64,000 nucleotides of DNA from the NCBI GenBank assembly GCA_049968335.1, contig JBMFQZ010000006.1:78961-142960 (forward strand), written 5' to 3'. The notes below the pieces were generated by a model that saw only the letters and a program-made list of their open reading frames with translations, searched no databases and was not told the DNA's origin. Numbering within the stretch: the stretch's first letter is position 1; each line of letters starts with the position of its first letter. Shown in pieces: positions 1 to 64,000 of this stretch. This DNA is from Verrucomicrobiia bacterium (GTDB lineage: Bacteria > Verrucomicrobiota > Verrucomicrobiia > Limisphaerales > JAKPVM01). Position numbers and translations under genes: made by a program.

Positions 1-1
1 C

Positions 2-172
2 AAAGCCTGCGGCAAACCAAATTATCAAGAGGAATTGCAGAAAGAACTTGATGAAATTGGCAATTCAGAAATGTGGCAAGCCGGCAAGGCAGTCAGAGAA
101 TTAAGACCAAAAGAACCGGCAAAAGCAATCGCTAAAGGCGCAAAAGGCATCTCTGGCAGAGGTTCAAATTAA
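2..172 (+). CDS. 3' end of an unidentified gene (5' part lies outside the window)
   Basis: The frame is open from the window edge and reads ...KACGKPNYQEELQKELDEIGNSEMWQAGKAVRELRPKEPAKAIAKGAKGISGRGSN, with TAA at 170-172. A hairpin terminator follows. The product was not recognised. Confidence 0.5.
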   Translation, partial: KACGKPNYQEELQKELDEIGNSEMWQAGKAVRELRPKEPAKAIAKGAKGISGRGSN

Positions 173-191
173 TAAAAGATTAATGAATATC

Positions 192-226
192 AAGGGCGGC
201 TGTTTAAAGCCGCCCTTAATTTTTTG
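192..226 (+). terminator. Rho-independent terminator
   Basis: Stem AAGGGCGGC (192-200) pairs with GCCGCCCTT (209-217) and is followed by AATTTTTT. It sits between the converging upstream gene and lemA. Confidence 0.75.
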
Positions 227-249
227 ATGCTGGGTTTGGGGGTTAGTGA

Positions 250-804
250 TTAAAATTGAACCTTTGGCGGTTCTTTCTGGTCCTGCGGGATTTCAAAAAA
301 CGGTTCTTTCTCAAAGCCTAAAATTCCCGCAAAGATGACTGCTGGAAATGTTTGAACTGCGGTGTTGAATTCAAGCACAGAATCATTATAAGCCTGCCGC
401 GCAAACGCTACGCGATTTTCCGTGCTTGTTAATTCCTCCTGCAACATACGGAAATTTTGGTCTGCTTTTAAATTTGGATACGCCTCCACAACCGCGAGCA
501 ACCGCGCCAGCGCGCTGCTCAACTCTCCTTCGGCTTTTATGACTTCAGAAGGAATTGTCGCCCGTGTGGCTTTTGAACGCGCTTCAATAACAGATTCAAG
601 TACGCTTTTCTCGTGAGCGGCATAACCTTTGACCGTCTCAACAAGATTCGGTATCAAATCGTGTCTCCGTTTTAACTGAACATCGATTTGAGCCCACGCG
701 TTTTTGACAATCTGCCGCAGCCTGACCAATCGGTTATACAGCGAGACCAAATACAACAGAACAAATAAAAACGCCAGAAAGATTATAACCAAAAGGGTTT
801 TCAT
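250..804 (-). CDS. lemA: LemA family membrane protein
   Basis: It has an N-terminal TM helix followed by YNRLVRLRQIVKNAWAQIDVQLKRRHDLIPNLVETVKGYAAHEKSVLESV, typical of LemA. The start was moved to the MKTLL ATG at 804, inside the 250..846 ORF. Confidence 0.85.
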   Translation of the reverse strand: MKTLLVIIFLAFLFVLLYLVSLYNRLVRLRQIVKNAWAQIDVQLKRRHDLIPNLVETVKGYAAHEKSVLESVIEARSKATRATIPSEVIKAEGELSSALARLLAVVEAYPNLKADQNFRMLQEELTSTENRVAFARQAYNDSVLEFNTAVQTFPAVIFAGILGFEKEPFFEIPQDQKEPPKVQF

Positions 805-860
805 ATTTTTAGCGATTATAATGGATATAAAAATGATTGCAAACAATTAATTAATAAAAA

Positions 861-937
861 TGGGGTGGCAAACGGGACTCGAACCCGCAACAACCAGAGC
901 CACAGTCTGGGGCTCTACCAATTGAGCTATTGCCACC
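861..937 (-). tRNA. tRNA-His (anticodon GTG) with G-1 and encoded CCA
   Basis: The reverse complement folds as a cloverleaf. The acceptor stem is GTGGCAA/TTGCCAC, the anticodon arm is CCAGA-CTGTGGC-TCTGG (GTG), and the T arm is GCGGG-TTCGAGT-CCCGT. An extra 5' G pairs with C73 (a His identity element), and the 3' CCA is present. Confidence 0.9.
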
Positions 938-1107
938 ACTCAAAAAAACAGTAATACTTTTTAAAAAATCGTCAAGCCTTCATATAACAAAACGGTTCGC
1001 GCAATGCAGGGGAGATTGAAAAAAAGAATGTATTTATTAGCAAATTCGGATTGGGGAAATTTATTAGTGATTGGCTTAACAAGCCCTGAAGAAGCCAGAC
1101 ATTTTTA

Positions 1108-1474
1108 GACTGCGACGGCGTGATGTCCTGCATGCGGGAGCAGTCGCGACATCGATTTGTGAGGTAGGGCAACACGAATCAGTGGAATAATAGCAGAACA
1201 ATGGATTTGATTTAATCCCGAATTTGGTATTTTTACCCTAAACCAATTGGACTTGCAAAAATAACAAGTTAATCTTAGCTACCGGGAAAAAGCTATTTTT
1301 TTGTATTGCGGTATTGCTGCGCAGCAGGGCGGCGGCGTTGCCACTATCACTCCAGGTTTGCTTCGTTATTATAAACAATGGGTCATACTATATTGGTCAA
1401 AATAACCCCGAAGGTGGCAAACAATATTCTCTCCCCTGTGTCTCTCTATGTTCTCTGTAGTGAGAAAAATAAAC
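1108..1474 (+). repeat. Intergenic repeat family A, copy 1 (two conserved blocks around a variable core)
   Basis: The left block GACTGCGACGGC...GTCGCGACATCGATTTGTGA...GCAACAC and the right block CCCCGAAGGTGGCAAACAATATTCTCTC..TGTGTCTCT..TCTCTGTAGTGAGAAAAA match 5529-5748 in the same order and orientation. The 972..1175 ORF lies on it and is probably spurious. Confidence 0.7.
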
Positions 1475-1656
1475 CGCAGAAATGACGATATATATACAGA
1501 GGTAACATAATTTCGAAACATTATTATTCTACCAAAAAGAGCATTGTATTTTGATCGTTTTCAAAACCAAATACGGAGTTCAATGCAAATAATCTTGGCT
1601 TTACAAAACAGAATATATTTGATCTTAGAATTATCTTTAAAATGTTATGTAAAGTT

Positions 1657-1935
1657 TTATTTGCCATATTTTTTATAACTTATGTCATAAATTGTATTAT
1701 CATTACATACAGTTAATAAATTATTAAGTGCAATTTTAGTACCTTCTATAAGTATCTTTAAATATTTTTTACTTTCTAAAACATTATGTAAGATAAAATT
1801 GTATTCAACTGTTGTTTTTCGCGCTTCCTCGCTAATAAGTTCGACAAGGAAGTCTCTATCGTTACATGAAAGTCTTCGCTTTGATTTTATTGTTATTAAC
1901 CACATAGCAGTTTTTCTTAAACTGTTAATTTCCAC
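1657..1935 (-). CDS. Hypothetical protein (AT-rich, unrecognised)
   Basis: A 92-aa ORF in a very AT-rich patch with no recognisable motif. It lies directly downstream of a truncated methyltransferase start. Confidence 0.3.
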   Translation of the reverse strand: MEINSLRKTAMWLITIKSKRRLSCNDRDFLVELISEEARKTTVEYNFILHNVLESKKYLKILIEGTKIALNNLLTVCNDNTIYDISYKKYGK

Positions 1936-1993
1936 TTTCCTTCATCTAAGCATATTATTCCTTTTTTTCTTAAAGATTGCTGAGCATTGCGAA

Positions 1994-2119
1994 CTAAATG
2001 TTTCCGTTTTTTCCAAGATGCTGCCCGTTTATTGCTCTATCTATTGAGTCGTCGTCAATTCCTTTCATCCTCTCAATGCAATCAATATTGTAAATGTTAT
2101 TGAACTCTATTTTATTCAT
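1994..2119 (-). pseudogene. Truncated 5' end of a DNA methyltransferase gene (N6/N4 MTase-type N-terminus)
   Basis: A hand-translated 41-codon ORF reads MNKIEFNNIYNIDCIERMKGIDDDSIDRAINGQHLGKNGNI*. The IYN.DC...M..I.D.S(I/V)D string normally precedes the (D/S)PPY motif, but here the frame ends before it (ATG 2119, TAG 1994-1996). Confidence 0.45.
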
Positions 2120-2779
2120 TTTTTAAAAAGCCGTTACACATTCATAATGCATAATAGCACGAATTTAAAATTGTGTAGCTATTTGTTTTTGAATTTTTTG
2201 ATGAATATAAAATTTTCCGTTCTGCTCTGGTAAAAAGGCGGTTGCAAATAAAATTTTTAAAATAATAAGTTCAACCAAATCGTTAGGATTAATAGGCGGT
2301 GTCGCCCGAGCTGTTTATGGCAAAGCCAATAGTCTGTCATCATTGTCCCGCGCCAACGCGCCGCTCAAAAAAACCCGTTTTCATTCACTCGTTTTCAAAC
2401 TCAATTCCCGGCTTCAATAGTGATGATTCATATTCGCAGAAATAGCAAAAATTTGGCTTGCATAATCTCCTTAATGAAATGAAATTAAATTGCAATGTGA
2501 CCGAGGAGAAAATCTGGAAGATTTTAAATGTCGGTCTTAAACCGAACCAATCTGGAGTTTTACAGGTATGAGAATTGCGCATAATAATTTAAAACAGCAG
2601 TAGAAGTAATGATTTACAGGTTAAAGATTATTGGCTTGCGCTTAACGGCATCATCGGTCGGTGCTGTAAAACCGATTATGATCGCTGCTGGATTCAACAA
2701 ATCTGGTTCAGATAGTATGTAGACGAGGCAATGGTTTTTAAACAGTTGAGAATGACAGTTGTTGCTTGAGGAAATAAAG

Positions 2780-5413
2780 ATGTCAACTCAGAATGGAAAC
2801 AAACTAAATTCTCAAGCCATAGTATCTAAGAAGGGTCGCGATGTTAATATCAAACCCTCGCCGCAGATAGTGGAACTTGCCCGCGCGGAGACCAGTGAAG
2901 TCCTTAAAAGACTCCGTTCATCTACTGCGGGTCTCAAACAAGCCGAAATAGAAGAACGACAGGAAACCTATGGCTTAAATGAAATGCCGGGCGAAGTCAA
3001 ACACGGCTGGCTCTGGTTTTTATGGATTGCGCTGCGCAATCCCCTTGTGATTTTACTGAGCGCTCTGGCGACCGTTTCTTTTGTAATGGGTGATATTCGG
3101 GCAGGGACGGTGATGAGTATAATGGTGGCAATCGGTGTTTTGCTCAGGTTGATTCAGGAGGTTCGCGCCGATTCTGCCGCGGAGAAATTGAAAGCGATGA
3201 TAAAAGTTACCGCAACTGTCATCAGAGACGGTTCGGCGCAGGAAATTCCACTAAAAGAACTTGTTCCCGGCGATATTGTTAAACTTTCCGCAGGTGATAT
3301 GATCCCTGCCGACATTCGTATTATCTCTTCAAAAGACCTTTTTATAAACCAGGCAACGATGACCGGCGAATCTATTCCTGTGGAGAAATCGGATGCGCGG
3401 GAAACGCGGGACAACATATCGCCGTTTGAGTTTTGCAACATCTGTTTTCTTGGAACGAGCGTGGAGAGCGGCAGCGCAACGGGCGTAGTTGTGGCAACTG
3501 GGGCTCAAACCTATTTCGGGAAGATGGCGGCAACTCTGTCGGGTCAGCAAATTGAAACCAGTTTTGACAAAGGGGTTAAACGGTTCACCTGGATGATGAT
3601 AACATTTATGGCGGTAATGGTTCCGCTGGTATTTTTGATAAACGGACTTACCAAAGGCAACTGGGGCGATGCTTTCTTCTTTGCGCTTGCAGTCGCCGTG
3701 GGGTTGACACCGGAAATGCTGCCAATGATTGTCTCGGTCAGTCTCTCAAGCGGCGCAATTATGATGTCGCGCAAAAAAGTTATCGTAAAAAGGCTTAATT
3801 CTATACAGAACTTCGGCGCTATGGATATTCTTTGCACCGACAAGACAGGGACTCTCACCATTGACCACGTTATTCTGGAACAGCATTGCGATGTGGTTAG
3901 AAGAGAGGATGAGGAGGTCCTTCTTTATGCTTATCTTATCAGCCATTTTCAAACTGGACTCAAGAGCGTGCTTGACCGCGCAATTCTTGACCATCGAGAA
4001 GAAATTCATCAGCAGAAAGGCGTGGAGCGGTATCAAAAAGTTGACGAAATCCCCTTTGATTTTCTGCGGCGGATGATGTCTGTGGTGGTGCAAATGCCCG
4101 ATGGCAAGCATCGTTTGCTCACAAAAGGAGCGCCGGAAGAAATTTTCCGCCGCTGCGCTAAGTTTGAAATTGATGGCGAAATTCTTCCCATTGAACCGAT
4201 TCTGGTTGTTGATTTGCAAGAAGAATACCGAAGATTAAGCGCCGATGGTTTTCGCGTCCTTGCTCTGGCTTACAAAGATGTTGACCGCCGCTCCTCTTAT
4301 TCAAAAGACGATGAACAGGACCTTGTCCTTAAAGGATACGTTGCGTTTTTAGACCCGCCAAAAGGCAGCGCCAGACCTGCAATCGCCGCGCTGCAAACGC
4401 ACGGCGTAACAGTAAAAATCCTCACCGGCGACAATGACCTTGTCACCAAAAAAGTTTGCCACGACGTTGGGCTTTCAACCGACCGTATCCTGACAGGAAC
4501 AGAAGTCCAGAAAATGTCCGATGAACAACTCTGCTTTGAACTTGAAACAACGAATATATTCGCGCGTCTCACGCCATCGGACAAACAGCGAATTGTTCAA
4601 CTCTTGCGGGCGAAGGGGCACGTCGTCGGATTTTTAGGCGATGGAATTAATGACGCCCCTGCCCTGCGCGCTGCCGATGTCGGCATATCTGTGGATACCG
4701 CTGTTGACATCGCAAAAGAGTCCGCAGACATTATCTTGCTTGAAAAAAGCCTGATGGTTCTGGAAGAAGGCGTGCTGGAAGGCAGAAAAGTCTTTTCCAA
4801 CATCGTTAAATATATACGGATGGGCGCAAGCTCAAATTTCGGTAATATGTTCAGCGTTCTTGGCGCAAGCGCCTTTCTACCATTCCTGCCAATGACACCT
4901 ATCCAGATTCTTACAAACAATCTGCTATACGATTTTTCTCAAGTTCCTATCCCCACAGACAATGTTGACAGAGAGCAAATCTCAAAACCGCGTCCCTGGT
5001 CGATGAGTGAAATCGCAAAATTCATCCTTTTCATCGGTCCTATTAGTTCAATCTTTGACTACATCACCTATTTTGTAATGCTCTATGTTTTTAACTGCTG
5101 GGACCCATCACGGGCGTCTCTATTTCAAACAGGCTGGTTTGTAGAATCGCTTATGACGCAAACGCTCATCATCCACATAATCAGGACAAACAAAATACCG
5201 TTCATACAAAGTATGCCAAGCGTTCCGCTTGTTTTAACATCAATTATTATCATCGGCATCGGAAGCGTCTTGCCATATTCCGCTCTTGCATCATCATTAG
5301 GATTTACTCCGTTGCCGTTGCTTTACTGGCCTATCTTATTTTCAATAATCTTCTGCTACCTGTTGCTAACTCAATCCGTGAAGACCATTTTGTTGCGGAA
5401 AAACTGGATTTGA
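2780..5413 (+). CDS. mgtA: Magnesium-translocating P-type ATPase
   Basis: It carries DKTGTLT, TGDN and GDGINDAPAL plus the MgtA-type N-terminus (LNEMPGEVKHGWLWFLWIALRNPLVILL). The start was set to the ATG at 2780 (MSTQNG) inside the TTG-initiated ORF. Confidence 0.9.
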   Translation: MSTQNGNKLNSQAIVSKKGRDVNIKPSPQIVELARAETSEVLKRLRSSTAGLKQAEIEERQETYGLNEMPGEVKHGWLWFLWIALRNPLVILLSALATVSFVMGDIRAGTVMSIMVAIGVLLRLIQEVRADSAAEKLKAMIKVTATVIRDGSAQEIPLKELVPGDIVKLSAGDMIPADIRIISSKDLFINQATMTGESIPVEKSDARETRDNISPFEFCNICFLGTSVESGSATGVVVATGAQTYFGKMAATLSGQQIETSFDKGVKRFTWMMITFMAVMVPLVFLINGLTKGNWGDAFFFALAVAVGLTPEMLPMIVSVSLSSGAIMMSRKKVIVKRLNSIQNFGAMDILCTDKTGTLTIDHVILEQHCDVVRREDEEVLLYAYLISHFQTGLKSVLDRAILDHREEIHQQKGVERYQKVDEIPFDFLRRMMSVVVQMPDGKHRLLTKGAPEEIFRRCAKFEIDGEILPIEPILVVDLQEEYRRLSADGFRVLALAYKDVDRRSSYSKDDEQDLVLKGYVAFLDPPKGSARPAIAALQTHGVTVKILTGDNDLVTKKVCHDVGLSTDRILTGTEVQKMSDEQLCFELETTNIFARLTPSDKQRIVQLLRAKGHVVGFLGDGINDAPALRAADVGISVDTAVDIAKESADIILLEKSLMVLEEGVLEGRKVFSNIVKYIRMGASSNFGNMFSVLGASAFLPFLPMTPIQILTNNLLYDFSQVPIPTDNVDREQISKPRPWSMSEIAKFILFIGPISSIFDYITYFVMLYVFNCWDPSRASLFQTGWFVESLMTQTLIIHIIRTNKIPFIQSMPSVPLVLTSIIIIGIGSVLPYSALASSLGFTPLPLLYWPILFSIIFCYLLLTQSVKTILLRKNWI

Positions 5414-5528
5414 TTTATCAAATTAAATAAACCGACATTGAATAGTTATAGAAGAGTGAATGGATGCATATTCGGGTGAAGTTAAATTTTTGAAAGTATT
5501 TTTATAACCAGTAACAAATTAAATTTTG

Positions 5529-5748
5529 GACTGCGGTGGCAAGGCCGCAAGAGCGGTCGCGACACCGCTTTGTGAATTTTGACAACACAAAGGCAAAAGA
5601 GTAATGCCAGAATTAATAAATTAAATCTGCTCAATGTTTTATATTTTTATCACAATATGGTCTTGCTAAATTGATAAGAACGCCCCGAAGGGAGCAAACA
5701 ATATTCCACTTCTCTGCGCCGCTCTGTGTCCTCTGTGGTAAAAACCCC
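5529..5748 (+). repeat. Intergenic repeat family A, copy 2
   Basis: GACTGCGGTGGC...GGTCGCGACACCGCTTTGTGA...GACAACAC and CCCCGAAGGGAGCAAACAATATTCCAC..CTCTGTGTCCTCTGTGGTAAAAA are collinear with 1108-1474. Confidence 0.7.
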
Positions 5749-5859
5749 TTGTTCACTACTCCGGATTCAGGCTTAATTAATTAAATTGCAATTTTGGGCA
5801 AAAGCATTAATATTTCTCTATTGTGGCGTAATAGTCACTTTAAGAAATTTTTAAAGATA

Positions 5860-5888
5860 AAGCCTTGATACAGGACAAGGCTTTTTTA
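5860..5888 (+). terminator. Terminator-like hairpin about 60 nt upstream of thrS
   Basis: AAGCCTTG (5860-5867) pairs with CAAGGCTT (5876-5883) and runs into TTTTTT. No upstream gene is on this strand, so it may be a leader or attenuator, or the end of a repeat-borne transcript. Confidence 0.45.
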
Positions 5889-5949
5889 TTACTATGATTG
5901 AGTAAATTGATGTTACAACGACCGGCGTAACTAAAAGATTTTAAATTTT

Positions 5950-7797
5950 ATGGAAGCCGCAAAAAATGCAGTGGAACGAAAAAGTTTAGAACAGCGGGAG
6001 AAGATGAGCGAGATTGAACGGCTCCGCCATTCTGCCGCTCACATTATGGCAGCAGCAGTGTTAAGATTGTGGCCTAATGCCAAATTAGATATTGGTCCGG
6101 CAACAGAAGAGGGGTTTTATTATGATTTTGACCTGCCTGACCATCGGTTCACACCGGATGATTTTCCGAAGATTGAAGAGGAGATGCGCAAAATTGTTAA
6201 GGAGAATCACCGCTTTGAAAAATTTGTCAAGACCCGCGAGGAGGCAAAGGCGCTTCTGGAACAAAAGGGACAGACATATAAGATTGACAGGTTGAACGAT
6301 ATTCCAGAAGGCGAGCCAATCTCATTTTATCAGAGCGGCGAGTTTGTTGACCTTTGCGCCGGACCGCATGTGATGCGAACAGGAAACGTGAAGGCGTTTA
6401 AACTCCTGCGCGTTGCCGCCGCATACTATCGCGGGAACGAAAAAAATCCGCAACTTCAGCGAATTTACGGCACAGCTTTTCCGACAAAGGCTGAACTTGA
6501 AGAATGGCTTAAGGCTCAAGAGGAGGCTAAAAAACGGGACCACCGCAGGATCGGAAAGGAAATGCAGATATTTCTCTTTGACGATGATGTTGGACCTGGG
6601 CTTCCGTTGTGGATGCCTAATGGGGCGGTGATTGCTGAAGAACTCGAAAAACTGGCAAAAGAGACCGAGTTTCTCGCCGGCTATGTTCGCGTTCGCACGC
6701 CGCATCTGGCAAAAGAGTCAATGTATCTTACCAGCGGTCATTTGCCGTATTACGCCGAGAGTATGTTTCCGCCGATGGAGTTGAAGGAATACGATGAAAA
6801 CGGTCAGGTTAAATCGGTTGAAAAATATTATTTAAAAGCGATGAACTGCCCTCATCATCATAAAATATTCGCTGCTGTCCCGCGCAGTTATCGCGACTTG
6901 CCTTTGCGGCTGGCTGAATATGGCACCTGTTATAGATACGAAAAAAGCGGCGAATTAATGGGGCTAATGCGGGTAAGGTCTATGCAGATGAACGACGCCC
7001 ATATTTACTGCACACCGGAGCAATTTGCGGATGAATTCAAGGCGGTAAATGAGATGTATTTGAAATATTTCAAAATTTTCGGGTTTAAGAAATATCTGAT
7101 GCGCTTCAGCACGCACGATCCGTCGCGGTTGGGGCAAAAGTATGTGAATGAACCGGAGCTGTGGCTCAAAACTGAGGAAATGGTGCGAAAGGTTTTGAAC
7201 GATTCTGGCATTGAGTATGTTGAAGTTCCAAATGAAGCCGCGTTTTACGGTCCAAAAATTGATGTTCAAATCTGGAGCATTAGCGGCAGAGAGTTTACTA
7301 TTGCCACAAATCAGGTGGACTTTGCTGTTCCACGCCGATTCGGGCTTGTTTATCGGGACAAAGACAATACTGACAAGACTCCTATTGTAATTCACCGCGC
7401 GCCGCTGGGAACTCACGAACGGTTTATTGGATTTTTGATTGAGCATTACGCCGGCAATTTCCCTCTCTGGCTCGCGCCTGAACAGGTTCGCGTGCTTCCT
7501 GTTACCGAAAACCAGATACAGTATGCCGAAGAGATTGTTAAACAGTTGAGATCAAATCTTGTTCGGGCAACCATTGAATTTAGCAACGATAAGTTGCAGG
7601 GCAGAATATTGCGCGCCGAAGAAGCCCGCGCCGGCATAATGTTAATAGTCGGACAGCGGGAGCAACAGGCAGGCACAGTTGCTGTCAGAATTCATACTAA
7701 AGGCGATCAGGGGGCGCATCCGCTCCCGGTGGTGATTGACACGATTCTGAACGCCATCAAAGAAAGAACGCCGGAAGTGGTTTTGAAAAAGAGTTAA
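5950..7797 (+). CDS. thrS: Threonine--tRNA ligase lacking the N-terminal TGS domain
   Basis: The editing-domain motif RHSAAHIMAAAVLRLWP sits at residues 26-42, followed by DLCAGPHV and the class II core CYRYEKSGELMGLMRVRSMQMNDAHIYC. An in-frame TAA lies 18 nt upstream of the ATG. Confidence 0.9.
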   Translation: MEAAKNAVERKSLEQREKMSEIERLRHSAAHIMAAAVLRLWPNAKLDIGPATEEGFYYDFDLPDHRFTPDDFPKIEEEMRKIVKENHRFEKFVKTREEAKALLEQKGQTYKIDRLNDIPEGEPISFYQSGEFVDLCAGPHVMRTGNVKAFKLLRVAAAYYRGNEKNPQLQRIYGTAFPTKAELEEWLKAQEEAKKRDHRRIGKEMQIFLFDDDVGPGLPLWMPNGAVIAEELEKLAKETEFLAGYVRVRTPHLAKESMYLTSGHLPYYAESMFPPMELKEYDENGQVKSVEKYYLKAMNCPHHHKIFAAVPRSYRDLPLRLAEYGTCYRYEKSGELMGLMRVRSMQMNDAHIYCTPEQFADEFKAVNEMYLKYFKIFGFKKYLMRFSTHDPSRLGQKYVNEPELWLKTEEMVRKVLNDSGIEYVEVPNEAAFYGPKIDVQIWSISGREFTIATNQVDFAVPRRFGLVYRDKDNTDKTPIVIHRAPLGTHERFIGFLIEHYAGNFPLWLAPEQVRVLPVTENQIQYAEEIVKQLRSNLVRATIEFSNDKLQGRILRAEEARAGIMLIVGQREQQAGTVAVRIHTKGDQGAHPLPVVIDTILNAIKERTPEVVLKKS

Positions 7798-7894
7798 CCG
7801 CAAATTTCATTATCATTTTGCGCTGCCTTTGATGTTGCAATATAAATAATTGCATTTTAAACGGTTCGGACTTTAAATTTTTGACTAACAATTT

Positions 7895-10800
7895 ATGGCA
7901 AACCGAAAGTTATATCCTTTTGATGTAATTGAGAAAAAATGGCATAAAATCTGGGAAGAAGAACAGCCGTTTCGCGCGTGGAACCCGGGCGAGCGGATTC
8001 CCGAACAACATCCGTTCGGGAAAAGACACAATCTTGCGGGAAAGGTTGTAAGCCAGCAGGATTTGCCGCCAAAGTTTTATGTGCTTGATATGTTTCCCTA
8101 TCCAAGCGGCGCTGGTCTTCACGTTGGACATCCCGAGGGTTACACCGCAACGGATATAATCGCAAGATATAAACGCGCCCGCGGTTTTCACGTATTGCAT
8201 CCGATGGGGTGGGATGCCTTCGGTTTGCCCGCTGAACAATACGCTATCAAAACAGGACAGCATCCAAGGATAACAACCGAAAAAAATATCGCAAACTTCC
8301 GCAGACAGATAAAAGCGCTCGGTTTTAGTTACGACTGGTCTCGCGAGATTGATACCACCGACCCGAAATATTACAAATGGACTCAATGGATATTTTTGCA
8401 GTTGTATAACTCCTGGTTCAATCCTGAAACCAATAAAGCCGAACCGATATCAACCTTAAAATATCCGCCGGAATTAAAAACCGAAGAAGAACGGCGAGCC
8501 TACCGCGATAGCAAGCGGCTTGCGTATGTGGCGGAGATGCCCGTCTGGTGGTGCGAGGAATTGGGGACAGTGCTTGCAAACGAAGAGGTCATTGATGGCA
8601 AGAGCGAGGTTGGCGGTTTTCCAGTTGTTCGCAAGCCGATGAGACAATGGATGTTGCGAATAACCGCGTATGCCGAGAGATTATTGAAAGACCTTGATAC
8701 AATTGAATGGAGCGAATCGCTCAAAGAGATGCAGCGGAACTGGATCGGCAGGAGCGAAGGGGCAGAAGTTGTATTTGAAGTAGTTGATGACGGCGCGTTG
8801 AAACTTTCATCTGAAGAGCGAAAAATCACGGTATTTACAACCAGACCGGACACATTGTTTGGCGCGACCTATATGGTTCTGGCGCCTGAACATAAACTGG
8901 TTGATAAAATCATCCCTCCCCACTGGCCTGAAGGGACGCCAGAACTATGGAAAGGGGCTGACCCGGCATCAACATCAACCCCGGCGCAGGCTGTCAGGGC
9001 ATATAAGGCTTACGCGGCGTCAAAAAGCGACCTTGAAAGAACAGAACTTTCAAAAGAAAAAACAGGCGTCTTTACCGGTTCCTACGCGATAAATCCTGTC
9101 AATGGCGAAAAAATCCCCATCTGGATTGCCGATTATGTTCTTGCCACTTACGGGACAGGCGCAATTATGGCGGTACCAGCGCACGACACACGCGACCTTG
9201 AATTTGCAAAAAAATTCAACCTTCCTATTCGTGTGGTTGTGCAACCAGCGGATAGTAAAGTTGACCCGATAGGATTTGTTGACGACGGCATCAGCGTCAA
9301 TTCTGGCTTGATAAGCGGTCTGCCGACACCGCAGGCAAAACAAAAAATCATTCAATGGCTTGAACAACAGGGCAAAGGAAAGAAAACTATCAATTACAAA
9401 CTCCGCGACTGGCTATTTAGCAGACAACGTTACTGGGGCGAACCGTTCCCGATAATCTGGAAAGACGGCAAACACGAGCCGCTACCGGAGAGTGAATTGC
9501 CGCTTGTTCCGCCGCCGCTTGACGATTATAAACCGACGCCGAATGGAGACCCGCCGCTTGCGCGCGCAAAAGATTGGGTTAATCTGCCGGATGGTTCAAA
9601 ACGGGAGACAAATACTATGCCGCAATGGGCGGGAAGTTGCTGGTATTATTTGAGATATCTTGATGCCAGTAACGACAAACAATTTTGCAGCCCGCAATCC
9701 GAGCAATACTGGATGGACGGGGCAAATTGTCAGGGCAAGGGAAAGGTTTGTCCGGGCGTTGACCTGTATGTTGGCGGCACAGAACACGCAGTTCTGCACC
9801 TGCTTTACGCCCGATTCTGGCATAAAGTCCTTTATGACCTTGGCTTCGTCTCTACGCCGGAGCCGTTTTATAAACTTGTCAACCAGGGACTAATTCTTGG
9901 CGAAACCGAATACACGCTCTTCACCTATCCGGACGGCTCTTATTGCAGCGCGTCGGAATTGCGCGATATATCCGAAGAGGCTACCCCGCGCGGTCCGGTT
10001 ATGATCGGATATCATAAGGTTACCGGCGAGAAACTTTACGGTAAAAAAATCAGCGAAGACCATGTGGAAAAGTCCGCAGACGGTTTTGTTTTAAAAACAG
10101 ATAAATCGATAAAGGTTGACGCGCGCAGTTTTAAGATGAGCAAGAGCCGCGGCAACGTTATAAACCCCGACACTGTTCTTGCCGAGTATGGCGCCGACGC
10201 GTTCCGTTTATATGAAATGTTTATGGGACCGCTCGAAATGGTTAAACCGTGGAGCACCCGCGGCGTGGAAGGCGTTTATAGGTTCTTAGGTCGCGTCTGG
10301 AGATTGTTCATTGATGAAAAAAGTTATATTGAGTTTGAACAATCTCTAACAGCGAATCCGGATAAAGCCGAAGAGTTGCTAAAAAACTTGAAACTCTCTG
10401 ATTCTATTAAAAACATTGAACCTGACCAGCAACAACTGAAAGTCCTGCACACCTGCATTAAAAAGGTAACCGAAGATTTAGAAGGTATGCGGTTCAACAC
10501 AGCCATCTCGGCGCTGATGGTATTTATTAACGAGGCAAGCGCTTGGGAGGTTAAACCGGTCTCGGTGTTGCGCGATTTCTTAATCTTGCTCCAGCCGTTT
10601 GCCCCGCATATCGCGGAAGAATTGTGGGATAAATTGCTATCTCAAGCGGGAATGAAACCGGCTATTGAAGCCGTTGCCCTTTGTTATCAACCCTGGCTTG
10701 ATTACGACCCGCAGATGCTTGTGGAAAACACAATGGAAATCCCGGTTCAGGTCAACGGCAAACTGCGCGATGTAATCAAAATTGACGCAAACGCCTCACA

Positions 10801-10918
10801 AAAAGAAATTGAGCAAACAGCGCTTTCTTCGCAAAAAGTAAAACCATTTATTGAAGGAAAACAGATACGGAAAATCATTGTTGTTCCTAAAAAGATGATA
10901 AATATAGTGGTTAGTTAA
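7895..10918 (+). CDS. leuS: Leucine--tRNA ligase (long form, 1007 aa)
   Basis: It has the HIGH-type motif ([16 protein letters not shown]), KMSKSRGN, and a typical LeuRS N-terminus and C-terminal domain. Confidence 0.92.
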
Positions 10919-11091
10919 TCAGACAAACCAAACGTAAAACTGATTAATGAAGCTATTGACGCGACAACAAAGAAGAATAATTCTTTTAATAATATTTTTA
11001 CTGATAGTTGGGTGGGTTGTGAAGAATGTTGTATCAACAACAAGCGCTAAAACAGCGCCGATTTCACAATCGCCTCAATAAAGATTGGGTT

Positions 11092-11529
11092 ATGCAAAAG
11101 ACGACTTTTGAAGATGAGATTGAAAAAATAGTAGAAAAAGACAAACGATATAGTAAGGACGCTTATTACTTTGTCCGGGAAGCCCTTGAATTTACGCAAC
11201 AGAAACTTGGCAAAAAATCGGCTATTGGAGAAGAACGGCATATCACCGGGCAACAACTGCTTGAAGGCATCCGCGACTACGCCCTTTCTCAATTCGGTCC
11301 GATGACCTTGACCGTGTTTGAAGAATGGGGAATACATTCCTGCGAAGATTTTGGCGAGATAGTTTTTAATATGGTTGACGCGATGCTGCTTGCCAAGACC
11401 GAGAACGATACAAGAGAGGATTTTAAAAATGTTTACGACTTTTACGAAGTTTTCCAGAAACCATTTTTGCCACCTTCAAAAGCAATCAAACCAAAGCCTG
11501 GAAAAAGTCCGCGCGAAAAAACCCTCTGA
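11092..11529 (+). CDS. Conserved hypothetical protein, resembles the Minf_1886 family
   Basis: The strings YSKDAYYFVREALEFT....HITGQQLLEGIRDYALSQFGPMTLTVFEEWGI..CEDFGEIVFNMV match this family from memory only. The start was set to the ATG at 11092. Confidence 0.6.
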   Translation: MQKTTFEDEIEKIVEKDKRYSKDAYYFVREALEFTQQKLGKKSAIGEERHITGQQLLEGIRDYALSQFGPMTLTVFEEWGIHSCEDFGEIVFNMVDAMLLAKTENDTREDFKNVYDFYEVFQKPFLPPSKAIKPKPGKSPREKTL

Positions 11530-11619
11530 TTGATATAAACAATCCAGAGCGCTACAACTTGCCAGTTGAATTTTTAACTCCGGTTTTCGTCAAATTTAGA
11601 TAATAGAAAAACCCGGATT

Positions 11620-14313
11620 ATGAAAATTCGCTGTGTCTTGTTTAGCGGAGTATTTTTGTTCTGCGTATTTTGTTTAAACGCGGCGGAGAACCTTGTTTAC
11701 AACGGGAGTTTTGAAATCCCCGGCGAAGGAAATGTTCCCGATGGATGGAGCGCCGCCGGGAATGCGGCGGTGAAACAGAAATTGTCAATAGACACCGGAA
11801 GAGACGGAAAACGGTGCGCCAAACTTGAATGTTTTGAATTTAATGGAGACGGACCTGATTACCACGCGATGATATGTCAGGTTAATAAGATTTATTTAAA
11901 GCGAGGGAACTGGTACCGGATTTCCTTTTACGCGCGGGGTAGTGGCATTCGCGGCGACGCAGTAGATGTGGCGCTAAATAGAACCCGCCAGTGGGACAAT
12001 GTTGGGCTTTCAGAGGCGTTCATTGTCGGCAGCGACTGGCAACGTTATGAATTTGTTTTTCTTGCCCGTTCAGATTTGCCCTCAGATGCCAGCAGATTGC
12101 AATTCTGGTTCAAAAGCCCCGGCGCGCTCTGGCTGGACGATGTTGAACTTGTTCAAACAGAGGAAGGACGCCAATGGTTTCCGCAGATCAGCGCCGAGGG
12201 GGTTAAAAACCTTGTCCCGAACAGCAGTTTTGAATGCGACACCGCCGGCTGGGGAAGTTTCACCTACGGGTTGAGCGGCTGGGGGGGAAATTTATATAGA
12301 TTAGAAGGCGAAATAGACGACAGAGTTGCCTATCACGGAAAAAAGAGTTTAAAAATCGCGCTTAATCAGAATAACCTACCTGTATATTATTTTGACTATT
12401 TTATCCCGGTTGTCCAAAAGGTTAAACGGGTGTTTGCCGCCAATATGGGTTGGTTCAAAGTTAATCAAGGGGAGCAGTTAACGCTTTCGGCATATATACG
12501 CGCTGATTCGGAGGGAGTAAAAGGCGAGTTGATGGAATGTGAACCTGAAGGAAGACGTCAGGGGAAATCAATTACCATAAATAAAAACTGGCAGAGGTAT
12601 GAATTTTCGTTTAGACCAAACGGAAGCTATTTTTTTATCGCGCTCGGACTTGACCTTGAAGCGACCGTCAGCGGCACGGCGACAATCTGGATTGACGCAG
12701 TCCAGCTTGAACGCGGCAACATAGCAACCGCATACCAGCCACGCCAGCCAATAGAATCATTTGCAATTGCAGGTGAATATATTTGCAATAAAAAACAAGG
12801 AATTAACGCAAAAATCTTGGCTTATAACAACACAGCGTCAAAACAAAATGTGTCCGGAAAAATAGCTGTCACAGATTTTTTTGACGCGCAGCTATTTTCG
12901 CGCCCGATCAGTTTTGAACTTCAACCGCAGACTTCTGGCGAGATGTTGCTCAAAAATCTGAACAACGATAAGTCTGGATTTTTTAGAATAAATTATGTTT
13001 CGGAAAATTCATCTAATTCTATCCGTTGCGCGGTTATTGAGCCTGCGGAGACGTTAGAAGATTCTCCGCTTGGTTTTAACCACGCCTATCCGTGGGATTT
13101 TTTAATTGAACTGACGCATAAAGCGGGACTTGTCTGGTGGCGTGATTGGTCTGCAAAATGGGATACGATTGAACAGGAAAAAGGAAGAATAGATTTTTCT
13201 CTGCCCGATGCGCAGATAAAACGGGTATTGAATTTAAACGGACAGGTAGAGGCGCTGTTGCCGTTTCCATCCGCCCGTTGGTCATCAAGCGCAAAACCGC
13301 AAGAGATTGAAAAAGCCGCTGGCAACGACAGTTATTTAAAATCGCGAATGCCGCTCGCGTTTATGCCCCAAAACCTTGAAGATTTTGGAAAATACGCTTC
13401 ATCTGTTGTCTCGCATTACAGCGCCTTAAAACCAAAAGCCGTTACATATTATCAAATCCTGAATGAGCCGGTTTATACAAGTTATGCCTTGCCAAGACAG
13501 TTTGGTTATTCGCTTGATGATTACATAAAATTGCTTGCCGTTGCATATAAACAGATGAAAGAAACAAATCCGCAATGCAAGGTGGTTGGCGGGATAAGCG
13601 CAAATCTTGAAGCCGGTCTTACCCGCGATTTTGTTACGCGAGGCGGACTGAAATATCTGGATGTGTTTGATATTCACAATTACGACCCGCCGCGACCGGC
13701 TGAAAGTTTTGAAGACTCCTTTGCCGCGTTGTGGAATTTGATTGAAAAAAGCGGAACGCCGAAGCCAATCTGGATAACTGAATGGGGATGTTATGCGGAC
13801 GACGATCCACCTGTTTTGCCGTTTACCGCTGGGGATTCAGCAATGAACCGGAGCAGATGGCAATCGGAGCGCGCTGCGGCAGAGCACATTGTTAAATACA
13901 CCGCAATAGCGTTTGCGTATAATTTTAGAAAAATCTTCTTTCACGCCGGCACTTGCGGAACGATAAACAATCCCGACGCTGGCGGCGTTTTGTATGAATA
14001 TGGCGGGGCGCCAAGGAAAATGTATGTGAGTTCCGCGGTATTGTGCAGGTTGCTCGGCGTTCCAGACGAATGCGTCAAAAAAATCAGACGCAATAACAAC
14101 TACTGTTATATTTTCAAAACAAAAAACAGATACACCGCAATTTGCTGGTCAAACAGTAATGATGGAAAATTGATAAAATTGACGGACGCAGTTGATTGTT
14201 ATGATATTGTCGGAAATAAAATTGAAAAAGAAGTTAAATTAACTAAAACGCCATTCTATTTTACCAGCAAGAATGAAAAAGCGCTCATTGATACGCTGGA
14301 CAAAGGATTATGA
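11620..14313 (+). CDS. Secreted glycoside hydrolase (clan GH-A TIM barrel) with N-terminal carbohydrate-binding-like repeats
   Basis: It has a signal peptide and two NxVxNxSFE-type modules (NLVYNGSFEIPG, NLVPNSSFECDT). YQILNEPV supplies an acid/base NEP motif and IWITEWG a nucleophile TE motif. Confidence 0.7.
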   Translation: MKIRCVLFSGVFLFCVFCLNAAENLVYNGSFEIPGEGNVPDGWSAAGNAAVKQKLSIDTGRDGKRCAKLECFEFNGDGPDYHAMICQVNKIYLKRGNWYRISFYARGSGIRGDAVDVALNRTRQWDNVGLSEAFIVGSDWQRYEFVFLARSDLPSDASRLQFWFKSPGALWLDDVELVQTEEGRQWFPQISAEGVKNLVPNSSFECDTAGWGSFTYGLSGWGGNLYRLEGEIDDRVAYHGKKSLKIALNQNNLPVYYFDYFIPVVQKVKRVFAANMGWFKVNQGEQLTLSAYIRADSEGVKGELMECEPEGRRQGKSITINKNWQRYEFSFRPNGSYFFIALGLDLEATVSGTATIWIDAVQLERGNIATAYQPRQPIESFAIAGEYICNKKQGINAKILAYNNTASKQNVSGKIAVTDFFDAQLFSRPISFELQPQTSGEMLLKNLNNDKSGFFRINYVSENSSNSIRCAVIEPAETLEDSPLGFNHAYPWDFLIELTHKAGLVWWRDWSAKWDTIEQEKGRIDFSLPDAQIKRVLNLNGQVEALLPFPSARWSSSAKPQEIEKAAGNDSYLKSRMPLAFMPQNLEDFGKYASSVVSHYSALKPKAVTYYQILNEPVYTSYALPRQFGYSLDDYIKLLAVAYKQMKETNPQCKVVGGISANLEAGLTRDFVTRGGLKYLDVFDIHNYDPPRPAESFEDSFAALWNLIEKSGTPKPIWITEWGCYADDDPPVLPFTAGDSAMNRSRWQSERAAAEHIVKYTAIAFAYNFRKIFFHAGTCGTINNPDAGGVLYEYGGAPRKMYVSSAVLCRLLGVPDECVKKIRRNNNYCYIFKTKNRYTAICWSNSNDGKLIKLTDAVDCYDIVGNKIEKEVKLTKTPFYFTSKNEKALIDTLDKGL

Positions 14314-14459
14314 ATCGTCGGTGAAATAGGAAAAATTGCGTTCATAGAAGGAAATTATATTGCCAAAATATTTTTGGTGGGCTTTTCCAAAACACGGATT
14401 ATTGTTAATACTTTCAGAAATTTACCCGAAAATGTGATTTTGCCAGGTGTTCTTATGGT

Positions 14460-15695
14460 TCAGGGATTTTTCATCCAGATTGCTTTGATTGTTTCTTCTT
14501 GATTAAAACCATCTGGGCAAGCCGCGCTGCGGGTGTTTGCAAAGTACCAGTAGATTTTTCGTTTTCCATCCACTGTTGTAACTGGATCGTGGAGAACACG
14601 ACTACAGCAGAATTGGACAAAGCCGTTTGGATCGTTTTTTCTAACCCAGTCCCAGACATACCACAGCCACTCATTGCGATATGATTCAGGCTGGTGAGCA
14701 AACCAGGATATCTCATCGTAGCCCCAGACCCAGTAATTTGGTTTTGGCACTTGACTTGCCTTGCCGCCGAAACCGGAGGCTCCCCAATTGTCAAATTCTA
14801 CTATATAAGGCAGGTGTTCGCACTTCCATCCAGCAGGCGCAATGCCGCCTTTGCTTCTCCCGTAGATGCTATCAAAGAATCCCATTTCAAGGATTGCTTT
14901 TTGCGGTTCATTTTGCACTTCTTTAGGACGGAGCGGAAAAGAATGAAAATCCAGCAGCAATTTGCCATCAACCGCAACGCCGCCGCTCGGAACATGGGCG
15001 TCGCAAACAACCCAGTGGCGTCGGGCGCGTTTTGCGGCATAATTGCGGACTCGTTGAATAAGTTCCTGCCAATGTTTATAGCCTTTGTCTCTGCCGCCAA
15101 CAACTTCAATCTGTCCAAAATGGATCGCCTCAGCCCCCGCGTCTATGTAGGAGGCTGCAAGGAAGAAAAACCAGAGTTTGGTCTCAAGTTGAACGATATC
15201 CGGGGTTGAGCCGCGTCCGGGTTTCGGTCTTGCGTTTGGAAACAGCATATTTGTATAGATGAATGAACGGTTTTGAGGCGGGAGTGAAAATTCTTTAAAA
15301 ACCCAGTCTGGAACAGGGACGTTTGTGACCGCTTCGCTCACAAATTCAAACACAGCCCCTTGAATCATCATATCCGGGTCCGCTTTATGGCAACGTTCAA
15401 TGGTCTGCTTTGCTTTTTGTAAAAACTCTGGTTTTGCTATTCGTTGCTCGCCGCCCCACATATAGATTGCTCTGCCGATAAATTTTGCGCCGATATTTGT
15501 AAGCATACGGATGTTGTCGTCCGGATTGCCTGCGCCTGTGCACAGGTCTTGCATTGTCACTGCGCGCGCGAGATAATTCTCAAGAACATCGCGAGGAATT
15601 GGTCCGTCGAATTTGTAATTTTTCTCGCCGCTGTAACCTATCATCTGTGTTAAAATAAACAGAACAATGCAGATGCTAATTTTATTAATTCTCAT
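14460..15695 (-). CDS. Secreted hypothetical protein
   Basis: A long ORF with a signal peptide from MRINKISICIVLF (ATG 15695). No motif was recognised. Confidence 0.6.
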   Translation of the reverse strand: MRINKISICIVLFILTQMIGYSGEKNYKFDGPIPRDVLENYLARAVTMQDLCTGAGNPDDNIRMLTNIGAKFIGRAIYMWGGEQRIAKPEFLQKAKQTIERCHKADPDMMIQGAVFEFVSEAVTNVPVPDWVFKEFSLPPQNRSFIYTNMLFPNARPKPGRGSTPDIVQLETKLWFFFLAASYIDAGAEAIHFGQIEVVGGRDKGYKHWQELIQRVRNYAAKRARRHWVVCDAHVPSGGVAVDGKLLLDFHSFPLRPKEVQNEPQKAILEMGFFDSIYGRSKGGIAPAGWKCEHLPYIVEFDNWGASGFGGKASQVPKPNYWVWGYDEISWFAHQPESYRNEWLWYVWDWVRKNDPNGFVQFCCSRVLHDPVTTVDGKRKIYWYFANTRSAACPDGFNQEETIKAIWMKNP

Positions 15696-15740
15696 AAATA
15701 AACCCTTGCATTCAATTGACGTTGGAACAAGCAAATTGCA

Positions 15741-17123
15741 TCAATTTTTTATCTTTTGAGAAAGTGGAATGAGGAGTTCAAATCTTGTTCCGGTTGCGGA
15801 GGTGGATTTTAATTGAAGCGTGGCGCCTAAGTGGCTGGCAAGATGTTTTGATATTGCAAGTCCGATTCCGCTGCCGCCCGGTTTTGTTGAATGACAGGGG
15901 GAGAATAGATTTTTTAAAACTTTTTCGGGAATTCCGCAGCCTTCATCTATGACCTCGCAAACAAGCGAACCATTGTTTACAGAGATTGTCAGTTTTACAG
16001 ATTTCCCAGAGGGAGTTGCGTGGACGGCGTTTTCAATTAGATTAGTTAAGATCAAGCAGACAAGATTTGCGACACGATTGGAGAGGTCTGCGTTTCCATT
16101 AGATTCAATAATCAGGTTAATTCCCTTTTCTTTCGCTAACAGCGCGGTTTTGTTTTGAATCATCTCGCGCAATTCAGGAAGAGTGATTTCATATTCTATT
16201 GCGCCGCTCTCTTCTTTCAGCAGATTGACTACTTCGTTTATCATTGATTTGATGCGATTAATGGATTTGACGGCGCTTTGAAAGTCGGTTGTGTCGCCGT
16301 TTAATCCGGCTTTATCGGCGGCAAACAGTTCAAGTCCTGTTAGCGGGCTTTTTAGACCGTGAATAAGGTGCGCGGCAACAGCGCCTATGGCAGAAGCGCG
16401 GGCTGCCATTGCCAGTTCTTGGTTTGCGCGCCGCAGGTCTTCGGTTCTCTGTTCTAATTTGTAAAAGGCGTAACCGACTCCTAATATAATCAAAACCGAC
16501 CCTATTCCGAACGCAACAAGCGCTTGCAGATTTAAATTATTTTCTAAAATGGCGAATTGGCTTGCAATCCCCGACCCTTCAATAACAAACTGCGCCACCG
16601 CGGCAAGATTAGTATCGCTTCTGCCGTGCAATGGAATATTCACAACCAGCAGAGACTGCGCGTTAATCTTTCCTTTATAAGAATCTGGCAAATAATAAAA
16701 GAGTTCGTTCAATCCAATCTCTTTATAAAAACGGGCATTTGGTTTTAATGTTTTTAAAAGGTTCAACTCTTTTTCATCAAGTTTTCCCTCCTTAACATTT
16801 ACCGGCAGCGCTGTGATAAAACCGCCATCGGCGTCATAGAGCCGGACCGCGATAACGCCGCGGAGGTTTGAAGCCCGCAAAATCAAGGTCAGCTGTTCTG
16901 ATGGATCATTGATATCAACTTGCTGGTCGGTTGAACTGTCCCTCAATAAACAGATTGCGGAATATAGGATTTCCGCGTCCCGATTTATTATCTGTGCTCG
17001 AATTGCGTTGCCGAGTTTTAACCTTGCAAGAAATACCGTTGCGCCAAGCACCGCCACCGAGAGCAATATTGCCAGTAGCGGCGTTAATCGTTTGAAAGTC
17101 TCTTTTTTAAACAACGACTTCAT
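15741..17123 (-). CDS. Sensor histidine kinase (no cognate response regulator adjacent)
   Basis: It has two TM segments, an H box AAHLIHGLKSPLTGL, an N box LTNLIENAVHAT and G boxes DEGCGIP / GGSGIGLAISKHL. Confidence 0.85.
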   Translation of the reverse strand: MKSLFKKETFKRLTPLLAILLSVAVLGATVFLARLKLGNAIRAQIINRDAEILYSAICLLRDSSTDQQVDINDPSEQLTLILRASNLRGVIAVRLYDADGGFITALPVNVKEGKLDEKELNLLKTLKPNARFYKEIGLNELFYYLPDSYKGKINAQSLLVVNIPLHGRSDTNLAAVAQFVIEGSGIASQFAILENNLNLQALVAFGIGSVLIILGVGYAFYKLEQRTEDLRRANQELAMAARASAIGAVAAHLIHGLKSPLTGLELFAADKAGLNGDTTDFQSAVKSINRIKSMINEVVNLLKEESGAIEYEITLPELREMIQNKTALLAKEKGINLIIESNGNADLSNRVANLVCLILTNLIENAVHATPSGKSVKLTISVNNGSLVCEVIDEGCGIPEKVLKNLFSPCHSTKPGGSGIGLAISKHLASHLGATLQLKSTSATGTRFELLIPLSQKIKN

Positions 17124-17148
17124 CGGCTTATAGTTCTATTTAACCATA

Positions 17149-18378
17149 TTAAAACTCTATCATCAAACCGCCATTGATAGTGTTAACCTGATACGCCTCT
17201 GCTGTTAGAGTGGAGTTATTATTTTCGTGTTCAAACTCGCTAAACACCTTTACCTTTTTAATAATTTGCCGTTCAATATGCAGGTTCAATGTAGTGTTTG
17301 AAATCCGTCGCAGCGATCCGCTGGTGTAAGAAACAGGCTGTTTGTCATAATCATAAAGCGAGACCTTCAGTTCAATTCGCGCCTCCCAGTATTTGTCCCG
17401 ATATCGCAATTGTTCGCTTAAAGTATATCTATCATAATCATAATAGCCAACGCCGCTGTCCATATTTCTCAAATAACCAAACTTGCTATAAAGACGCCAG
17501 TAACATTTTTCATCCAAATAATGATGCCATGAGAGATAAAGTTTAAACTGGTTGTATTCAAGATGGGTGCCGGGCAGCCGCGCGCCTGAATAGTCGGTTT
17601 CCATCATATTATCATAAGCCCTTTTAGTATATTCAAGTGAGAGAGAAACATCGGAATAACTCTTTTGCTTCGGCTTTGGCTTGTAATTTAAACCAAAGGT
17701 CAATTTCGGTCCAAATTCCCAGTAATCGTCAAGTGGAGAGTCGTAGTCTTGACGGCTTATTGGGAACTCCATTTCTGCCCAGAGCCATCTTTTTTGGTTC
17801 CTGCCATCCGTGTAAGAAAAGTCGTAGCGAAGCGAAGGTTTTGTAATAAAAGTATGACCGACAACGTGAAGCGAACTTATCGTTAGCGGGTCTCCTGAAA
17901 GGTCAATGACTCTATCTTGATAAATGTATTGCGCGGTCAATCCCGGCTGCAAACCGGTGCTGTATTTCTGTTTTATTTGAGCCATACCGAAAAAGGTCTG
18001 CTCCTTGTCCACAGAGGTTTGTTTCAAATATCGCAGGTCGTCGCCCGTGGCATAAAAGACTAATTGCGGGCTATTTACCGCTACTCTGTAGAGGCTTAAC
18101 TCCAGTGAATTTTCTATAAAAGGGCTATTCTCAATTTGGTAATGACTTAAAGTAATATTATCTCTGTAACCGGCGGCGGAAGTTATTGTGGCGGAAGCCT
18201 GCCAGGGCGAGGGCTTAATCAATTTTTCAAGCTCGCGTTCAAGCAACTGATTCAGGTTTGTGTAAACATCAAGTGAATTTGCGCTGTTTTTATTGATCGG
18301 TTGCTGGGCAGACAGGTTAAATATAGCGCAAGCCGCAATGATAACGATTGCGCCCTTTGATATCAATTCTTTGCCCAT
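17149..18378 (-). CDS. Outer-membrane beta-barrel protein
   Basis: A signal peptide starts at MGKELISKGAIVIIAACAIF. The sequence has an alternating aromatic-rich pattern and a C-terminal ...GGLMIEF. The upstream part of the 17149..18405 ORF is occupied by a terminator hairpin. Confidence 0.65.
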   Translation of the reverse strand: MGKELISKGAIVIIAACAIFNLSAQQPINKNSANSLDVYTNLNQLLERELEKLIKPSPWQASATITSAAGYRDNITLSHYQIENSPFIENSLELSLYRVAVNSPQLVFYATGDDLRYLKQTSVDKEQTFFGMAQIKQKYSTGLQPGLTAQYIYQDRVIDLSGDPLTISSLHVVGHTFITKPSLRYDFSYTDGRNQKRWLWAEMEFPISRQDYDSPLDDYWEFGPKLTFGLNYKPKPKQKSYSDVSLSLEYTKRAYDNMMETDYSGARLPGTHLEYNQFKLYLSWHHYLDEKCYWRLYSKFGYLRNMDSGVGYYDYDRYTLSEQLRYRDKYWEARIELKVSLYDYDKQPVSYTSGSLRRISNTTLNLHIERQIIKKVKVFSEFEHENNNSTLTAEAYQVNTINGGLMIEF

Positions 18379-18382
18379 AGAT

Positions 18383-18420
18383 GAAAACAAAAGGTCAGGC
18401 GGCATATTTACCGCCTGACC
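18383..18420 (-). terminator. Rho-independent terminator (minus strand)
   Basis: On the minus strand GGTCAGGCGG-taaatatg-CCGCCTGACC is followed by TTTTGTTTTC, downstream of the LTXXQ-protein gene. Confidence 0.75.
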
Positions 18421-18506
18421 CGTAGTTTATGTTCTCTTCCCCGTTATGTCCACCCTAATTGGCGACCTGCTTGTCGTTTGGTTTTAATAATGAGTCGGAT
18501 GCTTCT

Positions 18507-19076
18507 TTATTGCTGGGTATCGTCGCCGCGACGTGGACGAGAATTTTGCTGTTCACGGACTCTATCAAGGACTTCCTGACGGGTTGGAATCTTGTCGCGC
18601 AATTCTTTCAGAGCCTCGCGAATCTGTTGACGCAACTCTTTTGTCTGTTCAAGCCATGCATCGCGTTGAGCCTTCAATTGTTCGCGAATCTGGGCGCGTT
18701 CCTCATCAGTTGTTGCGTTCTTCAATTGTTCCAACAGGTCCTTTTGCGCTGTAAGAAAGTCCTGCTTTGCCTGCTCAAATTGCGCTATCAGGTCTTTTAT
18801 CTCCTGAGGCAATTCCGGACGAACAGGAGGTTCAATCCCCGGTCTGCCGGGCGGTTCTGGTCTTGGTGGCAGAATTATTTTGCCAGGACGATGCCGCATG
18901 CCATCGGTCGGAGGAGCCGGTGGTTCCGCTGGCGGAGTTCCCATATGTGGTGGTTGAACCTCAGGAGGAGGTGTTGTTCCGCCATTGTCTCCACTGCCGC
19001 TGCCGCTATCCTGCGCAAATACCGCATAGCCTGCCAACGCAAGCCCCATCACTGCAAGTAATAATAGTTTTTTCAT
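18507..19076 (-). CDS. Secreted Pro-rich / coiled-coil protein with an LTXXQ-like motif (Spy/CpxP-like?)
   Basis: It has the signal peptide MKKLLLLAVMGLALAGYAVFA and a PPxP-rich linker. A helical region follows with FLTAQKDLLEQL and repeated Q/E/R heptads. Confidence 0.55.
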   Translation of the reverse strand: MKKLLLLAVMGLALAGYAVFAQDSGSGSGDNGGTTPPPEVQPPHMGTPPAEPPAPPTDGMRHRPGKIILPPRPEPPGRPGIEPPVRPELPQEIKDLIAQFEQAKQDFLTAQKDLLEQLKNATTDEERAQIREQLKAQRDAWLEQTKELRQQIREALKELRDKIPTRQEVLDRVREQQNSRPRRGDDTQQ

Positions 19077-19324
19077 ACGCCGCTTGTTGATACTTTGTTT
19101 TTTACTCTCTTTGTCAGAACCCATTTCTGACAATTCTCTGAATATCATATAGCAATAGGTATGCCAGTTTGATTTAAAATGCATAAGTTATTTAATATCA
19201 ATATATAACAAAATTAACAATGTCTTTCAATTGTATCATTCTGGGTGTATGTCCCCAAATGATTGGGGAAAATTGACAATTCTTATAGGGGTAAACTTAA
19301 CTGAATCTTGTTGATTAGACGAGG

Positions 19325-20590
19325 CTAACTTTTTTGAAGTATCACTATGAATTCAGAATCCATTGTAGTATCGGTAATTCCAGGGAGATTTGTGGGGCTG
19401 TTCTTTTTCGGCATTCGTTTGTTCGGAATCGTTCTCATTATGGTTTTTATGTGGTTGAATCCGCATCGTTCAAAGAATTCCCGCGTAATTTCATCGTTTA
19501 AAATTTGCACTCCTTTTACTTTTCTATTTCCGACGACATAAGACACTATACCATTTCTTTTTACGAGTTTTGAAACGTTTTTGATGGACTTTTCATAGTC
19601 TAAATAAAATGACAGGACATCAAACGCTCTTTTATTATCTTTTTGGGCTATGGCGTTTAGAGCGTTGTCAAGAGGTTCGCAGTTAAATATTTTAAATTCC
19701 TTTGACGGTTGCCCTCCCATAGCCCTTTTATCAACTTCATTCATTTGTTCAAATCCAAGCCACTGGTTTGCGAGCCGCGAAAATTGTCCATAAGCAACCG
19801 TTGTCCTTGAATCTCCGTAAGGCGGCGAGGTTACAACTATCTCCACACTTTCTGGCGGCAGAAGATTTTCTGGGATACCAAAAACGGTATTAAAATTGCA
19901 TATTATAGAGTAGGATTTATTTTTTTTAATTGAGATATATTCCGCCAATCCATTTCTATTTCGCAATAACTTTTGAAGGATAGTTCCGAAGACATCCGGT
20001 TTAAATTTTTCAATCTGCTTTTGGCTCATTCTATATAACTTAAATTCGCTATTTTTTGTAAGGGAGACATCCCGGACGGTTTCGCTAAAGGCGACTTTAA
20101 AGAAATCCTGAATATCTTGGTTTTCAATCGCATCAATATAACCCTTAATAATTGCCAAAAATATTTGAGTATCTTTTTTAAACCAATAATCAATGTTCTT
20201 AAAATTTGGGATATGCGGAATAGTTTTTAATGCACCGAGTTCAGCAGAAAAGACGAAGTTATTAAAATCCTTTAAATAATCATCAAGGAGATTTAAAGGA
20301 ATAATAGTTGTTTTAACTTTGGCGATTAATCTGGCTAATGGGTTTATGTCGGTGCCAATTGCGTTTATTCCGCGCAAATTTGCTTCTACTAACGAAGTGC
20401 CTGTTCCGCAATATGGGTCAAACAGCAACTTAGACCCAGAGCCATATTCATCTAATATTTTCCCGGCAACTTGGGGAATCATCATTGCGGGGTATTGATG
20501 GAAACAATGAACATACTGTTTCGTGTTCGCTGTGCGGAAATCCCACGATTCGTCACGGTATTTAACTGGTTTGGTTAAAGTTAAATCCAT
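19325..20590 (-). CDS. Type II DNA methyltransferase, probably N4-cytosine (SPPY)
   Basis: Motif I is LLFDPYCGTGTSLVEA and motif IV is VVTSPPYGD. The ATG at 20590 lies 1 nt after the stop of the upstream endonuclease gene. Confidence 0.85.
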   Translation of the reverse strand: MDLTLTKPVKYRDESWDFRTANTKQYVHCFHQYPAMMIPQVAGKILDEYGSGSKLLFDPYCGTGTSLVEANLRGINAIGTDINPLARLIAKVKTTIIPLNLLDDYLKDFNNFVFSAELGALKTIPHIPNFKNIDYWFKKDTQIFLAIIKGYIDAIENQDIQDFFKVAFSETVRDVSLTKNSEFKLYRMSQKQIEKFKPDVFGTILQKLLRNRNGLAEYISIKKNKSYSIICNFNTVFGIPENLLPPESVEIVVTSPPYGDSRTTVAYGQFSRLANQWLGFEQMNEVDKRAMGGQPSKEFKIFNCEPLDNALNAIAQKDNKRAFDVLSFYLDYEKSIKNVSKLVKRNGIVSYVVGNRKVKGVQILNDEITREFFERCGFNHIKTIMRTIPNKRMPKKNSPTNLPGITDTTMDSEFIVILQKS

Positions 20591-20591
20591 C

Positions 20592-21293
20592 TTAAACAAG
20601 TTTCTTGCGATTGTCGTAAAGGTCAATGAAATTTGATACCTTTATGCGAAAAGCCGTTCCTCTATTTCTTACGCTTTCATTTTCTTTTAAGTGCATTCTT
20701 AAATCAATCCCAATCATATTGTTTTTAAATGCCTTTAAAAAGTTTCTCGCATCGGGGTCTGTTAATAAAAATGCCTCGTTATAGTGAAAGTATTCAATTG
20801 ATTCGGAAATTTTTCTCTGGGCGAGGACTAATAATAGCCTGCTTAATTTAGACATAAATTTTCCTACTATTACATATACATCCCAAGTGGCTAAAATTGT
20901 GTTTTCCACAGAATCTACCAGACTTATGATATTTTTATTTTCGTCGGTTTTTAATATTAGTCCTTGTGGTGTCGGGTGACTATGAAAAACAGTGGCTTTA
21001 AGCGCGTATCTGTTTTTGTCATCTATATAACCGTATTTTAAAATCAATTCCTTTTGTTTAATCTGCCAGACGCCTTTATTAAATGTGAAAAGAGTAACGA
21101 GAGATTCTGCATCTTTTCTTACGGTTTTTATTTCTACTCTTCCGCCGATATCTGGCAACGGCAAATTGTTTTCCTCCACGCCCAGTAGTTGTTCAAATGT
21201 ATAACCAACACCAGTTGAACCTGTTCTCAATGAAGAGACGAATCCTTTATTCTTAATCTCTATCAACTTGTTCTGGAGTGTTTTAAAATCCAT
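20592..21293 (-). CDS. Type IIP restriction endonuclease of the BcnI/MvaI family
   Basis: At 233 aa, IEIKNKGFVSS..TGSTGVGYTFEQLLGVEENNLPLPDIGG.VEIKT and the C-terminal RNRGTAFRIKVSNFIDLY align by eye with the remembered BcnI sequence (IKNKGYLS...GQILERQFGVQENN...GEFELKG...DRGPHLRI). Confidence 0.75.
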   Translation of the reverse strand: MDFKTLQNKLIEIKNKGFVSSLRTGSTGVGYTFEQLLGVEENNLPLPDIGGRVEIKTVRKDAESLVTLFTFNKGVWQIKQKELILKYGYIDDKNRYALKATVFHSHPTPQGLILKTDENKNIISLVDSVENTILATWDVYVIVGKFMSKLSRLLLVLAQRKISESIEYFHYNEAFLLTDPDARNFLKAFKNNMIGIDLRMHLKENESVRNRGTAFRIKVSNFIDLYDNRKKLV

Positions 21294-21498
21294 TTTACGT
21301 GATTTTTATTATTCTAATTATAAAACCGTTTTCTCAATCTTTATCATTGGTTTTTAAAAGAGCAACAAAAATGCAAATTCCTCTAATTTTTAATTTTCAG
21401 CATTCTTTTTCATAATCCATTATTAAAGACCAAATGAAGCCAGAGCCATTAGGAAAATACGGTTTGAAAATCCTCTGTAACTCTGTAATCATATTTTT

Positions 21499-22950
21499 AT
21501 GAAAAGGTTTTTTTTGATTTTATTCTTTCTATTTAGCGGTTTTGCTTTTCAGTCTAATGCTTCAGACGCGTCTCGGAAACCGAATATTCTTTTTATTTTA
21601 ACCGATGATCTGGGCATAAACGACCTCGCCTGTTACGGTCGCAAAGAGCACAACACTCCCAATATTGATAAATTGGCAAAAGAAGGTCTGCTTTTTACAA
21701 CTTCGTATTGCGCGCTTCCAATCTGTTCGCCAAGCCGCGCGGCGATTCTCACCGGCAAAAATCCAGCAATGCTTCATCTTACAACCTATCTGCCAGGCCG
21801 CGCTGATTGTCCATCGCAGAAATTGCTACATCCAAAGATAAGGCAACAATTGCCGTTGGAGGAAAAGACAATTGCAGAATATCTAAAAGAGGCAGGTTAT
21901 GCAACCGCTTGCATAGGCAAATGGCATCTTGGGGGAAAGGGGTTTTCTCCGGTAGAACAGGGTTTTGATTTTTATCACCCCGGCTCAGCGGTTACTAAAC
22001 CTTCTTCAACAGAAGGGGGAAAAGGTGAATACGATCTGACAAAAGCCGCTATCAGGTTTATGGAAACAAATAAATCCAGACCGTTTTTTCTCTATCTTGC
22101 GCACAACACGCCACACATACCTTACTCGGCTAAACCTGAGCTTGTTGAAAAAAATAAAAATGCTTTTGAACCGGTTTATGCGGCGCTGATAGAAACGTTA
22201 GATGATACGGTAGGGATATTGATGAATAAACTTGACGAACTGGGCTTAACAGAGAATACAATCGTCATATTCACCTCCGATAACGGCGGCTTGCACGTTC
22301 CGGAATTAAATCATAAACGGATAACTCACAACACGCCTTATCGCGCCGGCAAAGGTTATCTTTATGAAGGGGGTCTGCGAGTTCCGCTAATAGTCAGATG
22401 GAAAGGTTTTATACCTGCGGGAAGAATTATAAAAACGCCGGTAATAAACATAGATTGGTTGCCGACGCTGCTTGACATTGCCGGGCTGCCTGTCCCTGTG
22501 AACATAGAGGGCAAAAGTATGAAAGAGATATTGTTTTCTGGAAAAGAGGCTCAAAGCAGCCGTCGTTTCTATTTCCATTTTCCTCACTACACAAATCAAG
22601 GCGGCAGACCAGGCGGCGCTATAATTGAAGGGAGATGGAAATTGATTGAAAATTACGAAGACGGTTCTATTGAACTGTATAATTTAGAAACCGACCCGGG
22701 CGAAACGAAAAACCTCGCCGCTATTGAGAAAAATACCGCAAGCCGTCTGGCAGACCTTCTTCATAAATGGCGGTCAGAATCAAACGTCCAGACAAATAGT
22801 CCGAACCCGTCATTTAATCCCGAACTGCATCGCAAACTTTATATTGACATAGAGACATCAAAGTTTAATCCATCAACCGCTACGTCGGCTGAGATGCAAA
22901 AGATTTTGGACTGGCGGAAATTGATGGACGAAGTAACAAAAATGAAATAG
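21499..22950 (+). CDS. Arylsulfatase (formylglycine-dependent)
   Basis: It has a signal peptide, NILFILTDDLG, and the CSPSRAAILTGK (C-x-P-x-R) maturation motif. Confidence 0.9.
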   Translation: MKRFFLILFFLFSGFAFQSNASDASRKPNILFILTDDLGINDLACYGRKEHNTPNIDKLAKEGLLFTTSYCALPICSPSRAAILTGKNPAMLHLTTYLPGRADCPSQKLLHPKIRQQLPLEEKTIAEYLKEAGYATACIGKWHLGGKGFSPVEQGFDFYHPGSAVTKPSSTEGGKGEYDLTKAAIRFMETNKSRPFFLYLAHNTPHIPYSAKPELVEKNKNAFEPVYAALIETLDDTVGILMNKLDELGLTENTIVIFTSDNGGLHVPELNHKRITHNTPYRAGKGYLYEGGLRVPLIVRWKGFIPAGRIIKTPVINIDWLPTLLDIAGLPVPVNIEGKSMKEILFSGKEAQSSRRFYFHFPHYTNQGGRPGGAIIEGRWKLIENYEDGSIELYNLETDPGETKNLAAIEKNTASRLADLLHKWRSESNVQTNSPNPSFNPELHRKLYIDIETSKFNPSTATSAEMQKILDWRKLMDEVTKMK

Positions 22951-22960
22951 ACAATTAGTT

Positions 22961-24952
22961 ATGAAGAAAATTCGCTGGTACTTGATGCCGCTCATTTGTC
23001 TGGTTGCAATTTACGGTTCGCTTTATTCCGCCGACCCGCCGAAAGATATTTATTTTACAATTCAAGTTGTGGATGACCAGACCGGACGTCCAGTGCCGCT
23101 CGTTGAATTAACCACGGTTAATAACCTCTCTTACTTCACGGATAATAACGGCATTGTGGCATTTTATGAACCGGGATTGATGAATCGCGAACTGTTCTTT
23201 TATGTCAAATCTCACGGATACGAGTTTCCCAAAGATGGCTTTGGTTATGCCGGGAAACGGCTTTATACCAGAGCGGGCAGCAAGGCTGTTTTGAAGATTA
23301 AAAGGATAATTATTGCTGAAAGACTCTACCGTATAACCGGTTATGGGACTTATCGCGACAGTGTTCTTGTAGGTGAAAAGATTCCAGTAAAAGAGCCGCT
23401 GCTCAATGGCAAAGTTTTCGGACAGGACACTGCAATTGCGGCGGTCTATAAAGGCAAAATATATTGGTTCTGGGGCGATACAATGTTTCCCAACTACCCG
23501 CTTGGCAATTTTGCCGTCTCTGGGGCAACTTCTGAATTGCCTGAAAATAGGGGGCTGCAACCCTCGGCTGGTATCAATTTGACTTATTTTGTGGATTCAA
23601 ACGGTTTTTCAAAACCGATGTGTCCTGTGAAGATTGATGGACCAAAATGGCTTGAAGGTCTGATGGTTTTGAAAAATCCAGATGGCGGGGAAACGCTCCT
23701 TGCCAGATACGCCGCGGTAAAAGACCTTGGACACATCAATGAATTCGGCCTTGCCGTTTTCAATGATAAACAGGAGGTTTTTGAAAAAATCCTTACCTTT
23801 CCGACAAAAGAAGGGTTTCACAAATCCGCGCATCCAGCCCTGATTAATTTTAAAGGCGAGAAATATTATTACATTTTTCCAACCCTCCGCGTTAAGGCGC
23901 GGATAGAATCAATTAAGGATTTAAATAAGTATGAAAACTTTACCTGTGTAAAAAATATAAAGCCCGATGGTAGCCGCGAGGTTGATCTTTCAATAGATGG
24001 AAAGCCAAGATTTTTATGGAGAAAGGGAATCGCCCCGTTCAACCCGTCAATAAATGAAGACCTTGTGAGAAAAAAACTCATTAAACCAGAGGAAAACTGG
24101 ATTTTTTTACACGATGTTCAGACTGGAAAACCGACTAAAACGCCCCATCTATTCAACGGGTCTATTTGCTGGAACAATCACCGCAAGAACTGGATAATGA
24201 TCACTCAGGGAGAGCCGGGCGAGGTCTGGTTTGCTGAATCAGATACACCTACCGGTCAATGGGTTTATGCCCGCAGAATTGTAAACCACGACAAATATAA
24301 TTTTTATAATCCTGTCCAGCACCGATTTTTTGATGAAAATGACGGCGCAACTATCTATTTTGAAGGCACTTACACAGCTACGTTTTCCGGAGCAAAGAAC
24401 CAGACGCCGATCTATGATTATAATCAGGTAATGTATAGACTTAACCTTTTAGATGAGCGGCTTATTCTGCCGATGCCAGTCTATGAGGTTTTGAGAAATG
24501 AGGGCAAAGAACCGGTATATATAATGGGAGATGGGCTAAATTCTGGCAGAGATAACGATAAAGTAGTTAAAATTCCCTTTTATGCCATACCGTTAAGGTC
24601 AAAACTCAACGGTTTAGAAGAATTTGGCTATCTCAAATCCAGTCCATCAAGAATTATAGCAAGGTCAAAGGTCTCCGATTTAAAGGAATTTGTTCCTGCT
24701 TTCAGCGCCCTGCCGTCCGCGGCAAAAACAGACGATAACAGAAACGGAGCAGGGGCGGTTGTCAATGAACTTAATTCTATAGCGATTCCTTTATATGAAT
24801 ATCTGGTTGAGGATGGCAACGGGGAGAGCCATTATATATATTCCACACAAGAGGGGATAAAAGGGAGGCGGTCTCCAGAACCGATCTGCAGGGTCTGGAA
24901 AAATCCGTTAACTTCTCTTGCAATAGACATTGACGCAAAAGCGGAGCGTTAA
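22961..24952 (+). CDS. Secreted hypothetical protein with an N-terminal carboxypeptidase-regulatory-like module
   Basis: It has a signal peptide and FTIQVVDDQTGRPVPLVELTT...TDNNGIVAF. The remainder was not recognised. Confidence 0.6.
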   Translation: MKKIRWYLMPLICLVAIYGSLYSADPPKDIYFTIQVVDDQTGRPVPLVELTTVNNLSYFTDNNGIVAFYEPGLMNRELFFYVKSHGYEFPKDGFGYAGKRLYTRAGSKAVLKIKRIIIAERLYRITGYGTYRDSVLVGEKIPVKEPLLNGKVFGQDTAIAAVYKGKIYWFWGDTMFPNYPLGNFAVSGATSELPENRGLQPSAGINLTYFVDSNGFSKPMCPVKIDGPKWLEGLMVLKNPDGGETLLARYAAVKDLGHINEFGLAVFNDKQEVFEKILTFPTKEGFHKSAHPALINFKGEKYYYIFPTLRVKARIESIKDLNKYENFTCVKNIKPDGSREVDLSIDGKPRFLWRKGIAPFNPSINEDLVRKKLIKPEENWIFLHDVQTGKPTKTPHLFNGSICWNNHRKNWIMITQGEPGEVWFAESDTPTGQWVYARRIVNHDKYNFYNPVQHRFFDENDGATIYFEGTYTATFSGAKNQTPIYDYNQVMYRLNLLDERLILPMPVYEVLRNEGKEPVYIMGDGLNSGRDNDKVVKIPFYAIPLRSKLNGLEEFGYLKSSPSRIIARSKVSDLKEFVPAFSALPSAAKTDDNRNGAGAVVNELNSIAIPLYEYLVEDGNGESHYIYSTQEGIKGRRSPEPICRVWKNPLTSLAIDIDAKAER

Positions 24953-25110
24953 TCCATCTTGTTTTTTTAGCGAATTAATTAAAACAATAAGGTTTAGTTT
25001 TGATCCTCTGTAACTTTTTTAATTAAAAAGTCGTCTGAATCTAATGGCAACTGGATGTGATGAGCGCCTTTAAAAAGCGATAAGTGCCAGAAAATTAAGA
25101 TTTCCTGATT

Positions 25111-26322
25111 ATGAATCAAAATAATGAAATAAAACAGGTAAAAATAAGCGCCAGACTGATAATCGGCATAGCGCTTATTGTCATTGTAGCTATAGCGACT
25201 GTCTTGTATTTTTCCGGACCGAAACCGGCATGGCTGGTAAAGATGGAGATTAAACAGTTTTTAAAGAAGAATAGCGGCAAAAGTAATTTTACCGTTAACG
25301 ATTTCAAGTTCCCGCCAAAATCGGAGATGGAAAAAGCGCCGGAGAAGAAGAAAACGCCGGATGAAAAGTCGTATAAAGGGAAGTTAACTAACAAAGATTT
25401 TCAGACGCTAAGAGATGAGTATATTGAGTTGAAATCTGCGGCGTTTAAGTTGGAGGAAGCTATAAACACGAATAAAATCTTAATTCAGATAGCTACTGCC
25501 CGGTTAGAAGGGAAGCCTGACGATACAAATCTCTTAAGGTCGCTTTCCGATGAGCCGATGCGATTAGTATTGCCTAATGAACCCGAGCAGATTAAAGAGA
25601 GGATAACCGCTATGCAGGCGGATATTGAAAAAAACGCCAAATTACTTGCTCAAAAAGAGGAACAGATAAAGCCGATATTGTCGGATTTAATAGATTTCCA
25701 GTTGATGTTCAAGGATTTGTATCAACCTGTTGATTACATTGGGAACAAGGAACTTGCGGATGCTCAGTCTGCGTTTATACAGAACCTGCGTCAAAAATTT
25801 GATGAATCTACCACTTATAACAAGATGTATGAATATATTGGGCAGGAATTATGGATTGCGGAGCGTTTATTTGAGAGCAAGAATCCGGATATTTTGCGGG
25901 CTGCGTTGAGGATGGCGCGGCAGGCAGCCAGAGATGCTATGGACTGGGCGGAGAACTACTGGTTGGCGGCGCGGATTTATGAGGGGTATGTGTTGCCGAA
26001 TATTGAACTTGCGGCATCGGCAGGGGGCGCTCGGGGGAGAAGGAACAATTTTACAATAGAAGGTTTGCTGAATGAGTCTGCAAATATATTTCAGATGAAC
26101 GAAGAGACGGAGAATGTTGCCAGGTGTTATGAGCGCCTGCTTGCAATTGCGCCCGATTCTCCGAGGGCTGACTTTACGCGGATACAATTGGCTTCAATAT
26201 ATGAACAGTCGGGACAGACTGGCAAGGCGGTTAAATATTTAAAACAGGTTCAATCTACAAATACATTGAATTTTGCGTTGCGCAGGTTCCCATCGTTGCA
26301 ACAGTATGTGCAGACGAGGTAA
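25111..26322 (+). CDS. Membrane-anchored hypothetical protein (coiled-coil/TPR-like)
   Basis: It has a single N-terminal TM helix and a helical, repeat-like C-terminus. No enzymatic motif was seen. Confidence 0.55.
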   Translation: MNQNNEIKQVKISARLIIGIALIVIVAIATVLYFSGPKPAWLVKMEIKQFLKKNSGKSNFTVNDFKFPPKSEMEKAPEKKKTPDEKSYKGKLTNKDFQTLRDEYIELKSAAFKLEEAINTNKILIQIATARLEGKPDDTNLLRSLSDEPMRLVLPNEPEQIKERITAMQADIEKNAKLLAQKEEQIKPILSDLIDFQLMFKDLYQPVDYIGNKELADAQSAFIQNLRQKFDESTTYNKMYEYIGQELWIAERLFESKNPDILRAALRMARQAARDAMDWAENYWLAARIYEGYVLPNIELAASAGGARGRRNNFTIEGLLNESANIFQMNEETENVARCYERLLAIAPDSPRADFTRIQLASIYEQSGQTGKAVKYLKQVQSTNTLNFALRRFPSLQQYVQTR

Positions 26323-26408
26323 GCCGTTTGTTTTAAGTAATTTGCCCGGTTCTGGGCGTATATAGGGTTAATTTGATTAACTTTAACGCTTTCGTTGTAA
26401 AAATAAAT

Positions 26409-26437
26409 TTGACGAGATTAAAATATTGGTATAAAAT
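26409..26437 (+). promoter_or_regulatory. Sigma-70-like promoter upstream of nusA
   Basis: TTGACG (26409-26414), a 17-nt spacer, then TAAAAT (26432-26437). Confidence 0.45.
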
Positions 26438-26484
26438 ACAAATAGAAAATTAGCCAGGCGCCAGTAAGGCGTTATGGGATGTTG

Positions 26485-26511
26485 AAGTCGGTAAAAATAC
26501 CGACTTTTTTG
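26485..26511 (+). terminator. Leader terminator/attenuator hairpin 30 nt upstream of nusA
   Basis: AAGTCGGTA (26485-26493) pairs with TACCGACTT (26498-26506) around an AAAA loop and runs into TTTTTT. Confidence 0.55.
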
Positions 26512-26541
26512 TTCTCAAACCAATAGAGTGGCTGTGCCGTT

Positions 26542-27840
26542 ATGAAAACAGAAATATTTGATATGCTGAGTATCTGGGAGAAGGAAAAGAAGATACAACG
26601 TCCTGCCCTGATAGAAGCGTTGCACAAGGCTTTTCTTGCCGCTGGCAGGAAGGCTGTCCAGCGCGGTCGCAAACTTGAAGTGATTATAAATGAACAGGAA
26701 AAAGAGATTAAGCTTTACGCAACGTTGGTTGTAGTCAATAAGGTTTTGAACGCGCACGATGAGATATCCCTTGAAGAGGCGCGCCGGTATAATAAAGATA
26801 TTCAGCTTGGGCAAGAAATCAGGGTAGAAGTTACCCCGAGCGATCTTGGCAGAATTGCGTCAACTATTGCTACTGAGGCATTTAAACGAGCTCTCAGGCA
26901 GGCTGAAAAGGAGAAAGTTATTGAACAATACCGACCGTTGATTGGCGACATAGTTAGCGGAAAGGTGGTTGGGTTTGAACAATCCGATATAATTATAGAC
27001 CTTGGCGATTGTGAAGGGGTTATGCCGCATTATGAGCGGATAAAGTTAGAGAAGTTTTCTGTAAACGACACTATTCGCGGGGTTTTGAAGAGTATTGAAA
27101 ACAGACAAAATACCCCCCGTCTGGTAATATCTCGTTCGGACCCTGAATTTGTAAAGGCGTTATTTAGGCTTGAGGTGTCGGAGATTAAAGAAGGGATTAT
27201 AGAGATAAAGGCGATAGCGCGCGACCCGGGCAGCCGCACTAAGGTGGCTGTTTATTCAAACAATCCAAAGGTTGACGCGCTTGGCGCCTGCGTTGGATTG
27301 CGCGGCGACAGGGTAAAAAATATTGTCAAAGAACTCGGAAACGAGAAGGTTGATGTTGTTCTCTGGGATAGCGATATTGGCAATTTTATTGTAAATGCAA
27401 TTGTCTCCAAGAGACCTAAATCAAACTCGTTGTTGTCCGAGAAGATTAAGTCTATTGACGTTGATAAAAAAGAGCGTCGGGCGCTGGTGGTTGTATCGCG
27501 CGATTTTTATCAGGCGGCTTATGGCAGGCATGGTCAGAACGCGAGGCTTATCTCGCGACTCTGCGGTTATGATGTAACAATAATCGCCGAGAGCGAGCCG
27601 CAAAAATCAGCCGACTTTGAAGAGAAAATGGAGAATGCAATAAAAGACCTTTCAAGCATTCCCGGAGTCAGTGTTGAGATGGCAAAGACGCTTGTTGAGA
27701 ATGGCGTTACAAATTTAGAAAGCCTCTTGGGTATGGATGTTGGTGATCTTGAGTCTATAGAAGGCATAGGGGAAAATGCCGCTCAAATACTCGCAGCCGC
27801 CCGTGAAGAGGCTGAAAAAAGAAGAATTACATTAACTTAA
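26542..27840 (+). CDS. nusA: Transcription termination/antitermination factor NusA
   Basis: The N-terminal domain, S1 (GDIVSGKVVGFEQSDIIIDLG), KH1/KH2 (GACVGLRGDRVKNIVKELG) and a C-terminal HhH repeat are present. It lies upstream of infB. Confidence 0.9.
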   Translation: MKTEIFDMLSIWEKEKKIQRPALIEALHKAFLAAGRKAVQRGRKLEVIINEQEKEIKLYATLVVVNKVLNAHDEISLEEARRYNKDIQLGQEIRVEVTPSDLGRIASTIATEAFKRALRQAEKEKVIEQYRPLIGDIVSGKVVGFEQSDIIIDLGDCEGVMPHYERIKLEKFSVNDTIRGVLKSIENRQNTPRLVISRSDPEFVKALFRLEVSEIKEGIIEIKAIARDPGSRTKVAVYSNNPKVDALGACVGLRGDRVKNIVKELGNEKVDVVLWDSDIGNFIVNAIVSKRPKSNSLLSEKIKSIDVDKKERRALVVVSRDFYQAAYGRHGQNARLISRLCGYDVTIIAESEPQKSADFEEKMENAIKDLSSIPGVSVEMAKTLVENGVTNLESLLGMDVGDLESIEGIGENAAQILAAAREEAEKRRITLT

Positions 27841-27926
27841 TTTGGTTTGTAATCAGAATATTTTTAGGTAAAATAAGATAATATCTGCAAAGCGGAAGAG
27901 TAGCGAAGGGAAAATGATAAAAAAGT

Positions 27927-30900
27927 ATGCCCGTTAGAATTTACGACATAGCGAAAAAATATAATTTAAAGCCGAAAGAGGTTATTGAGATAGCTAAGTC
28001 AATTGCGGAATTAAATTTAGCTAACAAGAACCTTACTGCCTCAAGCAGCCTTGATAAGGTTACCGCGGAGTATCTTGAAGAGCGGTTGCCACAGCCGGCG
28101 GGCGAGGTTGGGAAGTCTGAACAGGGGGGCGCAGTTGTTGTGGGTGAACAACCGCCTGCGGTAACGGGCGAAGATGTTAAAATAATTGAGGGAACATCAG
28201 GCGTCGCTGTTGTAGGATCAGGACAGACGCAAACAGAAGCGCCTGTTGCAACGACAGGGTCTGCTATTGATACAACAACTGGTATAGTGGCTGAGCCGGA
28301 GACAGCAGGAGCAGTAGAGACTTCCGAACAAGGCGCGGAAGTAGAGACTGCGGATGAAGAAGCTGAAACCGAGTTTGAAACGCCATCAATTAGCGTGGTT
28401 GAAGAACCGCAGACAGAAGATGAAGCCGCAACATCTCAACCGGAGACTTTTTTACAACCTAAGGCTGAAGTTAAACCGCAAGCGACAGATTCTAAAAGCG
28501 GGGCAGAAACTGCGGTTGTTGAAGCCGAAGATAAAAAACCGGTTGCGGCGTCTGATGTTGCGGCGTCAATAACAACGGTTGAGCAGGAATTGGAAAAGAG
28601 TGGCGCTGGAGTTGCTCCTGTCAATGCAACAAGCGCGGTGGAAGGGCAAGCCATTGCTATTGATGCAGGAGAAAAGCAAGCCGGTTCAGCAAATGAACAG
28701 GCGCAGGCGGTTGTTGAAGAAGTTAAAATAGAGACAAAGCAATCTGATATTGCCGCGCAAGGCGGGGTTGAGACAAAACCGCCAGAACCTGTAGAACCGC
28801 CGAAGCCGGGTGTTGGGGCTAAAATCGGTTCAATTGATATAAGCAAGTATTTAAAGACAAGAGGGGAAAAGCAAAAGCCTCAGAAACCGCAGCAACAGCA
28901 GCAGCCGAAGAAACCGCAGCCGCAGCAGGCTAAAGGGCAGCAGCAGCCTGTGAAGCCGCAACCCGGAAGACCGCAGCAGCGACCGGGACAACAGCCACAA
29001 GTGGCTGGAAAGCCGCAAGCAGGAGTCGCCCAGCCTGTTAAAAAAGACCAGCAAAAACCGGGACAAGCACAGCAAGGTGTTCAATTTCCAAAGCACAAAG
29101 AAAAGGGGAAACAGTCGCCGGTGGTTCCAAAGGCGCCTGTTTTGCCGCCGAATGCGCCGCAAGTAATGATTAAACCGCCGATACTTGTCAGAGACCTTGC
29201 TGCGGCGTTGAATAAAAAGCCGTATCAGGTGATTGCCGAGTTGCTCAAGCGGAGGGTGCTTGCCAAGGTAAATGACCTTGTTGATGAAAAGAATGCGGAA
29301 GAGGTTGCCGCAAATTTTGGTATAAAACTTGTTATAGAAAAACGGGGAACGAGGTCTCAACAGCCGCAAAAGGTTGAATCTAAGGAGAAAACAGTAGTTG
29401 AGGACGAGACAAAACTCAAGCCGCGTCCGCCTGTGGTAACGATAATGGGTCACGTTGACCATGGCAAGACGACGTTGCTTGATGCGATTAGAAAATCAAA
29501 TGTAGTGGCGACTGAGGCGGGCGGAATAACGCAGCATATCGGCGCCTATACAATTTCTTTCCCGCATCCGTATGATAAGAAGAAGTTGCAGGAGATAACA
29601 TTTATTGACACGCCGGGACACGCGGCGTTTAGCGCTATGCGCGCCCGCGGCGCGAACGTAACGGACATAGTTATTCTTGTGGTTGCGGCTGACGACGGTG
29701 TTATGCCGCAAACGATAGAGGCGCTCAACCATGCAAAGGCGGCAGAAGTGCCGATAATTGTTGCTATAAACAAGTGCGACCATCCAAATGCGAATCCGAT
29801 GAGGGTCAAAGACCAGTTGTCAAAACAAGGTTTGAATCCGGAAGAATGGGGCGGCGATACAGTTTTCGTGGAGGTATCGGCATTAAAGAAACAGGGCGTT
29901 GATCAGCTTCTGGAGTTTATTCTGTTGAAAGCCGATGAACTTAATTTAAAGGCGAATCCGGATTGCCCCGCGTGGGGAAATGTAATAGAGTCCGGGCTCG
30001 AACAGGGCGGTCCAACGGCAACACTGCTTGTGCGGCGCGGCACATTAAAGGTGGGGGATTTCTTGGTTTGCGGTCAATTTTACGGCAAGGTGCGCGCATT
30101 GATTAACGACAGAAACGAGCGATTAAAAGAGGCAAAGCCCTCTTATGCTGTTAAAGTGCTTGGTCTTAACGGTGTGCCAGAGCCGGGAAGCGAGTTTGAA
30201 GCGGTGAAAGATATTGACACCGCGCGCGAGATTGCCGAAAAACGGATGGAAGAACTCAAACAGCAGGGACAGATTGTTGCCGCAAAGAAGATAACGCTTG
30301 AATCGTTCCTTGAATCAATTGAAGCAAGCAAGAATAAAGTTTTGAAGGTTGTTTTAAAAGCCGATACACAGGGTTCGGTTGAGGCAATTTCTGCGGCGCT
30401 TAAGGATATTAAGTCAGAGAAAGTTTCGCTTGAAATCATCCATAGCGGCGTTGGCGCGATATCTGAGAGCGATGTTATGCTTGCCTCCGCGGCAAAGGGT
30501 GTGATTATCGGATTTCACACGCGGCTTGAACACGGCGTATCTGATATTGCTAAAAAAGAAGGCGTCCAGATTAAACTTTACGCGATTATCTATGAGTTGA
30601 TAGACGAGGTGAAGAAGGCGATGGCAGGCTTGCTTGAACCGATAATCAACGAGGTAATAATCGGCGAGGCGAGCGTTAAGAAAGTCTTTGAGTTATCAAA
30701 AGGCGGCAAGGTTGCCGGTTGTATGGTTACAGAGGGCAATATAAATCGCGGGGCAAAAGCAAAAGTCTATCGCGGCAAAGATTTGATCTACGACGGCATA
30801 ATTGCCTCAATACGGCATTTCCAGGATGAAGTGAATGAAGTTCGCGCAGGTATGGAATGCGGCATAAGAATAGACGGGTTTAATGACTTTAACGAAGGCG

Positions 30901-30947
30901 ATGTAATTCAGTGTTATAATTTGGAGAAGAAACTGCAGAGTCTGTAA
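27927..30947 (+). CDS. infB: Translation initiation factor IF-2 with a ~480-aa low-complexity N-terminal extension
   Basis: The G domain has IMGHVDHGKTTLLD, DTPGH and NKCD. The N-terminal half has acidic then Q/P/K-rich tracts. Confidence 0.92.
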   Translation: MPVRIYDIAKKYNLKPKEVIEIAKSIAELNLANKNLTASSSLDKVTAEYLEERLPQPAGEVGKSEQGGAVVVGEQPPAVTGEDVKIIEGTSGVAVVGSGQTQTEAPVATTGSAIDTTTGIVAEPETAGAVETSEQGAEVETADEEAETEFETPSISVVEEPQTEDEAATSQPETFLQPKAEVKPQATDSKSGAETAVVEAEDKKPVAASDVAASITTVEQELEKSGAGVAPVNATSAVEGQAIAIDAGEKQAGSANEQAQAVVEEVKIETKQSDIAAQGGVETKPPEPVEPPKPGVGAKIGSIDISKYLKTRGEKQKPQKPQQQQQPKKPQPQQAKGQQQPVKPQPGRPQQRPGQQPQVAGKPQAGVAQPVKKDQQKPGQAQQGVQFPKHKEKGKQSPVVPKAPVLPPNAPQVMIKPPILVRDLAAALNKKPYQVIAELLKRRVLAKVNDLVDEKNAEEVAANFGIKLVIEKRGTRSQQPQKVESKEKTVVEDETKLKPRPPVVTIMGHVDHGKTTLLDAIRKSNVVATEAGGITQHIGAYTISFPHPYDKKKLQEITFIDTPGHAAFSAMRARGANVTDIVILVVAADDGVMPQTIEALNHAKAAEVPIIVAINKCDHPNANPMRVKDQLSKQGLNPEEWGGDTVFVEVSALKKQGVDQLLEFILLKADELNLKANPDCPAWGNVIESGLEQGGPTATLLVRRGTLKVGDFLVCGQFYGKVRALINDRNERLKEAKPSYAVKVLGLNGVPEPGSEFEAVKDIDTAREIAEKRMEELKQQGQIVAAKKITLESFLESIEASKNKVLKVVLKADTQGSVEAISAALKDIKSEKVSLEIIHSGVGAISESDVMLASAAKGVIIGFHTRLEHGVSDIAKKEGVQIKLYAIIYELIDEVKKAMAGLLEPIINEVIIGEASVKKVFELSKGGKVAGCMVTEGNINRGAKAKVYRGKDLIYDGIIASIRHFQDEVNEVRAGMECGIRIDGFNDFNEGDVIQCYNLEKKLQSL

Positions 30948-30970
30948 AAATTGATAAACTGTAAGATTAT

Positions 30971-31345
30971 ATGGAGGCAGTTATGACATACCGACTTGAA
31001 CGAGTGCGCGAGCTGATAAAACGGGAGGTCGGAGAGGCAATTCAACGCTACTTTCCGATTGAACAGGCAGGAATGATTTCTGTTTACGATGTTGAAGTGT
31101 CGCGCGATTTTCAGCAGGCAAAGGTCTTCGTAAGCGTCCTTGGAAATGAAGAAAAGAAAAAGAAGAGTTTTGAATATCTGCAGCAGAATAAAAATTTAAT
31201 TCAGCAGCATATAGCGAAAACAGTGGTTATGAAGCACACGCCGAAATTGCAATTTTTATTGGATAATTCAATAGAACGCGGCAATAAAGTGCTTTCAATA
31301 ATTGAAGAATTAGAAAAAAATAATCCCCCTTCATCTGAACAATGA
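30971..31345 (+). CDS. rbfA: Ribosome-binding factor A
   Basis: The call rests on its size, its position after infB, and a RbfA-like sequence (RVRELIKREVGEAI ... VSRDFQQAKVFVS). An alternative ATG is at 30983. Confidence 0.8.
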   Translation: MEAVMTYRLERVRELIKREVGEAIQRYFPIEQAGMISVYDVEVSRDFQQAKVFVSVLGNEEKKKKSFEYLQQNKNLIQQHIAKTVVMKHTPKLQFLLDNSIERGNKVLSIIEELEKNNPPSSEQ

Positions 31346-32325
31346 AGTCTTATCCGAAGGTAGTTGAACGGATAGTTGAGGCTCTAAAATCCAATGAAAC
31401 ATTTTGTGTCATTGGACATATAAGACCCGATGGCGATTGCATAGGATGTCAACTTGCGGTTGCTCACGCGTTAATGGGAATTGATAAAAAGGTTGTCGTC
31501 TGGAACGACGATGAAGTCCCGTATAAATATAAATTTCTTGATGAAAAAGGGATTATAAGAAAGCCGCAGCCGGGGCAGGAATTTGATTGTGTGATTGCGG
31601 TTGACTCCGCAAACGCTGTCAGATTTGGCTCCGGACTTGATTGCATCGGGAATAGGAAACTTCTTATAAACATAGACCACCACGAGAGCAACGACCGTTT
31701 TGGCGATATTAACTGGGTTTCCGGACGCGCCTCATCGACCGGCGAGCTGATTTACAGAATTCTCAAAGCAGGACGGTTTCCGATTACTCCGCCGATTGCC
31801 GATTGTCTCTTTACTGCAATTTCCACAGACACCGGCTCTTTTCAATATCCGACCACAAAGCCGCTGACTTATCACATTGCCGCGGAACTTGTCAGCAAAG
31901 GGGCGAATTTAGCGAAGATTTGCGACAGGGTTTACTCTTCATTTCCGCTCTCGCGCGTCCGTTTGTTGCGGCACATTTATAACAGTTTTAAATTGACCTA
32001 CGACAATAAGATTGCCTATTTCTGGTTGAGAAAAGAGGACTTTGAACGCGCCGGGGCTAATTGCGATGATACGGAAGGTCTTATAGACCATATTCGTTCG
32101 ATTGAACCGGTGGTTGTTGCCTGTGTGTTTGAAGAAGAGGAGCCGGACTTAATCAGGATTAGCCTGAGGTCAAAAAGCAGTCTTGTAAATGTGAGCGAGA
32201 TTGCAAGCCAGTTTGGTGGCGGAGGACATGCGGCGGCTGCGGGGGCAAGGATACGCGGCACACCGGTTTCGGTGCAGCGGCGGGTCCTTGCGGCTATTAA
32301 ATCTGCTTTAAACTCTCACTTTTAA
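31342..32325 (+). CDS. nrnA: DHH/DHHA1 phosphoesterase (NrnA-like)
   Basis: It has GHIRPDGDCIGC, NIDHHESN and GGGHAAAAG. There is a 4-nt overlap with rbfA. Confidence 0.8.
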   Translation: MKSYPKVVERIVEALKSNETFCVIGHIRPDGDCIGCQLAVAHALMGIDKKVVVWNDDEVPYKYKFLDEKGIIRKPQPGQEFDCVIAVDSANAVRFGSGLDCIGNRKLLINIDHHESNDRFGDINWVSGRASSTGELIYRILKAGRFPITPPIADCLFTAISTDTGSFQYPTTKPLTYHIAAELVSKGANLAKICDRVYSSFPLSRVRLLRHIYNSFKLTYDNKIAYFWLRKEDFERAGANCDDTEGLIDHIRSIEPVVVACVFEEEEPDLIRISLRSKSSLVNVSEIASQFGGGGHAAAAGARIRGTPVSVQRRVLAAIKSALNSHF

Positions 32326-32353
32326 ACTCTCATTTAGGAACAATTCAGATAGA

Positions 32354-33088
32354 ATGGACGAACGTTTTGAAATATCGCCATACGACGGCGTATTGTTAGT
32401 GGACAAACCGGCGGGTCCAACATCGCACGATGTTGTGGATGCCGTCCGGGCAATTTTAGGGATAAAACGAATCGGGCATTGCGGCACGCTTGATCCCAAT
32501 GCCACCGGACTGCTTGTCATTGTTATCGGGAAAGCCACTAAACTTTCAGACCGATTCACTTCAACAGATAAAGTCTACGAAGGGGCGATGATATTTGGGG
32601 CAGAAACAGACTCTTACGACGCGGATGGCAAAATTGTGGCAACAAGGGAGGTGCCGCAATTAACTCTGGATAAACTAAATGAACTTGCAAAAAAGTTCAC
32701 GGGCGATATTTTGCAAAAACCGCCGATGGTCTCGGCTGTTAAGAAAGACGGCGTACCGCTTTATAAACTGGCGCGAAAAGGGGTTGATATAGAACGGGAG
32801 GCGCGACCGGTTCATATATACGATTTTTCATTTGAAGATTATATTGAACCGATGGCGTGGTTTTGCGTTGCTTGTTCAAAGGGAACTTACGTCAGGAGCC
32901 TTGTTCACGATTTTGGAAAAGAACTCGGGTGCGGGGCTTATTTAAAACATCTGCGGCGAACAGTCTCGGGCAAATTCAACGTTAAAGACGCGATTGAAAT
33001 GGAAGAGATGATCAGGATGGACGCTGAAATGTTGAAGTCAAAAATTATATCGCTTCACGAGATTGCAAAGATTTTATACGCAAAATAG
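32354..33088 (+). CDS. truB: tRNA pseudouridine(55) synthase
   Basis: GHCGTLDPNATGLLVIVIGKATK contains the catalytic Asp motif. Confidence 0.9.
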   Translation: MDERFEISPYDGVLLVDKPAGPTSHDVVDAVRAILGIKRIGHCGTLDPNATGLLVIVIGKATKLSDRFTSTDKVYEGAMIFGAETDSYDADGKIVATREVPQLTLDKLNELAKKFTGDILQKPPMVSAVKKDGVPLYKLARKGVDIEREARPVHIYDFSFEDYIEPMAWFCVACSKGTYVRSLVHDFGKELGCGAYLKHLRRTVSGKFNVKDAIEMEEMIRMDAEMLKSKIISLHEIAKILYAK

Positions 33089-33109
33089 CAGCGGCGCTGT
33101 TCCGTAAAA

Positions 33110-34174
33110 ATGAATGTGCTTGTTCCAGATGGCGGTTTTGCGGCGCATAAATCAATATGCGAAGCGGAGGCTGTCTCGCTAAATAACGCTACAACATCGT
33201 TGCACACCGTCAGCGTCTGCAACGAGGAATTGGCCGAGATTCAAAAGTATGAAGGCTGCATTCGCGACTATTTCAGCCGTCAAAATTTTAAGAGCGCCTG
33301 CGTTGCAATTGGAGTTTTTGACGGGGTTCATTTAGGACACCAGCAGGTTATAAAAAAGATGATATCCGAAGCAAAAGCGCATCGCGCCGCGCCTGTTGTT
33401 GTAACATTTGATCGTCATCCAAAAACAGTTATCCCGCATTCAAAACCGCCCTTGTTAATCTATTCATTAAAGCAGAAACTCAAAGCGCTTGCAGACTGCG
33501 GCGCCCAGTATGTCTTGCTTATTCCATTTGACATCAATTTTAGCAGGATTGAAGCCGCCTGTTTTGTGAAGATTTTAAACTACGAACTTGGCAACATTAA
33601 GAGCATTTCTGTTGGGAGAAATTTTCTCTTCGGACACAATCGCGGCGGCAACGTTGCCCTGCTTGAGGAGATTGGCAAAAAACTCGGTTTTACGGTTTTC
33701 GGTCTAAATCCTGTTTCGCTTGATGGCAAAACGATTAGCAGCACAAGGGTACGCGAGGCGATTTTAAAAGGAGAGATTTCGATTGTCTCTCAAATGCTCG
33801 GCAGAGATTACGGCGTTTCAGGAAAAGTTGTGCCGGGCGATGGGATAGGCAAAAGGCTCGGATTTCCAACAGCGAACATTGATGTAACAGGACTTGTATT
33901 GCCGCCCCGGGGAGTATATGCCACGCGCGTTGCGATTGATGAAAACCTTTACAACGCGGTGCTCAACATCGGTTTGCGTCCAACGCTCAGACAACCGAAC
34001 CCGCAGTTAAGATTTGAACTTCATATACTTGATTTTAACGACAATATCTACGGAAAAGAAATTGAAACCATATTTGTGAAAAAGTTAAGGGGCGAAATCC
34101 AATTTTCCTCAATAGAACAGTTAAAGTCTCAAATCAAAAAAGACATTGAACAGGCGCGCGAAGTTCTGGATTAA
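33110..34174 (+). CDS. ribF: Bifunctional riboflavin kinase / FMN adenylyltransferase
   Basis: It has GVFDGVHLGHQ, the kinase part GFPTANI and LHILDF. About 50 extra N-terminal residues suggest the true start may be downstream. Confidence 0.85.
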   Translation: MNVLVPDGGFAAHKSICEAEAVSLNNATTSLHTVSVCNEELAEIQKYEGCIRDYFSRQNFKSACVAIGVFDGVHLGHQQVIKKMISEAKAHRAAPVVVTFDRHPKTVIPHSKPPLLIYSLKQKLKALADCGAQYVLLIPFDINFSRIEAACFVKILNYELGNIKSISVGRNFLFGHNRGGNVALLEEIGKKLGFTVFGLNPVSLDGKTISSTRVREAILKGEISIVSQMLGRDYGVSGKVVPGDGIGKRLGFPTANIDVTGLVLPPRGVYATRVAIDENLYNAVLNIGLRPTLRQPNPQLRFELHILDFNDNIYGKEIETIFVKKLRGEIQFSSIEQLKSQIKKDIEQAREVLD

Positions 34175-34287
34175 CTGAGTTTCAATGACTTTATCAAAAT
34201 GGATTGGAAACAGATGGTTTTTGAATTATTGAATGAATAACAGCGCCGTACAGGTAGGGGCAAAGAGAATATTTTCAGTTGTTTTCC

Positions 34288-34511
34288 TGAATCATTAGCA
34301 TTGAACTTGGTATTTGATTTTAAAACCGATTAAAATTTAACGCTGTTTAACTGTATGAACTCAATAACCTAATACCAATCGGCTTGAACCCTGTTGGGGT
34401 TGAGTGATGGTTGTTTACTGTTTTTCAGTCCACCTATTTCATAGGTGGCTACTAATGTTAAACCCCTTCGTGGTCTATTTTAATCAATGAGTTGTTGGTT
34501 ATAAAATAATT
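34288..34511 (+). repeat. Intergenic repeat family B, copy 1 (~220 bp, hairpin-rich)
   Basis: TGAATCATTAGCATTGAACTTGGTATTTGATTTTAAAACCGATTAAAAT ... CCACCTATTTCATAGGTGGCTACTAAT ... GAGTTGTTGGTTATAAAATAAT is collinear with 54699-54916. Confidence 0.8.
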
Positions 34512-34677
34512 AGCCTTTAATGCTTTAAAATTAAGCAATAAATACGTACCTGCTGCAAATATGTATTATATATTTAATTTCATCAAAATTCATTCGTCTT
34601 TGTTGACCTGGATTCAGATAAGAAACGGGAATTTATGGATTGAATAAAACATCGCTCTTGTGCAATCTAACGATTGT

Positions 34678-37600
34678 ATGAACATATTCAAAATGAACGG
34701 CAAATTTGCGAAGGTTGTCAATATTGTTGTCTTAAATGCTTTTATTTTTTCTGCATTTTCTGCAATTTCGCAGGAGATAAATAACGGGCTGGTGACAGTC
34801 CGCGCTGTAAAGAAGGGGAATTCATTTTCTGGTTTTGATGTATTAAAAGGGAGCACGAATATAGCGATTATAAGGTTTAGTTCGGAGACGGTTGGTTTGA
34901 CTGTCACAAAATGCAGCACAGTACGGGGTGGAGATGCGATTGAATTTTCAGGCTTTCAGGCGCGCAGCGGAGCAGGTGTTGTATTTGGAAAAGAGGATTT
35001 TGTCCGCGTCAGGCTTATTCGCAACGATCCTTATCCGGAGATAGCGTTTGGCATAACTATAGCGGAGTTTGACAGCGCGAAGTGGCAAACGGTGGTGGGG
35101 AAAGAGCCGTTTCATTTTCTTGCGTTATATTTGAAGGATGCCGAAACGTGGCATCATCGCGGCTGGTTAAACGCAACGCCGCTTGTTGATCCATTTCCAT
35201 TATTGCTTGACCGTCATGCCGGCACGCCAGAAATCTCCGCCTATCATTATAACAGGAACTGGAGTTACACAGTGCCGCTTGGGGCTCATCCGATACCGGT
35301 AATTGGTCTGTGGTCTGCAAGCAAGGCGCATTACGTTGGATATGAATTTCAAACAACCCGTCTTGAAAATAATTCTGAGCGCGACATTGCGACCGGGTAT
35401 CGCTGGATTGGCGATGAGAGCGGAAGTCCTGATTCAAAACAGTTTGTTGCGCTTGTTTATCCCTATGGCGGACAGGGGTATCAACAACTTGTTCTTCCGG
35501 AAACTGGGTCGCGATTAAATTCAAAATGCCGCCTGTTATGGAGTTTAAACCTGCCATCAACTGATGATCCGAATCGTTTTACGTTATCGGTTATCTGGGG
35601 CAAAACGATGGATAAACTGCCGCGGGTTCCGGCGGTGGCGGATGTTGACTGGATACCGGGAGGGATTCGGTTAAAGGATTTTCAAGGTCCGCCGCGCGGC
35701 GGTTTAATTGCCGGTGTTGAGCCGCCGTTTCAGGTTCAGGGAACGAGGTTGATTTCAGGCTGGACCTGGCATAATGAAAGCCCGACTGCCGCCGCAGCAA
35801 AGCAAAAAGATTCACAGAGAATCGCGGCTCTTAAAAACATTGCGTCGGAATTGATGAAATACGCAAAGAGGTTTCAGATCAATGGAGAGGAGTGTCTGTT
35901 CTGGGAAAAACCGCTTGAAGGAGAGTGGACTGAACAATGGGGCGGAAAACCTGTAACGACATTGCACAACGCAAACGGTTTTGCCGCCGCAAGGGTTTTT
36001 CTTGGTTTATACCGGGACGCGGGGATGAAGGAGTATTTGCCTGTAGTTGATGGGGTGTTGAACTGGGCAAAATATATTGAATGGACGCGAAACGAGTTTG
36101 CCGATGTCCCTTCTTCGCCATTTGCGATTGGCGGCACGTTGAGCGCCTCGTTTTGTCTGGAATATTATAAAACATTTAAAGATAGTCCCGACGATGAGCA
36201 TCGCAAACGGGCAAGTCTGGCGCTGGAACTTGCGCGCGTCTTTACCTATAGATATCTGGCAATCTGGCTTTCGGACAACAACCGGTTTGACAATCTTGAT
36301 TCTTCGTTTTTATGGGAGCCGAACAGCGGTAGAGACTGGACTGGTGCTGCCTGCGCAAACGAGGTCTTCTGGAATCTGGACACGCTTGCCCAAACGGCTG
36401 TCCATACCGGCGACCCTATCTTGATGTGGGCGCTGCAGGGCTCGTTAGATAGATGGCATCAACTTTATCAGGATGTTGTTAAAAATAGTCTTTTAGAGTA
36501 TCAAGCGCGAGATATGACAGAGGGTTACGGACTTTATGCCGGGAATGTTTACGGGGTTGGAAAACGCGCGCCATACGGATTTGCTTCGCCGCTTGTGATG
36601 ACCGAGCCGGTTGGCGATTCTTTTATCCGTGTCCTTGCAGGTGAAAAAGCGGCGCTTGCGTTTAAAAAAGGAAAACAGCAGGTCAACATCTCGCAATACA
36701 AATATAAACAGGAGGGGAACTTTGCCTTTACGGTTCAATCTGAACGCGGGGTGTTTGACCTATCTTTGACATCGCCTTATTGCGATATTAGCGAAAAATC
36801 TGTCAGCATTGCGCGCGAGGGGAAAAAGATTGTTTTGCAGCCGGGCTCTGATTTTATAAGACCGCCGCAAGCGTTATGGTCTTTGTATTTAAAGAACGTA
36901 AGAAATGGCGACAGAATTATAGTTGGTGAACCGGATGAGACGGCGCCGTCATTGCCAACAGAACCGCCGCTTGCCTATTCAAGCGCTCAAAAACAACCGT
37001 TGTCTAATTATGAAACCGTAAATGGTTTTGGACTGGTTCAACTTCCTTATGACAGCGCTCCTGATTTTAGCTGGGAGAATCCGCAGGGCTGGGCTGGAAT
37101 GCCGCGCGGCAGAATCTGGGTCTTTGGAGTGCCATTTAATATTGAATATTCAAATGACCGTTGTGTGTTGAGCCGTCCCGCGAAGCTGTCGCGTCAGATT
37201 AAGAATGCCGATTTTGTTTATCTATTATACAGCGAGGGCGAAGGCGAGGTTCCGTCGTTGGTTTATTCTGATGGCGCAAAGGAACTGGTTGACACTTCAA
37301 GCGAGGCAATTGCATTCAAGGCTCACCCGCCGATTTTTAAAGGCAGACTGTTTATCGGGAAGGTCGCGGTTAAAAAAGGCAAGTCAATCCAGTCTATTGA
37401 TCCGGCTAAGCGAATGGTCTGGGCTATGACGGTTCAAACATTATCCGACATACCGGCGGAAGATGCGGCACGAGTTAACCTTGCTTTAACCAAAGCGGCT
37501 GAAGAATGGAAAATCCAGAGGGCGCAGGAGTTGATTATGAGCGAACTTTCTGAAAAGGTTAAAACCGTGTCAGAAGGTAAAATAGCGATTCTTCCGCCAA

Positions 37601-38256
37601 GTCCGGGCGGCGCCGCATTTACATTTTTGCAGAAGATTGGTCTGGTTGAGAAGTCTATGGTTCTGAACAACCAGAGGCTTATTGACGGTTCAGTTTTCAA
37701 TCCGCAAAAGGTTTCTGCGGCAGTCTATCTTGATGGCGAGGATTATGTTCATACGGTTAGAAATACCGCCGATGGGGCGAACGCCGTTGAACAATTTGTT
37801 AAAGGAGGCGGCACGCTTGTTCTGCTTGCCTCGCAGCCATGGCCGATGTTTTACGCCACAGGCGGCGGCGGCAGGCGGAGCGAGGCGCTCACCGGGAAAC
37901 TTGGACTGTCGTTGTCTATGGCAGTTGAAGGTTTGCCATCAGAAAAATTGACAATCAAGATTAATACCCAGCAAAATATTATCAGATGCAAAAACGCGCA
38001 ATTCGGGTATCCAGAGGGGGACGGGAGGTTGCGGGCGATTTTAAGAAACCGAATACCAAAGGAGGCAAAATATACTCCGATTGCAACGGTGGTTGGAGAG
38101 TCGGGCAAGGATTACGGCGATGCCGCAGGTTTAATTGAATTTCCTAACGGTGGCAGGGTTCTATATATTGCCAGCGTGTTGCAACTTGACCCGATTAACG
38201 GTTTTGAAATTCGCCGCAGCGTAGCGGAATATTTGATAAAACTGAGCGGTAAATAA
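34678..38256 (+). CDS. Large secreted hypothetical protein (~1190 aa)
   Basis: This is an uninterrupted ORF with a signal peptide (MNGKFAKVVNIVVLNAFIFSAFSAISQE). Its last 76 codons are duplicated at 45835-46064. Confidence 0.75.
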   Translation: MNIFKMNGKFAKVVNIVVLNAFIFSAFSAISQEINNGLVTVRAVKKGNSFSGFDVLKGSTNIAIIRFSSETVGLTVTKCSTVRGGDAIEFSGFQARSGAGVVFGKEDFVRVRLIRNDPYPEIAFGITIAEFDSAKWQTVVGKEPFHFLALYLKDAETWHHRGWLNATPLVDPFPLLLDRHAGTPEISAYHYNRNWSYTVPLGAHPIPVIGLWSASKAHYVGYEFQTTRLENNSERDIATGYRWIGDESGSPDSKQFVALVYPYGGQGYQQLVLPETGSRLNSKCRLLWSLNLPSTDDPNRFTLSVIWGKTMDKLPRVPAVADVDWIPGGIRLKDFQGPPRGGLIAGVEPPFQVQGTRLISGWTWHNESPTAAAAKQKDSQRIAALKNIASELMKYAKRFQINGEECLFWEKPLEGEWTEQWGGKPVTTLHNANGFAAARVFLGLYRDAGMKEYLPVVDGVLNWAKYIEWTRNEFADVPSSPFAIGGTLSASFCLEYYKTFKDSPDDEHRKRASLALELARVFTYRYLAIWLSDNNRFDNLDSSFLWEPNSGRDWTGAACANEVFWNLDTLAQTAVHTGDPILMWALQGSLDRWHQLYQDVVKNSLLEYQARDMTEGYGLYAGNVYGVGKRAPYGFASPLVMTEPVGDSFIRVLAGEKAALAFKKGKQQVNISQYKYKQEGNFAFTVQSERGVFDLSLTSPYCDISEKSVSIAREGKKIVLQPGSDFIRPPQALWSLYLKNVRNGDRIIVGEPDETAPSLPTEPPLAYSSAQKQPLSNYETVNGFGLVQLPYDSAPDFSWENPQGWAGMPRGRIWVFGVPFNIEYSNDRCVLSRPAKLSRQIKNADFVYLLYSEGEGEVPSLVYSDGAKELVDTSSEAIAFKAHPPIFKGRLFIGKVAVKKGKSIQSIDPAKRMVWAMTVQTLSDIPAEDAARVNLALTKAAEEWKIQRAQELIMSELSEKVKTVSEGKIAILPPSPGGAAFTFLQKIGLVEKSMVLNNQRLIDGSVFNPQKVSAAVYLDGEDYVHTVRNTADGANAVEQFVKGGGTLVLLASQPWPMFYATGGGGRRSEALTGKLGLSLSMAVEGLPSEKLTIKINTQQNIIRCKNAQFGYPEGDGRLRAILRNRIPKEAKYTPIATVVGESGKDYGDAAGLIEFPNGGRVLYIASVLQLDPINGFEIRRSVAEYLIKLSGK

Positions 38257-38322
38257 TTTATTGATTAATCCAGTGGCGTTCTTTTGTCGCGGTAAAAAGA
38301 CGCGCTGCCGTCGAGCATCACC
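38027..38322 (+). repeat. Left copy of the ~296-bp direct repeat bracketing the insertion
   Basis: Positions 38027-38219 are identical to 45835-46027. Similarity with scattered substitutions continues to ~38322/46130. Confidence 0.95.
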
Positions 38323-38363
38323 GCTACGGCTCGATGGAAAAGTTTTGGGAAACGAGCCTGCAT
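38265..38363 (-). pseudogene. Chimeric 32-codon ORF: junction ATG fused to a decayed copy of the prepilin-like gene tail
   Basis: The hand translation is [32 protein letters not shown]. The last 18 residues match the C-terminus of the 46073 gene ([17 protein letters not shown]). Confidence 0.6.
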
Positions 38364-38450
38364 TTTTCACACACTCCGCGCCTTTTCCAGCCGCGCCCGC
38401 ACCAGCCCTACCACCGCCTCATACACCGCCTCCCGCTCACCTGGCGTCAA
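38361..38450 (-). repeat. Copy 3 of the methyltransferase gene 3' end (mosaic fragment)
   Basis: It encodes LTPGEREAVYEAVVGLVRARLEKARSV*. Positions 38361-38406 are identical to 39082-39127, and 38410-38438 are identical to 40984-41012. Confidence 0.9.
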
Positions 38451-38485
38451 ATGTAAAGTTGAAACGGAGGGATACCTCGAGAATT

Positions 38486-39091
38486 TCATTTTCGGAAATA
38501 GGCATCAAGGGACTCACGCAGACTTCGCAGAGCATCGATGGCGTTGTCGTAGTGACTGAGCTTATATTTGCCATATTCCCATTCCTCGAGTAGAAACAGA
38601 TGTTCGCGATTGCGCCAGTCCCATAAATCGTCAAGGGCCTTTTTTAAATCATCGGAAATCATACCGTTTTTGACCATAGCGGCAGTTCGCTGTTTATAAC
38701 CCGTGTTCTTCCCGGAGATATTTCGTGCTACATCTTTGGTGATACTCTCACAGAGAGTACCGACAAGGCAAACACCCTCTTTGATAATCATTTCACGGGC
38801 AGTCCCCTTTAAGTCAATTCGATTCAACAACCATCGGTAAACATCACTAAGGATTAGTGCGTAGGAGATATTGCGTTGCAAGTTCTTGTCGTGGATAAAC
38901 CAATACTGATCCCGAAAGAACTTGGCCTTTCGCAAATATCCGCGAGGAAAACGGATTTTCAGAGGTCGATCACCCTCTCTTCCTAGAAGGTTTTCAATCT
39001 CTTGCAAATCGTTTCCGATCCGCTTAACCAGTGATTCGATTGACTTTTCCATGACGGTTTCGCACCACATCAGTTGTTCATCATTTTTCAC
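38486..39091 (-). CDS. Orphan helical protein, function unknown (possible HEPN-like effector)
   Basis: This 201-codon ORF ends the island operon. The GTG at 39091 overlaps the TGA of repeat copy 2, and alternative ATGs lie at 39070 and 39052. The WDWRNREHLF string is HEPN-like but is one residue short of Rx4-6H. Confidence 0.6.
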   Translation of the reverse strand: MKNDEQLMWCETVMEKSIESLVKRIGNDLQEIENLLGREGDRPLKIRFPRGYLRKAKFFRDQYWFIHDKNLQRNISYALILSDVYRWLLNRIDLKGTAREMIIKEGVCLVGTLCESITKDVARNISGKNTGYKQRTAAMVKNGMISDDLKKALDDLWDWRNREHLFLLEEWEYGKYKLSHYDNAIDALRSLRESLDAYFRK

Positions 39092-39205
39092 ACACTCCGC
39101 GCCTTTTCCAGCCGCGCCCGCACCAGCGTCACCACTGCCTCGTACAGTGCCTCACGTTGCCCTGGCCGCCGTTCGTACCACAGTGAAACACCAGACGTTC
39201 GAAGC
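39082..39205 (-). repeat. Copy 2 of the methyltransferase gene 3' end (diverged fragment)
   Basis: It encodes ...PGQREALYEAVVTLVRARLEKARSV* with no upstream ORF body. It lies between the OLD-type gene and the 201-aa ORF. Confidence 0.85.
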
Positions 39206-39262
39206 GAGGGTGCCCGGAAGCATTGCCACCTAGCAAGAGAGAGTGAAGTTAGGGATATCATT

Positions 39263-40930
39263 CTAACTTGCCAAGGCCTTCAGTAAGGCGGACACCTTGC
39301 TTTTGAAGTCCTTGATCTTTTCGTCTGCGACCTTACCCTGTTGTACGGCCAAGAGAACCTCGGCTGCTTTGCGCCATCGTTCCCCACTGGTTTGAATTCC
39401 GAGAAAATCCTCCAAGTTGTTTGGCAGCTTGTAGACATCCTTTGTGCAATCGTTCTTGGCCTTCTGAATGAGATTGTTAAGCTTGTCCTGCTTTTCTTTT
39501 TCGCTACCGGTCTTGTTCGCATCCTTGTCATGCAAGACAGCATGATCAATTCGGAACTCGCCCAAAAGGTTCATGAAGCGGTGGATGTTGTATTTTCCGA
39601 GTGTTTCTAAAACAAACACCCCATTGGCGTTAGAAGAAAGTTGCCCGGTCTTGAGCAGGTAGTTGATCAACACCTGTTCCGAAAGCCCTTCAACGATGAG
39701 AACGGCGTTTGCGAAGAAGAGGCTGCTTCGTTCGGGATTCAGCCACAGAAAATGGCGCACTGCTTCCAGTTCCGCCGAACCCGCCTGCACGCCGAGAATT
39801 TCCGCGATTTGCTGGTTGTCCTCAAAGATTTCCTTCAAACGGACCTTTTTGATTTGGGCAACTTCGGTCTTGCCGGCTACTCGCCGCACACGAACCAAAT
39901 CCGCGAGGTCATCGGTGTTGTAGCTGACGAACTGGGGCGAGTGCGAAGCGGCAATGACCTGACGGCCCGGTTTAGCTGCGAGTTGGCGCAAACTGGTGTC
40001 GAGCACGTCTTGTTGCGGCGGATGCAGGAACGCCTCGGGCTCTTCAAACAGTAAAAGCTCCATTTCCGGCGAGAACTCCTTTTTCTCCGACTTGGGCTTT
40101 GACGCGGTGTAGCCCGCGGCGATCCGAATCAGCGTGAAGATCAGATGCCGCTGCAAGCCATGACCAAAGGCGTCAGGGCTCATCTCGGTATTCAAGGCGC
40201 TGTCGGTCAGGGTGTAGCGAATCAGGTTCTTGATGATGTCATCAACTTGTGGCGGATTGATGCCTAGATTAAAGGAGACGCCCCACTCTTTGATTTGATC
40301 AGTGATTTTCGCCTCGAGGTCCGAAAGCGAGCGTTTGTCAGGCGTCTCCTCGTTTTTTATGTTCCAGCTAAACTTAGCGAAGTCTTCGGTCAGGGCGGTA
40401 AAGGCGTTACTCGAAGTGATGACAGGCTTTAGGATGTCGTTAATTAGATCGCGCAGCGCGCTCGGCCCTGTCAGTTTGGTGTGCTCTTCCAATCGGCTGA
40501 CAGCCGGGATGTAAATCACATTGCCAAGTTTGCCCTGAGCCACGTTTTTCCAGCCGTAGAACAAATTCTGCGACAAGCTGCCATTTTCATAACCGAAAAA
40601 ACCGGCCTTCGCTTTATCGGACGGCCACAGCCACTTGCGAACGCGGCAACGGTTTTGGCCGATCAGGTATTCTTTTTTTATGTCTGCCGCCTCTTCTTGA
40701 GACAATTCGTATTCGAGTTCCACCCAGCTTTCCTGGTCATTGGTTTGGAACTTCGGGAAATCCCGGTCTTGGTCGAACTTCAGATCTTTCTCGTAAACGG
40801 TTCGTAGAGCATCGAGGACGTTGCTCTTGCCGGAATTGTTCGGCCCGATAAGCAGCGAATAGTCGCCGAAGCGGATTGTCTGCTCAGCAATCGAACGATA
40901 GTTGTGGATTTTCAGCTCTCTGATTTTCAT
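39263..40930 (-). CDS. OLD-family ATP-dependent nuclease (ABC-type ATPase + Toprim)
   Basis: It has MKIRELKIHNYRSI, Walker A GPNNSGKSN, Walker B LLLFEEPEAFLHP and ASHSP. Toprim follows with AVLIVEGLSEQVLI and LHDKD. A GGAG lies upstream of the ATG at 40930, 10 nt after the methyltransferase stop. Confidence 0.85.
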   Translation of the reverse strand: MKIRELKIHNYRSIAEQTIRFGDYSLLIGPNNSGKSNVLDALRTVYEKDLKFDQDRDFPKFQTNDQESWVELEYELSQEEAADIKKEYLIGQNRCRVRKWLWPSDKAKAGFFGYENGSLSQNLFYGWKNVAQGKLGNVIYIPAVSRLEEHTKLTGPSALRDLINDILKPVITSSNAFTALTEDFAKFSWNIKNEETPDKRSLSDLEAKITDQIKEWGVSFNLGINPPQVDDIIKNLIRYTLTDSALNTEMSPDAFGHGLQRHLIFTLIRIAAGYTASKPKSEKKEFSPEMELLLFEEPEAFLHPPQQDVLDTSLRQLAAKPGRQVIAASHSPQFVSYNTDDLADLVRVRRVAGKTEVAQIKKVRLKEIFEDNQQIAEILGVQAGSAELEAVRHFLWLNPERSSLFFANAVLIVEGLSEQVLINYLLKTGQLSSNANGVFVLETLGKYNIHRFMNLLGEFRIDHAVLHDKDANKTGSEKEKQDKLNNLIQKAKNDCTKDVYKLPNNLEDFLGIQTSGERWRKAAEVLLAVQQGKVADEKIKDFKSKVSALLKALAS

Positions 40931-40940
40931 GTTTTGCTCC

Positions 40941-41075
40941 TCACACGCTTTGGGCTTTTTCGAGGCGGGCGCGGACCAGCCCGACCACCGCCTCATACAC
41001 CGCCTCCCGCTCCCCGGCCGTCAAGCCCAACACATCAAACACCACTTCGTCCAAGGCGAAGCGGTCAGGTGATGC
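40941..41075 (-). repeat. Copy 1 (functional) of the triplicated methyltransferase 3' end
   Basis: It encodes ...FDVLGLTAGEREAVYEAVVGLVRARLEKAQSV* and is the reference for the fragments at 39082-39205 and 38361-38450. Confidence 0.9.
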
Positions 41076-44000
41076 TTGTCGCACTCGGTCTAAAGAAGCG
41101 GCAGAAGGGATGATATGTTCGTAGGGGTGGTTCACATGCGAACAGTGCAGCTCTTTGCACAGCGGAAATCCCAGCTCTTCAAAAACTGTGCGAACAACGC
41201 GCTTGGATAAAGCTTCAAACGCATCAATTAGGCGACTTATTGTTTGCAGGGTGAGATCGGTTGGGTCAATAACCGGGAATAGACCCACATCCGGGCCATT
41301 CACTGAAACTGCGCCAAGCCCCCAAGGCACGTTCCCGATGAGCTCATTCAATCCCGCCGCCACCGTTGAGTTGCAGAAAGCACCGATCACGGCCTTGTGT
41401 TCTTTTGTGTGGAAAATGATTTTATAGAACTTTTGCCCATAAACCCTGCCCAACACGATAGGAACAAAAAAACGAGCGCCTACCATTCGTGGGTATAGCA
41501 AATCACCGAGTTGGCGTGAGTTGCCGGTTGACTTAACTCCGAAGAACACCACGCCAGGGCTATTCTCTGTAAGGCGCATGGTCGAAAGCGAATCAATGCT
41601 GTCAACGAAAGGCACGGAGGGGAATCTCGGCCCGATATTGTTGCCGTGGATGTACCCCTCGATTCTCGCAAATAATCGCAAGGGTTTTAATTTTGGCAAC
41701 ACGTGCGTCATCAGGATGTCCGGAGCGCGCAGGTATTTGCCGCCCCATTTGTTGGCTTCGTAACGAGCGGTTTTGATGAACGGGGTGCGCGGTTTCTTGC
41801 CGGCCGACGCGGGTTCGTCGTCGTCTTCCTCGCGGGCGAGGCCTTCCTCGAACAGGTCGCGTTGGGGTCGGACGCAGATTCGCCAGCGGTCGGTGCTCTG
41901 GCGTTCGGCGGCGGACTCCAGCCTCTTGAAGGTGGCGGCGTCGAGCACGTCCTCGAACGGGACTTTGAACATAACAAAGCGGGCGGTCTGGTCGAGGCCG
42001 CTCTCGCGGCGGTCGTCGGGCGGTGCAAGCAGGGCGATGATCGTGTTGACATCAGCCTGGGCAAAGGAGCGTTTCCGTTCGTTGTCGAGGATGAACTTGA
42101 CGTGGCTGTGTTTGAGGAGGAACTCCTGCAGGTCTGCGCCGTAGCCGACATCGAGCCAGGAGTTGGAGGTGATGAAGCAGAAGCTTCCGCGCTCAGTCAG
42201 CAACGCCAGCCCGTGCAGGTAGAAGTAGATGTAGAGGTCGCTCTGACCGTCCAGTTTTCGATAATTGGCAGAGCTCGGCTTATACCGGAAAAACTTGGGC
42301 CACGCAGCAGCAACGGACTGAGCAAGTTTTGCTTTATAATCCGCCTTTTGTTCCTTCCATCGCGGGGCGTCTTCGCCGCCGTAGTCCTCAGGATTTTTGT
42401 CCGGCGGGGCGATCTTCTCTTTTCGGACATAGGGCGGGTTGCCGATGACGATGTCGAAGCCGGCCTTGTCGCCCTCGAAGATTTCCACAAAGGCGATGTC
42501 CCAGACGAACGGGACTTGTTGGGTGGTGCGCAGCGCCTGCAGGGCTTGTTCGATGCGGTTGAGTTCGGCTTGGCGCTCGGCGCGTTCGGCGCGCCATCCT
42601 TCTTCGAGGCGGAGACGTTCCTGTTTGGCCTGGCCGGGGGCGATGCCGGCCAGTTCGCCCTGTTCCACGCGCGATTCGATTTGATGGGTGAGCGCGGCGA
42701 TGGATTTCTGGAGGGCGAGGCGTTTGTGCGTGAGGATGTCGTGGAAGATGTCGAGTTCTTCCTTTTTGAGGTCGGCTTCGCGGAGGCCGGATTCGCCTTG
42801 GTAGAAGCGGAGTTTTTTGCCTTTGAGCTGGGTGAGTCGGCCTTTGAGTGAGGCAGGAATGTCGAGGTGGTCGCGGTGGAGACCGAGGTTGATGCCGCCG
42901 ATTTCCTGCACGAGGCTGTCGCCGCAGCGGACTTTGAAGGAGAGATTGGGCAGGAGCGGGCGAAATTTTAGTTCCGCAGCTTGGAGCTCGGTTTCTACGA
43001 CCAGTTGCAGCCAGAGGCGCAGTTCGGTGACGTGGATTGCCCAGTCCATCACGTCCACGCCGTAGAGTTGTTCGCCGATAATGCGGCGGCGGCGTTCGTA
43101 GGGGGTTTCTTCGAGGCCGAGTTGGGCGTTGGCGCGGGCTTGGAGGTCGTCGAGCACCAGCAACATGCCGACGAGGAACGAGCCGGAGCCGCAAGCGGGG
43201 TCGCAGACGGTGGTTTCGCGCAGGAGACGGTTGAGGTCGGGCCAGAGGTTTTGGGCAGCGAGCGCGCGGTCGGCGGCTTCTTTGTTGGCGGGGTCGTAAG
43301 CGAAGACGGCGTCGTAGAGCAGCGGTTTTTTGTCCTGGCCAAGCCGGTTGGCGAGGGTGTCGGTAAGGCTGAGGCGGCACATCAGGTCAATTTCGACGCG
43401 CGGGGTGTAGAAGATGCCGGCCGAGCCGCGCAGGTCGTCTTCGGTGAGTCCCTCGAAGGTGATGTTGACGAGGGATTCATAGACTTTGCCGATCATTTCG
43501 GGGTCAACGGCGACCTCGATGTCCAGCGGGGTAGATTCGGCGATGGTGAAGTTGTAGCGTTCGAGGAAGCCGGGGCTGCTTCCGTCAAAGGAATCGAAGA
43601 GGGTGGTAAAAAACTCGTCCGGCAGTTTCGCGTCGTAGGCGTCGTCGAGTTTGTTTTGGGTGAACAAGCCGCCGTTGAGAAACGGGGCTTGAGCGAGGGC
43701 GTGGCGGATGGGGTCGGGGAAATGGCGGTGTCCGCCGTGGAACTTGTTGTTGAACGCCTCGAAGAACAGGACGGAGAGCCAGCGGTCGAAAAAGGTGTCC
43801 TTGGGCTGGTCTGAGTTTTTGTAGGCGCGCCAGAATTCGGCGATGAAGTTCGGATTGTTGACGAGCCAGCGCTTGCGCTGGATGAAGTAAAGGAACATCA
43901 GGCGGTTGAGCAGTTGCAGGGCGTAATCGTGCGCCCAGATTTTGTCGCGGGAGGCATTGGTCAGGTGGGCTTGTAGGTTGGCAAAGACCTTCTTGTAGTC

Positions 44001-44537
44001 GTCGAAGAACCGTTTGGTGACTGCTTCGACATCGAAGGCTCGGTTGAGTTTGTCGGTTAGGGTGGTGATGAGTGGTTCGCCTTGTTCAAGTTCATCGAGG
44101 CTGAAGGCGAGTTCGCCCAGTCGCTCGATAGTGGTGCGGGCGGGAGAGCCGACCTCGTAGGGGAGGGTGCGGAGTTCGATCTTTTCGTCGGGCCGCTGAC
44201 GCGCCCAGGTGAAGGCGGCTTGTCGCTGGTCGGAGGTCACATAGCAGAGGAGATGTTCGGCATGGAGGGGTTTGAGGGCACGCTGAACCACGCGGCGGGC
44301 TGTGACACCGGGAAATTTCTTCTCTGGCCAATCTATGCGATATACCGGAAGACCCGAAAGTTGTGCCACCGGATGGAGGGTGAGGAGCCCGCTTACCGGC
44401 GTTCCGACTTCGAGAGTTCGCGACGTCATACCCCGCGGCGCACCCCAGTTGAGGGTCTGGCAGAAAAGCTCCCCCAGGTTTTCCGCCAAATTGCCGCCGG
44501 TCAATTGGGCTTCGATTTGTTGAAGAATCGTGTTCAT
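40941..44537 (-). CDS. Eco57I/PglX-like gamma-class N6-adenine DNA methyltransferase with a C-terminal specificity region (1198 aa)
   Basis: Motifs are GIFYTPR, motif I VCDPACGSGSFLVGML, LYGVDVMDWAIHVTELRLWL, motif IV FDIVIGNPPYVRKE and KWGGKYLRAPDI. The N-terminal region has LLNRLMFLYFIQRKRWL...FLNGGLF. I saw no clear PD-(D/E)xK motif. Confidence 0.85.
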   Translation of the reverse strand: MNTILQQIEAQLTGGNLAENLGELFCQTLNWGAPRGMTSRTLEVGTPVSGLLTLHPVAQLSGLPVYRIDWPEKKFPGVTARRVVQRALKPLHAEHLLCYVTSDQRQAAFTWARQRPDEKIELRTLPYEVGSPARTTIERLGELAFSLDELEQGEPLITTLTDKLNRAFDVEAVTKRFFDDYKKVFANLQAHLTNASRDKIWAHDYALQLLNRLMFLYFIQRKRWLVNNPNFIAEFWRAYKNSDQPKDTFFDRWLSVLFFEAFNNKFHGGHRHFPDPIRHALAQAPFLNGGLFTQNKLDDAYDAKLPDEFFTTLFDSFDGSSPGFLERYNFTIAESTPLDIEVAVDPEMIGKVYESLVNITFEGLTEDDLRGSAGIFYTPRVEIDLMCRLSLTDTLANRLGQDKKPLLYDAVFAYDPANKEAADRALAAQNLWPDLNRLLRETTVCDPACGSGSFLVGMLLVLDDLQARANAQLGLEETPYERRRRIIGEQLYGVDVMDWAIHVTELRLWLQLVVETELQAAELKFRPLLPNLSFKVRCGDSLVQEIGGINLGLHRDHLDIPASLKGRLTQLKGKKLRFYQGESGLREADLKKEELDIFHDILTHKRLALQKSIAALTHQIESRVEQGELAGIAPGQAKQERLRLEEGWRAERAERQAELNRIEQALQALRTTQQVPFVWDIAFVEIFEGDKAGFDIVIGNPPYVRKEKIAPPDKNPEDYGGEDAPRWKEQKADYKAKLAQSVAAAWPKFFRYKPSSANYRKLDGQSDLYIYFYLHGLALLTERGSFCFITSNSWLDVGYGADLQEFLLKHSHVKFILDNERKRSFAQADVNTIIALLAPPDDRRESGLDQTARFVMFKVPFEDVLDAATFKRLESAAERQSTDRWRICVRPQRDLFEEGLAREEDDDEPASAGKKPRTPFIKTARYEANKWGGKYLRAPDILMTHVLPKLKPLRLFARIEGYIHGNNIGPRFPSVPFVDSIDSLSTMRLTENSPGVVFFGVKSTGNSRQLGDLLYPRMVGARFFVPIVLGRVYGQKFYKIIFHTKEHKAVIGAFCNSTVAAGLNELIGNVPWGLGAVSVNGPDVGLFPVIDPTDLTLQTISRLIDAFEALSKRVVRTVFEELGFPLCKELHCSHVNHPYEHIIPSAASLDRVRQASPDRFALDEVVFDVLGLTAGEREAVYEAVVGLVRARLEKAQSV

Positions 44538-45271
44538 GGCCGTTCCTCAGTCATTGCTGTGGACGAAAAACTCGAAGATGCCGCCACTAATCCCATTGAG
44601 CAAATGATACGGGGTTCGGAGCGACTGGTATCGTCTTCGTCTGTCACTTCACAGAGGTTTTCATCTATTGCCCGGCGCAATACAAGTTCAAGCAGCGCTT
44701 CGTCGGTGATGCCCAGGCGCATCTGCCTGTTGACGGCATCTTGCGCGGCGCGCTTGAGCGGGTATCGCCAGATCAGGTTGAGCACAGAGTCGATCTGTTT
44801 CAAGGTTTCTGGGGTGAAGAGCGTGGGGTTAACCTGAAACCGCTCGCGGTAGCGTTTGAGACGATCGTAGAGTTTCCGGCGCATGCTTCGGAGCGAGCCT
44901 AGCTGGCCGCCTAAGGCAGTCTGCTCCTCGGTGGCAATTTCTACGCAACGGGCGACAAGGTTGTGATGGTTCTCTGCCCGCGGCAGCGGCGGGGTGTTCG
45001 GGGCGCACGCGGCGGCGCGGAAGATGGCGGATATAAACTTGGAAACCAGGTTACCCCGCTCATCCACTCGCACAAGCGCAACGGCGCCGTCTGGGTAGCG
45101 CAAGTAAGTAAGCACCACGGGCGGGTTGTTGACGTGCTCCTTGTCCCGATGATCGTAGGATTCGGTCGGGCGCTTATTCTGATTGGTTTGCGTTTTTCTC
45201 TTGCGTGCAGTCAATTCACACCACCCGCTCCTTGTTGGCGTAAACAAGTTCGTATTCCTTCTTGGCGTCAA
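44534..45271 (-). CDS. Hypothetical protein translationally coupled to the methyltransferase (start uncertain)
   Basis: The G+C-rich ORF stops in an ATGA overlap with the methyltransferase start (44534-44537). Its first ~19 codons overlap a 48-codon ORF in another frame. A TTG at 45214 sits 1 nt after that ORF's TGA. Confidence 0.55.
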   Translation of the reverse strand: MTPRRNTNLFTPTRSGWCELTARKRKTQTNQNKRPTESYDHRDKEHVNNPPVVLTYLRYPDGAVALVRVDERGNLVSKFISAIFRAAACAPNTPPLPRAENHHNLVARCVEIATEEQTALGGQLGSLRSMRRKLYDRLKRYRERFQVNPTLFTPETLKQIDSVLNLIWRYPLKRAAQDAVNRQMRLGITDEALLELVLRRAIDENLCEVTDEDDTSRSEPRIICSMGLVAASSSFSSTAMTEERP

Positions 45272-45362
45272 AGAGGATCACCTTGGAGTCCTCCGGTAAG
45301 GGCTTGCCTTCCCTGAGGAGACTTACAATACGTTCAATTTCTTGCTCTGAAAGTTTACGCAT
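45216..45362 (-). CDS. 48-aa ORF resembling the extreme N-terminus of Mod-type adenine methyltransferases (possible gene remnant)
   Basis: The hand translation is MRKLSEQEIERIVSLLREGKPLPEDSKVILFDAKKEYELVYANKERVV*. The LL..GK.LP......LF...KEYELVYAGKE leader is remembered from type III-like Mod proteins. It is absent from the supplied track because it is under 60 aa. Confidence 0.4.
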   Translation of the reverse strand: MRKLSEQEIERIVSLLREGKPLPEDSKVILFDAKKEYELVYANKERVV

Positions 45363-45402
45363 TTCAATTACCTCGCTTTTCCTTTCTTGCCTGTGTTCAT
45401 TC

Positions 45403-45519
45403 CTAATCCTGGATGATGGACACGATAGAGGCGTTCTGGGTCTGCTTCTGAATTTCCAGGGCTGTCTCCTTCAGGAAGAAATGCTGCTCCTCGGTAATCT
45501 CAGTGGTTGTCTTTCTCAT
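45403..45519 (-). CDS. Small (38 aa) ribbon-helix-helix-like protein, putative operon regulator
   Basis: The sequence is MRKTTTEITEEQHFFLKETALEIQKQTQNASIVSIIQD. A GGGAG lies 9 nt upstream of the ATG at 45519. It is the first ORF of the island operon, and the fold assignment is tentative. Confidence 0.35.
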   Translation of the reverse strand: MRKTTTEITEEQHFFLKETALEIQKQTQNASIVSIIQD

Positions 45520-45834
45520 AATCGTTTTACTCCCGGTTTTTAAAGCACGGTTTCTCGGTCTAACTATATCGTTATAATTTTGAATATAGCCACATAAAGT
45601 CAAGGTGAATTTTGCCGCCTCTCTCACCTTTTGTCGATACCCTTAATCTCGCCTATTAGTAGCGGGGCAATGTCTCTGTCTCCGTTCCTGCCAAGCGAAT
45701 TCTCCGGGCTGGGCGGCTCGGATCAAAGCCCTTATATCTACTTTGGAGGCGCAAGGACTTTTTATTTCTACGAGGAGACATTCTCCGTTTGCTTTCCGAT
45801 TATCTTCCGTAGTGGAACCACTTGAGTGGCGCAC

Positions 45835-46064
45835 GGTTGCGGGCGATTTTAAGAAACCGAATACCAAAGGAGGCAAAATATACTCCGATTGCAACGGTGG
45901 TTGGAGAGTCGGGCAAGGATTACGGCGATGCCGCAGGTTTAATTGAATTTCCTAACGGTGGCAGGGTTCTATATATTGCCAGCGTGTTGCAACTTGACCC
46001 GATTAACGGTTTTGAAATTCGCCGCAGTATAGCGGAATATCTGATAAAACTGAGCGGTAAATAA
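45835..46064 (+). pseudogene. Headless duplicate of the last 76 codons of the 34678..38256 gene
   Basis: RLRAILRNRIPKEAKYTPIATVVGESGKDYGDAAGLIEFPNGGRVLYIASVLQLDPINGFEIRRSIAEYLIKLSGK* differs from the intact gene end by one residue (V to I). The ORF-track entry 45822..46064 only adds 4 unrelated codons. Confidence 0.9.
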
Positions 46065-46130
46065 TTTATTGATTAATCCATTGGCGTTCTTTTGTCGCGG
46101 TAGAAATTTGCGCTGCCGTCCAGCATCGTT
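45835..46130 (+). repeat. Right copy of the ~296-bp direct repeat bracketing the insertion
   Basis: See 38027-38322; the offset is 7808 bp. Confidence 0.95.
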
Positions 46131-46786
46131 CTATTTCTGCCGCCCGTATGCGGAGTTCTGCCGCGAATATTCTGCGGCAAAGTTGCGATTGTTGATGGAA
46201 AATAGACATCTACTGTAAGTTCAACTTCCGATGCAGAGGCTGGCGGCGGCGCGTTCGGGTTATTTGCCAGCCTGAGCGAGGCTACACAATCCTCTATTGT
46301 GCGTCCCCAGAAGTTGTCTGGTGGCACTGGGTCATCTTTCCTATCAAACCGCCACATCCAGTATCTTACCATGACGGATTTTGGACTATTGTCGCCAATG
46401 TCGGCTTCCTGAGAGGTTTGGATTATTGAAGATAGACCTTTTTTCTCAACTGCAGGACAGTTCCATATATTTGATTGATTGATGTAGTGTCGCAGAACTA
46501 CCGCAGCCCAGCCGGCGCGCGGATCGCTTTGGGGCCAGGTTGTCCATGGTTTATATCCGCCAGGAAGGCTCATTTTTAAATCGCGTCTATCAGGAAACCT
46601 GCCTTGATTCTCATCCAGATACATAAACAAAGCGCTTGACTGTTGTTTGAGATTTGAAAGACAGGAAATTCTATATGCCGCGTTTTTTGACCTTATTACC
46701 GCAGGCAACAAAATGGATGCAAGGATTCCAATTATCCCGATTACGACGAGCAATTCAATTAAGGTAAAACCGCTCCTTAATTGCAT
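46073..46786 (-). CDS. Prepilin-type N-terminal cleavage/methylation domain protein (DUF1559-like, H-X9-DG tail)
   Basis: It has [25 protein letters not shown] after the ATG at 46786, and a C-terminal [13 protein letters not shown] (H-X9-DG). Confidence 0.85.
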
Positions 46787-46920
46787 ATGAGAAAAAACAG
46801 AATAGAAGCAGTTGGGGCGCATCAATTTATTACGAGTATAACGCAATCCGGATGAACAGAGACTTGTGATATTCATCCGCTTGCTTGAAAAAGCAACTTC
46901 ATCTATAAATATTTTGATTT

Positions 46921-48342
46921 TCAATCTGCCACTTCTAATTTAATTATTCTGTCTGGATTATTCATAGCAAGATAGAGATTGCCGTCTGGAGCGGTCACTA
47001 CAGAGCGAATTCTGCCGATTCCTTTAAATAAGATTTCTGAATGCGCTACGCGATGTGCCTCAATTTCTAATCTCCATAATTCCTCTTTTGCCAGTGAGGC
47101 AACAAAGAGATTGTTTTTCCATTTTGGAAACCTGTAGCCTCTGTAAAAGCCGATGCCGCAAACCGCAATTGACGGCGTCCAGTAAAATACTGGTTGTTCA
47201 AGACCTTCTTTATGGGTTAAATGAGTGATTGGGGAACCGTCGTAATTCATTCCATAAGTAATAATAGGCCAGCCGTAATTTTTGCCTTTTTCAATTAAAT
47301 TAAGTTCATCGCCGCCGCGCGGCCCGTGTTCTGTCTCCCACAGTTCGCCGGTCAGCGGGTTAAAATCAAGACCTTGCGGATTTCTATGTCCGTAGCTCCA
47401 GATTGATGGTATTGCGTTAGGAACATTTACAAATGGATTGTCCGGGGGCACTCTGCCGTCATCAAACAGTCGATGCACTTTGCCGTTCGGTCTCGTTATG
47501 TCTTGCGCATGCTGCATAGTGCCGCGTTCGCCGATTGAAAAGAAAACGTGACCATTATTGTCAAACACGATCCGCGAACCAAAGTGAATTCCGCCGGGAC
47601 GGTAAAATTCTGGCGATGCTCTAAAAATTGTTTGTTCATCTGTCCATTTGCCATCTTTAATATGACCGCGAACAATTACAGTCAGTCCGACGTTGTTTCC
47701 AAGATTATTCGTCCCGCGTTCAGAATATGAGAGGTAGACCCAACGGTTTGTTCTATAACCTGGGTGAAGCGCAACATCCATTAGACCACCCTGCCCTTCG
47801 GCGCGAACTTTCGGGGTGTTTTCAACCGGCGCCGAGATATTACCGTTTTTGTCAACAATTCGCAGCCGTCCGGCAAGTTCAGTTACAAGCATTTTATTAT
47901 CTTCATCTGGAAGAAAGGCGATTGCCCACGGGGTGGCAATGCCCTCGCATACTGTCCTTATCCTAAAATTGTGTTTTTCACTCTTAACGACCTGCTCTGC
48001 GGCTGGTTTGGGCGGTGGAGATTTTTTTAAAGCGGCTTGTGTCTCTTTTTCCCTTATGTAGATAACCATAGCGCGTATTTCCGATTCGCTAAGGGCGTTT
48101 TTCATCGGCGGCATTCCCTCTTCTTCTTTCCCGTCGCGGATAATTTTTGCAATATCTTCATCGCTTGAGCCATATTTCCATTTTCCGTCTATCAGGCTTT
48201 CTCCGGCGCCTCCCTCAAGATTTGCTCCGTGACAGCTGGCGCAATTGTCGGCATAGACGCGGGCGATGTCGCGGGCGGAAGCGCTGGTTGCCAGCGCGGT
48301 TGCGCAAAGAACTATTGCTATGTTTGTTCTGTTGAGAATCAT
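46921..48342 (-). CDS. PQQ-dependent sugar dehydrogenase (beta-propeller) fused to an N-terminal cytochrome c domain
   Basis: It has a signal peptide, CASCHG plus a distal Met (GMPPM), and soluble glucose/sorbosone dehydrogenase-like strings ([32 protein letters not shown]). Confidence 0.8.
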
Positions 48343-48556
48343 AAATATATTTTATGTAGTATATTAGTAAATAAAATTGATAAAACATTACTTGTGGAGT
48401 TGAATTTGTCAAGTTGATGACTGCGGGATAAAGAGTTTAAGTTGAGTGTGCGCTTTTAAAGTGAAGTAAAGAAAACCTGAATGTTAGGTATTGAATTCAA
48501 GGATTGATTTTGTAATCCATAGATTTATAGTTATCAAAATAACCGATATTGATAAA

Positions 48557-49897
48557 ATGGGCTCAAATCAAATAATAATTAAATTGCTAGCCTTTGTTCT
48601 GTTCTTTTGTTTAACCCGATTTTATTCTGCGGCTGCAGACCTGCCTGAAATTGTTGAACGCGCAAAGCCTTCAATTGTGGTTGTTTATGCTTGCGCAAAG
48701 GATGGAAAAACCGTCGGTCAGGGGACTGGATTTTTCATAAATTACGATGGTGAAATAGTTACCTGCCGTCACGTGGTTGCAAACGCCGAGCGGGTTATGG
48801 TTAAGACATCAAGAGGCAGAATTTACGGCGCAACGCAAATTGTGGCGGAAGATGTTGCCGGGGATATTGCGCGGCTTACAGTCAGGATTCCTTCAAGCGA
48901 GGCAAAACCTCTGCCGTTGAGCAGTGTTCAACCAAGGGAGGGGGAGAGAATAATTGTGATTGGAAATCCGCTCGGGCTTGAATTAACAGTCTCTGACGGC
49001 ATAGTTTCAGCCATTCGGAACACGGACGCAGGGAAGACGATACAGTTAACCGCTCCAATATCTCCGGGTTCCAGCGGAAGCCCTGTTCTGAATATGAGAG
49101 GCGAGGTTGTTGCCATTGTTAACGGCGGAAAGGCAGAGGGACAAAATCTTAATTTCGCGATACCCGCAGAAAGAATTGCCAGACTTACAAGGATTAAAGG
49201 CAAAATATTTGATCAACAAGTAACCATTATGCCGTCCCCGCAGAAACCGCCGTCTGAAAACCCGTTAGCAAAAGGTCTTAACTATCTGGAGAAAGATGAT
49301 TACGGAACGGCGCTCCCGTTCTTTGAAGAAGCGGCAAGGCTAAATCCCAATAATGCAGCCGCCCACTTTTATATTGGAATATGCAAACTGGCGAGCGGCG
49401 AACCAGAAGAGGCGATTAAATCGTTTAATTCCACAATCCGTTTAAATCCTAATTACGTCGCGGCATATTACGGAATTGGAATAGCATACGACGGGTTAAA
49501 AAATTATTCCGATGCGGTTGAATATTATAAAAAGGCAATTCAACTAAACCCGAATTTTTCAGAGGCGTATAACAATATCGGGATCAGTTATTCGTATTTA
49601 GGAAAGTATTCTGACGCGGTTGAGTGTTTCAAAAAGGCTGTTAGTCTCTCGCCAGAAAGCGCGGAGCCGATTAACAACATCGGAGTTTTTCAAGCAAAAT
49701 CAAACCGGTATAAAGAGGCGATTGAATCTTTTAAACAGGCGGTGCAAATTGACCCCGATTTTGCAGACGCCCACTACAACCTCGGCTGCGCCTATCGTCT
49801 GAACGGCGACAAAACATCCGCGCTTGAAGAATATAAAATCTTAAAAGAATTAGACCGCCGCCTTGCTGAAAAATTATTTGAATTGGTTTATAAATAA
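48557..49897 (+). CDS. Trypsin-like serine protease (S1C-type) fused to TPR repeats
   Basis: VTCRHV supplies the His, GDIARL the Asp and TAPISPGSSGSPVLN the Ser. Five or more TPR units follow (AHFYIGICK, AYYGIGIAY, AYNNIGISY ...). Confidence 0.8.
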   Translation: MGSNQIIIKLLAFVLFFCLTRFYSAAADLPEIVERAKPSIVVVYACAKDGKTVGQGTGFFINYDGEIVTCRHVVANAERVMVKTSRGRIYGATQIVAEDVAGDIARLTVRIPSSEAKPLPLSSVQPREGERIIVIGNPLGLELTVSDGIVSAIRNTDAGKTIQLTAPISPGSSGSPVLNMRGEVVAIVNGGKAEGQNLNFAIPAERIARLTRIKGKIFDQQVTIMPSPQKPPSENPLAKGLNYLEKDDYGTALPFFEEAARLNPNNAAAHFYIGICKLASGEPEEAIKSFNSTIRLNPNYVAAYYGIGIAYDGLKNYSDAVEYYKKAIQLNPNFSEAYNNIGISYSYLGKYSDAVECFKKAVSLSPESAEPINNIGVFQAKSNRYKEAIESFKQAVQIDPDFADAHYNLGCAYRLNGDKTSALEEYKILKELDRRLAEKLFELVYK

Positions 49898-50464
49898 AGA
49901 CATTAGGAAGCGGAGATCGAGTCTGTTTTCAGACAAGATTAAATTTTACGGAATATTTTTTGATGGACGACATTATGGGAAAAATTTCGTGAACATTGTT
50001 TCTTTCTGGCGATTTAAAATAAACAATTTGAATATAATAGATGGGGTTATAAAAGCGCGCAGGACTCAGCCGCTATATTTGGAATGACTGAAAGGGAAAA
50101 ATATCCGGCATTTTATGATGAGGATAATATATAAAATACATAAGCATACCTTATTATTATAAAATGAATGACTTATAAGTAATATTTATAATATCAATTA
50201 GATATAGTCCTTTATGAATTGATACTTTATTTTTTAAAATTCTGGTTTTTTCAAAGCATTTTTGAACTCTGCAATATGATATACGGGGTGGGTTATAAGT
50301 TTTTTTGACAAAATTTGTAAAGAGAAAGGCAATATATGGTTATGATTATATAAATAAATGATTGACCATTATAATGGAAATAAAATAAGATTTACTTGTC
50401 TTAAATAACAGAAGCCGTTCCCGGTTGCGGCTTTTAACTGAAAATTAAACAAAAAAAATTAAAT

Positions 50465-52156
50465 ATGAAAGCGACCATAATTAACAGATTAGCCCGGCAA
50501 GGCGCAAGGTTATCAGTGGCAATTTGCGCGCTGACGACCGTAAGTTTGTTGCAGGCGGGTCCGATTGCTACGAATCCCCCTGGTTTTAAAATTATTAAAC
50601 CTCACACTGGCGGTTTGAGCCCGAAAGTTGATATTGGCTCGGTGACGCGTCAGGGGACGAATCTAATTCTTGAGATTGGCGGCTTGCGCGGACCATACGG
50701 TGTTGAGCGGCAGCCTGCTATAGGTCAACCCTGGGCAGATATGGGGCTTTCAATTGATGCGACGACACTGACCGTGCCAATGGTTGGAGATATGGGGTTG
50801 CTGCGGGTGCGCGGTCAATCTTATAATTATGTTGGCTCAACAGTATGTTCAATGTGCCACTCTTCTGTTCATCAACAATGGACAAATACGGCGCATGCCA
50901 AAGCATATCAAACCTTAAAAAATATCGGGATGAATAACAACGCTGCCTGTCTTCCCTGTCATACAGTCGGATTTGGTTCAGGCGGGTTTGTTAATGAGTC
51001 AACTACTCCTCAACTTGCAGGTGTGCAGTGCGAAAACTGTCACGGTCCGGGAGGACAACATTTAACAAATCCGTTTATGATTAAGCCAATCATTACTCAA
51101 TCCGGGATGATGTGCGGCGGCTGCCACACGGATGCTCATCACCCGACTTATGATGAATGGTCAGAATCTCTCCATTCAAGAGTGGATTCGCACGTTGCTG
51201 ATTATTTCAAATCATCAAGCGGGGAAGCCAGAATGTGGTCTTGCGGTATTTGCCATTCTGGCGCTGTCCGCGATGCCCTTATTAAACAGCTCAGCGTTAC
51301 AAACGGAACTGTTGTTTTGCCGAGCGGTGAAGATGCTGCGAATACCGGTGTTACCTGCGTAACCTGCCACGATTCGCACGAGGTTACAGCAAACGACCCG
51401 CAGCTCAGATACCCGCTCTATTCAACGAATTATTACAATTTTCTCGCTCCGACAAATATCACGACATTCGCCAGCCGATATGATCCGAATGTAAACCTCT
51501 GCGGACAATGCCACAACCTCCGCGGCGGGGCATGGACAGATACAAGCCGTCCACCGCATCATTCTCCGCAATATAATATGTTGACTGGCACTGGCGGCTA
51601 TCCAAACATTGCTGATAACTCGCAGACGATCGCAACGCACGGTCTTGCTATTGAAAAACAATGCGCGCACTGCCACGTCTATTCAGTTTCTGTGGGAAGC
51701 CCGACTGAGGCAAACCCGAACTACACCGGTCACAAATTTGAGGTGCGGTTTGAGGCTTGCGAGGAATGCCATGGCAGCGCTGAAGTTGGGGAACTCCTTG
51801 CAGAAGGGACACAGACTGTAATCTCTAACAAGATTCAGGAAGTTGTCGCGCTACTAAGAAACTGGGGTGTAAGCAATGCTCCGTCTGCTTTGAGAATTAA
51901 GAGCGGTCCGCTTGCGTGGGAATATTCAACAGTTGGACAACTCTCCACCGACCTTGCGGCAACGATTACAAACAAGCCGCCATCCTCTGCTGAACAGGCT
52001 CAGATTCCGGCGGCGATTAAGCAAGCCAGATACAACCTCTATATTGTTGAACACGATGGTTCAAAAGGCGTTCACAATGGGAAATACGCGCGCTATCTTT
52101 TGAATGTGGCTAAGACGAACGTGCTTGCTGAACTTGCAAAACCGCCCTTACCGTAA
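50465..52156 (+). CDS. Secreted multihaem cytochrome c (nine CXXCH motifs)
   Basis: The nine motifs are CSMCH, CLPCH, CENCH, CGGCH, CGICH, CVTCH, CGQCH, CAHCH and CEECH. A signal peptide is present. Confidence 0.85.
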   Translation: MKATIINRLARQGARLSVAICALTTVSLLQAGPIATNPPGFKIIKPHTGGLSPKVDIGSVTRQGTNLILEIGGLRGPYGVERQPAIGQPWADMGLSIDATTLTVPMVGDMGLLRVRGQSYNYVGSTVCSMCHSSVHQQWTNTAHAKAYQTLKNIGMNNNAACLPCHTVGFGSGGFVNESTTPQLAGVQCENCHGPGGQHLTNPFMIKPIITQSGMMCGGCHTDAHHPTYDEWSESLHSRVDSHVADYFKSSSGEARMWSCGICHSGAVRDALIKQLSVTNGTVVLPSGEDAANTGVTCVTCHDSHEVTANDPQLRYPLYSTNYYNFLAPTNITTFASRYDPNVNLCGQCHNLRGGAWTDTSRPPHHSPQYNMLTGTGGYPNIADNSQTIATHGLAIEKQCAHCHVYSVSVGSPTEANPNYTGHKFEVRFEACEECHGSAEVGELLAEGTQTVISNKIQEVVALLRNWGVSNAPSALRIKSGPLAWEYSTVGQLSTDLAATITNKPPSSAEQAQIPAAIKQARYNLYIVEHDGSKGVHNGKYARYLLNVAKTNVLAELAKPPLP

Positions 52157-52230
52157 CACAACACACGGCAATAATGCCGCGGGACCTGGGGGAAGAAAGT
52201 TAGGAAAGTATAGTTAAATCGGGTGTAGTT

Positions 52231-52268
52231 AAAAAAGGGCTGCGGGAAAACCGCAGCCCTTTTCATTT
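52231..52268. terminator. Bidirectional rho-independent terminator
   Basis: AAAAAA-GGGCTGCGG-gaaaa-CCGCAGCCC-TTTTCATTT lies between the converging cytochrome and helicase genes. Confidence 0.8.
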
Positions 52269-52442
52269 ATAGATGAATCGTCAGCATACAGGTTGCAGGG
52301 CAGATTGCGCTGTGATTGGAAAATGGGAATAGATTTCGTTAACTGCGCTAACGCCGCAAGGTGGTTTAACATAATGGACGGATGGGATATTTCTTCAAGT
52401 ATCTTATTGCGGCGCGAGGTTAATTATCAGAATCAATTGAAC

Positions 52443-54620
52443 TTAAATCGTAATTACCTGACATTTCGGGATTGAATTTAGAAAGTAACGCCCGTATTGC
52501 TTGTTCAGAATCCGATTATCCAGAATTACAACGATCCCTTTATCTGTCTTTGTCCGTATGAGTCTTCCGAAGCCCTGACGAAATTTTAGCACTGCTTCCG
52601 GCAACGAGTATTCAAGAAACGAGTTTCCGCCGCTTGCTTCAATGGCTTCGATCCGCGCCTCAATCAATGGGTGGTCGGGAACGGCGAATGGCAAACGGGT
52701 TATAATTACGTTTGAGAGCGATTCTCCCGGCACATCAACCCCTTGCCAGAAACTGTCTGTTCCGAATAGGACTGAATTGATATCCTTTTTGAATTTTTCA
52801 AGCATAGTTGAGCGCGGGGTGCCGGTGCCTTGAACGAAACATTCAATTCCGATTCTGTCAAAAAACGGCTCAAGCATTCCTGCTACTTCTTGCATCAGGC
52901 GAGTGTTGGTAAAGAGCACGAATGCCTTGCCGTGAGTCATTTCAATAAAATGCTCAATCCAGTGGGCAAGCGCATGGCGATACTGCTGGTCGCGCGGGTC
53001 TGGCATTTTGCTGACAATATAGACCTTTACCTGTTTTTCATAATTGAACGGAGAGCCGAGTTGTTTTAACAGCGCGTCTTCGCCTCCAACGCGCCGCGCA
53101 AAATAAGCCAGCGGATTTTCCCGGCTATAGATGCTCAACTCATCATCAAGAATTCTTCGGGTCCGCAGTTGTTTTTGTTCCTCTGCTGGTTCATCCCTCA
53201 ACGCCCTCATTGCAAGGGTTGCGCTTGTCATAATCACCGATGTGCCGGAATTAAAAAACCGTTGTCTTAAAAACTCCGATACATCGGCTGGCGCGGCATT
53301 TATGGCTAATATTTTTTGAGCCTTGCCGCTTCGTTCAACCCAATAAACGTGGTCTGGCAACTGCTGGTTTAAAAAAACCGCTATTCCTTCCCTTAACTCG
53401 GTGAGCCTGCGATTGCACTCGGTCAACTCCTCATTGATAATCGTGTCGTCGCATGATTTTATTAAATTTGTAATCTCCGAGCGCAGCCGTTGAATCTTTC
53501 CAGTAATTGTATCGGGGACGATATCCGCCTGTCTTATTCGCACCTCGCTCCAGTCCTGCGGTCTTGATGAATTTTCCGCTCCATTTGCGACAGAAGATTT
53601 TCCGGAAACAGACCGCGCCCGTTCTTTTGCGATTTGATCAGCCTTCTCTTCAATTGCCTCAAAAAACTCATCACCGGCTTTTAACAACTCTGCAACGAGC
53701 GGAACTGCACCTCCTTTTCGCAAGGTTGCAAGAAGCCCCTTTTCGGTTCGCGGATTCCATAACCTCTGCAGCACCCATTTTAACTGCGAGTTTGAAACGC
53801 TGACCCCGATATGTTTGGAAGCCACATTTTCAATCGTATGCGCCTCATCAACTATTAGAAAATCGTTCTTGAACAATATCCCCGCCTTCTCATCATTTTC
53901 ATCATCCTCGCCCATTAGCAGAAAAAGCAGGGTATGGTTCATAATCAAGACATCGGCAGAAAGAAATCGCTGACGCGCCTGCTGGAAGAAACAGACGCCA
54001 TATTTTTTCCCGAACTCGCTTTGCGGTCCGCAATATTTCGGCGAGCAGATTCCGCGTTCGGAGCAGACCTGAGCCCATACTTTTGGGTCGGGCTCAATAT
54101 CAAAATCGGATAAACTGCCGTCGGTTGTCTGTTTTGACCATTCGTAAATCCGTTCCAATTCCTGCAACTCCGGGGATGTAAATAGATTTTTTGCCTGTTC
54201 TAAGGCTTTGTGCAGCCTGTGCGTGCAGAGGTAATTTGCCCTTCCTTTTAAAATTGCGTATTTAAAATTCACGGGCAAAACCATCTCAAGCAACGGCAAA
54301 TCTTTTTCAAACAACTGTTCCTGAAGATTTATAGTGTGTGTGGAGATAACGGCTTTTTTGCCGTTTTTAACTGCGTATAAAATCGCCGGGACAAGATAAG
54401 CCAGACTTTTGCCCACGCCCGTGCCTGCTTCAACGATCAGGTGCTCTCTCCGTTCAAGGGCGCGCGCAACGGCAATTGCCATCTCCTGCTGTTGCGGGCG
54501 ATATTCAAAATTTTTCGCTTTAGAAAGCAAGCCGGTCTCGGAAAAAATTGACCTGACCTCTCCTACTAGGTCAAACGTCCCGTTTCCATTAGAAACCCTA
54601 TATTCAATCTCATCAATCAT
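52443..54620 (-). CDS. dinG: ATP-dependent DNA helicase, DinG/XPD family
   Basis: It has Walker A EAGTGVGKSLAYLVPA, DEAH (LIVDEAHTIE) and a Cys cluster (C..., CSERGICSPKYC, ...VCFF) for Fe-S. The C-terminal helicase motifs include ILDNRI. Confidence 0.85.
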   Translation of the reverse strand: MIDEIEYRVSNGNGTFDLVGEVRSIFSETGLLSKAKNFEYRPQQQEMAIAVARALERREHLIVEAGTGVGKSLAYLVPAILYAVKNGKKAVISTHTINLQEQLFEKDLPLLEMVLPVNFKYAILKGRANYLCTHRLHKALEQAKNLFTSPELQELERIYEWSKQTTDGSLSDFDIEPDPKVWAQVCSERGICSPKYCGPQSEFGKKYGVCFFQQARQRFLSADVLIMNHTLLFLLMGEDDENDEKAGILFKNDFLIVDEAHTIENVASKHIGVSVSNSQLKWVLQRLWNPRTEKGLLATLRKGGAVPLVAELLKAGDEFFEAIEEKADQIAKERARSVSGKSSVANGAENSSRPQDWSEVRIRQADIVPDTITGKIQRLRSEITNLIKSCDDTIINEELTECNRRLTELREGIAVFLNQQLPDHVYWVERSGKAQKILAINAAPADVSEFLRQRFFNSGTSVIMTSATLAMRALRDEPAEEQKQLRTRRILDDELSIYSRENPLAYFARRVGGEDALLKQLGSPFNYEKQVKVYIVSKMPDPRDQQYRHALAHWIEHFIEMTHGKAFVLFTNTRLMQEVAGMLEPFFDRIGIECFVQGTGTPRSTMLEKFKKDINSVLFGTDSFWQGVDVPGESLSNVIITRLPFAVPDHPLIEARIEAIEASGGNSFLEYSLPEAVLKFRQGFGRLIRTKTDKGIVVILDNRILNKQYGRYFLNSIPKCQVITI

Positions 54621-54698
54621 TCAAAAATCCAATTGAAAACTATTATACCACATAATAAAAAGATTAATAAAACCAGATTTTGAGGCTAAACATTTTTA

Positions 54699-54916
54699 TG
54701 AATCATTAGCATTGGACTTGGTATTTGATTTTAATACCGATTAAAATACAACGTTGTTTAACCGTACGAATCCAATGGTCTAAAATCAATCTTGCTCAAC
54801 CCCATTGGGGGTGAGTGATGGTTGGTCTTTCAAGTCCACCCACTTCGTAGGTGGCTACTAATATTAGGCCCCTTCGGGGTCTCTTCCAACCAGTGAGTTG
54901 TTGATTATAAAATAAT
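54699..54916 (+). repeat. Intergenic repeat family B, copy 2
   Basis: It is collinear with 34288-34511 and contains CCACCCACTTCGTAGGTGG and GGCCCCTTCGGGGTC hairpins. Confidence 0.8.
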
Positions 54917-55043
54917 CTCACTAATTTAATTTCATCCGAAAATTATAATTTCCTGAAGTGTTTATGATTTTCTAACTTATTCAGTGTTACCGATAAAATT
55001 TGAATAATATTCACCAGCCCTGCGTCAATTTAGTTTAACACCT

Positions 55044-56363
55044 ATGAAAAGAGATTATAAGATGATTAACCGGCGAAGTTTTGTTAAGGCAATTTCAACA
55101 GCCGCCGCGATACCGTTTGTTCTGCCGTCAAAAATCTGGGGCGCCAATGTTAAACCCAACGACAAAATAACAATGGGCTTTATCGGTGTTGGCACACAGG
55201 GGCGATATCTGCTGGGCGGATTTTTAAACGATAATGAAGTTCAGGTTGTCGCAGTATGCGATGTTGATACAACCCGCCGCGAGTTTAGCAAAAAAACAGT
55301 CGAAGAGTTTTATTCTAAAAAGAACGACCAGAATTATAAAGGTTGCGACGCCTACAACGATTTTCGGGAGTTGTTAAAACGAAAAGATATTGACGCGGTT
55401 TGCATAGCAACGCCCGACCACTGGCATGCAATTCCGGCGATTATGGCTTGCAAGGAAGGGAAAGATATATACTGTGAGAAACCGCTTTCGCTCACTATTG
55501 GCGAGGCGCGCGCGATGGCGAACGCCGTTAGAAAATATAACCGCGTTTTTCAAACCGGCAGTATGCAACGCTCGTCCAGAGAGTTTTTAAAAGCCTGCGA
55601 ACTGGTGCGCAACGGCAGAATCGGCGAGGTCAAAGAGGTCTATGTCTCGGTGGGCGGACCGAGCAAATGGTGCGATTTGCCGGAAGAGCCGATGGAGCCC
55701 GGGCTTGACTGGAATATGTGGCTTGGTGAGGCGCCGATGCGACCTTATAATTCGGTATTGAGCCCGCGCGGTGTTCATAAACATTTTCCAAACTGGCGAA
55801 GCTACCGCGAATATTCAGGCGGCGGAATGACAGATTGGGGCGCCCACCACTTTGACATAGCGCAATGGGGTTTAGGTATGGATGAAAGCGGTCCGACCGA
55901 AATTATCCCGCCCGATGGCAAAGAGATTAAGAGACTCACTTATAAATACGCAAACGGAGTGGTTATGTATCACGGCGGACTGCAGGGCTACAACTATGGA
56001 GTTGTCTTTGTTGGAACAAAAGGGAAAATCTGCGTTGACAGAGGCAGGTTTTTAGCCGAGCCGGAAGAAATTGCGGCAGATTACAAAGTCGGTTCTGATG
56101 CGATCAAACTCTACCAGAGCGGCAATCATCTTAAAGACTTTCTCAAATGTGTTCGGTCGCGGCAGCGCCCGATTTGCGATGTGGAAATCGGTTGCCGTTC
56201 GGTAACAGTATGTCATCTTGGCAATCTTGCCTACTGGTATAAACGACCGCTCAAATGGGACCCGTCAAAAGAACGATTTATTGGAGACAACGAGGCAAAC
56301 ACCTGGATTGACAGGGAAAAACGCGCCCCCTGGGATTCGGTTTATAAACAACTTTTGGGATAA
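55044..56363 (+). CDS. Gfo/Idh/MocA-family oxidoreductase with a Tat-type signal
   Basis: It has NRRSFVKAISTAAAIPF, a Rossmann motif GFIGVGTQGR and the family core EKPL. Confidence 0.85.
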   Translation: MKRDYKMINRRSFVKAISTAAAIPFVLPSKIWGANVKPNDKITMGFIGVGTQGRYLLGGFLNDNEVQVVAVCDVDTTRREFSKKTVEEFYSKKNDQNYKGCDAYNDFRELLKRKDIDAVCIATPDHWHAIPAIMACKEGKDIYCEKPLSLTIGEARAMANAVRKYNRVFQTGSMQRSSREFLKACELVRNGRIGEVKEVYVSVGGPSKWCDLPEEPMEPGLDWNMWLGEAPMRPYNSVLSPRGVHKHFPNWRSYREYSGGGMTDWGAHHFDIAQWGLGMDESGPTEIIPPDGKEIKRLTYKYANGVVMYHGGLQGYNYGVVFVGTKGKICVDRGRFLAEPEEIAADYKVGSDAIKLYQSGNHLKDFLKCVRSRQRPICDVEIGCRSVTVCHLGNLAYWYKRPLKWDPSKERFIGDNEANTWIDREKRAPWDSVYKQLLG

Positions 56364-56706
56364 ACTTCCGCCGAGCAATATACATTAATTGACATAATTC
56401 AACTTTTTTAAAACAGTCGTTATTTTGCGACTGACGCAATAAATTTCTATTTAAGAATGGCTTGTTTTTCTGTTGCTTAGTCTAAAAATCTTTATAGCAA
56501 AAGCCTGTTAAATTGAAAAAACAGACAGGTCTGCTGGGGTTTATTTATGCTTTCAAAAGTAGGCTTAATCGTATTGCCTTCGTATTTTTTCTGATTACGT
56601 GATTATCAATTAAGGAGCATAATCGATAATTTGTAATAAAATTTCCCGAGATTTTAACATTTCAGTCAAAATTTCGTAACAATTGAAAATTAAATTGTGA
56701 CCAGAT

Positions 56707-58065
56707 ATGAAAACTAAAATATATAAAAATCTGGTCGCAAAAATTGAAATGGTATTTGTTGCAACTGTATTTTCAGTTGCGATTAACCACAATATCAACG
56801 CCCAATCGGTAGACTCTCTTCTGGACAAACTGGTTCAAAAGGGGATATTGACCGTAAATGAGGCTAATGAACTAAAGGAGGAATCCGATAAGGATTTCAG
56901 GTCTGCTTACGCGGCAAAGACCGGTCTCTCCGAATGGGTCAATTCATTCAAAATAGGCGGTGATATAAGAGGACGATATGAAGGTTTTTACGGAGACAAT
57001 CCGGCTTTTGTCCAGCGAGACCGTTTTAGATATCGGGCGCGCATATTGTTTCAGGCTCAGATGTTGAATAATTTTGAAGCCGGCTTGAGGCTAACCAGCG
57101 GTGAACCTGTCGGCAGTTTTGGTGGAGACCCAATTTCTGGCAATACCACATTCAGAGACAACGCGGCTAAGAAGTTTCTATATGTTGACCTTGCCTATTT
57201 TAAGTGGAACGCAATTAATTCAGGCGACTGGCAGCTGGCAACCACAATCGGAAAAATGGAAAATCCGTTTGCATTTTCAGATATGGTATTTGACGGGGAC
57301 TGGACGCCGGAAGGTTTTGGTTTAAGTCTTCAATATAAGCCAATGGAGAAGCACGCATTAAAATTGAATGCCGGTGTGTTTGTCCTTGATGAACTTTCTG
57401 TGTCCACTCAAGACCCGATGATGAGCGGTGTTCAATTGCTATGGAGCGCAAAGTGGAATGAGAAAATAGATTCAACTCTTGGCATAGGATTTCTATCTAT
57501 AAATAATGATGACAAACTTAATGATAATACCGAAATACCAAATGTTAATCGGGGTAATTACAGGGCGGGTGGATTAACAAGATACGGGTTTAACCCGATA
57601 ATCGCTAACGGTTCGCTGTCATATAAACTTGACAAGTTTCCTTACTACAGCGGCGCTTTCCCAATAACCGTGTGGGGAGAATATGTAAATAACCCGGCAG
57701 CGCCTTCAAGCGCTGATAATTACGGATGGTCAGCCGGAGTAACCTTTGGCAAAGCTAGCAAACGAAACACGTATGAACTCAGTTATACCTACAAATGGCT
57801 CGGCGCGAATGCATGGTGGGAAGAGGTTGTTGATTCGGATTTTGGAGCCTATTACGCGGGAACTTCGTTATCTAATCCCTCTGGAACGGGTTACTACTCA
57901 GGCACTAATATAAAAGGTCATATAGTCAAATTCGGATATTCGCCTACGGATTTTCTCGCTCTTTCGGCAAAGGTCTTTTTCACCGATTTAATAGACCAGC
58001 CTGTAGTGGCAAATCCTAAGAGCGGGATGACGAGGTTACAAATTGATATGTCTTTGAAATTCTGA
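56707..58065 (+). CDS. Outer-membrane porin, probably phosphate-selective (leads the pst cluster)
   Basis: It has a signal peptide, an N-terminal helical plug (LLDKLVQKGILTVNEANELKEE), beta-strand periodicity and a terminal ...MSLKF. Confidence 0.65.
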   Translation: MKTKIYKNLVAKIEMVFVATVFSVAINHNINAQSVDSLLDKLVQKGILTVNEANELKEESDKDFRSAYAAKTGLSEWVNSFKIGGDIRGRYEGFYGDNPAFVQRDRFRYRARILFQAQMLNNFEAGLRLTSGEPVGSFGGDPISGNTTFRDNAAKKFLYVDLAYFKWNAINSGDWQLATTIGKMENPFAFSDMVFDGDWTPEGFGLSLQYKPMEKHALKLNAGVFVLDELSVSTQDPMMSGVQLLWSAKWNEKIDSTLGIGFLSINNDDKLNDNTEIPNVNRGNYRAGGLTRYGFNPIIANGSLSYKLDKFPYYSGAFPITVWGEYVNNPAAPSSADNYGWSAGVTFGKASKRNTYELSYTYKWLGANAWWEEVVDSDFGAYYAGTSLSNPSGTGYYSGTNIKGHIVKFGYSPTDFLALSAKVFFTDLIDQPVVANPKSGMTRLQIDMSLKF

Positions 58066-58109
58066 AGAACAGATAAACCGTAGTTAATCAAAAAACAAAG
58101 GAGAGAGAT

Positions 58110-58970
58110 ATGAAAATGAATAAAATAAAGACTATAGTGGGAGCGGTCCTCGGAGTTGCGGTTGTTGTTGCGAGCGCGCAAGCAGCGACCACAATCATTC
58201 AAAAAGGTTCAGACACGATGGTCATTCTTGCCCAGAAATGGGCGGAGGTCTATATGTCAAAGCACCCTGAAGTGAAGATACAGGTCACTGGGGGCGGCTC
58301 TGGCACCGGAATCGCGGCATTGCAAAATCAGACAACACACCTATGCGATGCGTCGCGCAAGATAAAAGCAAAAGAGATTGAGGCTTGCATAGCGGCGTTT
58401 GGAAAAAGACCAACAGAATATAAAGTCGCCATTGACGGGCTTTCTGTTTACGTTAACAGTGATAACCCAATAAAAGAACTTTCCACAGACCAACTGGAAC
58501 TGATCTTTACCGGAAAAATCAAAAACTGGAAAGAAGTTGGAGGGCCGGACGCGCCGATTGTTCTTTACAGCAGGGAGAACAGTTCAGGAACGTATGAGTT
58601 CTTTAAGGAACATATTTTAAAAGGGAAAGATTTTGCGGCTAACGCCCAGACGATGCCTGGAACGGCGGCGTTAATTCAGGCGATTTCAAAAGATAAAAAT
58701 GGCGTTGGTTACGGTGGCGCGGCATACGGCGAAGGCGTGAAAAGTTTGTTAATTAAAAAAGATGCCAATTCCCCGGGCATTGCGCCTACGGAGGAGAATG
58801 TCGTAAATGGCACCTACCCGATCTGGCGCTATCTGTACATTTACGTCAATCCGGCTCTGGATAAAGGAGAAATTGCGCAATATCTAAGATGGATACTTTC
58901 CGATGAAGGACAAGCCGTTGTAAAGGAAATCGGTTACTATCCATTACCCAAGAACCTTCGTAATAATTAA
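58110..58970 (+). CDS. pstS: Phosphate ABC transporter substrate-binding protein
   Basis: It has GSDTMVILAQKWAEVY and TGGGSGTGIAAL. AAAGGAGAG lies upstream. Confidence 0.9.
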   Translation: MKMNKIKTIVGAVLGVAVVVASAQAATTIIQKGSDTMVILAQKWAEVYMSKHPEVKIQVTGGGSGTGIAALQNQTTHLCDASRKIKAKEIEACIAAFGKRPTEYKVAIDGLSVYVNSDNPIKELSTDQLELIFTGKIKNWKEVGGPDAPIVLYSRENSSGTYEFFKEHILKGKDFAANAQTMPGTAALIQAISKDKNGVGYGGAAYGEGVKSLLIKKDANSPGIAPTEENVVNGTYPIWRYLYIYVNPALDKGEIAQYLRWILSDEGQAVVKEIGYYPLPKNLRNN

Positions 58971-59017
58971 CCTATGATGATGCCCCTGCGTCCTAAAATC
59001 AAAATAAAGGAGGTAAA

Positions 59018-60205
59018 ATGAAGACAGTGTTTAACCAAGAAAAAACTATCAACTCGGTTGCGGGACGCAGGGGCGTTTTATATAGAAAGATCAAAGAATT
59101 GGTAGTTGAAAAGATATTATTCCTGATTTCATTATCAGTTATAACTGCTATATTCTGCATATTCCTGTTTGTAGGAAAAGAGTCGTATCCGGTTATTGTT
59201 GGAAAGACAAACAGCGCCCTTGTTCAGGAATTAATAAAACCGGAAGATATAGATAAACATTCACTTGAGGAGATACGGGCTTATTTAGGACTGCCGAAAT
59301 CCAAGTTTAAAAAGATGGACAGGGAAACAATAATCTCGTTGATTGAGATAAAATATGAGGCATACAAAGAGATTCCCGAAAACTTTAAAAACGACAAGGA
59401 CGCAAAGATCAATACTACAGAATGGAGATATTTAATACTACCGCATCAATGGACTGGATATGACAAGCCAGTTTATATCTGGCAGCCTGTTAGCAACATT
59501 CAAAAATACAATATTATTCCACTTATTGTTGGGAGTCTTAAGACAACTTTTGTTAGTTTGATATTTGCAATTCCGATTTCAATAGCCGCGGCAATTTACG
59601 TGTCTCAACTTGCAAAACCGTCGTTAAGAGAGACTTTAAAGCCTGCAATTGAGCTATTGTCCGGGATACCATCTGTAGTTGTCGGTTTTTTTGCCCTGCT
59701 GGTAATGGCGTCGTTTTTTCAATCAATATTTAAATATGAAATCCGTTTAAACGCGTTTGTTGCCGGTGTTGCATTGAGTTTTGCTTTAATTCCAATAATT
59801 TTTTCCATTGCTGAAGACGCGCTCTACTCTGTGCCGCGTTCAATCATAGATGGGGCGTATGCGTTAGGGGCGTCAAAATGGCAGGCGGCATATCAGGTAT
59901 GCGTTCCTGCGGCGTTATCTGGAATATTTGCGGCAGTTTTACTTGGATTTGGCAGGGCGATCGGAGAAACAATGATTGTTTTGATGGTTACTTCTGCCAG
60001 CGAGATGACGTGGAATATATTTGAGGGAGCGCGGACTATAACCGCTACCATCGCTGCTGAAATGGCAGAAGTTGTCTTTCAGAGCCCGCACTACAGAATC
60101 CTGTTTCTGCTCGGCACTTTACTATTTGGATTTACCTTTATTTCAAACATAGTAGCGCAAACAGCAATCGCGAAATTTAAAAGTAAATACGAAGGGCTTA
60201 AGTGA
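59018..60205 (+). CDS. pstC: Phosphate ABC transporter permease PstC (with an extended periplasmic loop)
   Basis: The call rests on its position and the permease EAA-like region (EDALYSVPRSIIDGAYALGASKWQ). Confidence 0.85.
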   Translation: MKTVFNQEKTINSVAGRRGVLYRKIKELVVEKILFLISLSVITAIFCIFLFVGKESYPVIVGKTNSALVQELIKPEDIDKHSLEEIRAYLGLPKSKFKKMDRETIISLIEIKYEAYKEIPENFKNDKDAKINTTEWRYLILPHQWTGYDKPVYIWQPVSNIQKYNIIPLIVGSLKTTFVSLIFAIPISIAAAIYVSQLAKPSLRETLKPAIELLSGIPSVVVGFFALLVMASFFQSIFKYEIRLNAFVAGVALSFALIPIIFSIAEDALYSVPRSIIDGAYALGASKWQAAYQVCVPAALSGIFAAVLLGFGRAIGETMIVLMVTSASEMTWNIFEGARTITATIAAEMAEVVFQSPHYRILFLLGTLLFGFTFISNIVAQTAIAKFKSKYEGLK

Positions 60206-60207
60206 AA

Positions 60208-61164
60208 ATGGATATTAGAACAAACCCGGACATTGTCTGGAACTTAAAGGCAAAAAAACCAGACATAGGTTCAATATTTTTCACCGCTTTGAGCGGGTTT
60301 GCCGTCCTTGTAATTCTTGCTATTCTTCTCTTTATACTCGTTCATATTTTTTCGCGCGGTTTTAAATATATATCCTGGCATTTTTTAACAGCAATCCCAC
60401 GAAACAATTTTTTTGATCCCGAAACAGCCGGTATACTCCCTATGATAATCGGGACGACGTTAAAAGTTTTTATAATGACAATTTTTGGCGTACCCGTCGG
60501 GGTTATAACTGCGATTTATCTATCTGAATATTCTTCTAACAGTTCAAAAGCAACGCGCGTCATCCGCTCGGCTGTGAACAATCTTGCCGGCGTGCCGTCG
60601 ATTGTTTTCGGATTATTCGGGCTTGGATTTTTCATCAATTTTGTTGGCCAAAACCTTGATAATATGATGAATTATTCAGAACCTGTCTGGGGAAAACCGG
60701 GATTAATCTGGGCATCGTTGACATTAGCTGTGATGACATTGCCGGTCGTTATAGTTGCTACTGAAGAGGCCATTCGCGCAATACCGACCGGGGAACGAGA
60801 AGCCAGTTACGCGCTTGGCGCAACAAAACTCCAGACAATAGCCAATATCGTCCTGCCGAGGGCGTTGCCAGGAATTTTGACGGGAACGATCCTTGCTGTG
60901 AGCCGCGCCGCAGGCGAGGTAGCGCCGATATTATTCACCGGCGTTGCTTATTTTATGGTTGATCTACCACATAGGCTCACAGACCAGTTCTTAGACTTAG
61001 GCTTCCATATTTTTGTCTTATCCACTCAGTCTCCGAACATTGATAAAACCAAACCAATGCTTTATGGAACGGTCACTGTACTTGTTATCTTGACTTTTGT
61101 TCTCAACCTTATCGCAACGGTTATAAGAATGCGAATACGGAAAAAATACAGAACAAGCGCTTGA
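60208..61164 (+). CDS. pstA: Phosphate ABC transporter permease PstA
   Basis: It contains [29 protein letters not shown] at 60202 overlapping the pstC stop is an alternative start. Confidence 0.85.
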
Positions 61165-61171
61165 ACAATTT

Positions 61172-61996
61172 ATGAACGTAAAATTAAACGAAACCGAATT
61201 AGCACGCGTTAATAACCTGTTTCAACCTGCGGCAGGGACAACAGATACGATAGTTGAAATCAAGAATTTACGCGCCTTTTATGGCAGCAACGAGGTTTTA
61301 AAAAATATTTCATTCAATATTTACGAAAAGGTTGTAACGGCATTTATAGGACCGTCGGGTTGCGGAAAGACGACGTTGCTTAGATGCTTTAATAGAATGA
61401 ACGATTTTATTGAAAATTTTAGACTGACGGGCGTTATCCGGATTGGCGGGGTTGACATTAATGCAAAAGCCGTGGATGTAATTGAATTAAGAAAAAAGGT
61501 TGGTATGGTGTTTCAAAAATCAAATCCATTCCCGAAATCCATTTACGATAATGTTGCCTACGGGCTGAGACTGCTTGGGGTTCGTGACAAATCAGAATTA
61601 GACAATGTTGTTGAGTCTTCTCTTAAAGCGGCGGCGTTGTGGGACGAAGTTAAAGACCGGCTTAATTCAAGCGCGCTGGGGCTTTCGGGCGGTCAACAAC
61701 AAAGACTTTGCATTGCCAGAGCAATAGCGACTAAACCCGAGATCATCCTGATGGATGAACCGGCGTCGGCACTTGACCCGATCGCCACCGCCCAGATAGA
61801 AGAACTGATTCTTACATTAAAGAAAAATTACACCGTAATCATCGTTACACATAATATGCAACAGGCTACGCGCATATCAGACTACACAGCCTTTTTCTAT
61901 CTTGGCGAATTGATTGAATACGACAGAACAAAAAACATTTTCCTTAACCCGAAAACAAAACGAACTGAGGATTATGTCACAGGAAGATTCGGATAA
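61172..61996 (+). CDS. pstB: Phosphate ABC transporter ATP-binding protein
   Basis: It has [23 protein letters not shown] and [11 protein letters not shown]. Confidence 0.92.
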
Positions 61997-62000
61997 AAAT

Positions 62001-62678
62001 ATGAAACAACGTTGCGACAGAGAAATAAATGACCTTGTTCAAAGGCTTCTCTATATGGGAATGTATACTGAGCGCCTTTTAAAATATGCAACAGAGGCAT
62101 TGTTTGACAAGAATATTGAACTTGCCAGGAAAATAAAAGAGAACACTTTCATGCTCGGCAAAATGGCTATTGAGATCGAAGATTTCATTATCACACTGCT
62201 TGCCAGAGCCCCTCTTGCTTCAGACCTGAGGTTAATCGTTATGTCTACTAAAATATCGCAAAACCTTGAACGAATAGGCGAAGAGTCCTCTAAAATAGCC
62301 ACGCGCGCCATTGAAATAGCAGATAGACAGATACCTGCCGACCTGGATAAATTCAAACAACTATCTAATAAAGTGACCAATATGCTACACCTCTCTCTGG
62401 AAGCCTTTGAACACCGCAACACGGAGCTTGCAAAATCTATAGTTCAAAAAGACGACGAGGTTGATTCTTTATACAAAGAACTCAGAAACGATTTAGAACA
62501 TAATATGTTGAACAATCCGCAGGATATTTACGTAAATCTTAACCTTATAACCATTGCTAAAAGACTGGAGAGAATCGCAGACCATACAGCAAATATTGCC
62601 GAAGAAGTGATTTATATATCAGAAGCGCACCATTTCCAGGATAAAACAGAGAATCAAGAAAACGATGAACAACAATAA
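62001..62678 (+). CDS. phoU: Phosphate signalling complex protein PhoU
   Basis: It has the two-repeat PhoU architecture (E..D...D motifs) and RLERIADHTANIAEEV. The start was set to the ATG at 62001, just after the pstB stop. Confidence 0.85.
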   Translation: MKQRCDREINDLVQRLLYMGMYTERLLKYATEALFDKNIELARKIKENTFMLGKMAIEIEDFIITLLARAPLASDLRLIVMSTKISQNLERIGEESSKIATRAIEIADRQIPADLDKFKQLSNKVTNMLHLSLEAFEHRNTELAKSIVQKDDEVDSLYKELRNDLEHNMLNNPQDIYVNLNLITIAKRLERIADHTANIAEEVIYISEAHHFQDKTENQENDEQQ

Positions 62679-62692
62679 AATAAGCCGTTTTT

Positions 62693-63373
62693 ATGGCTAA
62701 AAAAGTATTAATAGTAGAAGATGAGTCCGATGTACTTGAACTACTTGTCTATAACATAAAGCAAGCAGGGTATAATGTAATCACAGCCGAAGACGGCAAG
62801 GAAGCCCTCTGGAAAGTGAAGACTTATATACCGGATATTATTATTCTTGACCTAATGCTGCCTGTAATGAATGGAATTGAGGTATGTAAAATACTTAAAA
62901 ACGACCCGCTATATTCAAAAACGCCAATCTTGATGCTTACCGCAAGGGCAAGCGAAAACGACAGAATTGAAGGCTTTGAAGCTGGCGCGGATGACTACAT
63001 TGTAAAGCCATTCAGTATGCGTGAACTGCTAATAAGAATCAAAAAATTACTGAATAGTTTTACGAATAAAGAAAGAAAGAAAGTTAGATTCGCATCCAAC
63101 GGATTAGTTGTTGACGTTGATTCATTCAAGGTAACCTACAAGAACAAACCTATTGAATTAACTTCTCTTGAGTTTAAATTGCTGCTAACATTAATGGAGA
63201 AAAAGGGCATTCTTTTAACGCGCGATCAACTATTATCTGAAGTTTGGAATTACGACGCAGTGATTGAAACCAGAACTGTTGATGCTCATATAAGTAGATT
63301 AAGAGAAAAACTCGGTCCAGCAGGCAAATTTATACAGACTATTCACCGCTTAGGTTATAGATTTAATGATTAA
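62693..63373 (+). CDS. phoB: OmpR/PhoB-family response regulator
   Basis: The receiver domain has DESD and IILDLMLP. The winged helix has LTSLEFKLLLTLM, VDAHISRLREKL and RLGYRF. Confidence 0.8.
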   Translation: MAKKVLIVEDESDVLELLVYNIKQAGYNVITAEDGKEALWKVKTYIPDIIILDLMLPVMNGIEVCKILKNDPLYSKTPILMLTARASENDRIEGFEAGADDYIVKPFSMRELLIRIKKLLNSFTNKERKKVRFASNGLVVDVDSFKVTYKNKPIELTSLEFKLLLTLMEKKGILLTRDQLLSEVWNYDAVIETRTVDAHISRLREKLGPAGKFIQTIHRLGYRFND

Positions 63374-63442
63374 AAATAGATTCTTCTAACATATTCCAAT
63401 CTCAACCTACGCAAGCAATATTAAATAACATTTACCTAACCA

Positions 63443-64000
63443 CTATTGCGCGATTTTTACCTTGTAATACACATTTCCAGAGGAGCCGGGGAGGAGTTCG
63501 CCGGTGAGTATCCATTTAATCTGTCCAACAGCGCCGGGGACAGGATGAGTTATCACGATGTTTGATATGTTTGGTGGGGGAACGCTGTTTGTCGCGCTTA
63601 CAAAAACAGTGTAGTTAGGTGTTGAGTCGTAAATGACAATATTAGTTATCGCCGCCTGACTGTTGTTGGAATATTTGATCGTATATGAAAGGAGATCGCC
63701 GGGCAGTGCGGTCGCTTTGTCAACCTCTTTTATTAACACGAGACCGGCGTTAGACGGGGTTCCAGCAACGGTTATGTCCGTCCTTGAATTTGTCGTTGTA
63801 ATTAGCGGCGATGTTCCTGCGTAAGTAAACAGTGCGGAAACGGTAATTCTATTATTAGCGTTTGGCGGCGCTGTGATAGGAACAAAGTCTCTAACAATAA
63901 TGCATATAGTCTGACCGGCTGCGAGATATATCGGACTTGTGATAACAGTTTCTGATGAATCAACAACGTTGTTGCAGTTGTCGTCTTTGAAAATGACCTG
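63443..64000 (-). CDS. DUF11-type repeat (conserved repeat domain) surface protein, 5' part outside the window
   Basis: It contains LIKEVDKATALPGDLLSYTIKYSNNSQAAITNIVIYDSTPNYTVF. I translated this frame by hand from the GTG at 63739 up to about 63841 and found no stop, so the gene probably continues to the window edge. Confidence 0.7.
   Translation of the reverse strand, partial: QVIFKDDNCNNVVDSSETVITSPIYLAAGQTICIIVRDFVPITAPPNANNRITVSALFTYAGTSPLITTTNSRTDITVAGTPSNAGLVLIKEVDKATALPGDLLSYTIKYSNNSQAAITNIVIYDSTPNYTVFVSATNSVPPPNISNIVITHPVPGAVGQIKWILTGELLPGSSGNVYYKVKIAQ

Follow-up and report, generated by a model that had tools for sequence, protein, structure and literature searches.

The 64,000-nucleotide stretch of Verrucomicrobiia DNA analysed here (the window) carries a strain-specific insertion of about 7.6 kb of foreign DNA between two core genes whose 3′ ends converge, one encoding a large secreted protein and the other a prepilin-like protein. 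The original prediction had described the segment as inserted and had proposed a search of related genomes for the uninterrupted locus. That locus was found in two relatives (L006 and L007, with about 93% and 77% nucleotide identity, respectively), where the big gene, a short spacer and the prepilin-like gene follow one another, so the segment is specific to the strain from which the window comes. In L006, which has the same synteny, the spacer is 8 nt long, the big protein is 96% identical in amino acids and the DNA 92-94%, while the big protein of L007 is 81% identical; homologues of this protein measure 1155-1210 aa and share its C-terminus. Both window repeats align to positions 13239-13532 of L006, and each relative holds a single copy. 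The foreign insert spans positions 38220-45834, its size being 7.6-7.8 kb.

The gene ends bordering the insert are directly duplicated. When the two copies were compared column by column, positions 38027-38219 and 45835-46027 were identical at all 193 nucleotides (offset 7808), and 38220-38322 matched 46028-46130 at 92 of 103 positions, beyond which a 5-nt indel is followed by about 50% identity. A repeat search reported this as a direct repeat of 293 nt at 97% (38027-38319 and 45835-46127). The mismatches are unevenly spread over the repeat (0/193 versus 11/103, Fisher p = 6e-6), and the window contains no more than these two copies of the 296-nt block. The left copy completes the big gene, whose stop codon (38254-38256) precedes an 8-nt spacer, and leaves an 18-codon prepilin tail (38265-38322); the right copy leaves a headless 76-codon fragment of the big gene (45835-46064). 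The perfect 193-nt repeat, the similarity extending to about 38322/46130 and the two gene-end fragments had all been predicted and are confirmed by the alignment and the ORFs. Both 193-nt copies are native sequence. Indeed, each is identical to L006 at 185 of 193 positions with the same 8 sites derived in the window lineage, and in comparison with L006 we saw no tract of raised divergence beside the island.

Only about 103 nt of the left copy are foreign, being an orthologous patch (D′) from another lineage. This patch holds the last 12 codons of the big gene (38220-38256), the 8-nt spacer and, on the minus strand, the last 18 codons of the prepilin-like gene, all from related genes, so that the resident big gene now ends in borrowed codons. 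Its identity to L006 is 94/103, compared with 101/103 for the right copy (D), and the differences unique to the left copy number 9 in the 103 nt of D′ and 0 in the 193 nt of the repeat (R; p = 6e-5). Among the codon changes in D′, 5 are synonymous and 3 conservative, a synonymous bias resting on 8 codons (p about 0.04, an estimate that takes about 27% of random codon changes to be synonymous), and a Val in D′ is the state of more distant homologues. The mostly synonymous or conservative character of these differences, together with the Val, points to a related but non-identical lineage as the source, as the original prediction had proposed for the distal left copy; its description of the left prepilin tail as decayed does not simply hold, given the same mild changes relative to the native tail. 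Homologue searches found no donor lineage with D′-type sequence.

Table 1. Features of the insertion and of its host locus (positions in the window)
Feature	Position	Strand	Support
Host secreted-protein gene, complete, 1198 codons from GTG	34660-38256	+	ORF; collinear with L006 and L007
R-left, native 193-nt repeat copy, big-gene codons -76 to -13	38027-38219	+	193/193 to 45835-46027
D′, foreign orthologous gene-end patch	38220-38322	.	92/103 to right copy, 9 left-unique differences
Short junction segment with first codons (GTGAAAAATG) of a lost second HEPN-like gene copy	38323-38366	-	
Orphan methyltransferase 3′ end a, 31 codons and stop, STLHLTPGEREAVYEAVVGLVRARLEKARSV before the stop	38367-38462	-	repeat family; tblastn
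HEPN-like protein gene, 201 aa (cargo)	38486-39091	-	72 homologues; AF2 model
Orphan methyltransferase 3′ end b; core 39088-39162 in frame, GQREALYEAVVTLVRARLEKARSV before the stop	39088-39215	-	repeat family; tblastn
OLD-family ABC-ATPase and TOPRIM nuclease gene	39263-40930	-	Pfam AAA_15, AAA_21, OLD-like_TOPRIM; PADLOC Old 1.9e-61
Eco57I-family N6-adenine DNA methyltransferase, intact, 1198 aa	40941-44537	-	Pfam Eco57I 1.3e-29, MmeI_Mtase; PADLOC REase_MTase_IIG, weak PglX
HKD(PLD)-SNF2 helicase-nuclease partner, 3′-terminal fragment, last ~183 codons	44534-45127	-	
Right end of insert: 48-codon ORF 45216-45362, small ORF 45403-45518, non-coding DNA to the junction	45128-45834	-	
R-right, second native 193-nt copy; headless big-gene fragment running on to 46064	45835-46027	+	
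D, native distal part: big-gene tail fragment, spacer, true prepilin-like gene end	46028-46130	.	101/103 to L006
Host prepilin-like (N_methyl) gene, complete	46073-46924	-	Pfam N_methyl, NCBIfam prepilin domain; same 283-aa gene in L006

What the insert carries is a restriction-type defence array, mosaic in make-up and partly decayed. Every gene identified within the insert lies on the minus strand, and the methyltransferase together with the helicase fragment has a G+C content of 0.585 as against 0.44-0.46 in the flanks, which agrees with the minus-strand, G+C-rich centre first noticed in the sequence. The insert itself is heterogeneous, with 0.444 for the 201-aa gene, 0.513 for the OLD gene and 0.56-0.60 for the orphan gene ends, and this mosaic, taken with the truncated genes, shows repeated illegitimate joins within the array. 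In translation, the methyltransferase shows the SAM-binding motif DPACGSGSFL and the motif NPPY, and its gene has a conserved portion (nt 1-2823), a variable one (2824-3480) and a conserved end (3481-3597), the last being a 117-nt block at 40941-41057 (the C block). It is paired with an HKD-SNF2 protein (PADLOC candidate C3a139), but an intact nuclease-helicase partner is absent from the insert: what is left corresponds to residues 953-1135 of the L008 protein, which has 1138 aa (57% identity, BLASTP E 5e-70), with the native ATGA overlap between the end of the fragment and the methyltransferase start preserved. Three other loci (L008, L009 and L014) have the partner at full length; in L015 it is also found, but the end of the locus cuts it off. 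Further right, ORF 45216-45362 weakly matches the N-termini of DNA methyltransferases, and the whole of 45128-45834 had no match in the other loci. The OLD ORF runs to 40996, with a likely start at Met23 (40930). The 201-aa protein, which had no match in Pfam, NCBIfam or PADLOC, appears HEPN-like from its AlphaFold2 model (pLDDT 85): the top Foldseek matches in the PDB were YutE and HEPN toxins, the latter with a probability of 1.0 but E values of 2.5e-3 to 0.1 and TM scores of about 0.45-0.7. R160 and H164 are invariant among its homologues, and they form RNREH, that is Rx3H, in contrast to the Rx4-6H of the HEPN motif.

Neither an integrase or transposase nor a remnant of one was detected in any frame, small ORFs included, by searches with Pfam, NCBIfam and PADLOC, and terminal inverted repeats were likewise absent: exact inverted matches between the two ends reached 8 nt at most, which equals the shuffle mean. 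The predicted lack of mobility genes and inverted repeats is thus upheld by both the domain searches and the inverted-match test. We also found no tRNA within about 37 kb, no tmRNA target and no match to Rfam families. A DNA transposon or insertion sequence was ruled against on the absence of a transposase, the chance-level 8-nt match and a duplication of at least 193 nt.

The intact methyltransferase gene is accompanied in the insert by two displaced copies of its own 3′ end, spanning its last 25-31 codons or so. Orphan a differs from the resident gene end at 12 of 75 nucleotides (10 synonymous and 1 non-synonymous codons) and orphan b at 20 of 75 (13 and 4, respectively), and since these differences are mostly synonymous the orphan ends come from other alleles. 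Orphan b is frameshifted upstream of its core, and its stop overlaps the GTG of the HEPN-like gene. In the short segment next to D′, homology both to orphan b and to L010 comes to an end.

Cargo genes flanked by orphan methyltransferase 3′ ends were observed in 6 of the 6 loci examined, across phyla, the other five being L008, L009, L010, L014 and L015. An integron cassette array was ruled against, given that the C blocks share no common attC-like hairpin (z-scores -2.0 to 0.0) and that the gene calls and Pfam annotations of these five loci showed no integrase. The conserved last ~40 methyltransferase codons, that is the C block, might tentatively be regarded as a portable homology anchor that builds defence cassette arrays without a recombinase, each cargo gene moving with a copy of the gene end. 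On such a reading, units such as C–HEPN-like–C or DUF3644–C would cross phyla and enter any locus with a C block, and the same logic of an old neighbourhood, as in the 103-nt patch, would have placed the whole array at the core site. If this is true, defence genes would accrete and spread by a general route that resembles integrons yet needs no enzyme. The orphan-end pattern may be of greater interest than the insertion itself.

As to how the array reached the core site, we infer the order of events and the enzymology, and we see an even chance that it was by one-ended homologous anchoring combined with an illegitimate or microhomology-primed join, an 'insertion with long target duplication' without an element-encoded recombinase. 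The array would have sat earlier in a related lineage, beside the orthologous gene-end region of that lineage. At the left junction, where native R passes in register into foreign D′ at about 38219/38220, the ~103-nt patch would have served as the homology anchor, with a RecA-type crossover near this point. To the right (45834/45835), island DNA lacking homology would have been attached to the chromosome at a point 193 nt upstream of the crossover, so that 193 nt of native sequence were duplicated and both host genes kept complete 3′ ends. No homology is seen at 45834/45835, and microhomology would not be visible there because the original continuation of the island has been lost. The recurrence of gene ends with cargo, both inside the island and in the five other loci, supports anchoring, although gene conversion between the repeats could yield the same picture.

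The mechanism put forward in the original prediction, a Campbell-type single crossover between the chromosome and a circle bearing the island and one ~300-bp copy of the gene ends, seems to us rather unlikely. Its geometry is exact, with direct repeats of which the left joins chromosome to element and the right element to chromosome; moreover, 193 identical nucleotides would be ample for RecA-mediated excision and re-integration, and cargo flanked by repeated gene ends, as in the other loci, is what repeated circle insertion is expected to produce. The geometrical part of the proposal stands, but with a foreign patch diverged by about 10% one 193-nt copy would be expected to carry about 19 differences, where 0 are seen and both copies look native. 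Thus either only ~103 nt are foreign and the 193 nt are duplicated native target, or the circle came from a conspecific, excised there by recombination between these same repeats, or the copies were later homogenised through gene conversion or mismatch repair; the Campbell scheme needs this extra step, and the origin of the first duplication is left unexplained by it. There is a small chance that the island is instead the remnant of an integrase-mediated one, with an att site in the 3′ end of the big gene and a replacement end carried along, its integrase having since been deleted or acting in trans. It is common for islands to target the 3′ ends of genes and to bring a replacement end with them, and the right end of the insert does show deletions and gene fragments. 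However, besides the absence of an integrase, of its remnants and of a tRNA or tmRNA target, 193 nt of identity with graded homology are unlike a short core site, and none of the five related loci revealed a related element with an integrase.

Two further explanations would dispense with a foreign insertion by anchoring. The assembly might have threaded into one path two sequences that share the 193-nt block, namely a chromosome with the empty site and a distinct molecule or strain variant, a scenario to which we attach scant credence. The exact repeat is longer than 150-nt reads and than common k-mers, the integrated form has the same graph topology as an empty chromosome plus a circle, and the window comes from a metagenome-assembled contig; against this, a 7.8-kb circle that lacks a replication gene would probably be lost, the foreign patch continues in register from native DNA and completes the big gene, and such paths are normally decided by read pairs or long reads. 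Hardly credible is a duplication in place of all 296 nt from native DNA, followed by decay of the left distal part or its conversion by a prepilin-like paralogue. Prepilin-like genes are multi-copy in these phyla and the left tail is non-functional, but the equally non-functional headless 193-nt copy has not changed at all. Moreover, most changes in the left patch are synonymous or conservative, and they also affect the big-gene tail, which no prepilin paralogue carries, and the window has no further copy of the block.

Several known systems come close to the insertion. Like Campbell-type or integrase islands in gene 3′ ends, it has direct repeats, a carried replacement end and a native end that was displaced and survives as a fragment, but it lacks an integrase, a short core site and a tRNA target, and its identity pattern is against one simple foreign-patch crossover. 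C-terminal displacement arrays in rhs, CDI and T6SS effector-immunity loci were reportedly described by Jackson et al. in 2009. In these arrays (Kirchberger et al. 2017, PMC5361080), as in ours, a gene whose body and end are conserved but whose 3′ region in between varies is followed by strings of orphaned 3′ ends, and a further gene lies downstream of each. The displaced ends considered here derive from a DNA methyltransferase, however, and the cargo that goes with them consists of defence genes (OLD, HEPN-like, Mrr_N, DUF3644/PDC-S19, NYN and Schlafen-like) rather than toxin tips and immunity genes. For homology-facilitated illegitimate recombination, PMC5361080 cites de Vries and Wackernagel (2002), Prudhomme et al. 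(2002) and Meier and Wackernagel (2003). Such events similarly have one in-register junction through a short diverged anchor, another without homology and no encoded recombinase, but the classical ones usually delete recipient DNA, whereas here 193 nt were duplicated. PMC5361080 puts this process forward for comparable arrays of displaced ends.

For BREX and BREX-related loci, the sections of PMC12839542 used here catalogue embedded auxiliary or 'backup' effectors: OLD-ABC/TOPRIM and HEPN nucleases lie, as in our insert, beside or inside methyltransferase-helicase defence loci. Those sections do not mention repeated methyltransferase gene ends at the cargo borders. Our methyltransferase is of the Eco57I type with an HKD-SNF2 protein, and not of the DUF1156 type. 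The insertion falls in the published class 'insertion with long target duplication' (Kobayashi's group), a mechanism already described for such genes. Nobusato et al. are said to have reported it for restriction-modification genes in 2000 (Gene 259:99). In the part of PMC2853133 considered here, restriction-modification genes, orphan methyltransferases included, have entered their sites without mobility genes, and the long target duplications at these sites run across stop codons. The likeness extends to an insert below 20 kb (7.6-7.8 kb here), direct repeats of more than 30 bp, far above transposon duplications, a single-copy empty site in a relative, and repeats that cross a stop codon while the target genes stay intact. 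That the repeats be native target sequence, as in the same part of PMC2853133, holds for the 193-nt portion, whereas the adjoining 103 nt of the left copy are foreign; no copy continuing into such a patch from another lineage is noted in that part. The restriction partner is truncated here (last 183 codons) with the methyltransferase intact, and orphan-methyltransferase insertions do occur in that source. Our case also differs in the length of the duplicated block (193-296 nt), which crosses two converging stop codons, and in its host, an uncultivated Verrucomicrobiia known from a metagenome-assembled genome. It thus joins a known but poorly understood route by which restriction-type genes move without a mobility gene and keep both target genes intact.

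Look-ups of the window's proteins by exact sequence gave no record. A search with the product of the host secreted-protein gene (the big gene) returned two close homologues, P0001 (96% amino acid identity) and P0002 (81%), and both lie on contigs in which the site is uninterrupted. In one of these contigs, L006, the gene order (nusA, infB, rbfA, a DHH-domain gene, truB, ribF, the big gene, an 8-nt spacer, the prepilin-like gene and a GSDH gene) is that of the window, and the site is likewise uninterrupted in the other, L007, an NCBI Verrucomicrobiia MAG. BLASTN aligned the window and L006 collinearly on both sides of the insert at 92-94% identity, with both repeat copies matched by a single L006 stretch (13239-13532). 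The 7.6-kb segment is therefore a confirmed insertion, as had been predicted, and not one that its relatives always carry. Downstream synteny is not kept in five loci of more distant big-protein homologues (L001-L005, 61-67% identity), which were of no use as empty sites.

The 5′ portion of the prepilin-like gene (window 46695-46983) is less similar to L006, at 75-78%, than the DNA around it, at 92-96%. Directly upstream of the big gene, 34282-34510 is a second variable spot, with what is left of an AAA_15 ATPase gene in L006 and an intact ATPase gene plus a 155-aa gene in L007. The same stretch forms, with 54693-54916, a direct repeat of about 230 nt, 80% identical, in two intergenic regions with apparent short hairpins and no Rfam match.

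The predicted direct duplication of two converging gene ends proved real. A repeat search of the window recovered 293 nt (38027-38319 and 45835-46127) at 97% identity and an offset of 7808, and the block occurs only twice within the 64 kb. From the big gene it takes the final 76 codons and the stop, and from the converging prepilin-like gene the final 18 codons, with 8 nt of spacer between them. The ORFs bear out how the two ends were said to be shared, the big gene being completed by the left copy and the prepilin-like gene by the right. Compared column by column, 38027-38219 and 45835-46027 are identical at 193/193 positions and 38220-38322 and 46028-46130 at 92/103, beyond which a 5-nt indel is followed by a drop in identity to about 50%. 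The two parts differ significantly in their divergence (0/193 against 11/103; Fisher p = 6e-6).

In the 193-nt part, the two copies depart from L006 at the same eight positions (185/193), an identity that is normal or better than average for this genome pair, and no tract of raised divergence was found beside the island between the window and L006. In the adjoining 103 nt, L006 agrees with the right copy at 101/103 positions and with the left, which has nine unique differences, at 94/103. At the codon level these are mild: the big-gene tail has a single Ile/Val exchange, the Val being the state of more distant homologues, and is otherwise changed synonymously, and the prepilin tail has Asn/Ser and Met/Leu exchanges besides three synonymous ones. 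The homology of the left patch stops abruptly at 38322, codon -18 of the other lineage's prepilin-like gene. Judged from these differences, the left 103-nt patch is the orthologous counterpart of these gene ends from a different but related lineage, in agreement with the original prediction of homology from a related but non-identical genome; its donor was not found among the big-protein homologues. In-place decay does not account for the patch, because the equally useless 193-nt headless fragment is wholly unchanged. Since both 193-nt copies are native and the left 103 nt foreign, the foreign DNA extends from 38220 to 45834.

Searches with Pfam, NCBIfam and PADLOC profiles, together with small-ORF checks, detected no integrase or transposase in the insert, its ends carry no terminal inverted repeats, and the expected lack of a recombinase thus held. 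No tRNA or Rfam family was found in or near the insert, and its DNA had no match in plasmid and phage collections. We favour a one-ended homologous anchoring with an illegitimate join, possibly primed by microhomology, the enzymology of which we infer. The left junction is homologous and in register. At the right junction, unrelated DNA meets the chromosome at a point 193 nt upstream of where the left crossover lies, so that the native 193 nt is duplicated and both host genes stay whole. The original interpretation stands as regards the insertion, the lack of a recombinase and the foreign patch, but its Campbell-type single crossover with a circle bearing 300 bp of foreign homology needs amending: from patch divergence scaled by the L007 distances, one of the 193-nt copies would be expected to differ at about 19 positions, and none is observed, so that the simple model requires an added step, either homogenisation of the copies or the excision of the circle from a conspecific genome. 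An assembly artefact, in which a 193-nt node was shared by a chromosome with an empty site and a circle of 7.8 kb, is unlikely, given that the foreign patch and the native sequence are fused in register and that the circle would be without any replication gene.

Features of the insertion site, the insert and the related loci
Locus	Feature	Coordinates	Strand	Remarks
Window	Big gene (ORF)	34660-38256	+	
Window	Orphan a	38361-38445		Directly after HEPN-like gene; abuts foreign patch
Window	HEPN-like protein, 201 aa	39091-38486	-	Without family match
Window	Orphan b	39082-39166		Directly before HEPN-like gene; stop overlaps that gene's GTG
Window	OLD-family ATPase-TOPRIM nuclease	40930-39263	-	PADLOC Old 1.9e-61
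Window	Resident methyltransferase gene end	40941-41019	-	Direct copy spans 40935-41019
Window	Eco57I-family N6-adenine methyltransferase, intact	44537-40941	-	Pfam Eco57I, MmeI_Mtase; PADLOC type IIG-like, weak PglX
Window	HKD(PLD)-SNF2 helicase-nuclease, last 183 codons	45127-44534	-	57% identity to residues 953-1135 of L008 1138-aa protein
Window	Insert right end	45834-45128		Non-coding DNA, small ORF, 48-codon ORF
Window	Prepilin-like gene	46073-46924	-	
L006	Big gene	10001-13468		
L006	Prepilin-like gene	13477-14328	-	
L008	Orphan	14219-14293		After Mrr_N gene
L009	Orphans	15873-15917, 16483-16584		Before and after Mrr_N gene
L010	Orphans	9841-9960, 10587-10694		Pyrinomonas
L014	C-block orphans (one orphan plus a split methyltransferase)	14517-14639, 16226-16282		
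L015	Two C-block orphans	14697-14831, 16501-16614		

Every gene identified in the insert lies on the minus strand, and the G+C content is a mosaic: 0.585 in the methyltransferase and helicase fragment, 0.513 in the OLD gene, 0.444 in the 201-aa gene and 0.56-0.60 in the orphan ends, with flanks at 0.44-0.46. The OLD gene had no viral relative. In loci related to the cargo the helicase-nuclease is paired with the methyltransferase (full length in L008, L009 and L014; present in L015, cut by the locus end), so the window methyltransferase is an orphan left from a two-gene restriction-like system. At the right end, the 48-codon ORF (45216-45362) has a weak tblastn match (E 1e-3) to the N-termini of 'site-specific DNA-methyltransferase' genes from plasmids and probably represents the 5′ remnant of a further methyltransferase gene, fused by a deletion to the helicase 3′ fragment; apart from this match, the right-end 700 nt was unmatched in the fetched loci and proteins. 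We rejected the label 'Type-2 BR' for the island, that system being outlined in PMC12839542 as a DUF1156 methyltransferase with DUF499 and DUF3780. The AlphaFold model of the 201-aa protein (pLDDT 85) suggests a likeness to HEPN toxins, and Arg160 and His164 are invariant. A homologue with 46% identity occurs on the phage contig L016 (2657-3298), next to a gene of HNH-type appearance and upstream of a 704-aa ORF resembling a tail tape-measure gene, both judged by eye.

In the methyltransferase gene, nt 1-2823 form a conserved body; a variable recognition region follows, and the 3′ end is a conserved stretch of 117 nt, the C block, which had no match among viral contigs. The gene's last 25-31 codons or so are present three times in the window, the direct copies of the final ~27 codons being 78-87% identical; two of the three, orphans a and b, bracket the HEPN-like gene. 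Relative to the resident end, orphan a differs at 12/75 nt (ten synonymous codons, one non-synonymous) and orphan b at 20/75 nt (13 synonymous, 4 non-synonymous); as the differences are mostly synonymous, both are ends of other, once-functional methyltransferase alleles. Outside the window, the source contig (190,593 bp) encodes another Eco57I-family methyltransferase, P0212 (1247 aa, 59% identical), which could be a recombination partner for C blocks. The possibility that C blocks are attC-like recombination sites was rejected, their single-strand folds having no common hairpin; nor do the orphans fit expressed mini-proteins, since several carry frameshifts or stops, for which reason most of them are decaying fragments.

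In every related locus examined (five besides the window, from several phyla), cargo genes are flanked by C-block orphans, the cargo at these borders being Mrr_N, DUF3644/PDC-S19, DUF5131, Peptidase_M78 and HEPN-like. The unit formed by the HEPN-like gene and its two orphans (window 38361-39215) shares about 85% DNA identity with 9850-10700 of L010, from Pyrinomonas methylaliphatogenes, an acidobacterium and thus of another phylum than the Verrucomicrobiia MAG. L010 has no methyltransferase of the island family, and the unit lies there in a gene graveyard made up of type I restriction fragments together with toxin-antitoxin pairs. A DUF3644-orphan unit with an identical 'MNQ..RQPD' junction is common to L010 and L015. 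In L015, the C-block orphans and two of another type lie in a run of nine called genes or small ORFs between methyltransferase and helicase; the latter two (17403-17612 and 19080-19382, 'REIDxxVYRLYGLTAEEIKIVE') follow NYN and Schlafen/HATPase cargo genes, so cassette borders would be marked by gene ends of more than one type. In L010, a 45-codon ORF (7133-7270), which by eye resembles the C-terminus of type I HsdM, precedes an MNT/HepT pair, repeating the pattern of gene end plus cargo in a type I locus.

The outer repeat follows the logic of the nested methyltransferase-end orphans: read on the minus strand, an entire prepilin-like gene precedes the array, and an orphan prepilin end of another lineage comes after it. 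Here, in an uncultivated Verrucomicrobiia genome of a poorly studied phylum, and with an empty site for comparison, restriction-type defence genes have entered a core-genome locus with no mobility gene and with both neighbours intact. The orphan methyltransferase ends recurring at cargo borders, in six loci and several phyla, provide a testable model of defence-island growth and a built-in historical record of successive acquisitions. We favour placing the insert in the class of 'insertion with long target duplication', known from restriction-modification genes. The class is not new, and what we add to it is modest, namely the foreign patch that served as anchor and the orphan methyltransferase ends that recur; the patch is a concrete clue to the mechanism behind such insertions, pointing to one-ended homology as the anchor, and together they may point to recombinase-free building of defence arrays. 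As characterised in PMC2853133, members of the class are without mobility genes, often have repeats running across stop codons and include orphan methyltransferases, and the insert resembles them in its lack of a mobility gene, its stop-codon-spanning repeats and its orphan methyltransferase.

Follow-up and report, generated by a model that had tools for sequence, protein, structure and literature searches.

Three direct copies of a methyltransferase gene's 3' end in a Verrucomicrobiia genome as probable footprints of successive defence-cassette insertions

The window analyzed in this work is a stretch of 64,000 nucleotides from a Verrucomicrobiia bacterium (GCA_049968335.1, JBMFQZ010000006.1:78961-142960), and the features of interest lie in and around an island of about 7.5 kb. 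They are listed below with positions counted from the first letter of the window and with the evidence for each in brackets.

38027..38319, no strand assigned: left copy of the 293-nt direct repeat flanking the ~7.5-kb island (repeat search; 97% identity, first 166 nt identical)
38361..38406, minus strand: 3' part of copy 3 of the methyltransferase tail, resident or converted (identity to copy 2 over all 46 nt; TGA at 38369-38367, then AAA ATG)
38407..38456, minus strand: 5' part of copy 3, a tail piece travelling with the 201-aa cassette (same junction and sequence in Pyrinomonas, locus L162)
38486..39070, minus strand: cassette 2, 194-201-aa protein of a conserved, restriction-modification-associated family with a HEPN-like predicted fold (homologues, model)
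39082..39205, minus strand: copy 2, orphan tail behind the OLD gene (TGA at 39090-39088, then AAA ATG; repeat search, alignment, tail HMM)
39263..40930, minus strand: cassette 1, OLD-family ATPase/TOPRIM nuclease, 555 aa (Pfam, PADLOC, homologue in locus L168)
40941..41078, minus strand: copy 1, the tail at the real gene end (tail HMM 89.9 bits; TGA, GGAGCAAAAC, then the OLD start codon)
40941..44537, minus strand: intact Eco57I/PglX-like gamma-class N6-adenine DNA methyltransferase, 1198 aa (Pfam, PADLOC, homologues)
44534..45124, minus strand: remnant of an HKD(PLD)-SNF2 helicase-nuclease gene, the partner gene, with the last ~190 codons left (72% identity to the gene of locus L081)
45835..46127, no strand assigned: right copy of the 293-nt island-flanking repeat (repeat search)

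The methyltransferase matches the Pfam families Eco57I (104 bits) and MmeI_Mtase as well as the type IIG models of PADLOC. Its homologues comprise full-length relatives of 63-66% identity and many more of 75-80% identity over 79% of the length; the target-recognition region differs among these relatives and the C-terminal tail is extremely conserved. The helicase-nuclease remnant is 72% identical to residues 958-1137 of the product of an intact 1146-aa gene which lies upstream of the methyltransferase gene in L081, and its region shows DNA homology to L170 and L081. The core system is composed of two genes, the HKD-SNF2 helicase-nuclease and the Eco57I/PglX-like methyltransferase, and in the window the restriction half has been deleted. 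Membership of BREX type 1 is recognized by brxA/B/C, pglZ, and brxL adjacent to the PglX methyltransferase. This assignment was rejected, as the NCBIfam model BREX_1_MTaseX scored 41.3 bits against a cut-off of 500, PglZ and BrxC are lacking, and the partner in the relatives is the HKD-SNF2 helicase-nuclease. MANTIS (Gao_RL) is composed of four genes, i.e., MtsA (a DUF499 AAA+ protein), MtsB, the alpha-class methyltransferase MtsC, and the PLD-helicase MtsD; it was likewise rejected, the methyltransferase here being Eco57I/PglX-like (gamma class) and the core genes only two.

The left copy of the 293-nt repeat contains the convergent 3' ends of a host 1198-aa gene and of a 283-aa N_methyl gene. 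This direct duplication around the island agrees with the original prediction, according to which the tail repeats mirror, at a smaller scale, the signature of the island ends. No integrase or transposase was detected by Pfam in the products of the methyltransferase gene, the OLD gene, the 201-aa gene, and the helicase remnant, nor by PADLOC and NCBIfam in these four and in two small ORFs at the right end of the island. A gradient of G+C content across the units had also been claimed; it is real, but the hand counts behind it were too high, the measured values being 58.5% for the methyltransferase gene (61% in its center), 51.3% for the OLD gene, 44.8% for the 201-aa gene, and 45-48% for the host genes.

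Three direct repeats are formed by the 3'-terminal 90-135 nt of the methyltransferase gene, which lie at the true gene end (copy 1), after the OLD gene (copy 2), and after the 201-aa gene (copy 3). Their threefold occurrence was borne out by a repeat search, which returned a single 85-nt direct-repeat family (38361-38445 as reference, 39082-39166 at 87% and 40935-41019 at 78%), and by the reading frame which all three share on the minus strand, each reading ...VYEAVV.LVRARLEKA.SV* and ending in a stop codon (40943-40941, 39090-39088, and 38369-38367 for copies 1, 2, and 3). Rereading of the sequence returned the junctions as they had been given, TGA-GGAGCAAAAC-ATG between copy 1 and the OLD gene and TGA-AAA-ATG for copies 2 and 3; the junction of copy 1 with OLD is kept in the related loci L168, L170, L172, and L173. 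The extent first proposed for copy 2, 39082-39205, stands for 39082-39166, whereas its 5' third (~39167-39205) is degenerate and carries an indel; good preservation is seen over 39088-39166.

Both genes between the copies occur elsewhere together with pieces of the tail, and it is the comparison of these units between genomes which carries the most weight. The OLD protein has the N-terminal ABC-type ATPase and C-terminal TOPRIM domain which define the OLD family (Pfam AAA_15, 1.6e-30, 107 bits against a cut-off of 32; OLD-like_TOPRIM, 3.8e-15, 56.6 bits against a cut-off of 23.2; PADLOC Old model, 2.6e-61). Its homologue in L168, on another Verrucomicrobiia contig, is 88% identical and has the same tail pieces on its flanks, such that the whole tail-OLD-tail unit can be aligned (window 41054..39088 with L168 5174..7135, 83% over 1977 nt) and the alignment ends exactly at the TGA of copy 2. 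The 5' start of copy 2 is common to L168 and L172. In the latter a unit composed of a 30-nt tail stump, the OLD gene, and a 5' tail piece adjoins the host gene cutA1, with no methyltransferase gene anywhere near, and its arrangement is the permuted form of the cassette. The 201-aa protein, for which Pfam gave no match, belongs to a family of 55 homologues, and its gene is found directly behind hsdS in L164 and L165 and within a decayed type I locus in Pyrinomonas. Proteins of the HEPN superfamily have a four-helix fold and a conserved R-x(4-6)-H motif. In the 201-aa protein R160 and H164 are invariant with a spacing of R-x3-H, and the AlphaFold model (pLDDT 86) had as best Foldseek matches YutE (1ylm) and HEPN toxins, all of them weak (E = 1.6e-3 to 1e-2, TM 0.44-0.61); from this predicted fold the protein looks HEPN-like. 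The tail-201aa-tail unit (window 39111..38413) matches at 81% the positions 7940..8653 of L162 in the cultured acidobacterium Pyrinomonas, where the gene encodes 198 aa and the junction on each side of the cassette is the same.

Copy 3 had been described as a mosaic of the other two, and both identities on which this description was based are confirmed. The 46-mer at 38361-38406 is identical to 39082-39127 in copy 2 and, allowing up to three mismatches, occurs twice in the window with none expected by chance; the alignment likewise gave the 29-nt identity between 38410-38438 and positions 40984-41012 of copy 1. Against copy 2 the mismatches of copy 3 number 11 of 39 positions in the 5' segment and 0 of 43 in the 3' segment (Fisher p = 1.2e-4), and against copy 1 they number 4 of 39 and 12 of 43 (p = 0.054). 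The 29-mer is close to the subfamily consensus, being found with at most one mismatch in 5 of 111 other main tails, and therefore copy 1 itself is not shown to be a parent of copy 3. Independent evidence comes from Pyrinomonas: homology with the window ends inside copy 3 at the crossover point which had been proposed, near 38406-38413, so that the 5' part accompanies the 201-aa gene in Pyrinomonas and the 3' part does not and equals copy 2 instead. In the region matching the 3' part the Pyrinomonas orphan has the other sequence type, as in copy 1. The recombinant nature of copy 3 is supported by this breakpoint, but its parents need not be copies 1 and 2 themselves. The comparison supports reading copy 3 as a putative hybrid right-hand product, with a cassette-borne 5' part and a resident-type 3' part.

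The occurrence of such fragments was then surveyed in related loci. What follows the conserved tail directly differs widely between loci, with dozens of gene clusters which are unrelated to one another and often shuffled into different combinations, and orphan tails were found in 13 of 112 loci (18 in total), all on the strand of the gene; both the variability downstream of homologous methyltransferases and the extra tail fragments had been anticipated. Blastn of each locus's own tail against its downstream 8 kb gave 40 plus-strand matches and one minus-strand match. The orphans are 42-135 nt long, some with frameshifts, internal stops, and deletions, and every one is 5'-truncated, starting at HMM positions 2-32 of 46, with nearly all reaching the stop codon. 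No extra gene fragment in these loci came from outside the extreme C-terminus (the last 50 codons or fewer). The distance from the stop of a cassette gene to the orphan behind it is ~0-120 nt, and the next gene begins within ~40 nt of the orphan's stop in 12 of 16 cases and at 73-193 nt in the other four. Orphans are more common where the methyltransferase gene ends the operon (6 of 27 loci vs. 2 of 57), and 57 related loci have their cassettes in the interval separating the methyltransferase gene from the helicase-nuclease gene. Arrays are also present without the main gene (L168, L162). The tail-flanked inserts measure 0.7-1.9 kb, and the cargo includes an OLD nuclease, a HEPN-like protein, ImmA with DUF4411, and Mrr_N, in addition to VapBC-like and RelE/ParE-like pairs recognized by eye. 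RAYT/IS200-like Y1 transposase genes lie right behind the tails in several arrays and might themselves be what moves the cassettes. In L168, L081, and L085 cassettes are bracketed by a tail of a second type, ...VYRLYGLTPEEIKIVEE*, and other methyltransferase families may therefore behave alike.

The order of events can be read from some of these arrays. The cluster to which a post-orphan gene belongs sits directly behind a real tail elsewhere in 7 of 16 cases, compared with a background of 25 of 243, and these seven are every cluster which was seen in more than one locus. Moreover, the main tail of L068 and the orphan of L124 share a conserved junction (GTGTAGCCATGCGGGACTGGCAATGG vs. GTGTAGACATGCAGGACTGGCAATGG) and are followed by the same gene; L068, with one tail before this gene, and L124, with tail, insert, and tail before it, approximate an empty and occupied pair of sites.

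We consider it probable that the three copies are the footprints of defence cassettes which entered the methyltransferase gene one after another, within its final ~45-135 nt; the entry of successive cassettes at this 3' end had been proposed originally, and the downstream variability and the recurrence of orphan tails support it. A cassette would have the form of the 3' part of the tail through the stop codon, one or more genes, and a 5'-truncated tail start, i.e., a circularly permuted tail. A crossover between the cassette tail and the resident tail, of a circle in the manner of Campbell or of a linear fragment ("ends-in"), would place the cassette immediately behind the intact methyltransferase gene, which would regain a complete tail, and would leave a 5'-truncated orphan tail before the former follower, with older cassettes displaced downstream. 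Two such cassettes would be present in the window, one with the OLD gene and one with the 201-aa HEPN-like gene. The model covers the insertion of ready-made cassettes, and the first joint between a cassette end and the tail is not explained by it. The repeats, their recurrence and polarity, the two-flank units across phyla, the breakpoint of copy 3, and the displacement order are established here. For the crossover we infer homologous recombination (RecA-type or short-homology) and not a dedicated recombinase, presumably with a circular (or ends-in) intermediate. The direct repeats would be expected to loop cassettes out as well; looping-out between copies fits the shuffling of cassettes among genomes.

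The methyltransferase tail is the sole DNA-level homology beside the highly variable region. Because the same bracketed genes are found in unrelated bacteria, this gene end seems to offer a docking site at which defence genes can be swapped with no need of a dedicated recombinase. It should be noted that the identity between main and orphan tails is often only 70-90%, which is low for RecA-type recombination unless the divergence came after the event. Most loci with cassettes have no detectable orphan; scars may decay, or other routes may be used, e.g., a double crossover in the methyltransferase and helicase genes. In L130 the orphan stands 84 nt behind a very different main tail, and in L168 and L081 pieces of the second tail family adjoin this tail; these pieces, like that of L172, lack a homologous resident tail, and therefore at least some of the steps were illegitimate.

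A movement catalyzed by an enzyme is the alternative with most to recommend it, even if we regard it as unlikely. The tail, or a short stretch within it, would then be the attachment site of an enzyme encoded elsewhere, either a recombinase or an HUH (Y1) transposase, and the cassettes would behave like integron cassettes or passengers of the IS200/IS605 type. Points in its favor are cassettes with non-homologous neighbors (L172, and L168, where the neighbor is the second tail family), the RAYT/IS200-like genes (MRYDPEKHHRRSIRLKGYDYS...) directly behind the tails of L028, L082, L114, L073, and L170, followed in L170 by a perfect hairpin, and the PF01797 domain borne by the methyltransferase P0032. 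RAYT-like genes are nevertheless confined to a few arrays, and Pfam, PADLOC, and NCBIfam found no recombinase gene in the island of the window. The 5' ends of the orphans fall at many positions (HMM 2-32), their 3' ends coincide with the end of the family-wide homology without a fixed core site, and the tails have no conserved hairpin or inverted repeat, the folding z-scores of the three copies (-0.08, -0.08, and +0.59) being near 0 and no better than those of shuffled sequences. The same values bear on a functional cis element, in which the stump would be kept by selection as a promoter, for translational coupling, or as an RNA structure, and the repeats would reflect selection and not mechanism. 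A structured RNA or terminator had been named as what would overturn the recombination reading, and it received no support: no Rfam family matches any of the copies, a search for promoter-like and terminator-like motifs gave nothing in copies 2 and 3, and the lone match touching a copy (41065-41041, terminator-like, toward the 5' end of copy 1) belongs to a total of three, with 4.7 expected by chance. The next gene does usually follow at ~40 nt or less, behind the stop of an orphan as behind the real tail, and a stump may have a role in translation initiation; yet orphans range from 42 to 135 nt and bear frameshifts, internal stops, and deletions, and copy 3 has no real gene downstream. We judge this reading very improbable.

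Only slightly better placed, and still improbable, are deletions, by which each cassette would once have had a complete methyltransferase gene since reduced to its 3' stump. Decay of defence loci is evident locally, with the helicase-nuclease gene of the window down to its last 190 codons and L162 of Pyrinomonas a graveyard of restriction-modification fragments, and a second member of the family (P0092) is present on the same 190-kb contig. However, none of the ~20 orphans exceeds 46 codons, random deletion end points would be expected within the final 135 nt in about 4% of cases, neither a piece of the 3.4-kb conserved body nor space for one of the recognition domain is ever seen, the gene-to-stump junctions are common to different phyla, and the 5' and 3' parts of one stump may have different histories. 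Finally, as the window comes from a metagenome-assembled genome, strain variants could have been threaded serially through a shared k-mer node. This can practically be dismissed: the same architecture is found in cultured Pyrinomonas (L162), also when its reads are assembled independently (L163), in the chromosome-level assemblies L021 and L071, and in more than 12 unrelated projects, and the copies differ in sequence and are thus not collapsed repeats.

Recombination at the tail would have consequences beyond this locus. How defence islands gain and reshuffle genes without an integrase or transposase is largely unexplained, and the present case offers a concrete and testable route, in which a short, very conserved coding segment beside a hypervariable region would be used as a portable homology arm. 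Behind a constant methyltransferase gene, individual defence genes could in this way be added, stacked, displaced, and probably lost, and could cross phyla; as a tool, the tail scars mark the bracketed genes as candidate defence genes. Pyrinomonas methylaliphatogenes carries a bracketed cassette and is cultured, and therefore the proposed circles are open to a search at the bench. We offer more tentatively, as a possibility which goes well beyond the window, that the conserved methyltransferase 3' end is a universal integrase-free docking site and a recombination-driven counterpart of the integron: distantly related bacteria of the same communities might exchange split-tail defence cassettes in the form of small circles or fragments, and these might plug in behind any member of the family and stack into arrays.

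Several known systems share parts of this arrangement. Integrons are composed of the tyrosine recombinase IntI, an attI site, and hairpin-folding attC sites, with a circular cassette intermediate. They resemble the present arrays in their single direction, in promoterless cassettes of one or two genes, in a site which is split in the linear array, and in having the newest cassette by the platform; membership was nonetheless rejected, as Pfam, PADLOC, and NCBIfam gave no integrase match in the island, attI and hairpin attC are lacking, and the repeat is a coding fragment of variable length with clear homology. Tandem integrative elements at the 3' ends of tRNA or protein genes restore the end on insertion and leave a displaced 3' fragment, and repeated insertion produces several fragments in direct orientation, as here; unlike the island, in which neither was seen, they encode an integrase and use a fixed core site. 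BREX, type I restriction-modification, and DISARM loci are also known to harbor accessory defence genes (see the reviews PMC12707154 and PMC12839542), and there, as in this case, variable defence genes lie between or behind the conserved genes of a methylation-based system. Our literature search found no description of repeated methyltransferase 3'-end fragments which delimit the embedded genes.

Restriction-modification units are known to insert with long target duplication, giving repeats of 46-423 bp (Furuta, Abe and Kobayashi, 2010, PMC2853133); such insertions were also described by Nobusato et al. (2000), and the target often overlaps the 3' end of a gene (PMC2853133). Common to both are an insert without a mobility gene and target-derived direct repeats of tens to hundreds of bp, and the sizes used by Furuta et al. 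(repeats >30 bp, insert <20 kb) include the island (293 nt, ~7.5 kb) and the cassettes (tails of 42-135 nt, 0.7-1.9 kb). With regard to R and M content, the island has an intact M gene and only a remnant of the R gene, and the cassettes are not restriction-modification genes. Long target duplications are, moreover, single insertions of whole restriction-modification units into unrelated targets, whereas here one target, the methyltransferase tail, is reused in many lineages and the inserts are accessory genes within a restriction-modification locus.

By its geometry, the array of the window is best read as a displacement like that of Rhs loci, to whose displacement arrays the orphan cdiA-CT/cdiI modules of contact-dependent inhibition loci are analogous. 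For the "C-terminal displacement" of Rhs genes, the model put forward is homologous recombination by way of a circular intermediate (Jackson et al., 2009, PMC2935791). Rhs arrays, like those described here, have a conserved 3' anchor of the main gene with variable modules behind it in the same orientation (PMC2935791); a fragment of this anchor, 5'-truncated and of variable length, stands before every displaced module, and the newest module adjoins the main gene with the older ones downstream. The present arrays differ in that the modules are separate genes with their own start codons after the stop and not in-frame toxin tips, that the anchor is ~45-135 nt of a DNA methyltransferase gene and the cargo consists of anti-phage and toxin-antitoxin genes, and that the cassettes are shared between phyla and the arrays can outlast the main gene, as in L168 and L162.

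The methyltransferase gene of the window and the genes trailing behind it are arranged as follows.

44534-45124, minus strand: remnant of a helicase-nuclease gene, its last ~190 codons (72% identity to the related locus L081)
40941-44537, minus strand: methyltransferase gene (1198 aa), intact
3' end of the methyltransferase gene, minus strand: tail copy 1
39263-40930, minus strand: gene for an ATPase/TOPRIM nuclease, clearly of the OLD family
between the OLD gene and the 201-aa gene, minus strand: tail copy 2
38486-39070, minus strand: 201-aa gene
after the 201-aa gene, minus strand: tail copy 3

The observation that the tail of the methyltransferase gene (its last ~45-135 nt) is present three times was confirmed; copies lying away from the gene end are here called orphans. 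A repeat search returned the three as one family of 85-nt direct repeats at 38361-38445, 39082-39166 (87%) and 40935-41019 (78%), and their tail HMM scores were 51.8, 37.5 and 89.9 bits (copies 3, 2 and 1). The stop codons and the junctions TGA-AAA-ATG and TGA-GGAGCAAAAC-ATG match the original description, and so does the identity of the 46-mer at 38361-38406 with 39082-39127, for which no chance match is expected even with three mismatches. Copy 3 is a mosaic: it differs from copy 2 at 11 of 39 positions in its 5' segment and at none of 43 in its 3' segment (p = 1.2e-4), and from copy 1 at 4/39 and 12/43 positions, respectively (p = 0.054). The proposal that it is a recombinant of copies 1 and 2 therefore holds for the mosaic itself and is weakened for copy 1 as a parent; the 29-mer common to copies 3 and 1 approximates a subfamily consensus, so that copy 1 itself need not be the parent. 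The noted gradient in G+C is real (methyltransferase 58.5%, OLD 51.3%, 201-aa gene 44.8%; host genes 45-48%), but the earlier hand counts of G+C had come out too high. The ATG after copy 3 opens an ORF of 32 codons (38265-38363, minus strand) which reads into a duplicated 3' fragment of a 283-aa host gene; this ORF is likely to be a fusion without meaning.

By its matches to Pfam Eco57I and MmeI_Mtase and to PADLOC type IIG models, the methyltransferase is of the Eco57I/PglX-like kind. Assignment of the core system to BREX, DISARM or MANTIS was rejected, as NCBIfam and PADLOC scores are far under the cut-offs (41 bits for the window methyltransferase against 500 bits for BREX PglX) and the gene content is wrong. 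The core is instead a two-gene module of this methyltransferase and an HKD(PLD)-SNF2 helicase-nuclease of ~1110-1150 aa, whose gene, in relatives, precedes the methyltransferase gene in 27 loci and follows it in 57. Since the partner gene of the window is cut to its last ~190 codons, the methyltransferase gene is a solitary survivor, and what is left of the system is a methyltransferase on its own, with effector genes behind it and a reduced restriction partner. More than 7,500 members of the methyltransferase family were detected. Many homologues are 75-80% identical, with the match covering just 79% of the length; the variable segment directly precedes the C-terminal tail, which is near-invariant across phyla (...PDRRALDEVVFDVLGLTAGEREAVYEAVVNLVRARLEKARSV*). 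A second member of the family (P0092, 1247 aa, 59% identity) is encoded outside the window on the same 190,593-nt contig. The 201-aa protein is a member of a conserved ~193-aa family found after hsdS or within decayed restriction-modification loci, in which R160 and H164 are invariant; sequence searches gave no match in Pfam, PADLOC, NCBIfam, solved structures or PHROGs, and its confidently predicted structure (pLDDT 86) weakly resembles YutE (1ylm) and HEPN toxins.

The recurrence of orphan tails was addressed in 160 loci encoding relatives, gathered from genome and metagenome collections. Extra tail fragments, 18 in total, were found in 13 of the 112 loci that include the gene end, as the original prediction had anticipated, and none of the 18 is on the opposite strand. 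Searching the downstream 8 kb of each locus with its own tail gave 40 plus-strand nucleotide matches and one minus-strand match, and when each whole methyltransferase was compared with its own flanks by tblastn, all credible fragments were of at most 50 residues and came from the extreme C-terminus. The 5' starts of the orphans span positions 2-32 of the 46-position tail model, while nearly all reach the stop codon, the homology to the real tail ending 0-8 nt beyond it. About 0-120 nt separate the stop of the preceding gene from the orphan, and the distance from the orphan stop to the start of the next gene is at most about 40 nt in 12 of 16 cases, against 73-193 nt in the other four. Frameshifts and internal stops are present, and the orphans are thus scars and not coding sequence. 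They were commoner in loci in which the methyltransferase gene ends the operon (6/27) than in the others (2/57). In the orphan-bearing locus L168 (962-1096) the orphan following Mrr_N holds a ~30-nt palindromic insert (GCCTGCCTGCCGAAGCCTCGGCGCAGGCAGG) within the tail sequence. In another related locus, L130 (13496-13773), a highly divergent main tail is followed, after 84 nt without a gene, by a consensus-like orphan that runs directly into a 1366-aa gene; this looks as if the 3' region of the gene had been replaced, with the right-hand joint formed illegitimately within the old tail.

The space behind the methyltransferase gene, as far as the helicase gene or the locus end, is occupied by variable gene families. 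Clustering of the downstream ORFs gave dozens of unrelated families in shuffled combinations, in agreement with the predicted variability at this position. Labels were assigned from Pfam annotation, distant tblastn matches and N-terminal sequences inspected by eye and not searched against Pfam; they comprise ImmA/IrrE with DUF4411, Mrr_N, DUF3800 and OLD-like nucleases and, by eye only, AlbA_2-like, VapBC-like, RelE/ParE-like, TcmP with DUF5131-like and RAYT-like genes. In 7/16 cases the gene following an orphan belongs to a cluster that directly follows a real tail elsewhere, these seven being every cluster seen in more than one locus, compared with 25/243 for other second-to-fifth genes. Moreover, the main tail of L068 and an orphan of L124 enter the same gene via a nearly identical nucleotide junction, and in L124 two other genes separate the real tail from that orphan. 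The counts and this junction indicate that new cassettes enter adjoining the methyltransferase gene and that the former tail-plus-gene unit is pushed downstream. No near-identical islands missing one cassette were found, the closest methyltransferase being 80% identical over 79%. Alignment of three Poribacteria loci (L021, L027 and L071) showed a common cassette-plus-orphan block, which vertical descent would also fit. One of these, L027, has an orphan tail with 20 nt of flank 3 kb upstream of the methyltransferase gene, before three other genes; its two orphans (6823-6902 and 16247-16326, 85% identical) bracket a 9.4-kb segment containing the methyltransferase gene itself.

The strongest evidence for the cassette model is that cassettes travel together with both of their tail pieces. 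The window sequence 41054..39088 matches 5174..7135 of L168, another Verrucomicrobiia contig which is without a methyltransferase gene, at 83% across 1977 nt; the shared block runs from the conserved tail start, via the OLD gene and the spacer between it and the orphan, exactly to the orphan TGA, and the upstream tail in L168 is an orphan too. Likewise, 39111..38413 matches 7940..8653 of L162, from the cultured acidobacterium Pyrinomonas methylaliphatogenes, at 81%, and L163, an independent assembly of the same reads, agrees. There a 198-aa gene has an orphan tail on either side; the one before it shares its junction with the window (GTGTGTAAAAAATTGATGAACAACTAAG vs GTGTGTGAAAAATGATGAACAACTGATG), and the one after it shares its 5' boundary (CAACTTTACCTTTGACCGCTGG vs CAACTTTACATTTGACGCCAGG). 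The homology breaks off midway through copy 3: the Pyrinomonas orphan has a 3' part of the copy-1 sequence type, whereas that of copy 3 is identical to copy 2. In the Sumerlaeia locus L172 a tail stump of 30 nt, followed by OLD and the 5' portion of a tail, adjoins the host gene cutA1, and L170 has the order helicase-nuclease, methyltransferase, tail, OLD, 72-aa gene, orphan, RAYT-like gene and 5' tail piece. From these shared units the cassette is a 3' tail piece, a gene and a 5' tail piece, which would be the expected look of a one-tail circle integrated by a crossover inside the resident tail.

The simplest account would be insertion-duplication through presumably homologous recombination within the tail, the substrate being either a circle integrating Campbell-style or a linear fragment recombining ends-in. 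Such events would explain the direct orientation of the copies, the gene end left intact after every insertion, the minimum orphan size of 42-51 nt, the hybrid copy 3 and the order of displacement; the 3' limit would fall at the stop codon where family-wide homology ends, and the variable 5' limit would be set by the start of each cassette's own tail piece. The originally proposed successive entry of cassettes at the methyltransferase 3' end is supported in its main lines, and recombination between the direct repeats might also loop cassettes out. Several features count against purely homologous recombination: numerous loci with cassettes carry no orphan, the identity between main and orphan tails is often as low as 70-90%, tail pieces without a homologous partner occur in L130 and L172 and also in L168 and L081, where two tail families interleave, and RAYT/IS200-like genes directly follow the tails in several arrays.

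Movement of the cassettes by a dedicated recombinase or HUH transposase is possible but disfavoured, as the 5' boundaries of the orphans are scattered, hairpins are absent from the tails and no such gene was found within the window's island. RAYT/IS200-like Y1 transposase genes (MRYDPEKHHRRSIRLKGYDYS...) do occur immediately 3' of tails, at the following places, and could be passengers or agents of cassette movement.

L170:10084-10695, RAYT/IS200-like gene after a tail
L073:11823-12062, RAYT/IS200-like gene after a tail
L028, L082 and L114, also with RAYT/IS200-like genes after tails

The gene in L170 is followed by a perfect hairpin, GGTAGGGGCACGGCATGCCGTGCCCCTAC, at 10693-10720, and the homologous protein P0032 is a methyltransferase fused with a PF01797 domain. 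Should the orphans be deletion remnants of tandem methyltransferase genes, which is likewise disfavoured, fragments longer than ~46 codons might be seen, and none ever was; identical junctions also recur across phyla. No support was found for a cis-regulatory or RNA element, and the structured RNA or terminator named at the outset as an alternative to recombination scars was rejected: the copies had no Rfam match, folding z-scores were near 0, and in a consensus scan a single terminator-like match touched a copy (copy 1), no more than expected by chance. The architecture is no assembly artefact, since it is present in an isolate genome, in an independent assembly of its reads and in chromosome-level assemblies.

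The whole island shows the signature of the tail cassettes at a larger scale. Its 7.5 kb lie between the two copies of a 293-nt direct repeat (38027-38319 and 45835-46127, 97%, the first 166 nt identical) made up of the convergent 3' ends of a host 1198-aa gene and a 283-aa prepilin-type (N_methyl) gene, and no mobility gene was found within it. Two small ORFs lie at its right end in a stretch of 47% G+C, at 45216-45362 (minus strand, 48 aa) and 45403-45627 (minus strand, 74 aa, or 38 aa from ATG); they have no family assignment beyond a weak PHROG match and show no relation to what precedes the helicase gene in L170 and L081. Being repeat-flanked and without a mobility gene, the island fits the "insertion with long target duplication" of restriction-modification units, for which repeats of 46-423 bp have been reported (PMC2853133).

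A second tail family ("YRLYGLTPEEIKIVEE"; orphan ends "...EREIDQLVYRLYGLTPEEIKIVEE*"), which is the C-terminal motif of another methyltransferase/type IIG family, was observed at the following positions.

L168:1150-1230, 4040-4146, 5050-5152 and 7190-7260, second-family tails
L081:~15746, second-family tail
L085:~15267, second-family tail

All five copies are in short ORFs on the array strand, and the family brackets cassettes (e.g., DUF3800) and abuts the window tail type within the same arrays. Tail scars may therefore not be limited to one methyltransferase family. Literature searches found no published description of cassettes bracketed by methyltransferase tails. In geometry they correspond to Rhs/CDI displacement arrays and to long-target-duplication insertions, and the same recombination model has been proposed for the "C-terminal displacement" of Rhs (PMC2935791). 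What is new with respect to those systems is that the anchor is ~45-135 nt of a restriction-type methyltransferase gene, that the cargo consists of stand-alone defence and toxin genes, that the units are shared across phyla, and that the arrays can outlive the anchor gene.

Follow-up and report, generated by a model that had tools for sequence, protein, structure and literature searches.

HEPN proteins linked to restriction-modification (RM) systems act as second-line RNases (Anantharaman et al., 2013; PMC3710099). In the published census of the superfamily, the arginine and histidine of the motif are spaced as Rx4-6H, a polar residue follows the arginine, many families carry E-x3-[KR] in helix 2, and helices 2 and 3 are commonly separated by an insert (PMC3710099). 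Integron cassettes are defence banks that include a single-gene HEPN cassette, and the HEPN-AbiU2 integron cassette of Vibrio mimicus is active against T4 and T7 (bioRxiv 10.64898/2026.03.17.712381). Gene X, described here, lies in a 64-kb window (64,000 nt, the whole stretch of DNA analysed) and on balance seems to encode a stand-alone HEPN RNase-type effector with an R-x3-H motif, carried as a single-gene mobile cassette.

HepT and other HEPN toxins (PDB 5yep, 6m6u, 7bxo, 7ae8), together with YutE (1ylm), are the best structural and PDB profile matches of X. [quoted passage not shown] However, X reads R-x3-H where HepT reads R-x4-H-x-Y, and it lacks the Tyr two residues past the His (H-L-F). 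It also differs from HepT in a ~55-residue N-terminal extension with an invariant FPxG..R, and the sequence similarity is not significant. As for the HEPN-MNT arrangement, no NTP_transf_2 gene adjoins X in any locus, and the motif is R-N-R-E-H-L-F, not Rx4HxY; in locus L001, an MNT-HepT pair lies ~2 kb upstream of X as a module of its own.

Like PrrC, RloC and the RM-associated HEPN clades (AbiU2, AbiJ, ApeA, EC042_2821/DUF3644) (Anantharaman et al., 2013; PMC3710099), X is found in or appended to type I or II RM operons, and the order hsdM-hsdS-X-large helicase (L051, L053) mirrors prrA-prrB-prrC-prrD. Whereas PrrC and RloC join an N-terminal ABC-type ATPase to a C-terminal HEPN domain, X (188-201 aa) has no ATPase domain. 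It matches no Pfam model of the RM-associated HEPN clades, and many of its members occur without any RM system. X resembles the integron-cassette HEPN proteins (3jrt family; HEPN-AbiU2) in being a single-gene HEPN module in integron arrays, at no fewer than 21 loci, but unlike them the window copy has no attC. The 3jrt structure is absent among the 50 Foldseek matches listed for X and among its PDB sequence matches; therefore, X is a different family from 3jrt.

The surroundings of X also have described counterparts. Insertion with long target duplication is known for RM units (Furuta, Abe and Kobayashi, 2010; PMC2853133) and is recognised by an insert of <20 kb with R and M functions, a direct duplication of >30 bp and no mobility genes; the duplicated target is expected to be single-copy in an empty-site relative (PMC2853133). 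The island that ends in X is <20 kb, contains an RM gene and no recognised mobility gene, and is flanked by a 293-nt direct repeat. The published cases concern a whole RM unit, whereas here accessory genes appear to have entered the tail of the RM gene itself, one after another. SCC elements sit in tandem at the 3' end of rlmH, with short repeats and dedicated Ccr recombinases. The window cassettes are similar in that each is bounded by a copy of the methyltransferase (MTase) gene 3' end; no recombinase was seen in the island. This tail-bounded cassette architecture is unusual and apparently has not been described before.

The island and its repeated gene tails

Gene X closes a tightly packed co-directional string (245-aa ORF, type IIG gene, OLD gene, 57-aa remnant, X), with a convergent host gene downstream, in keeping with the terminal position given in the original prediction. 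In descending coordinates, the features are:

45835..46127: 293-nt direct repeat, right copy, island flank
44534..45271 (-): 245-aa ORF, no family recognised, may be only partly coding; shares 4 nt with the start of the MTase gene
40941..44537 (-): type IIG restriction-modification enzyme, 1198 aa, Eco57I/MmeI-type methylase domains; donor of the repeated tail
40935..41019 (-): MTase-tail copy 3, comprising the functional type IIG 3' end and the opening bases of the spacer
39263..40930 (-): OLD-family ATPase/TOPRIM nuclease, 555 aa from ATG 40930; forms its own cassette, with tail copy 3 on one side and copy 2 on the other
39088..39261 (-): 57-aa MTase-tail remnant ORF; starts 1 nt after the OLD stop codon
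39082..39166 (-): MTase-tail copy 2, upstream of X, within the 57-aa remnant ORF; identical to copy 1 over the 3' 46 nt
39070..39084 (-): mini-ORF ATG ATG AAC AAC TGA, read directly; its TGA overlaps ATG 39070
38486..39070 (-): gene X, predicted stand-alone HEPN-fold protein, 194 aa from ATG 39070 (ORF and translation)
39052 and 39091 (-): alternative starts of gene X, ATG 39052 (188 aa) and GTG 39091 (201 aa, not conserved)
38361..38445 (-): MTase-tail copy 1, downstream of X, mosaic
38027..38319: 293-nt direct repeat, left copy, 97% identical to the right copy; the pair brackets the whole 7.5-kb island

The type IIG enzyme matches Pfam Eco57I (E=1.3e-29; also MmeI_Mtase) and PADLOC REase_MTase_IIG (E=3e-52). 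The OLD protein matches Pfam AAA_15, AAA_21 and OLD-like_TOPRIM and PADLOC Old (E=1.9e-61), and the close homologues among those listed share 46-88% identity over their full length of ~550-585 aa. The G+C content of the island is 54.7% and that of the remaining window 43.7%, with 58.5% (GC3 72%) for the MTase gene and 51% (GC3 65%) for OLD. Gene X has 44.8% (GC3 49%) and the host flanks ~44-48%, which agrees with the host-like, lower G+C attributed to X beforehand. The 293-nt repeat extends over the 3' ends of a convergent pair of host genes, which encode a prepilin/DUF1559-type protein and a 1198-aa protein. With its type IIG R-M fusion in a 7.5-kb insert, its 97% flanking repeat and no recognised integrase or transposase, the island may be a case of insertion with long target duplication, as judged from one genome. 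A scan for promoters and terminators of X gave signals no better than shuffled expectation, and an Rfam scan of 37-47 kb in the window gave no match.

The longest X ORF (38486..39091 (-), 201 aa counted from GTG) contains DDLKKALDDLWDWRNREHLFLLEEW in its translation, and both the ORF and the motif quoted in the original prediction are present. The odd start context described there can likewise be read in the sequence. The GTG at 39091-39089 shares GTGA with the TGA (39090-39088) of the 57-aa tail-remnant ORF, and the mini-ORF ends in a TGATG overlap at 39070. The leader of the X homologue in Pyrinomonas reads (TTG) ATG AAC AAC TAA and then directly GTG TGG, giving two, closely related, examples of the mini-ORF. 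The 7-codon GTG extension is not conserved, because this 82%-identical gene has an in-frame stop inside the matching region, and most homologues start at the position of M7 (ATG 39052); therefore, the likely product has 188-194 aa. By these comparisons, the true start is most likely ATG 39070 (194 aa) or ATG 39052 (188 aa), and the 201-aa start first proposed is unlikely. Substitutions at codon positions 1/2/3 number 27/16/53 against the Pyrinomonas gene and 50/34/107 against a Sumerlaeia homologue, which points to a clear coding signal biased to the third codon position. The original prediction named a lack of both homologues and coding signal as grounds for dismissing the ORF; this bias and 72 homologues speak against that.

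An 85-nt direct repeat occurs in three copies in the window, with identities of 78% and 87% to the reference copy; translated, the copies read as the MTase C-terminus. Those on either side of X (39082-39166 and 38361-38445) are 87% identical, and the MTase-tail fragments first noticed there are thus real. Copy 1 is a mosaic. Its 5' 39 nt match copy 3 at 35/39 positions vs 28/39 for copy 2, and its 3' 46 nt match copy 2 at 46/46 vs 31/46 for copy 3. This mosaic marks a putative crossover. In order, the tail halves are a.B3 - OLD - A2.b - X - a.b. The simplest history, although other orders are possible, would be a resident a.b - X - a.b and an OLD circle with tail A2.B3 that entered its first tail through one crossover where a meets b. 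Another Verrucomicrobiia MAG (L142) carries the same OLD gene with both tails, at 85% nucleotide identity over 1.8 kb.

Fold, motifs and HEPN assignment of the X family

X was originally called an orphan, which is wrong. Word-indexed searching yielded 72 homologues at E<=1e-24 (lowest E-value 1e-131), and an exhaustive phmmer search (E<=1e-3) gave ~330 clusters at 50% identity, nearly all of them ~190-aa single-domain proteins. An identical protein is encoded in a Verrucomicrobiia MAG, and the nearest relative, at 82% identity, is from Pyrinomonas methylaliphatogenes. The family is spread over Verrucomicrobiota, Acidobacteriota, Sumerlaeota, Gammaproteobacteria, Nitrospirota, Bacillota, Bacteroidota and methanogenic archaea. 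Scans of X against Pfam-A, NCBIfam and PADLOC gave no match (limits E<=0.1, 1 and 0.1, respectively), and PHROGs gave a single non-significant match (E=0.21). Thus, X belongs to a large family without annotation in the four libraries searched. By tblastn, X had no match in phage genomes, and its only plasmid matches were two Alteromonadaceae megaplasmids with hypothetical neighbours.

The AlphaFold2 (AF2) model of X, built with 42 homologues, has a mean pLDDT of 86.4 and is all-helical, as the description of X as a helical protein implied. Its helices span residues 62-84, 89-114, 140-154 and 171-193, with a short helix at 125-134 forming an insert between the E-x3-K helix and the R153 helix. 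A Foldseek search with the model, a check proposed with the original prediction, returned HEPN domains at all PDB ranks from 1 to 35. These include YutE (1ylm, E=2e-3), the HEPN/HepT toxins 7ae8, 7ae9, 5yep, 6m6u and 7bxo, sacsin HEPN (3o10), HI0074, AF0298 (2hsb) and 1wwp. The matches cover nearly the full targets, with target-normalised TM-scores of 0.5-0.7 and E-values from 2e-3 to 0.5. Against the BFVD viral fold library, the model had no convincing match.

A profile of 130 X sequences searched against PDB sequences had three HepT toxins (5yep, 6m6u, 6m6w) at the top, with E ~0.4, which alone is not significant; a 42-sequence profile gave only a chance geopilin match. The 130-sequence alignment places '...LdwlwdiRnk.iH' on '...LKKMVGLRNIaVH', so that R and H of X fall onto HepT R97 and H102 with a one-residue gap. 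The X family would therefore form a clade of HEPN proteins in which the motif is contracted to R-x3-H. With hhalign, the family aligns in the same R/H register with the DUF3644 (EC042_2821-type HEPN) neighbour of the Pyrinomonas gene; the comparison with a single HepT sequence from L001 was uninformative. No sequence in the supplement of the HEPN census matches X (PMC3710099). The similarity of X to HEPN is entirely structural or sub-threshold. The conserved motifs of X are:

38930..38950 (-): F41-P-R-G-Y-L-R47, family-specific loop in the ~55-residue N-terminal extension before the HEPN core
38780..38794 (-): E93-M-I-I-K97, the E-x3-[KR] of HEPN-core helix 2 (helix 89-114)
38600..38614 (-): R153-N-R-E-H157 (R-x3-H), predicted catalytic motif, after the conserved W150

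Among 130 diverse members, only R153 is invariant; conservation reaches at least 90% at H157, K97, E108, N67, Y70, D76, W80, R84, E165, Y169, F41 and P42. In the model, R153 ends helix 140-154 and H157 lies in the loop after it. Alignment A1 shows no variation at M94, K97, F41, P42, G44 and R47 and at least 90% conservation of E93; FP.G is present in 162 of 190 members. The FPxG..R loop region has lower pLDDT.

These features agree in most respects with the HEPN census. The model and its Foldseek matches provide the helical core, E93-x3-K97 the acidic residue in helix 2, and Asn the polar residue after R153, with the motif placed as published (PMC3710099). The spacing, however, falls outside Rx4-6H. 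The pattern W..R...H is found in 163 of the 190 full-length members, the residue after R being mostly N, Q or S. The distant variants 'RDNIH' and 'RNNIH' are also x3, and only two members, both distant (P0112, P0168), have x4. The original caveat about three residues between R and H is therefore correct and holds family-wide. A literature search for 'Rx3H' together with HEPN found nothing, and the spacing could alter or abolish catalysis. Fold and active-site architecture, as modelled and aligned, nevertheless support the membership of X in the HEPN superfamily, and the HEPN-like idea of the original prediction gains in silico support from the 35 of 35 top Foldseek matches and the conserved, HepT-aligned R153 and H157. 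On this basis, X is a new unannotated clade of the known HEPN superfamily with a variant putative catalytic motif.

Gene X as a self-contained mobile cassette

In about a quarter of its loci, X occupies the 3' end of a type I or IIG restriction operon, and most relatives that are >=55% identical to X and have informative flanks are RM-linked; about half of all loci have neither an RM nor an attC context. The order hsdR-hsdM-hsdS-X is found in L004, L034 and L059, with a 4-nt overlap of X with the hsdS stop in L004 and L059 and an hsdS tail that runs up to the X start in L034. The pair hsdS-X with a 4-nt overlap also occurs in L014 and L017. Other arrangements are hsdS-TIR-hsdR-YgjP-X in L012 (similar in L024 and L111), hsdM...X...hsdR in L081 and L126, and an Eco57I-type gene followed by X in L046, L048 and the window. 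In Pyrinomonas, the surrounding type I locus is degraded and includes MNT-HepT, Mrr_N and DUF3644. All-against-all BLAST of the -2, -1 and +1 genes found no conserved neighbour of X beyond hsdS; therefore, a dedicated antitoxin or partner is rejected.

Direct repeats bracket X in 16 of 102 non-redundant loci (z>7 vs shuffles), mostly at a spacing of 630-720 nt, and are of two classes, the 3' coding tail of the upstream RM gene and integron attC sites. In the first class, an hsdS tail flanks X in L014 (100-133 nt), L004 and L034, and L007 has hsdS-tail copies on both sides of X without an hsdS gene. An MTase-tail fragment lies on each side of X in Pyrinomonas; in the Sumerlaeia locus L017, an hsdS tail is upstream and an MTase tail downstream. 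Overall identity among the hsdS genes adjacent to X is ~27-33%, but it rises to 70-100% in the final 12-45 residues, and therefore the tail travels with X.

In the second class, attC sites (GCCTAAC...GTTAGGC imperfect palindromes) lie on both sides of X. They were called with a covariance model (R1) from 11 attC sites, two simpler heuristics having missed known sites; the structure in the model was supplied by hand, as RNAalifold predicted none on a naive attC alignment. Co-oriented attC arrays are present in at least 21 non-redundant X loci (>=20%), with 13 sites in L020, 13 in L127, 8 in L077 and 7 in L132. Model R1 found no attC in the 64-kb window or in RM-linked X loci; by this feature, the window copy of X is not an integron cassette, unlike those of the >=21 homologous loci. 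In Salinimonas profundi (L043), OLD and X are adjacent cassettes, and an attC-like repeat between them was seen by eye and missed by R1. X is thus a self-contained mobile cassette, bounded by tails behind RM genes or by attC in integron arrays. The suggestion that X is a discrete cassette is strongly supported and, with repeat-bracketed X in other loci too, applies more generally than first proposed.

Function of X and competing readings

We infer an RNase and defence function for X by analogy. As in other HEPN proteins, X probably dimerises to form a metal-independent RNase site. It may be held inactive until infection and then cut cellular or phage RNA. By analogy with PrrC, other RM-linked HEPN proteins and the HEPN-AbiU2 integron cassette, X could be an effector of the abortive-infection or toxin type encoded by one gene, and could provide an RNA-directed second line that backs up the DNA-directed type IIG and OLD enzymes. 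No antitoxin or regulator is evident beside X, which is awkward for a constitutively toxic RNase and would suit a different, though unlikely, role for X as a non-catalytic HEPN-fold adaptor or regulator that binds RNA or nucleotides. Such a protein would act on the co-translated restriction enzyme, for example, by sensing infection or tuning HsdS/MTase assembly. HEPN domains without catalysis are known (PMC3710099), the R-x3-H spacing is non-canonical, and the 4-nt start/stop overlaps with hsdS suggest stoichiometric co-production. However, R and H are the most conserved positions and, with E-x3-K, form the pattern of a catalytic HEPN. Moreover, at least 20% of X members are lone integron cassettes without a nearby RM gene; therefore, an RM-dependent role of X cannot be general.

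The neighbouring OLD gene raises the question of a two-gene system in which the OLD ATPase-nuclease senses or cuts DNA and activates X. OLD is directly upstream of X in the window and in Salinimonas profundi L043, and between these loci the OLD proteins share 40% identity and the X proteins 41%. We reject this very improbable reading because a cassette boundary parts the genes in both instances, an MTase tail in the window and an attC-like repeat in L043. OLD adjoins X in only 2 of ~115 loci, the two genes differ in GC3 (65% vs 49%), and L142 and L143 have close OLD homologues but no X. It is just as improbable that X is an inert passenger, a cassette remnant that hitch-hikes without current function in this genome. 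The gene does lie at a decaying island edge full of gene fragments (tail remnants, the 57-aa ORF), with an ambiguous start codon and no promoter or terminator signal above chance, but its full-length frame is uninterrupted, it keeps every family-invariant residue, and its substitutions relative to homologues are third-position-biased. The stand-alone RNase-type effector is thus the reading we prefer.

Should X prove to be an active RNase, the catalytic signature of HEPN proteins would need widening to R-x3-H, and screens for Rx4-6H motifs would miss X. It would also add to the candidate single-gene modules for defence or toxicity a compact one of ~0.6 kb that is widespread among environmental bacteria and archaea.

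As for mobility, the repeat mosaics suggest that a tail-bounded cassette may loop out as a circle by homologous recombination between tail repeats. The circle could then re-integrate Campbell-style into any similar tail, restoring the RM reading frame, and the re-integrated cassette would stay co-transcribed with, and often translationally coupled to, the RM gene. We tentatively propose, as a possibility that may well prove wrong, that RM-gene 3' tails (the type IIG MTase tail and the conserved C-terminal region of HsdS) are the boundaries of an integrase-independent, homology-driven cassette system analogous to attC arrays. Such a system would stack small defence genes (the X family, OLD, Mrr_N, AAA_21, DUF3800, DUF4258) and regenerate the RM frame, X being a promiscuous single-gene R-x3-H RNase effector that uses both the tail route and integrons. 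Defence islands might then be built by accretion of accessory nucleases at an RM-gene tail, via recombination in a short conserved coding segment, and tail copies and crossover mosaics would be a readable trail of that accretion. The presence of the X family in both tail-bounded and integron cassettes links two cassette economies, and bracketing duplicates of an upstream gene's 3' end offer a searchable signature for new defence genes.

The window contains no remnants of hsdS tails or of a second MTase-tail type ('IDQxVYRLYGLTPEEI') that is found in L142. That locus has four copies of the MTase tail described here and five remnants of the second type within 7.9 kb. These nine tail remnants delimit at least five defence cassettes, with Mrr_N, AAA_21, DUF3800, OLD and DUF4258 genes, and therefore such stacking is not peculiar to X.

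Island borders and right-end reading frames

The 7.5-kb island carrying the restriction-modification (RM), OLD and HEPN-fold (X) genes is bracketed by a direct repeat of 293 nt, whose copies are 97% identical and duplicate the spacer between two convergent host genes together with their 3' ends. The following features define the borders and the right end.

34660-38256, plus strand: host flank gene, 1198-aa protein
38027-38319: bracketing direct repeat, left copy
44534-45271, minus strand: 245-aa ORF, overlapping the methyltransferase start
45216-45627, minus strand: two short ORFs (48 aa and 74 aa) between the right repeat and the 245-aa ORF
45835-46127: bracketing direct repeat, right copy
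46073-46924, minus strand: host flank gene, prepilin-type N-terminal methylation/DUF1559-like protein

This arrangement, with no integrase recognised between the repeats, resembles what is described for RM units as "insertion with long target duplication". The Verrucomicrobiia origin of the window is given by 100%-identical NCBI proteins, and the DUF1559-like protein at the flank fits this origin; the 1198-aa protein at the other flank has no Pfam family. Within the island, no family could be assigned to the 48-aa ORF, which reads MRKLSEQEIERIV...KKEYELVYANKERVV, or to the 74-aa ORF, and the 245-aa ORF is likewise without family. The two short ORFs may be what is left of a disrupted gene, or they may represent a small regulator.

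The remnant ORF between OLD and X

One further reading frame separates OLD from X.

39088-39261, minus strand: 57-aa remnant ORF bearing tail copy 2, a repeat of the methyltransferase gene's 3' end

It starts 1 nt beyond the OLD stop, and a GTGA overlap joins its end to the longest X reading frame. The OLD-remnant-X string could be translationally chained, and translation of the remnant may still yield a small peptide with the methyltransferase C-terminal helix.

Tails and RM genes at related loci

Tail remnants also accompany X in a Verrucomicrobiota MAG (L007/L018, 9910-10707), where hsdS-tail remnants are kept on either side of the homologue. It sits amid housekeeping genes (adenylosuccinate lyase, MFS transporter) with no hsdS gene at the locus, and the cassette seems to have moved together with its tails. 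In a Verrucomicrobiia MAG (L142), nine methyltransferase-tail remnants set apart Mrr_N, AAA_21, DUF3800, OLD and DUF4258 genes, and the contig holds no full-length methyltransferase.

JBMFLQ010000020.1, 1-7871: the array
316-389, 1023-1096, 5223-5296, 7063-7136: four window-type tail remnants
1127-1233, 3007-3113, 4031-4137, 5039-5145, 7194-7240: five "IDQxVYRLYGLTPEEI"-type tail remnants

The type I RM operon with an X homologue at locus L012 (61-7918) is a multi-effector RM island, in which RhuM and SEFIR/TIR genes are embedded and a YgjP-like metallopeptidase gene lies directly upstream of X. hsdR followed by YgjP is also found upstream of X, ~1.6 kb away, in L024 and L111.

Integron-type arrays

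Many distant X homologues are housed in integron-type cassette arrays (L020, L127/L129, L077, L132, L044, L119 and others), in which a single locus can have as many as 13 attC sites, all co-oriented. Salinimonas profundi (L043) carries both families.

4247-6660: OLD-family gene and X homologue, adjacent cassettes

The OLD-family protein is 40% identical to that of the window, and the X homologue is apparently frameshifted or truncated. The attC-like repeats parting the two cassettes were seen by eye and were not detected by the attC covariance model (R1). OLD and X are neighbours in both the window and L043, but the kind of cassette boundary differs.

Follow-up and report, generated by a model that had tools for sequence, protein, structure and literature searches.

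Defense genes can be embedded in methylation-based systems (Hma, BREX, DISARM, and type I restriction-modification [RM]; Payne et al. 2024, 10.1101/2024.01.29.577857), and OLD/Toprim "backup effectors" lie beside BREX and BREX-related systems (Rakesh & Krishnan 2026, PMC12839542). ABC ATPase-Toprim proteins are among the commonest embedded genes, and a backup role against anti-restriction factors is proposed (10.1101/2024.01.29.577857; PMC12839542). The significance of embedding is stated as open by Payne et al., whose available text does not use the word "recombination" (10.1101/2024.01.29.577857). According to the summary in the same paper, PrrC-EcoprrI and PARIS (AriAB) are cases in which an ABC-ATPase-based nuclease accompanies a restriction system and responds to anti-restriction factors of phages (10.1101/2024.01.29.577857). 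Class 1 OLD proteins are described in a review as single genes that are not near other candidate defense genes (PMC10568477).

Several described systems contain an N6-adenine methyltransferase and a Swi2/Snf2 helicase-nuclease. These are the type-2 BREX-related (BR) systems, MANTIS/Gao_RL, and Hma (PMC12839542; bioRxiv 10.64898/2026.09.23.753747; PMC11232893). In type-2 BR systems, the HKD-Snf2 helicase and the methyltransferase are accompanied by a DUF499 ATPase and a DUF3780 protein (PMC12839542). DISARM class 1 comprises the DrmD SNF2 helicase, the DrmMI adenine methyltransferase, the DrmC PLD nuclease, DrmA, and DrmB.

We analyzed a 64,000-nucleotide stretch of Verrucomicrobiia DNA (the window). 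The original prediction, made from this sequence alone, was that a PglX-like methyltransferase and an OLD-family nuclease encoded by adjacent genes form a new RM-like architecture, in which OLD replaces the restriction nuclease. Our analysis suggests that the region is a horizontally acquired, partly decayed restriction-like island, in which OLD is an add-on defense cassette and not a new type of restriction enzyme. We give this explanation as a whole, a decayed two-gene system with embedded accessory cassettes, a probability of roughly 0.7. The window comes from a metagenome-assembled genome, and for the repeat-based island boundaries among the following features there is a certain danger of mis-assembly or of mixed strains.

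38027-38319, no strand: left 293-nt direct repeat, 97% identical to 45835-46127
38361-38445, minus strand: third copy of the methyltransferase 3' end ("C element"), with codons ...GEREAVYEAVVGLVRARLEKARSV and a stop; a remnant outside any long open reading frame (ORF)
38486-39091, minus strand: orf201, a conserved protein, accessory cassette; homologues of ~193 aa
39082-39166, minus strand: second copy of the methyltransferase 3' end, between OLD and orf201; a remnant
39263-40930, minus strand: OLD-family ABC ATPase-Toprim nuclease, accessory cassette; intact, 555 aa (Pfam, PADLOC, alignment)
40935-41019, minus strand: conserved C-terminal helix of the methyltransferase
40941-44537, minus strand: PglX-like (Eco57I-family) N6-adenine methyltransferase; intact, 1198 aa (Pfam, PADLOC, alignment, fold match)
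41067-41705, minus strand: hypervariable recognition region, methyltransferase aa ~945-1157 (homologue alignment)
44585-45130, minus strand: 3' fragment of a PLD(HKD)-SNF2 helicase-nuclease gene, inside the 245-aa ORF at 44534-45271 (homology to L001)
45131-45834, minus strand: island leader, with a host-like GC of 0.47 and no similarity to helicase loci
45835-46127, no strand: right 293-nt direct repeat, which bounds the island

ORF calls and a sequence check agreed with the predicted layout. An ATGA overlap at 44534-44537 joins the stop of the 245-aa ORF (TTG start at maximal extension) to the methyltransferase ATG. The methyltransferase-OLD junction reads TGA-GGAGCAAAAC-ATG, with a 10-nt spacer that includes GGAG and the OLD ATG at 40930 (the maximal ORF reaches 40996). 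The motifs claimed for the methyltransferase (VCDPACGSGSFLVGML, IGNPPYVRKE, GIFYTPR, and KWGGKYLRAP) and for OLD (GPNNSGKSN, LLLFEEPEAFLHP, ASHSP, LIVEGLSEQV, and LHDKD) are all present in the translations. Both protein identifications were right, with Pfam matches to Eco57I (1e-29) and MmeI_Mtase for the methyltransferase and to AAA_15 (2e-30) and OLD-like_TOPRIM (4e-15) for OLD.

The methyltransferase is PglX-like in architecture and has no conserved nuclease motif. Its methyltransferase domain contains motif I (DPACGSGSF) and motif IV (NPPY), and a helical region lies between this and the N-terminal domain. The predicted absence of PD-(D/E)xK holds. In an alignment of 34 homologues, no PD-(D/E)xK or D...(D/E)xK motif is conserved, and the structure model agrees. 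The N-terminal invariants are L29 and R81, with E94 and E121 near-invariant, and there are no conserved catalytic residues in aa 1-160. The modeled order of N-terminal strands and helices would be compatible with a restriction-endonuclease-like fold that is without the conserved catalytic set; the overall quality of the model is moderate (mean pLDDT, 69; pTM, 0.46), and the prediction is confident in the N-terminal ~260 residues only. The best fold matches were BREX PglX/BrxX proteins (8Q56, 8C45, and 9EWZ), which aligned over the full length with ~12% identity. The protein shares with them a size of ~1200 aa, the lack of a nuclease active site, and a C-terminal recognition region. However, it scored 41 bits against the NCBIfam BREX-1 PglX model (cut-off, 500), and PglZ, BrxC, BrxA, BrxB, and BrxL are absent from the island and its flanks. 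A type IIG identity was also rejected, because there are no conserved nuclease residues and the PADLOC IIG match was partial (175 bits, aa 166-544). For comparison, a protein at another locus (L068) fits the IIG model from end to end (1060 bits).

The original prediction also stated that neither gene has any of its known partners. There are indeed no BREX, Gabija, retron, or PARIS partners within the island, and a PADLOC search of ten flanking genes gave no relevant match. For the methyltransferase the statement was wrong, because a PLD/HKD-SNF2 helicase-nuclease homologue was detected at 41 of 62 related methyltransferase loci. In close relatives, it is encoded immediately upstream of the methyltransferase; in a divergent branch, it is downstream, with 0 to 4 variable genes between. 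The version in L001 has 1153 aa with PLDc_2, SNF2, and Helicase_C domains. The 245-aa ORF of the window, overlooked as a gene fragment in the original prediction, is the 3' stub of such a gene, so the usual methyltransferase partner is present but cut down. This stub corresponds to residues ~957-1136 of the L001 protein (~180 residues near its C-terminal end), has 73%, 71%, and 59% identity to the L001, L006, and L012 proteins, respectively, and lacks both the nuclease and the motor part. Nothing else in the window is homologous to the helicase. Relatives have the full pair; the window has no full-length helicase-nuclease (PADLOC model C3a139, "HKD+Snf2") beside the methyltransferase. Because only residues ~957-1136 remain, the window holds a decayed member of a two-gene HKD-SNF2 and methyltransferase system. 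The helicase-nuclease gene is missing its first ~950 codons, and restriction is therefore probably dead in this genome. The methyltransferase persists as an orphan. The two-gene PLD-SNF2 and PglX-like methyltransferase system is widespread in many phyla and passes no curated family model.

The pair resembles described systems in part. As in type-2 BR systems, the nuclease of the L001-type partner protein is an N-terminal HKD domain, but there is no DUF499 ATPase or DUF3780 gene in the window or beside the L001 pair. The PADLOC HmaA model covers only the helicase core of the partner protein (1e-23). Therefore, the defining extra components are absent. The partner protein also matches DrmD (1e-35), the methyltransferase matches DrmMI (1e-19), and the helicase-nuclease homologues that are encoded downstream match DrmC (2e-9). 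The pair resembles a fused DrmC and DrmD plus a DrmMI-like enzyme. However, the core DISARM components DrmA (helicase) and DrmB (DUF1998) are absent from the window and L001, and the NCBIfam DrmD score was 140 bits, against a cut-off of 610. As in the published embedded systems, the accessory genes of the island are co-oriented and inside or directly after the methyltransferase-based core genes. Here, though, the host is a bare and decayed PLD/HKD-SNF2 and PglX-like pair, outside the systems surveyed in the available text of those reports (10.1101/2024.01.29.577857; PMC12839542). Accessory nucleases lodged in methylation-based defense operons are thus known in outline already, and the suggestion of a new architecture is preempted by published accounts of defense genes that include OLD/Toprim modules embedded in such systems (10.1101/2024.01.29.577857; PMC12839542).

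[quoted passage not shown] Its best PADLOC match is the single-gene "Old" model (2.6e-61, residues 1-519), and its closest solved relative is the class 1 OLD of Thermus scotoductus (6P74). The Walker B, H-loop region, Toprim Glu, and DxD of the two proteins align, with matching motifs EEPE.(Y/F)LHP, (S/T)HSP, (L/I)VEG, and HD(E/K)D. OLD looks catalytically intact. Like P2 Old and 6P74, it combines the ABC ATPase and Toprim domains in a single polypeptide with conserved catalytic motifs, and it is not accompanied by a GajB helicase, a retron, or split AriA/AriB. For class 2 (Gabija), the island has no UvrD/PcrA/Rep-like GajB ORF, and GajA models score below "Old." For class 3 (retron), there is no reverse-transcriptase-like ORF in the island, and the retron Eco8 effector model matched the N terminus only (55 bits; cut-off, 250). 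Class 4 (PARIS) was rejected because the ATPase and Toprim are fused in one protein and not split.

The window OLD departs from the review's description of class 1 proteins in that its clade is often inside restriction operons. We surveyed 80 further OLD loci (39-82% identity). The upstream neighbor was HsdS in 17 of 43 cases, and the downstream neighbor was HsdR in 7 of 30. At L068 and L070, where the OLDs are 71-80% identical, the upstream protein is the end-to-end match to the type IIG model. OLD is also found 3' of other large methyltransferase proteins with 4-nt overlaps, and all but one of the 80 loci (L118, below) are complete type I operons, sites after type IIG enzymes, or unrelated contexts. 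No fixed partner gene was found for this OLD, yet the frequent operonic association of this clade with type I and type IIG genes contradicts the textbook picture of an isolated gene, and it suggests anti-restriction proteins as testable triggers. The hsdS-OLD-hsdR order of some relatives resembles PrrC-EcoprrI, where prrC is embedded in type I hsdMSR. PrrC, however, is an anticodon nuclease, and the substrate of AriB is tRNA, so these proteins differ from OLD in effector domain or in having a split architecture.

The other accessory gene, orf201, had no match in Pfam, PADLOC, or NCBIfam, and no Pfam domain spans the family in its 72 homologues. Because those homologues are ~193 aa, its translation probably begins at the ATG near 39070. 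The homologues take the last position of a type I hsdR-hsdM-hsdS operon, with a 4-nt overlap, belong to a decayed type I locus, or stand alone (L152). OLD and orf201 come straight after the methyltransferase gene in the same orientation, and members of both families are also present in type I operons and in other contexts, as fits embedded cassettes.

A partial copy of the methyltransferase 3' end follows OLD, and another follows orf201. This sequence occurs three times in the window, with none expected from shuffles, and the original prediction had not remarked on it. Copy 2 is 87% and 78% identical to the other copies and, on its sequence, is derived from a different allele. Copy 3 is chimeric: the first 29 nt are those of the genuine methyltransferase 3' end, and the last 45 nt are exactly those of copy 2. 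The segment made up of OLD and its flanking C elements has 83% DNA identity to one in L004, another Verrucomicrobiia assembly, where it is on a 7.9-kb contig without the methyltransferase. Additional C copies, all oriented alike, were seen in L001, L004, L008, L012, L013, L030, and L036; those in L012 are accompanied by a REP-like palindrome and a RAYT gene. The 3'-end-duplication scar is not a universal signature, being in only 3 of 40 OLD loci of other operons. An integron-type array was rejected because there is no integrase in the island, L001, L004, or L012, and the repeats consist of coding 3' ends and are not attC-like palindromes.

In the explanation that we favor, the island at 38320-45834 would be the remains of a two-gene, ATP-dependent RM-like system. 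When intact, its PglX-like N6-adenine methyltransferase would read a DNA site and mark self DNA, and, if the analogy with type I/III/ISP enzymes, DISARM, and BREX-related systems holds, DNA without the mark would be cut by its PLD/HKD-SNF2 helicase-nuclease. The slot right after the methyltransferase stop would be a hotspot for accessory defense genes, with OLD and orf201 as two co-oriented and probably co-transcribed cassettes within it. The partial methyltransferase 3' ends may be scars of recombination at conserved sequence. OLD is most likely a self-contained, class-1-type ATP-dependent Toprim nuclease and would not be a methylation-sensitive restriction subunit. By analogy with P2 Old, PARIS, and PrrC-EcoprrI, it would be a second-line or "guard" effector, presumably fired by a cue from the phage, for example a factor that counters restriction or inhibits RecBCD; there is some chance that OLD acts purely independently.

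Cassettes bounded by repeated, sometimes chimeric, methyltransferase 3' ends are a possible footprint of the embedding mechanism and are not described in the available text of the two papers on embedding (10.1101/2024.01.29.577857; PMC12839542). These repeat-punctuated arrays, possibly new and so far unexplained, may hint at how embedding happens. One tentative reading, which we hold to be doubtful, is that the 3' ends of restriction and methyltransferase genes, being conserved, serve as portable homology arms. The slot behind those genes would thereby become an integrase-free, integron-like array, into which cassettes would enter, stack up, and be swapped through homology-facilitated and homologous recombination. 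OLD, orf201, Mrr_N, DUF3800, DUF4258/DUF2283, MNT-HepT, and RAYT would each travel with a partial 3' end of the upstream gene, perhaps helped by REP/RAYT elements in some genomes. In a stronger version, OLD cassettes would be selected there as guards of the restriction system. If true, this would explain concretely how defense genes come to be embedded in restriction-type operons, for which there is so far no explanation.

It is also conceivable, if unlikely, that OLD and orf201 are independent defense or selfish cassettes, functionally unrelated to the dying restriction locus beside which they lie. Payne et al. discuss such a "genomic sink" (10.1101/2024.01.29.577857), the slot 3' of the methyltransferase also holds HD, MNT/HepT, DUF3644, DUF3800, Mrr_N, and Schlafen genes, many OLD homologues do not have a restriction gene as an immediate neighbor, and the orf201 homologue in L152 is alone. 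However, OLD directly follows HsdS or large methyltransferases in 17 + 3 + 3 of 43 upstream neighbors (raw counts without a control set). This adjacency is often by a 4-nt overlap and extends across three kinds of restriction system, and it therefore suggests selection for co-expression or functional backup over neutral landing. The methyltransferase-OLD junction and its 10-nt spacer are kept in two lineages (the window and L001), which could reflect functional coupling beyond co-location.

Very improbable is the architecture originally proposed, a self-sufficient two-component RM-like system with OLD as its ATP-driven nuclease in place of HsdR, Res, or PD-ExK. It would be a new class of system. 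It could account for the tight packing and GGAG-containing spacer conserved in L001, for a methyltransferase without a conserved nuclease motif, for the survival of methyltransferase and OLD beside a defunct helicase-nuclease, and for OLDs that trail other large methyltransferases. It fails, however, on co-occurrence in other genomes, a check that was set out with the original prediction. Close homologues of the methyltransferase followed by OLD occur in only one other lineage, L001 to L003 (identical proteins, probably one organism), in the order helicase, methyltransferase, 10-nt spacer, OLD, and the helicase-nuclease is intact there. No close OLD follows the methyltransferase at the 38 of 62 methyltransferase loci with an intact gene and readable downstream sequence; L021 and L050, among the 62, have a distant OLD-like gene and retain the helicase. 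The other 80 OLD loci yielded a single distant version of the helicase-methyltransferase-OLD trio (L118). OLD relatives are inside complete type I operons and beside the end-to-end type IIG-model protein, and the methyltransferase 3'-end scars on the flanks of OLD point to later insertion. Therefore, linkage of OLD to methyltransferase and restriction operons is recurrent, but OLD as a replacement nuclease is unsupported.

Finally, it is scarcely credible that a high-GC segment from reads of another organism or strain was stitched in between the 293-nt repeats during assembly, as the metagenomic source and a repeat-bounded GC jump might suggest, because both repeat copies are host sequence from the 3' ends of two convergent host genes, their 8 differences are expected of a real duplication, the outermost island parts (orf201 and the leader at 45131-45834) are host-like in GC, and the C-OLD-C structure was seen independently in L004.

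The 7.5 kb at 38320-45834 is likely a horizontally acquired GC-mosaic island. GC rises from ~0.45 to 0.58-0.60 at the island, and GC3 is 0.76 in the methyltransferase core, 0.54 in its recognition region, 0.65 in OLD, 0.49 in orf201, and 0.45 in the host. The flanking repeats had also escaped the original prediction. The left one holds the true 3' end of the host gene at 34660-38256 (plus strand) and a duplicated piece of the 3' end of the host gene at 46073-46924 (minus strand), and the mismatches between the copies cluster in the last ~100 nt. The leader has a promoter-like site at 45603-45574, a consensus match only and not above chance, and two small ORFs at 45216-45362 and 45403-45519.

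The most economical reading of the island (38320-45834) is a decayed two-gene restriction-like system, consisting of a PglX-like methyltransferase and a helicase-nuclease, with two embedded accessory cassettes. The original prediction had proposed a different pair, in which an OLD-family ATPase-Toprim protein (OLD) was the nuclease that acts with the methyltransferase. The gene chain on which it was based is present:

44534-45271, minus strand: 245-aa ORF
40941-44537, minus strand: 1198-aa ORF, the methyltransferase
39263-40930, minus strand: OLD, with its start ATG at 40930

The ATGA overlap between the 245-aa ORF and the methyltransferase gene and the TGA-GGAGCAAAAC-ATG junction between the methyltransferase and OLD genes were both seen in the sequence, and every motif quoted for the two proteins was found in their translations. 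Pfam domains agreed with the family assignments (Eco57I and MmeI_Mtase in the 1198-aa protein, AAA_15 and OLD-like_TOPRIM in the 555-aa OLD). A metagenome-assembled genome of a Verrucomicrobiia bacterium is the recorded source of identical proteins, and a look-up of P0092, listed as a second paralogue on that contig, gave no result. A search for named systems with PADLOC, Pfam and NCBIfam assigned only the single-gene 'Old' model and partial IIG, DrmMI, and PglX similarity, and matches to the MADS components MAD2 and MAD3 were weak and partial.

The original prediction also held that none of the known partners of either protein is nearby. For BREX, Gabija, retrons, and PARIS this is correct, because the ten flanking genes had no relevant defence match. 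However, the methyltransferase family does have a usual partner. Among species-representative genomes, 62 loci from many phyla had methyltransferase relatives, and a PLD/HKD-SNF2 helicase-nuclease homologue was detected in 41 of them; the loci with no detected partner were mostly short or ended near the methyltransferase gene. The partner is directly upstream of the methyltransferase in close relatives. In a divergent branch it is downstream, either directly or past one to four variable genes that include HD, MNT/HepT, DUF3644, DUF3800, Mrr_N, Schlafen, and AAA_15/AAA_21 proteins. Its best PADLOC model was 'HKD+Snf2' (C3a139), a label for which a CRISPR type III accessory-gene survey was the only literature found, and there were weaker matches to DrmD, DrmC, BrxH, and HmaA. 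In NCBIfam, neither the methyltransferase nor the helicase-nuclease reached the cut-off of any model.

The arrangement is intact in L001, a related locus on a 471-kb contig, where a 1153-aa PLDc_2-SNF2-Helicase_C protein is followed by a 1204-aa Eco57I-type methyltransferase and this, after a 10-nt spacer, by an OLD homologue with 71% identity to the window OLD. The similarity of the 245-aa ORF (residues ~50-237) to this helicase-nuclease is confined to the C-terminal ~180 residues of the latter (957-1136), with identity of 73% to L001, 71% to L006, and 59% to L012. The remaining parts of the helicase-nuclease are not encoded anywhere within the 64-kb window, and the sequence upstream of 45130 is unrelated to helicase loci. 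In the 245-aa ORF the window keeps a stub of the partner gene, which has lost its nuclease and motor domains. Another decayed junction of the helicase-nuclease and OLD families is in L081, where an N-terminal fragment of a PLD-SNF2 helicase-nuclease (47 residues, L081:6528-6668) is directly 5' of an OLD homologue with 45% identity. In L001, a 48-aa ORF (L001:2424-2570) upstream of the helicase-nuclease ends in ...EAIYKILREFGYEH, which by eye looks like the C terminus of a type I hsd gene product. If so, this ORF would be another 3'-end remnant.

An alignment of 34 homologues divided the methyltransferase as follows:

aa 1-160: N-terminal domain, conserved, without a conserved D...(D/E)xK
up to aa ~944: methyltransferase core, highly conserved
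aa ~945-1157 (window 41067-41705): hypervariable region, presumably for target recognition
C-terminal ~40 residues: very conserved helix, PDRRALD.VVFDVLGLTAGEREAVYEAVV.LVRARLEKA.SV

An AlphaFold model was of moderate quality overall (pLDDT 69), with only the N-terminal ~260 residues predicted confidently. In that part, strands and helices follow an order that would be compatible with an endonuclease-like fold. However, the would-be catalytic positions are unconserved in the alignment and model, and we rejected a nuclease of the methyltransferase's own on both, in line with the original failure to see a nuclease motif. The best fold matches were BREX PglX/BrxX, over the full length, and then the type IIG enzyme BpuSI. 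'PglX-like' is therefore a fair description of the architecture, although the protein belongs to neither BREX nor type IIG. The recognition region differs in GC3 from the rest of the gene (0.54 versus 0.76) and cannot be aligned among close homologues, which points to recombination that exchanges specificity modules.

The best solved relative of OLD is the class 1 Thermus scotoductus OLD (6P74), with which its Walker B, H-loop region, Toprim Glu, and DxD motif align, and its best PADLOC match was the single-gene 'Old' model (2.6e-61). We surveyed 80 metagenomic loci with OLD relatives of 39-82% identity; most of the related loci, here and elsewhere, were metagenomic contigs with truncated flanks, and ORF calls in them were mechanical. 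A close relative of the window methyltransferase family was found in none of the 80, and one (L118) had a distant helicase, methyltransferase, and OLD arrangement. On this survey and that of the methyltransferase loci, a conserved methyltransferase-OLD pairing was rejected. As raw counts, the gene immediately 5' of OLD was a type I HsdS in 17/43, often with a 4-nt overlap, and HsdR was downstream in 7/30. Within the OLD loci L068-L147, relatives at 39-50% identity typically sit between type I hsdS, again with the 4-nt overlap, and hsdR. In L068, L069, and L070, OLDs 71-81% identical to that of the window are preceded by a different Eco57I-type protein of ~1100 aa. In L068 and L070 this protein gives an end-to-end match to a type IIG enzyme model (1060 and 1004 bits). 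Genes of this OLD clade are accessory ones, frequent in several kinds of restriction operon, with no fixed tie to the window methyltransferase. In the type IIG lineage (OLD 80% identical), a conserved 384-aa gene is next after OLD (L005, L068, and apparently L069), followed in L005 by a 552-aa gene; the stretches concerned are L005:1844-4653 and L068:6001-7155. Neither product has a recognised domain, and the 552-aa protein has a weak mad8-like match. OLD and these two genes may form a larger operon.

By analogy with type I, type III, and ISP enzymes, DISARM, and BREX-related systems, adenine methylation by the intact pair would mark self DNA, and the translocating PLD nuclease would cut unmarked DNA. 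In the window, the methyltransferase is the sole survivor of the pair. We infer this restriction activity, and all other functions proposed for the window system, including that of OLD. Most likely, OLD works by itself as an ATP-dependent nuclease. Because restriction operons are its habitual location, it may have a second-line or guard role comparable to that of PrrC in EcoprrI or of PARIS with Ocr. Purely neutral co-location, with no such role for OLD, seems unlikely. The proposal that OLD is the restriction subunit is highly improbable, because its distribution contradicts it. An assembly artefact is scarcely credible.

Accessory genes embedded in restriction-type operons are a known kind of arrangement, and the island is a further member. 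Payne et al. (10.1101/2024.01.29.577857) describe how Hma, BREX, DISARM, and type I systems contain embedded defence genes, with ABC ATPase-Toprim proteins prominent among those in Hma, and leave the cause of embedding open. In at least 1242 taxa, Rakesh & Krishnan (PMC12839542) report OLD/Toprim modules beside BREX and BREX-related systems as backup effectors, and they describe type-2 BREX-related systems that have HKD-Snf2 helicase-nucleases. The methyltransferase/helicase-nuclease pair differs from these type-2 systems in having no DUF499 or DUF3780 component, and from DISARM in having no DrmA or DrmB. Class 1 OLDs have been reviewed as isolated single genes (PMC10568477), a description from which the window OLD clade departs. 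Within the available portions of this literature, repeat-bounded cassette arrays were the only part for which we found no description.

These arrays are built from the C element, a partial copy of the methyltransferase gene 3' end. The last ~85 nt of the gene are present three times in the window, all in the same orientation:

40935-41019: copy 1, the true gene end
39082-39166: copy 2, after OLD
38361-38445: copy 3, after orf201 (an ORF at 38486-39091)

A 39-nt core is identical between copies 2 and 3, and shuffled sequence gave zero matches. Copy 3 is chimeric: its first 29 nt are those of the true gene end and its last 45 nt those of copy 2, which indicates recombination or gene conversion among copies. 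A C element-OLD-C element block in another Verrucomicrobiia locus, L004, is 83% identical in DNA to window 41054-39088, and there is no full methyltransferase gene on the 7.9-kb contig (L004:1-7871). The contig consists of defence-type cassettes (Mrr_N, AAA_21, DUF3800, OLD, and DUF4258) separated by four to five C copies and five 3' ends of a second methyltransferase family. Extra C copies, co-oriented throughout, are also in L001, L008, L012 (five extra), L013, L030, and L036. The 3' end of an hsd gene is repeated around an MNT-HepT pair in a decayed type I locus (L148). A 3'-end duplicate was kept in only 3/40 OLD loci of other operons, so the signature is recurrent, not general.

L012:13600-17600 has six methyltransferase 3' ends, five of which are followed by a perfect REP-like palindrome, GGGCACGGCATGCCGTGCCC, found 8 times in 24 kb of L012 compared with 0 expected. 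The array terminates in a gene for a RAYT/IS200-like Y1 transposase (REP-associated tyrosine transposase). A RAYT homologue in L001 is flanked by C copies (NCBIfam REP-transposase model, 4e-17, below the model cut-off), and the methyltransferase is followed by RAYT-like genes in L001, in L041 (two copies), and in the fused protein P0032. RAYT/REP may have driven some of the arrays: a REP-like palindrome and a RAYT gene accompany those of L012 and L001, but are in neither the window nor L004. An integron or integrase origin was rejected because no recombinase was found in the arrays of L001, L004, and L012. A hydrophobic-looking ORF of ~70 aa recurs in the vicinity of the methyltransferase loci (L001:11765-11983, between OLD and the next C copy; L004:80-283; L011:14964-15170 and 19087-19278; L015:14999-15157).

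The 7.5-kb island lies between direct repeats of 293 nt, 97% identical (38027-38319 and 45835-46127), in which the 3' ends of two convergent host genes are duplicated and the mismatches cluster at one end. There is no integrase or transposase inside the island. One of these host genes (34660-38256) encodes exactly 1198 aa with no Pfam match; that the methyltransferase has as many residues is a coincidence. GC3 is 0.76 in the methyltransferase core, 0.54 in the recognition region, 0.67 in the helicase stub, 0.65 in OLD, 0.49 in orf201, and 0.43 in the leader (45131-45834), compared with 0.45 for the host (whole window). This mosaic fits stepwise assembly of the island from different sources. 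Promoter and terminator scans gave matches not above chance.

That the helicase operon originally began with the leader was rejected, as the leader has no similarity to other loci. A small ORF in the leader, MRKLSEQEIERIVSLLREGKPLPEDSKVILFDAKKEYELVYANKERVV (45216-45362), and the next frame (...ESYDHRDKEHVNNPPVV, 45110-45223) may, on a weak 38-aa match upstream of OLD in L092/L093, be what is left of the 5' part of another restriction-system gene, now joined to the helicase stub. Conceivably, this would be an N-terminal fragment of another methyltransferase gene.

The orf201 family is conserved at ~193 aa and has no recognised domain in Pfam, PADLOC, NCBIfam, or the homologue set. Its homologues (L148, L150, and L152) either close a type I hsdR-hsdM-hsdS operon, overlapping the preceding gene by 4 nt, or belong to a decayed Pyrinomonas type I locus, or stand alone. 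The gene looks like a candidate accessory defence gene tied to restriction systems.
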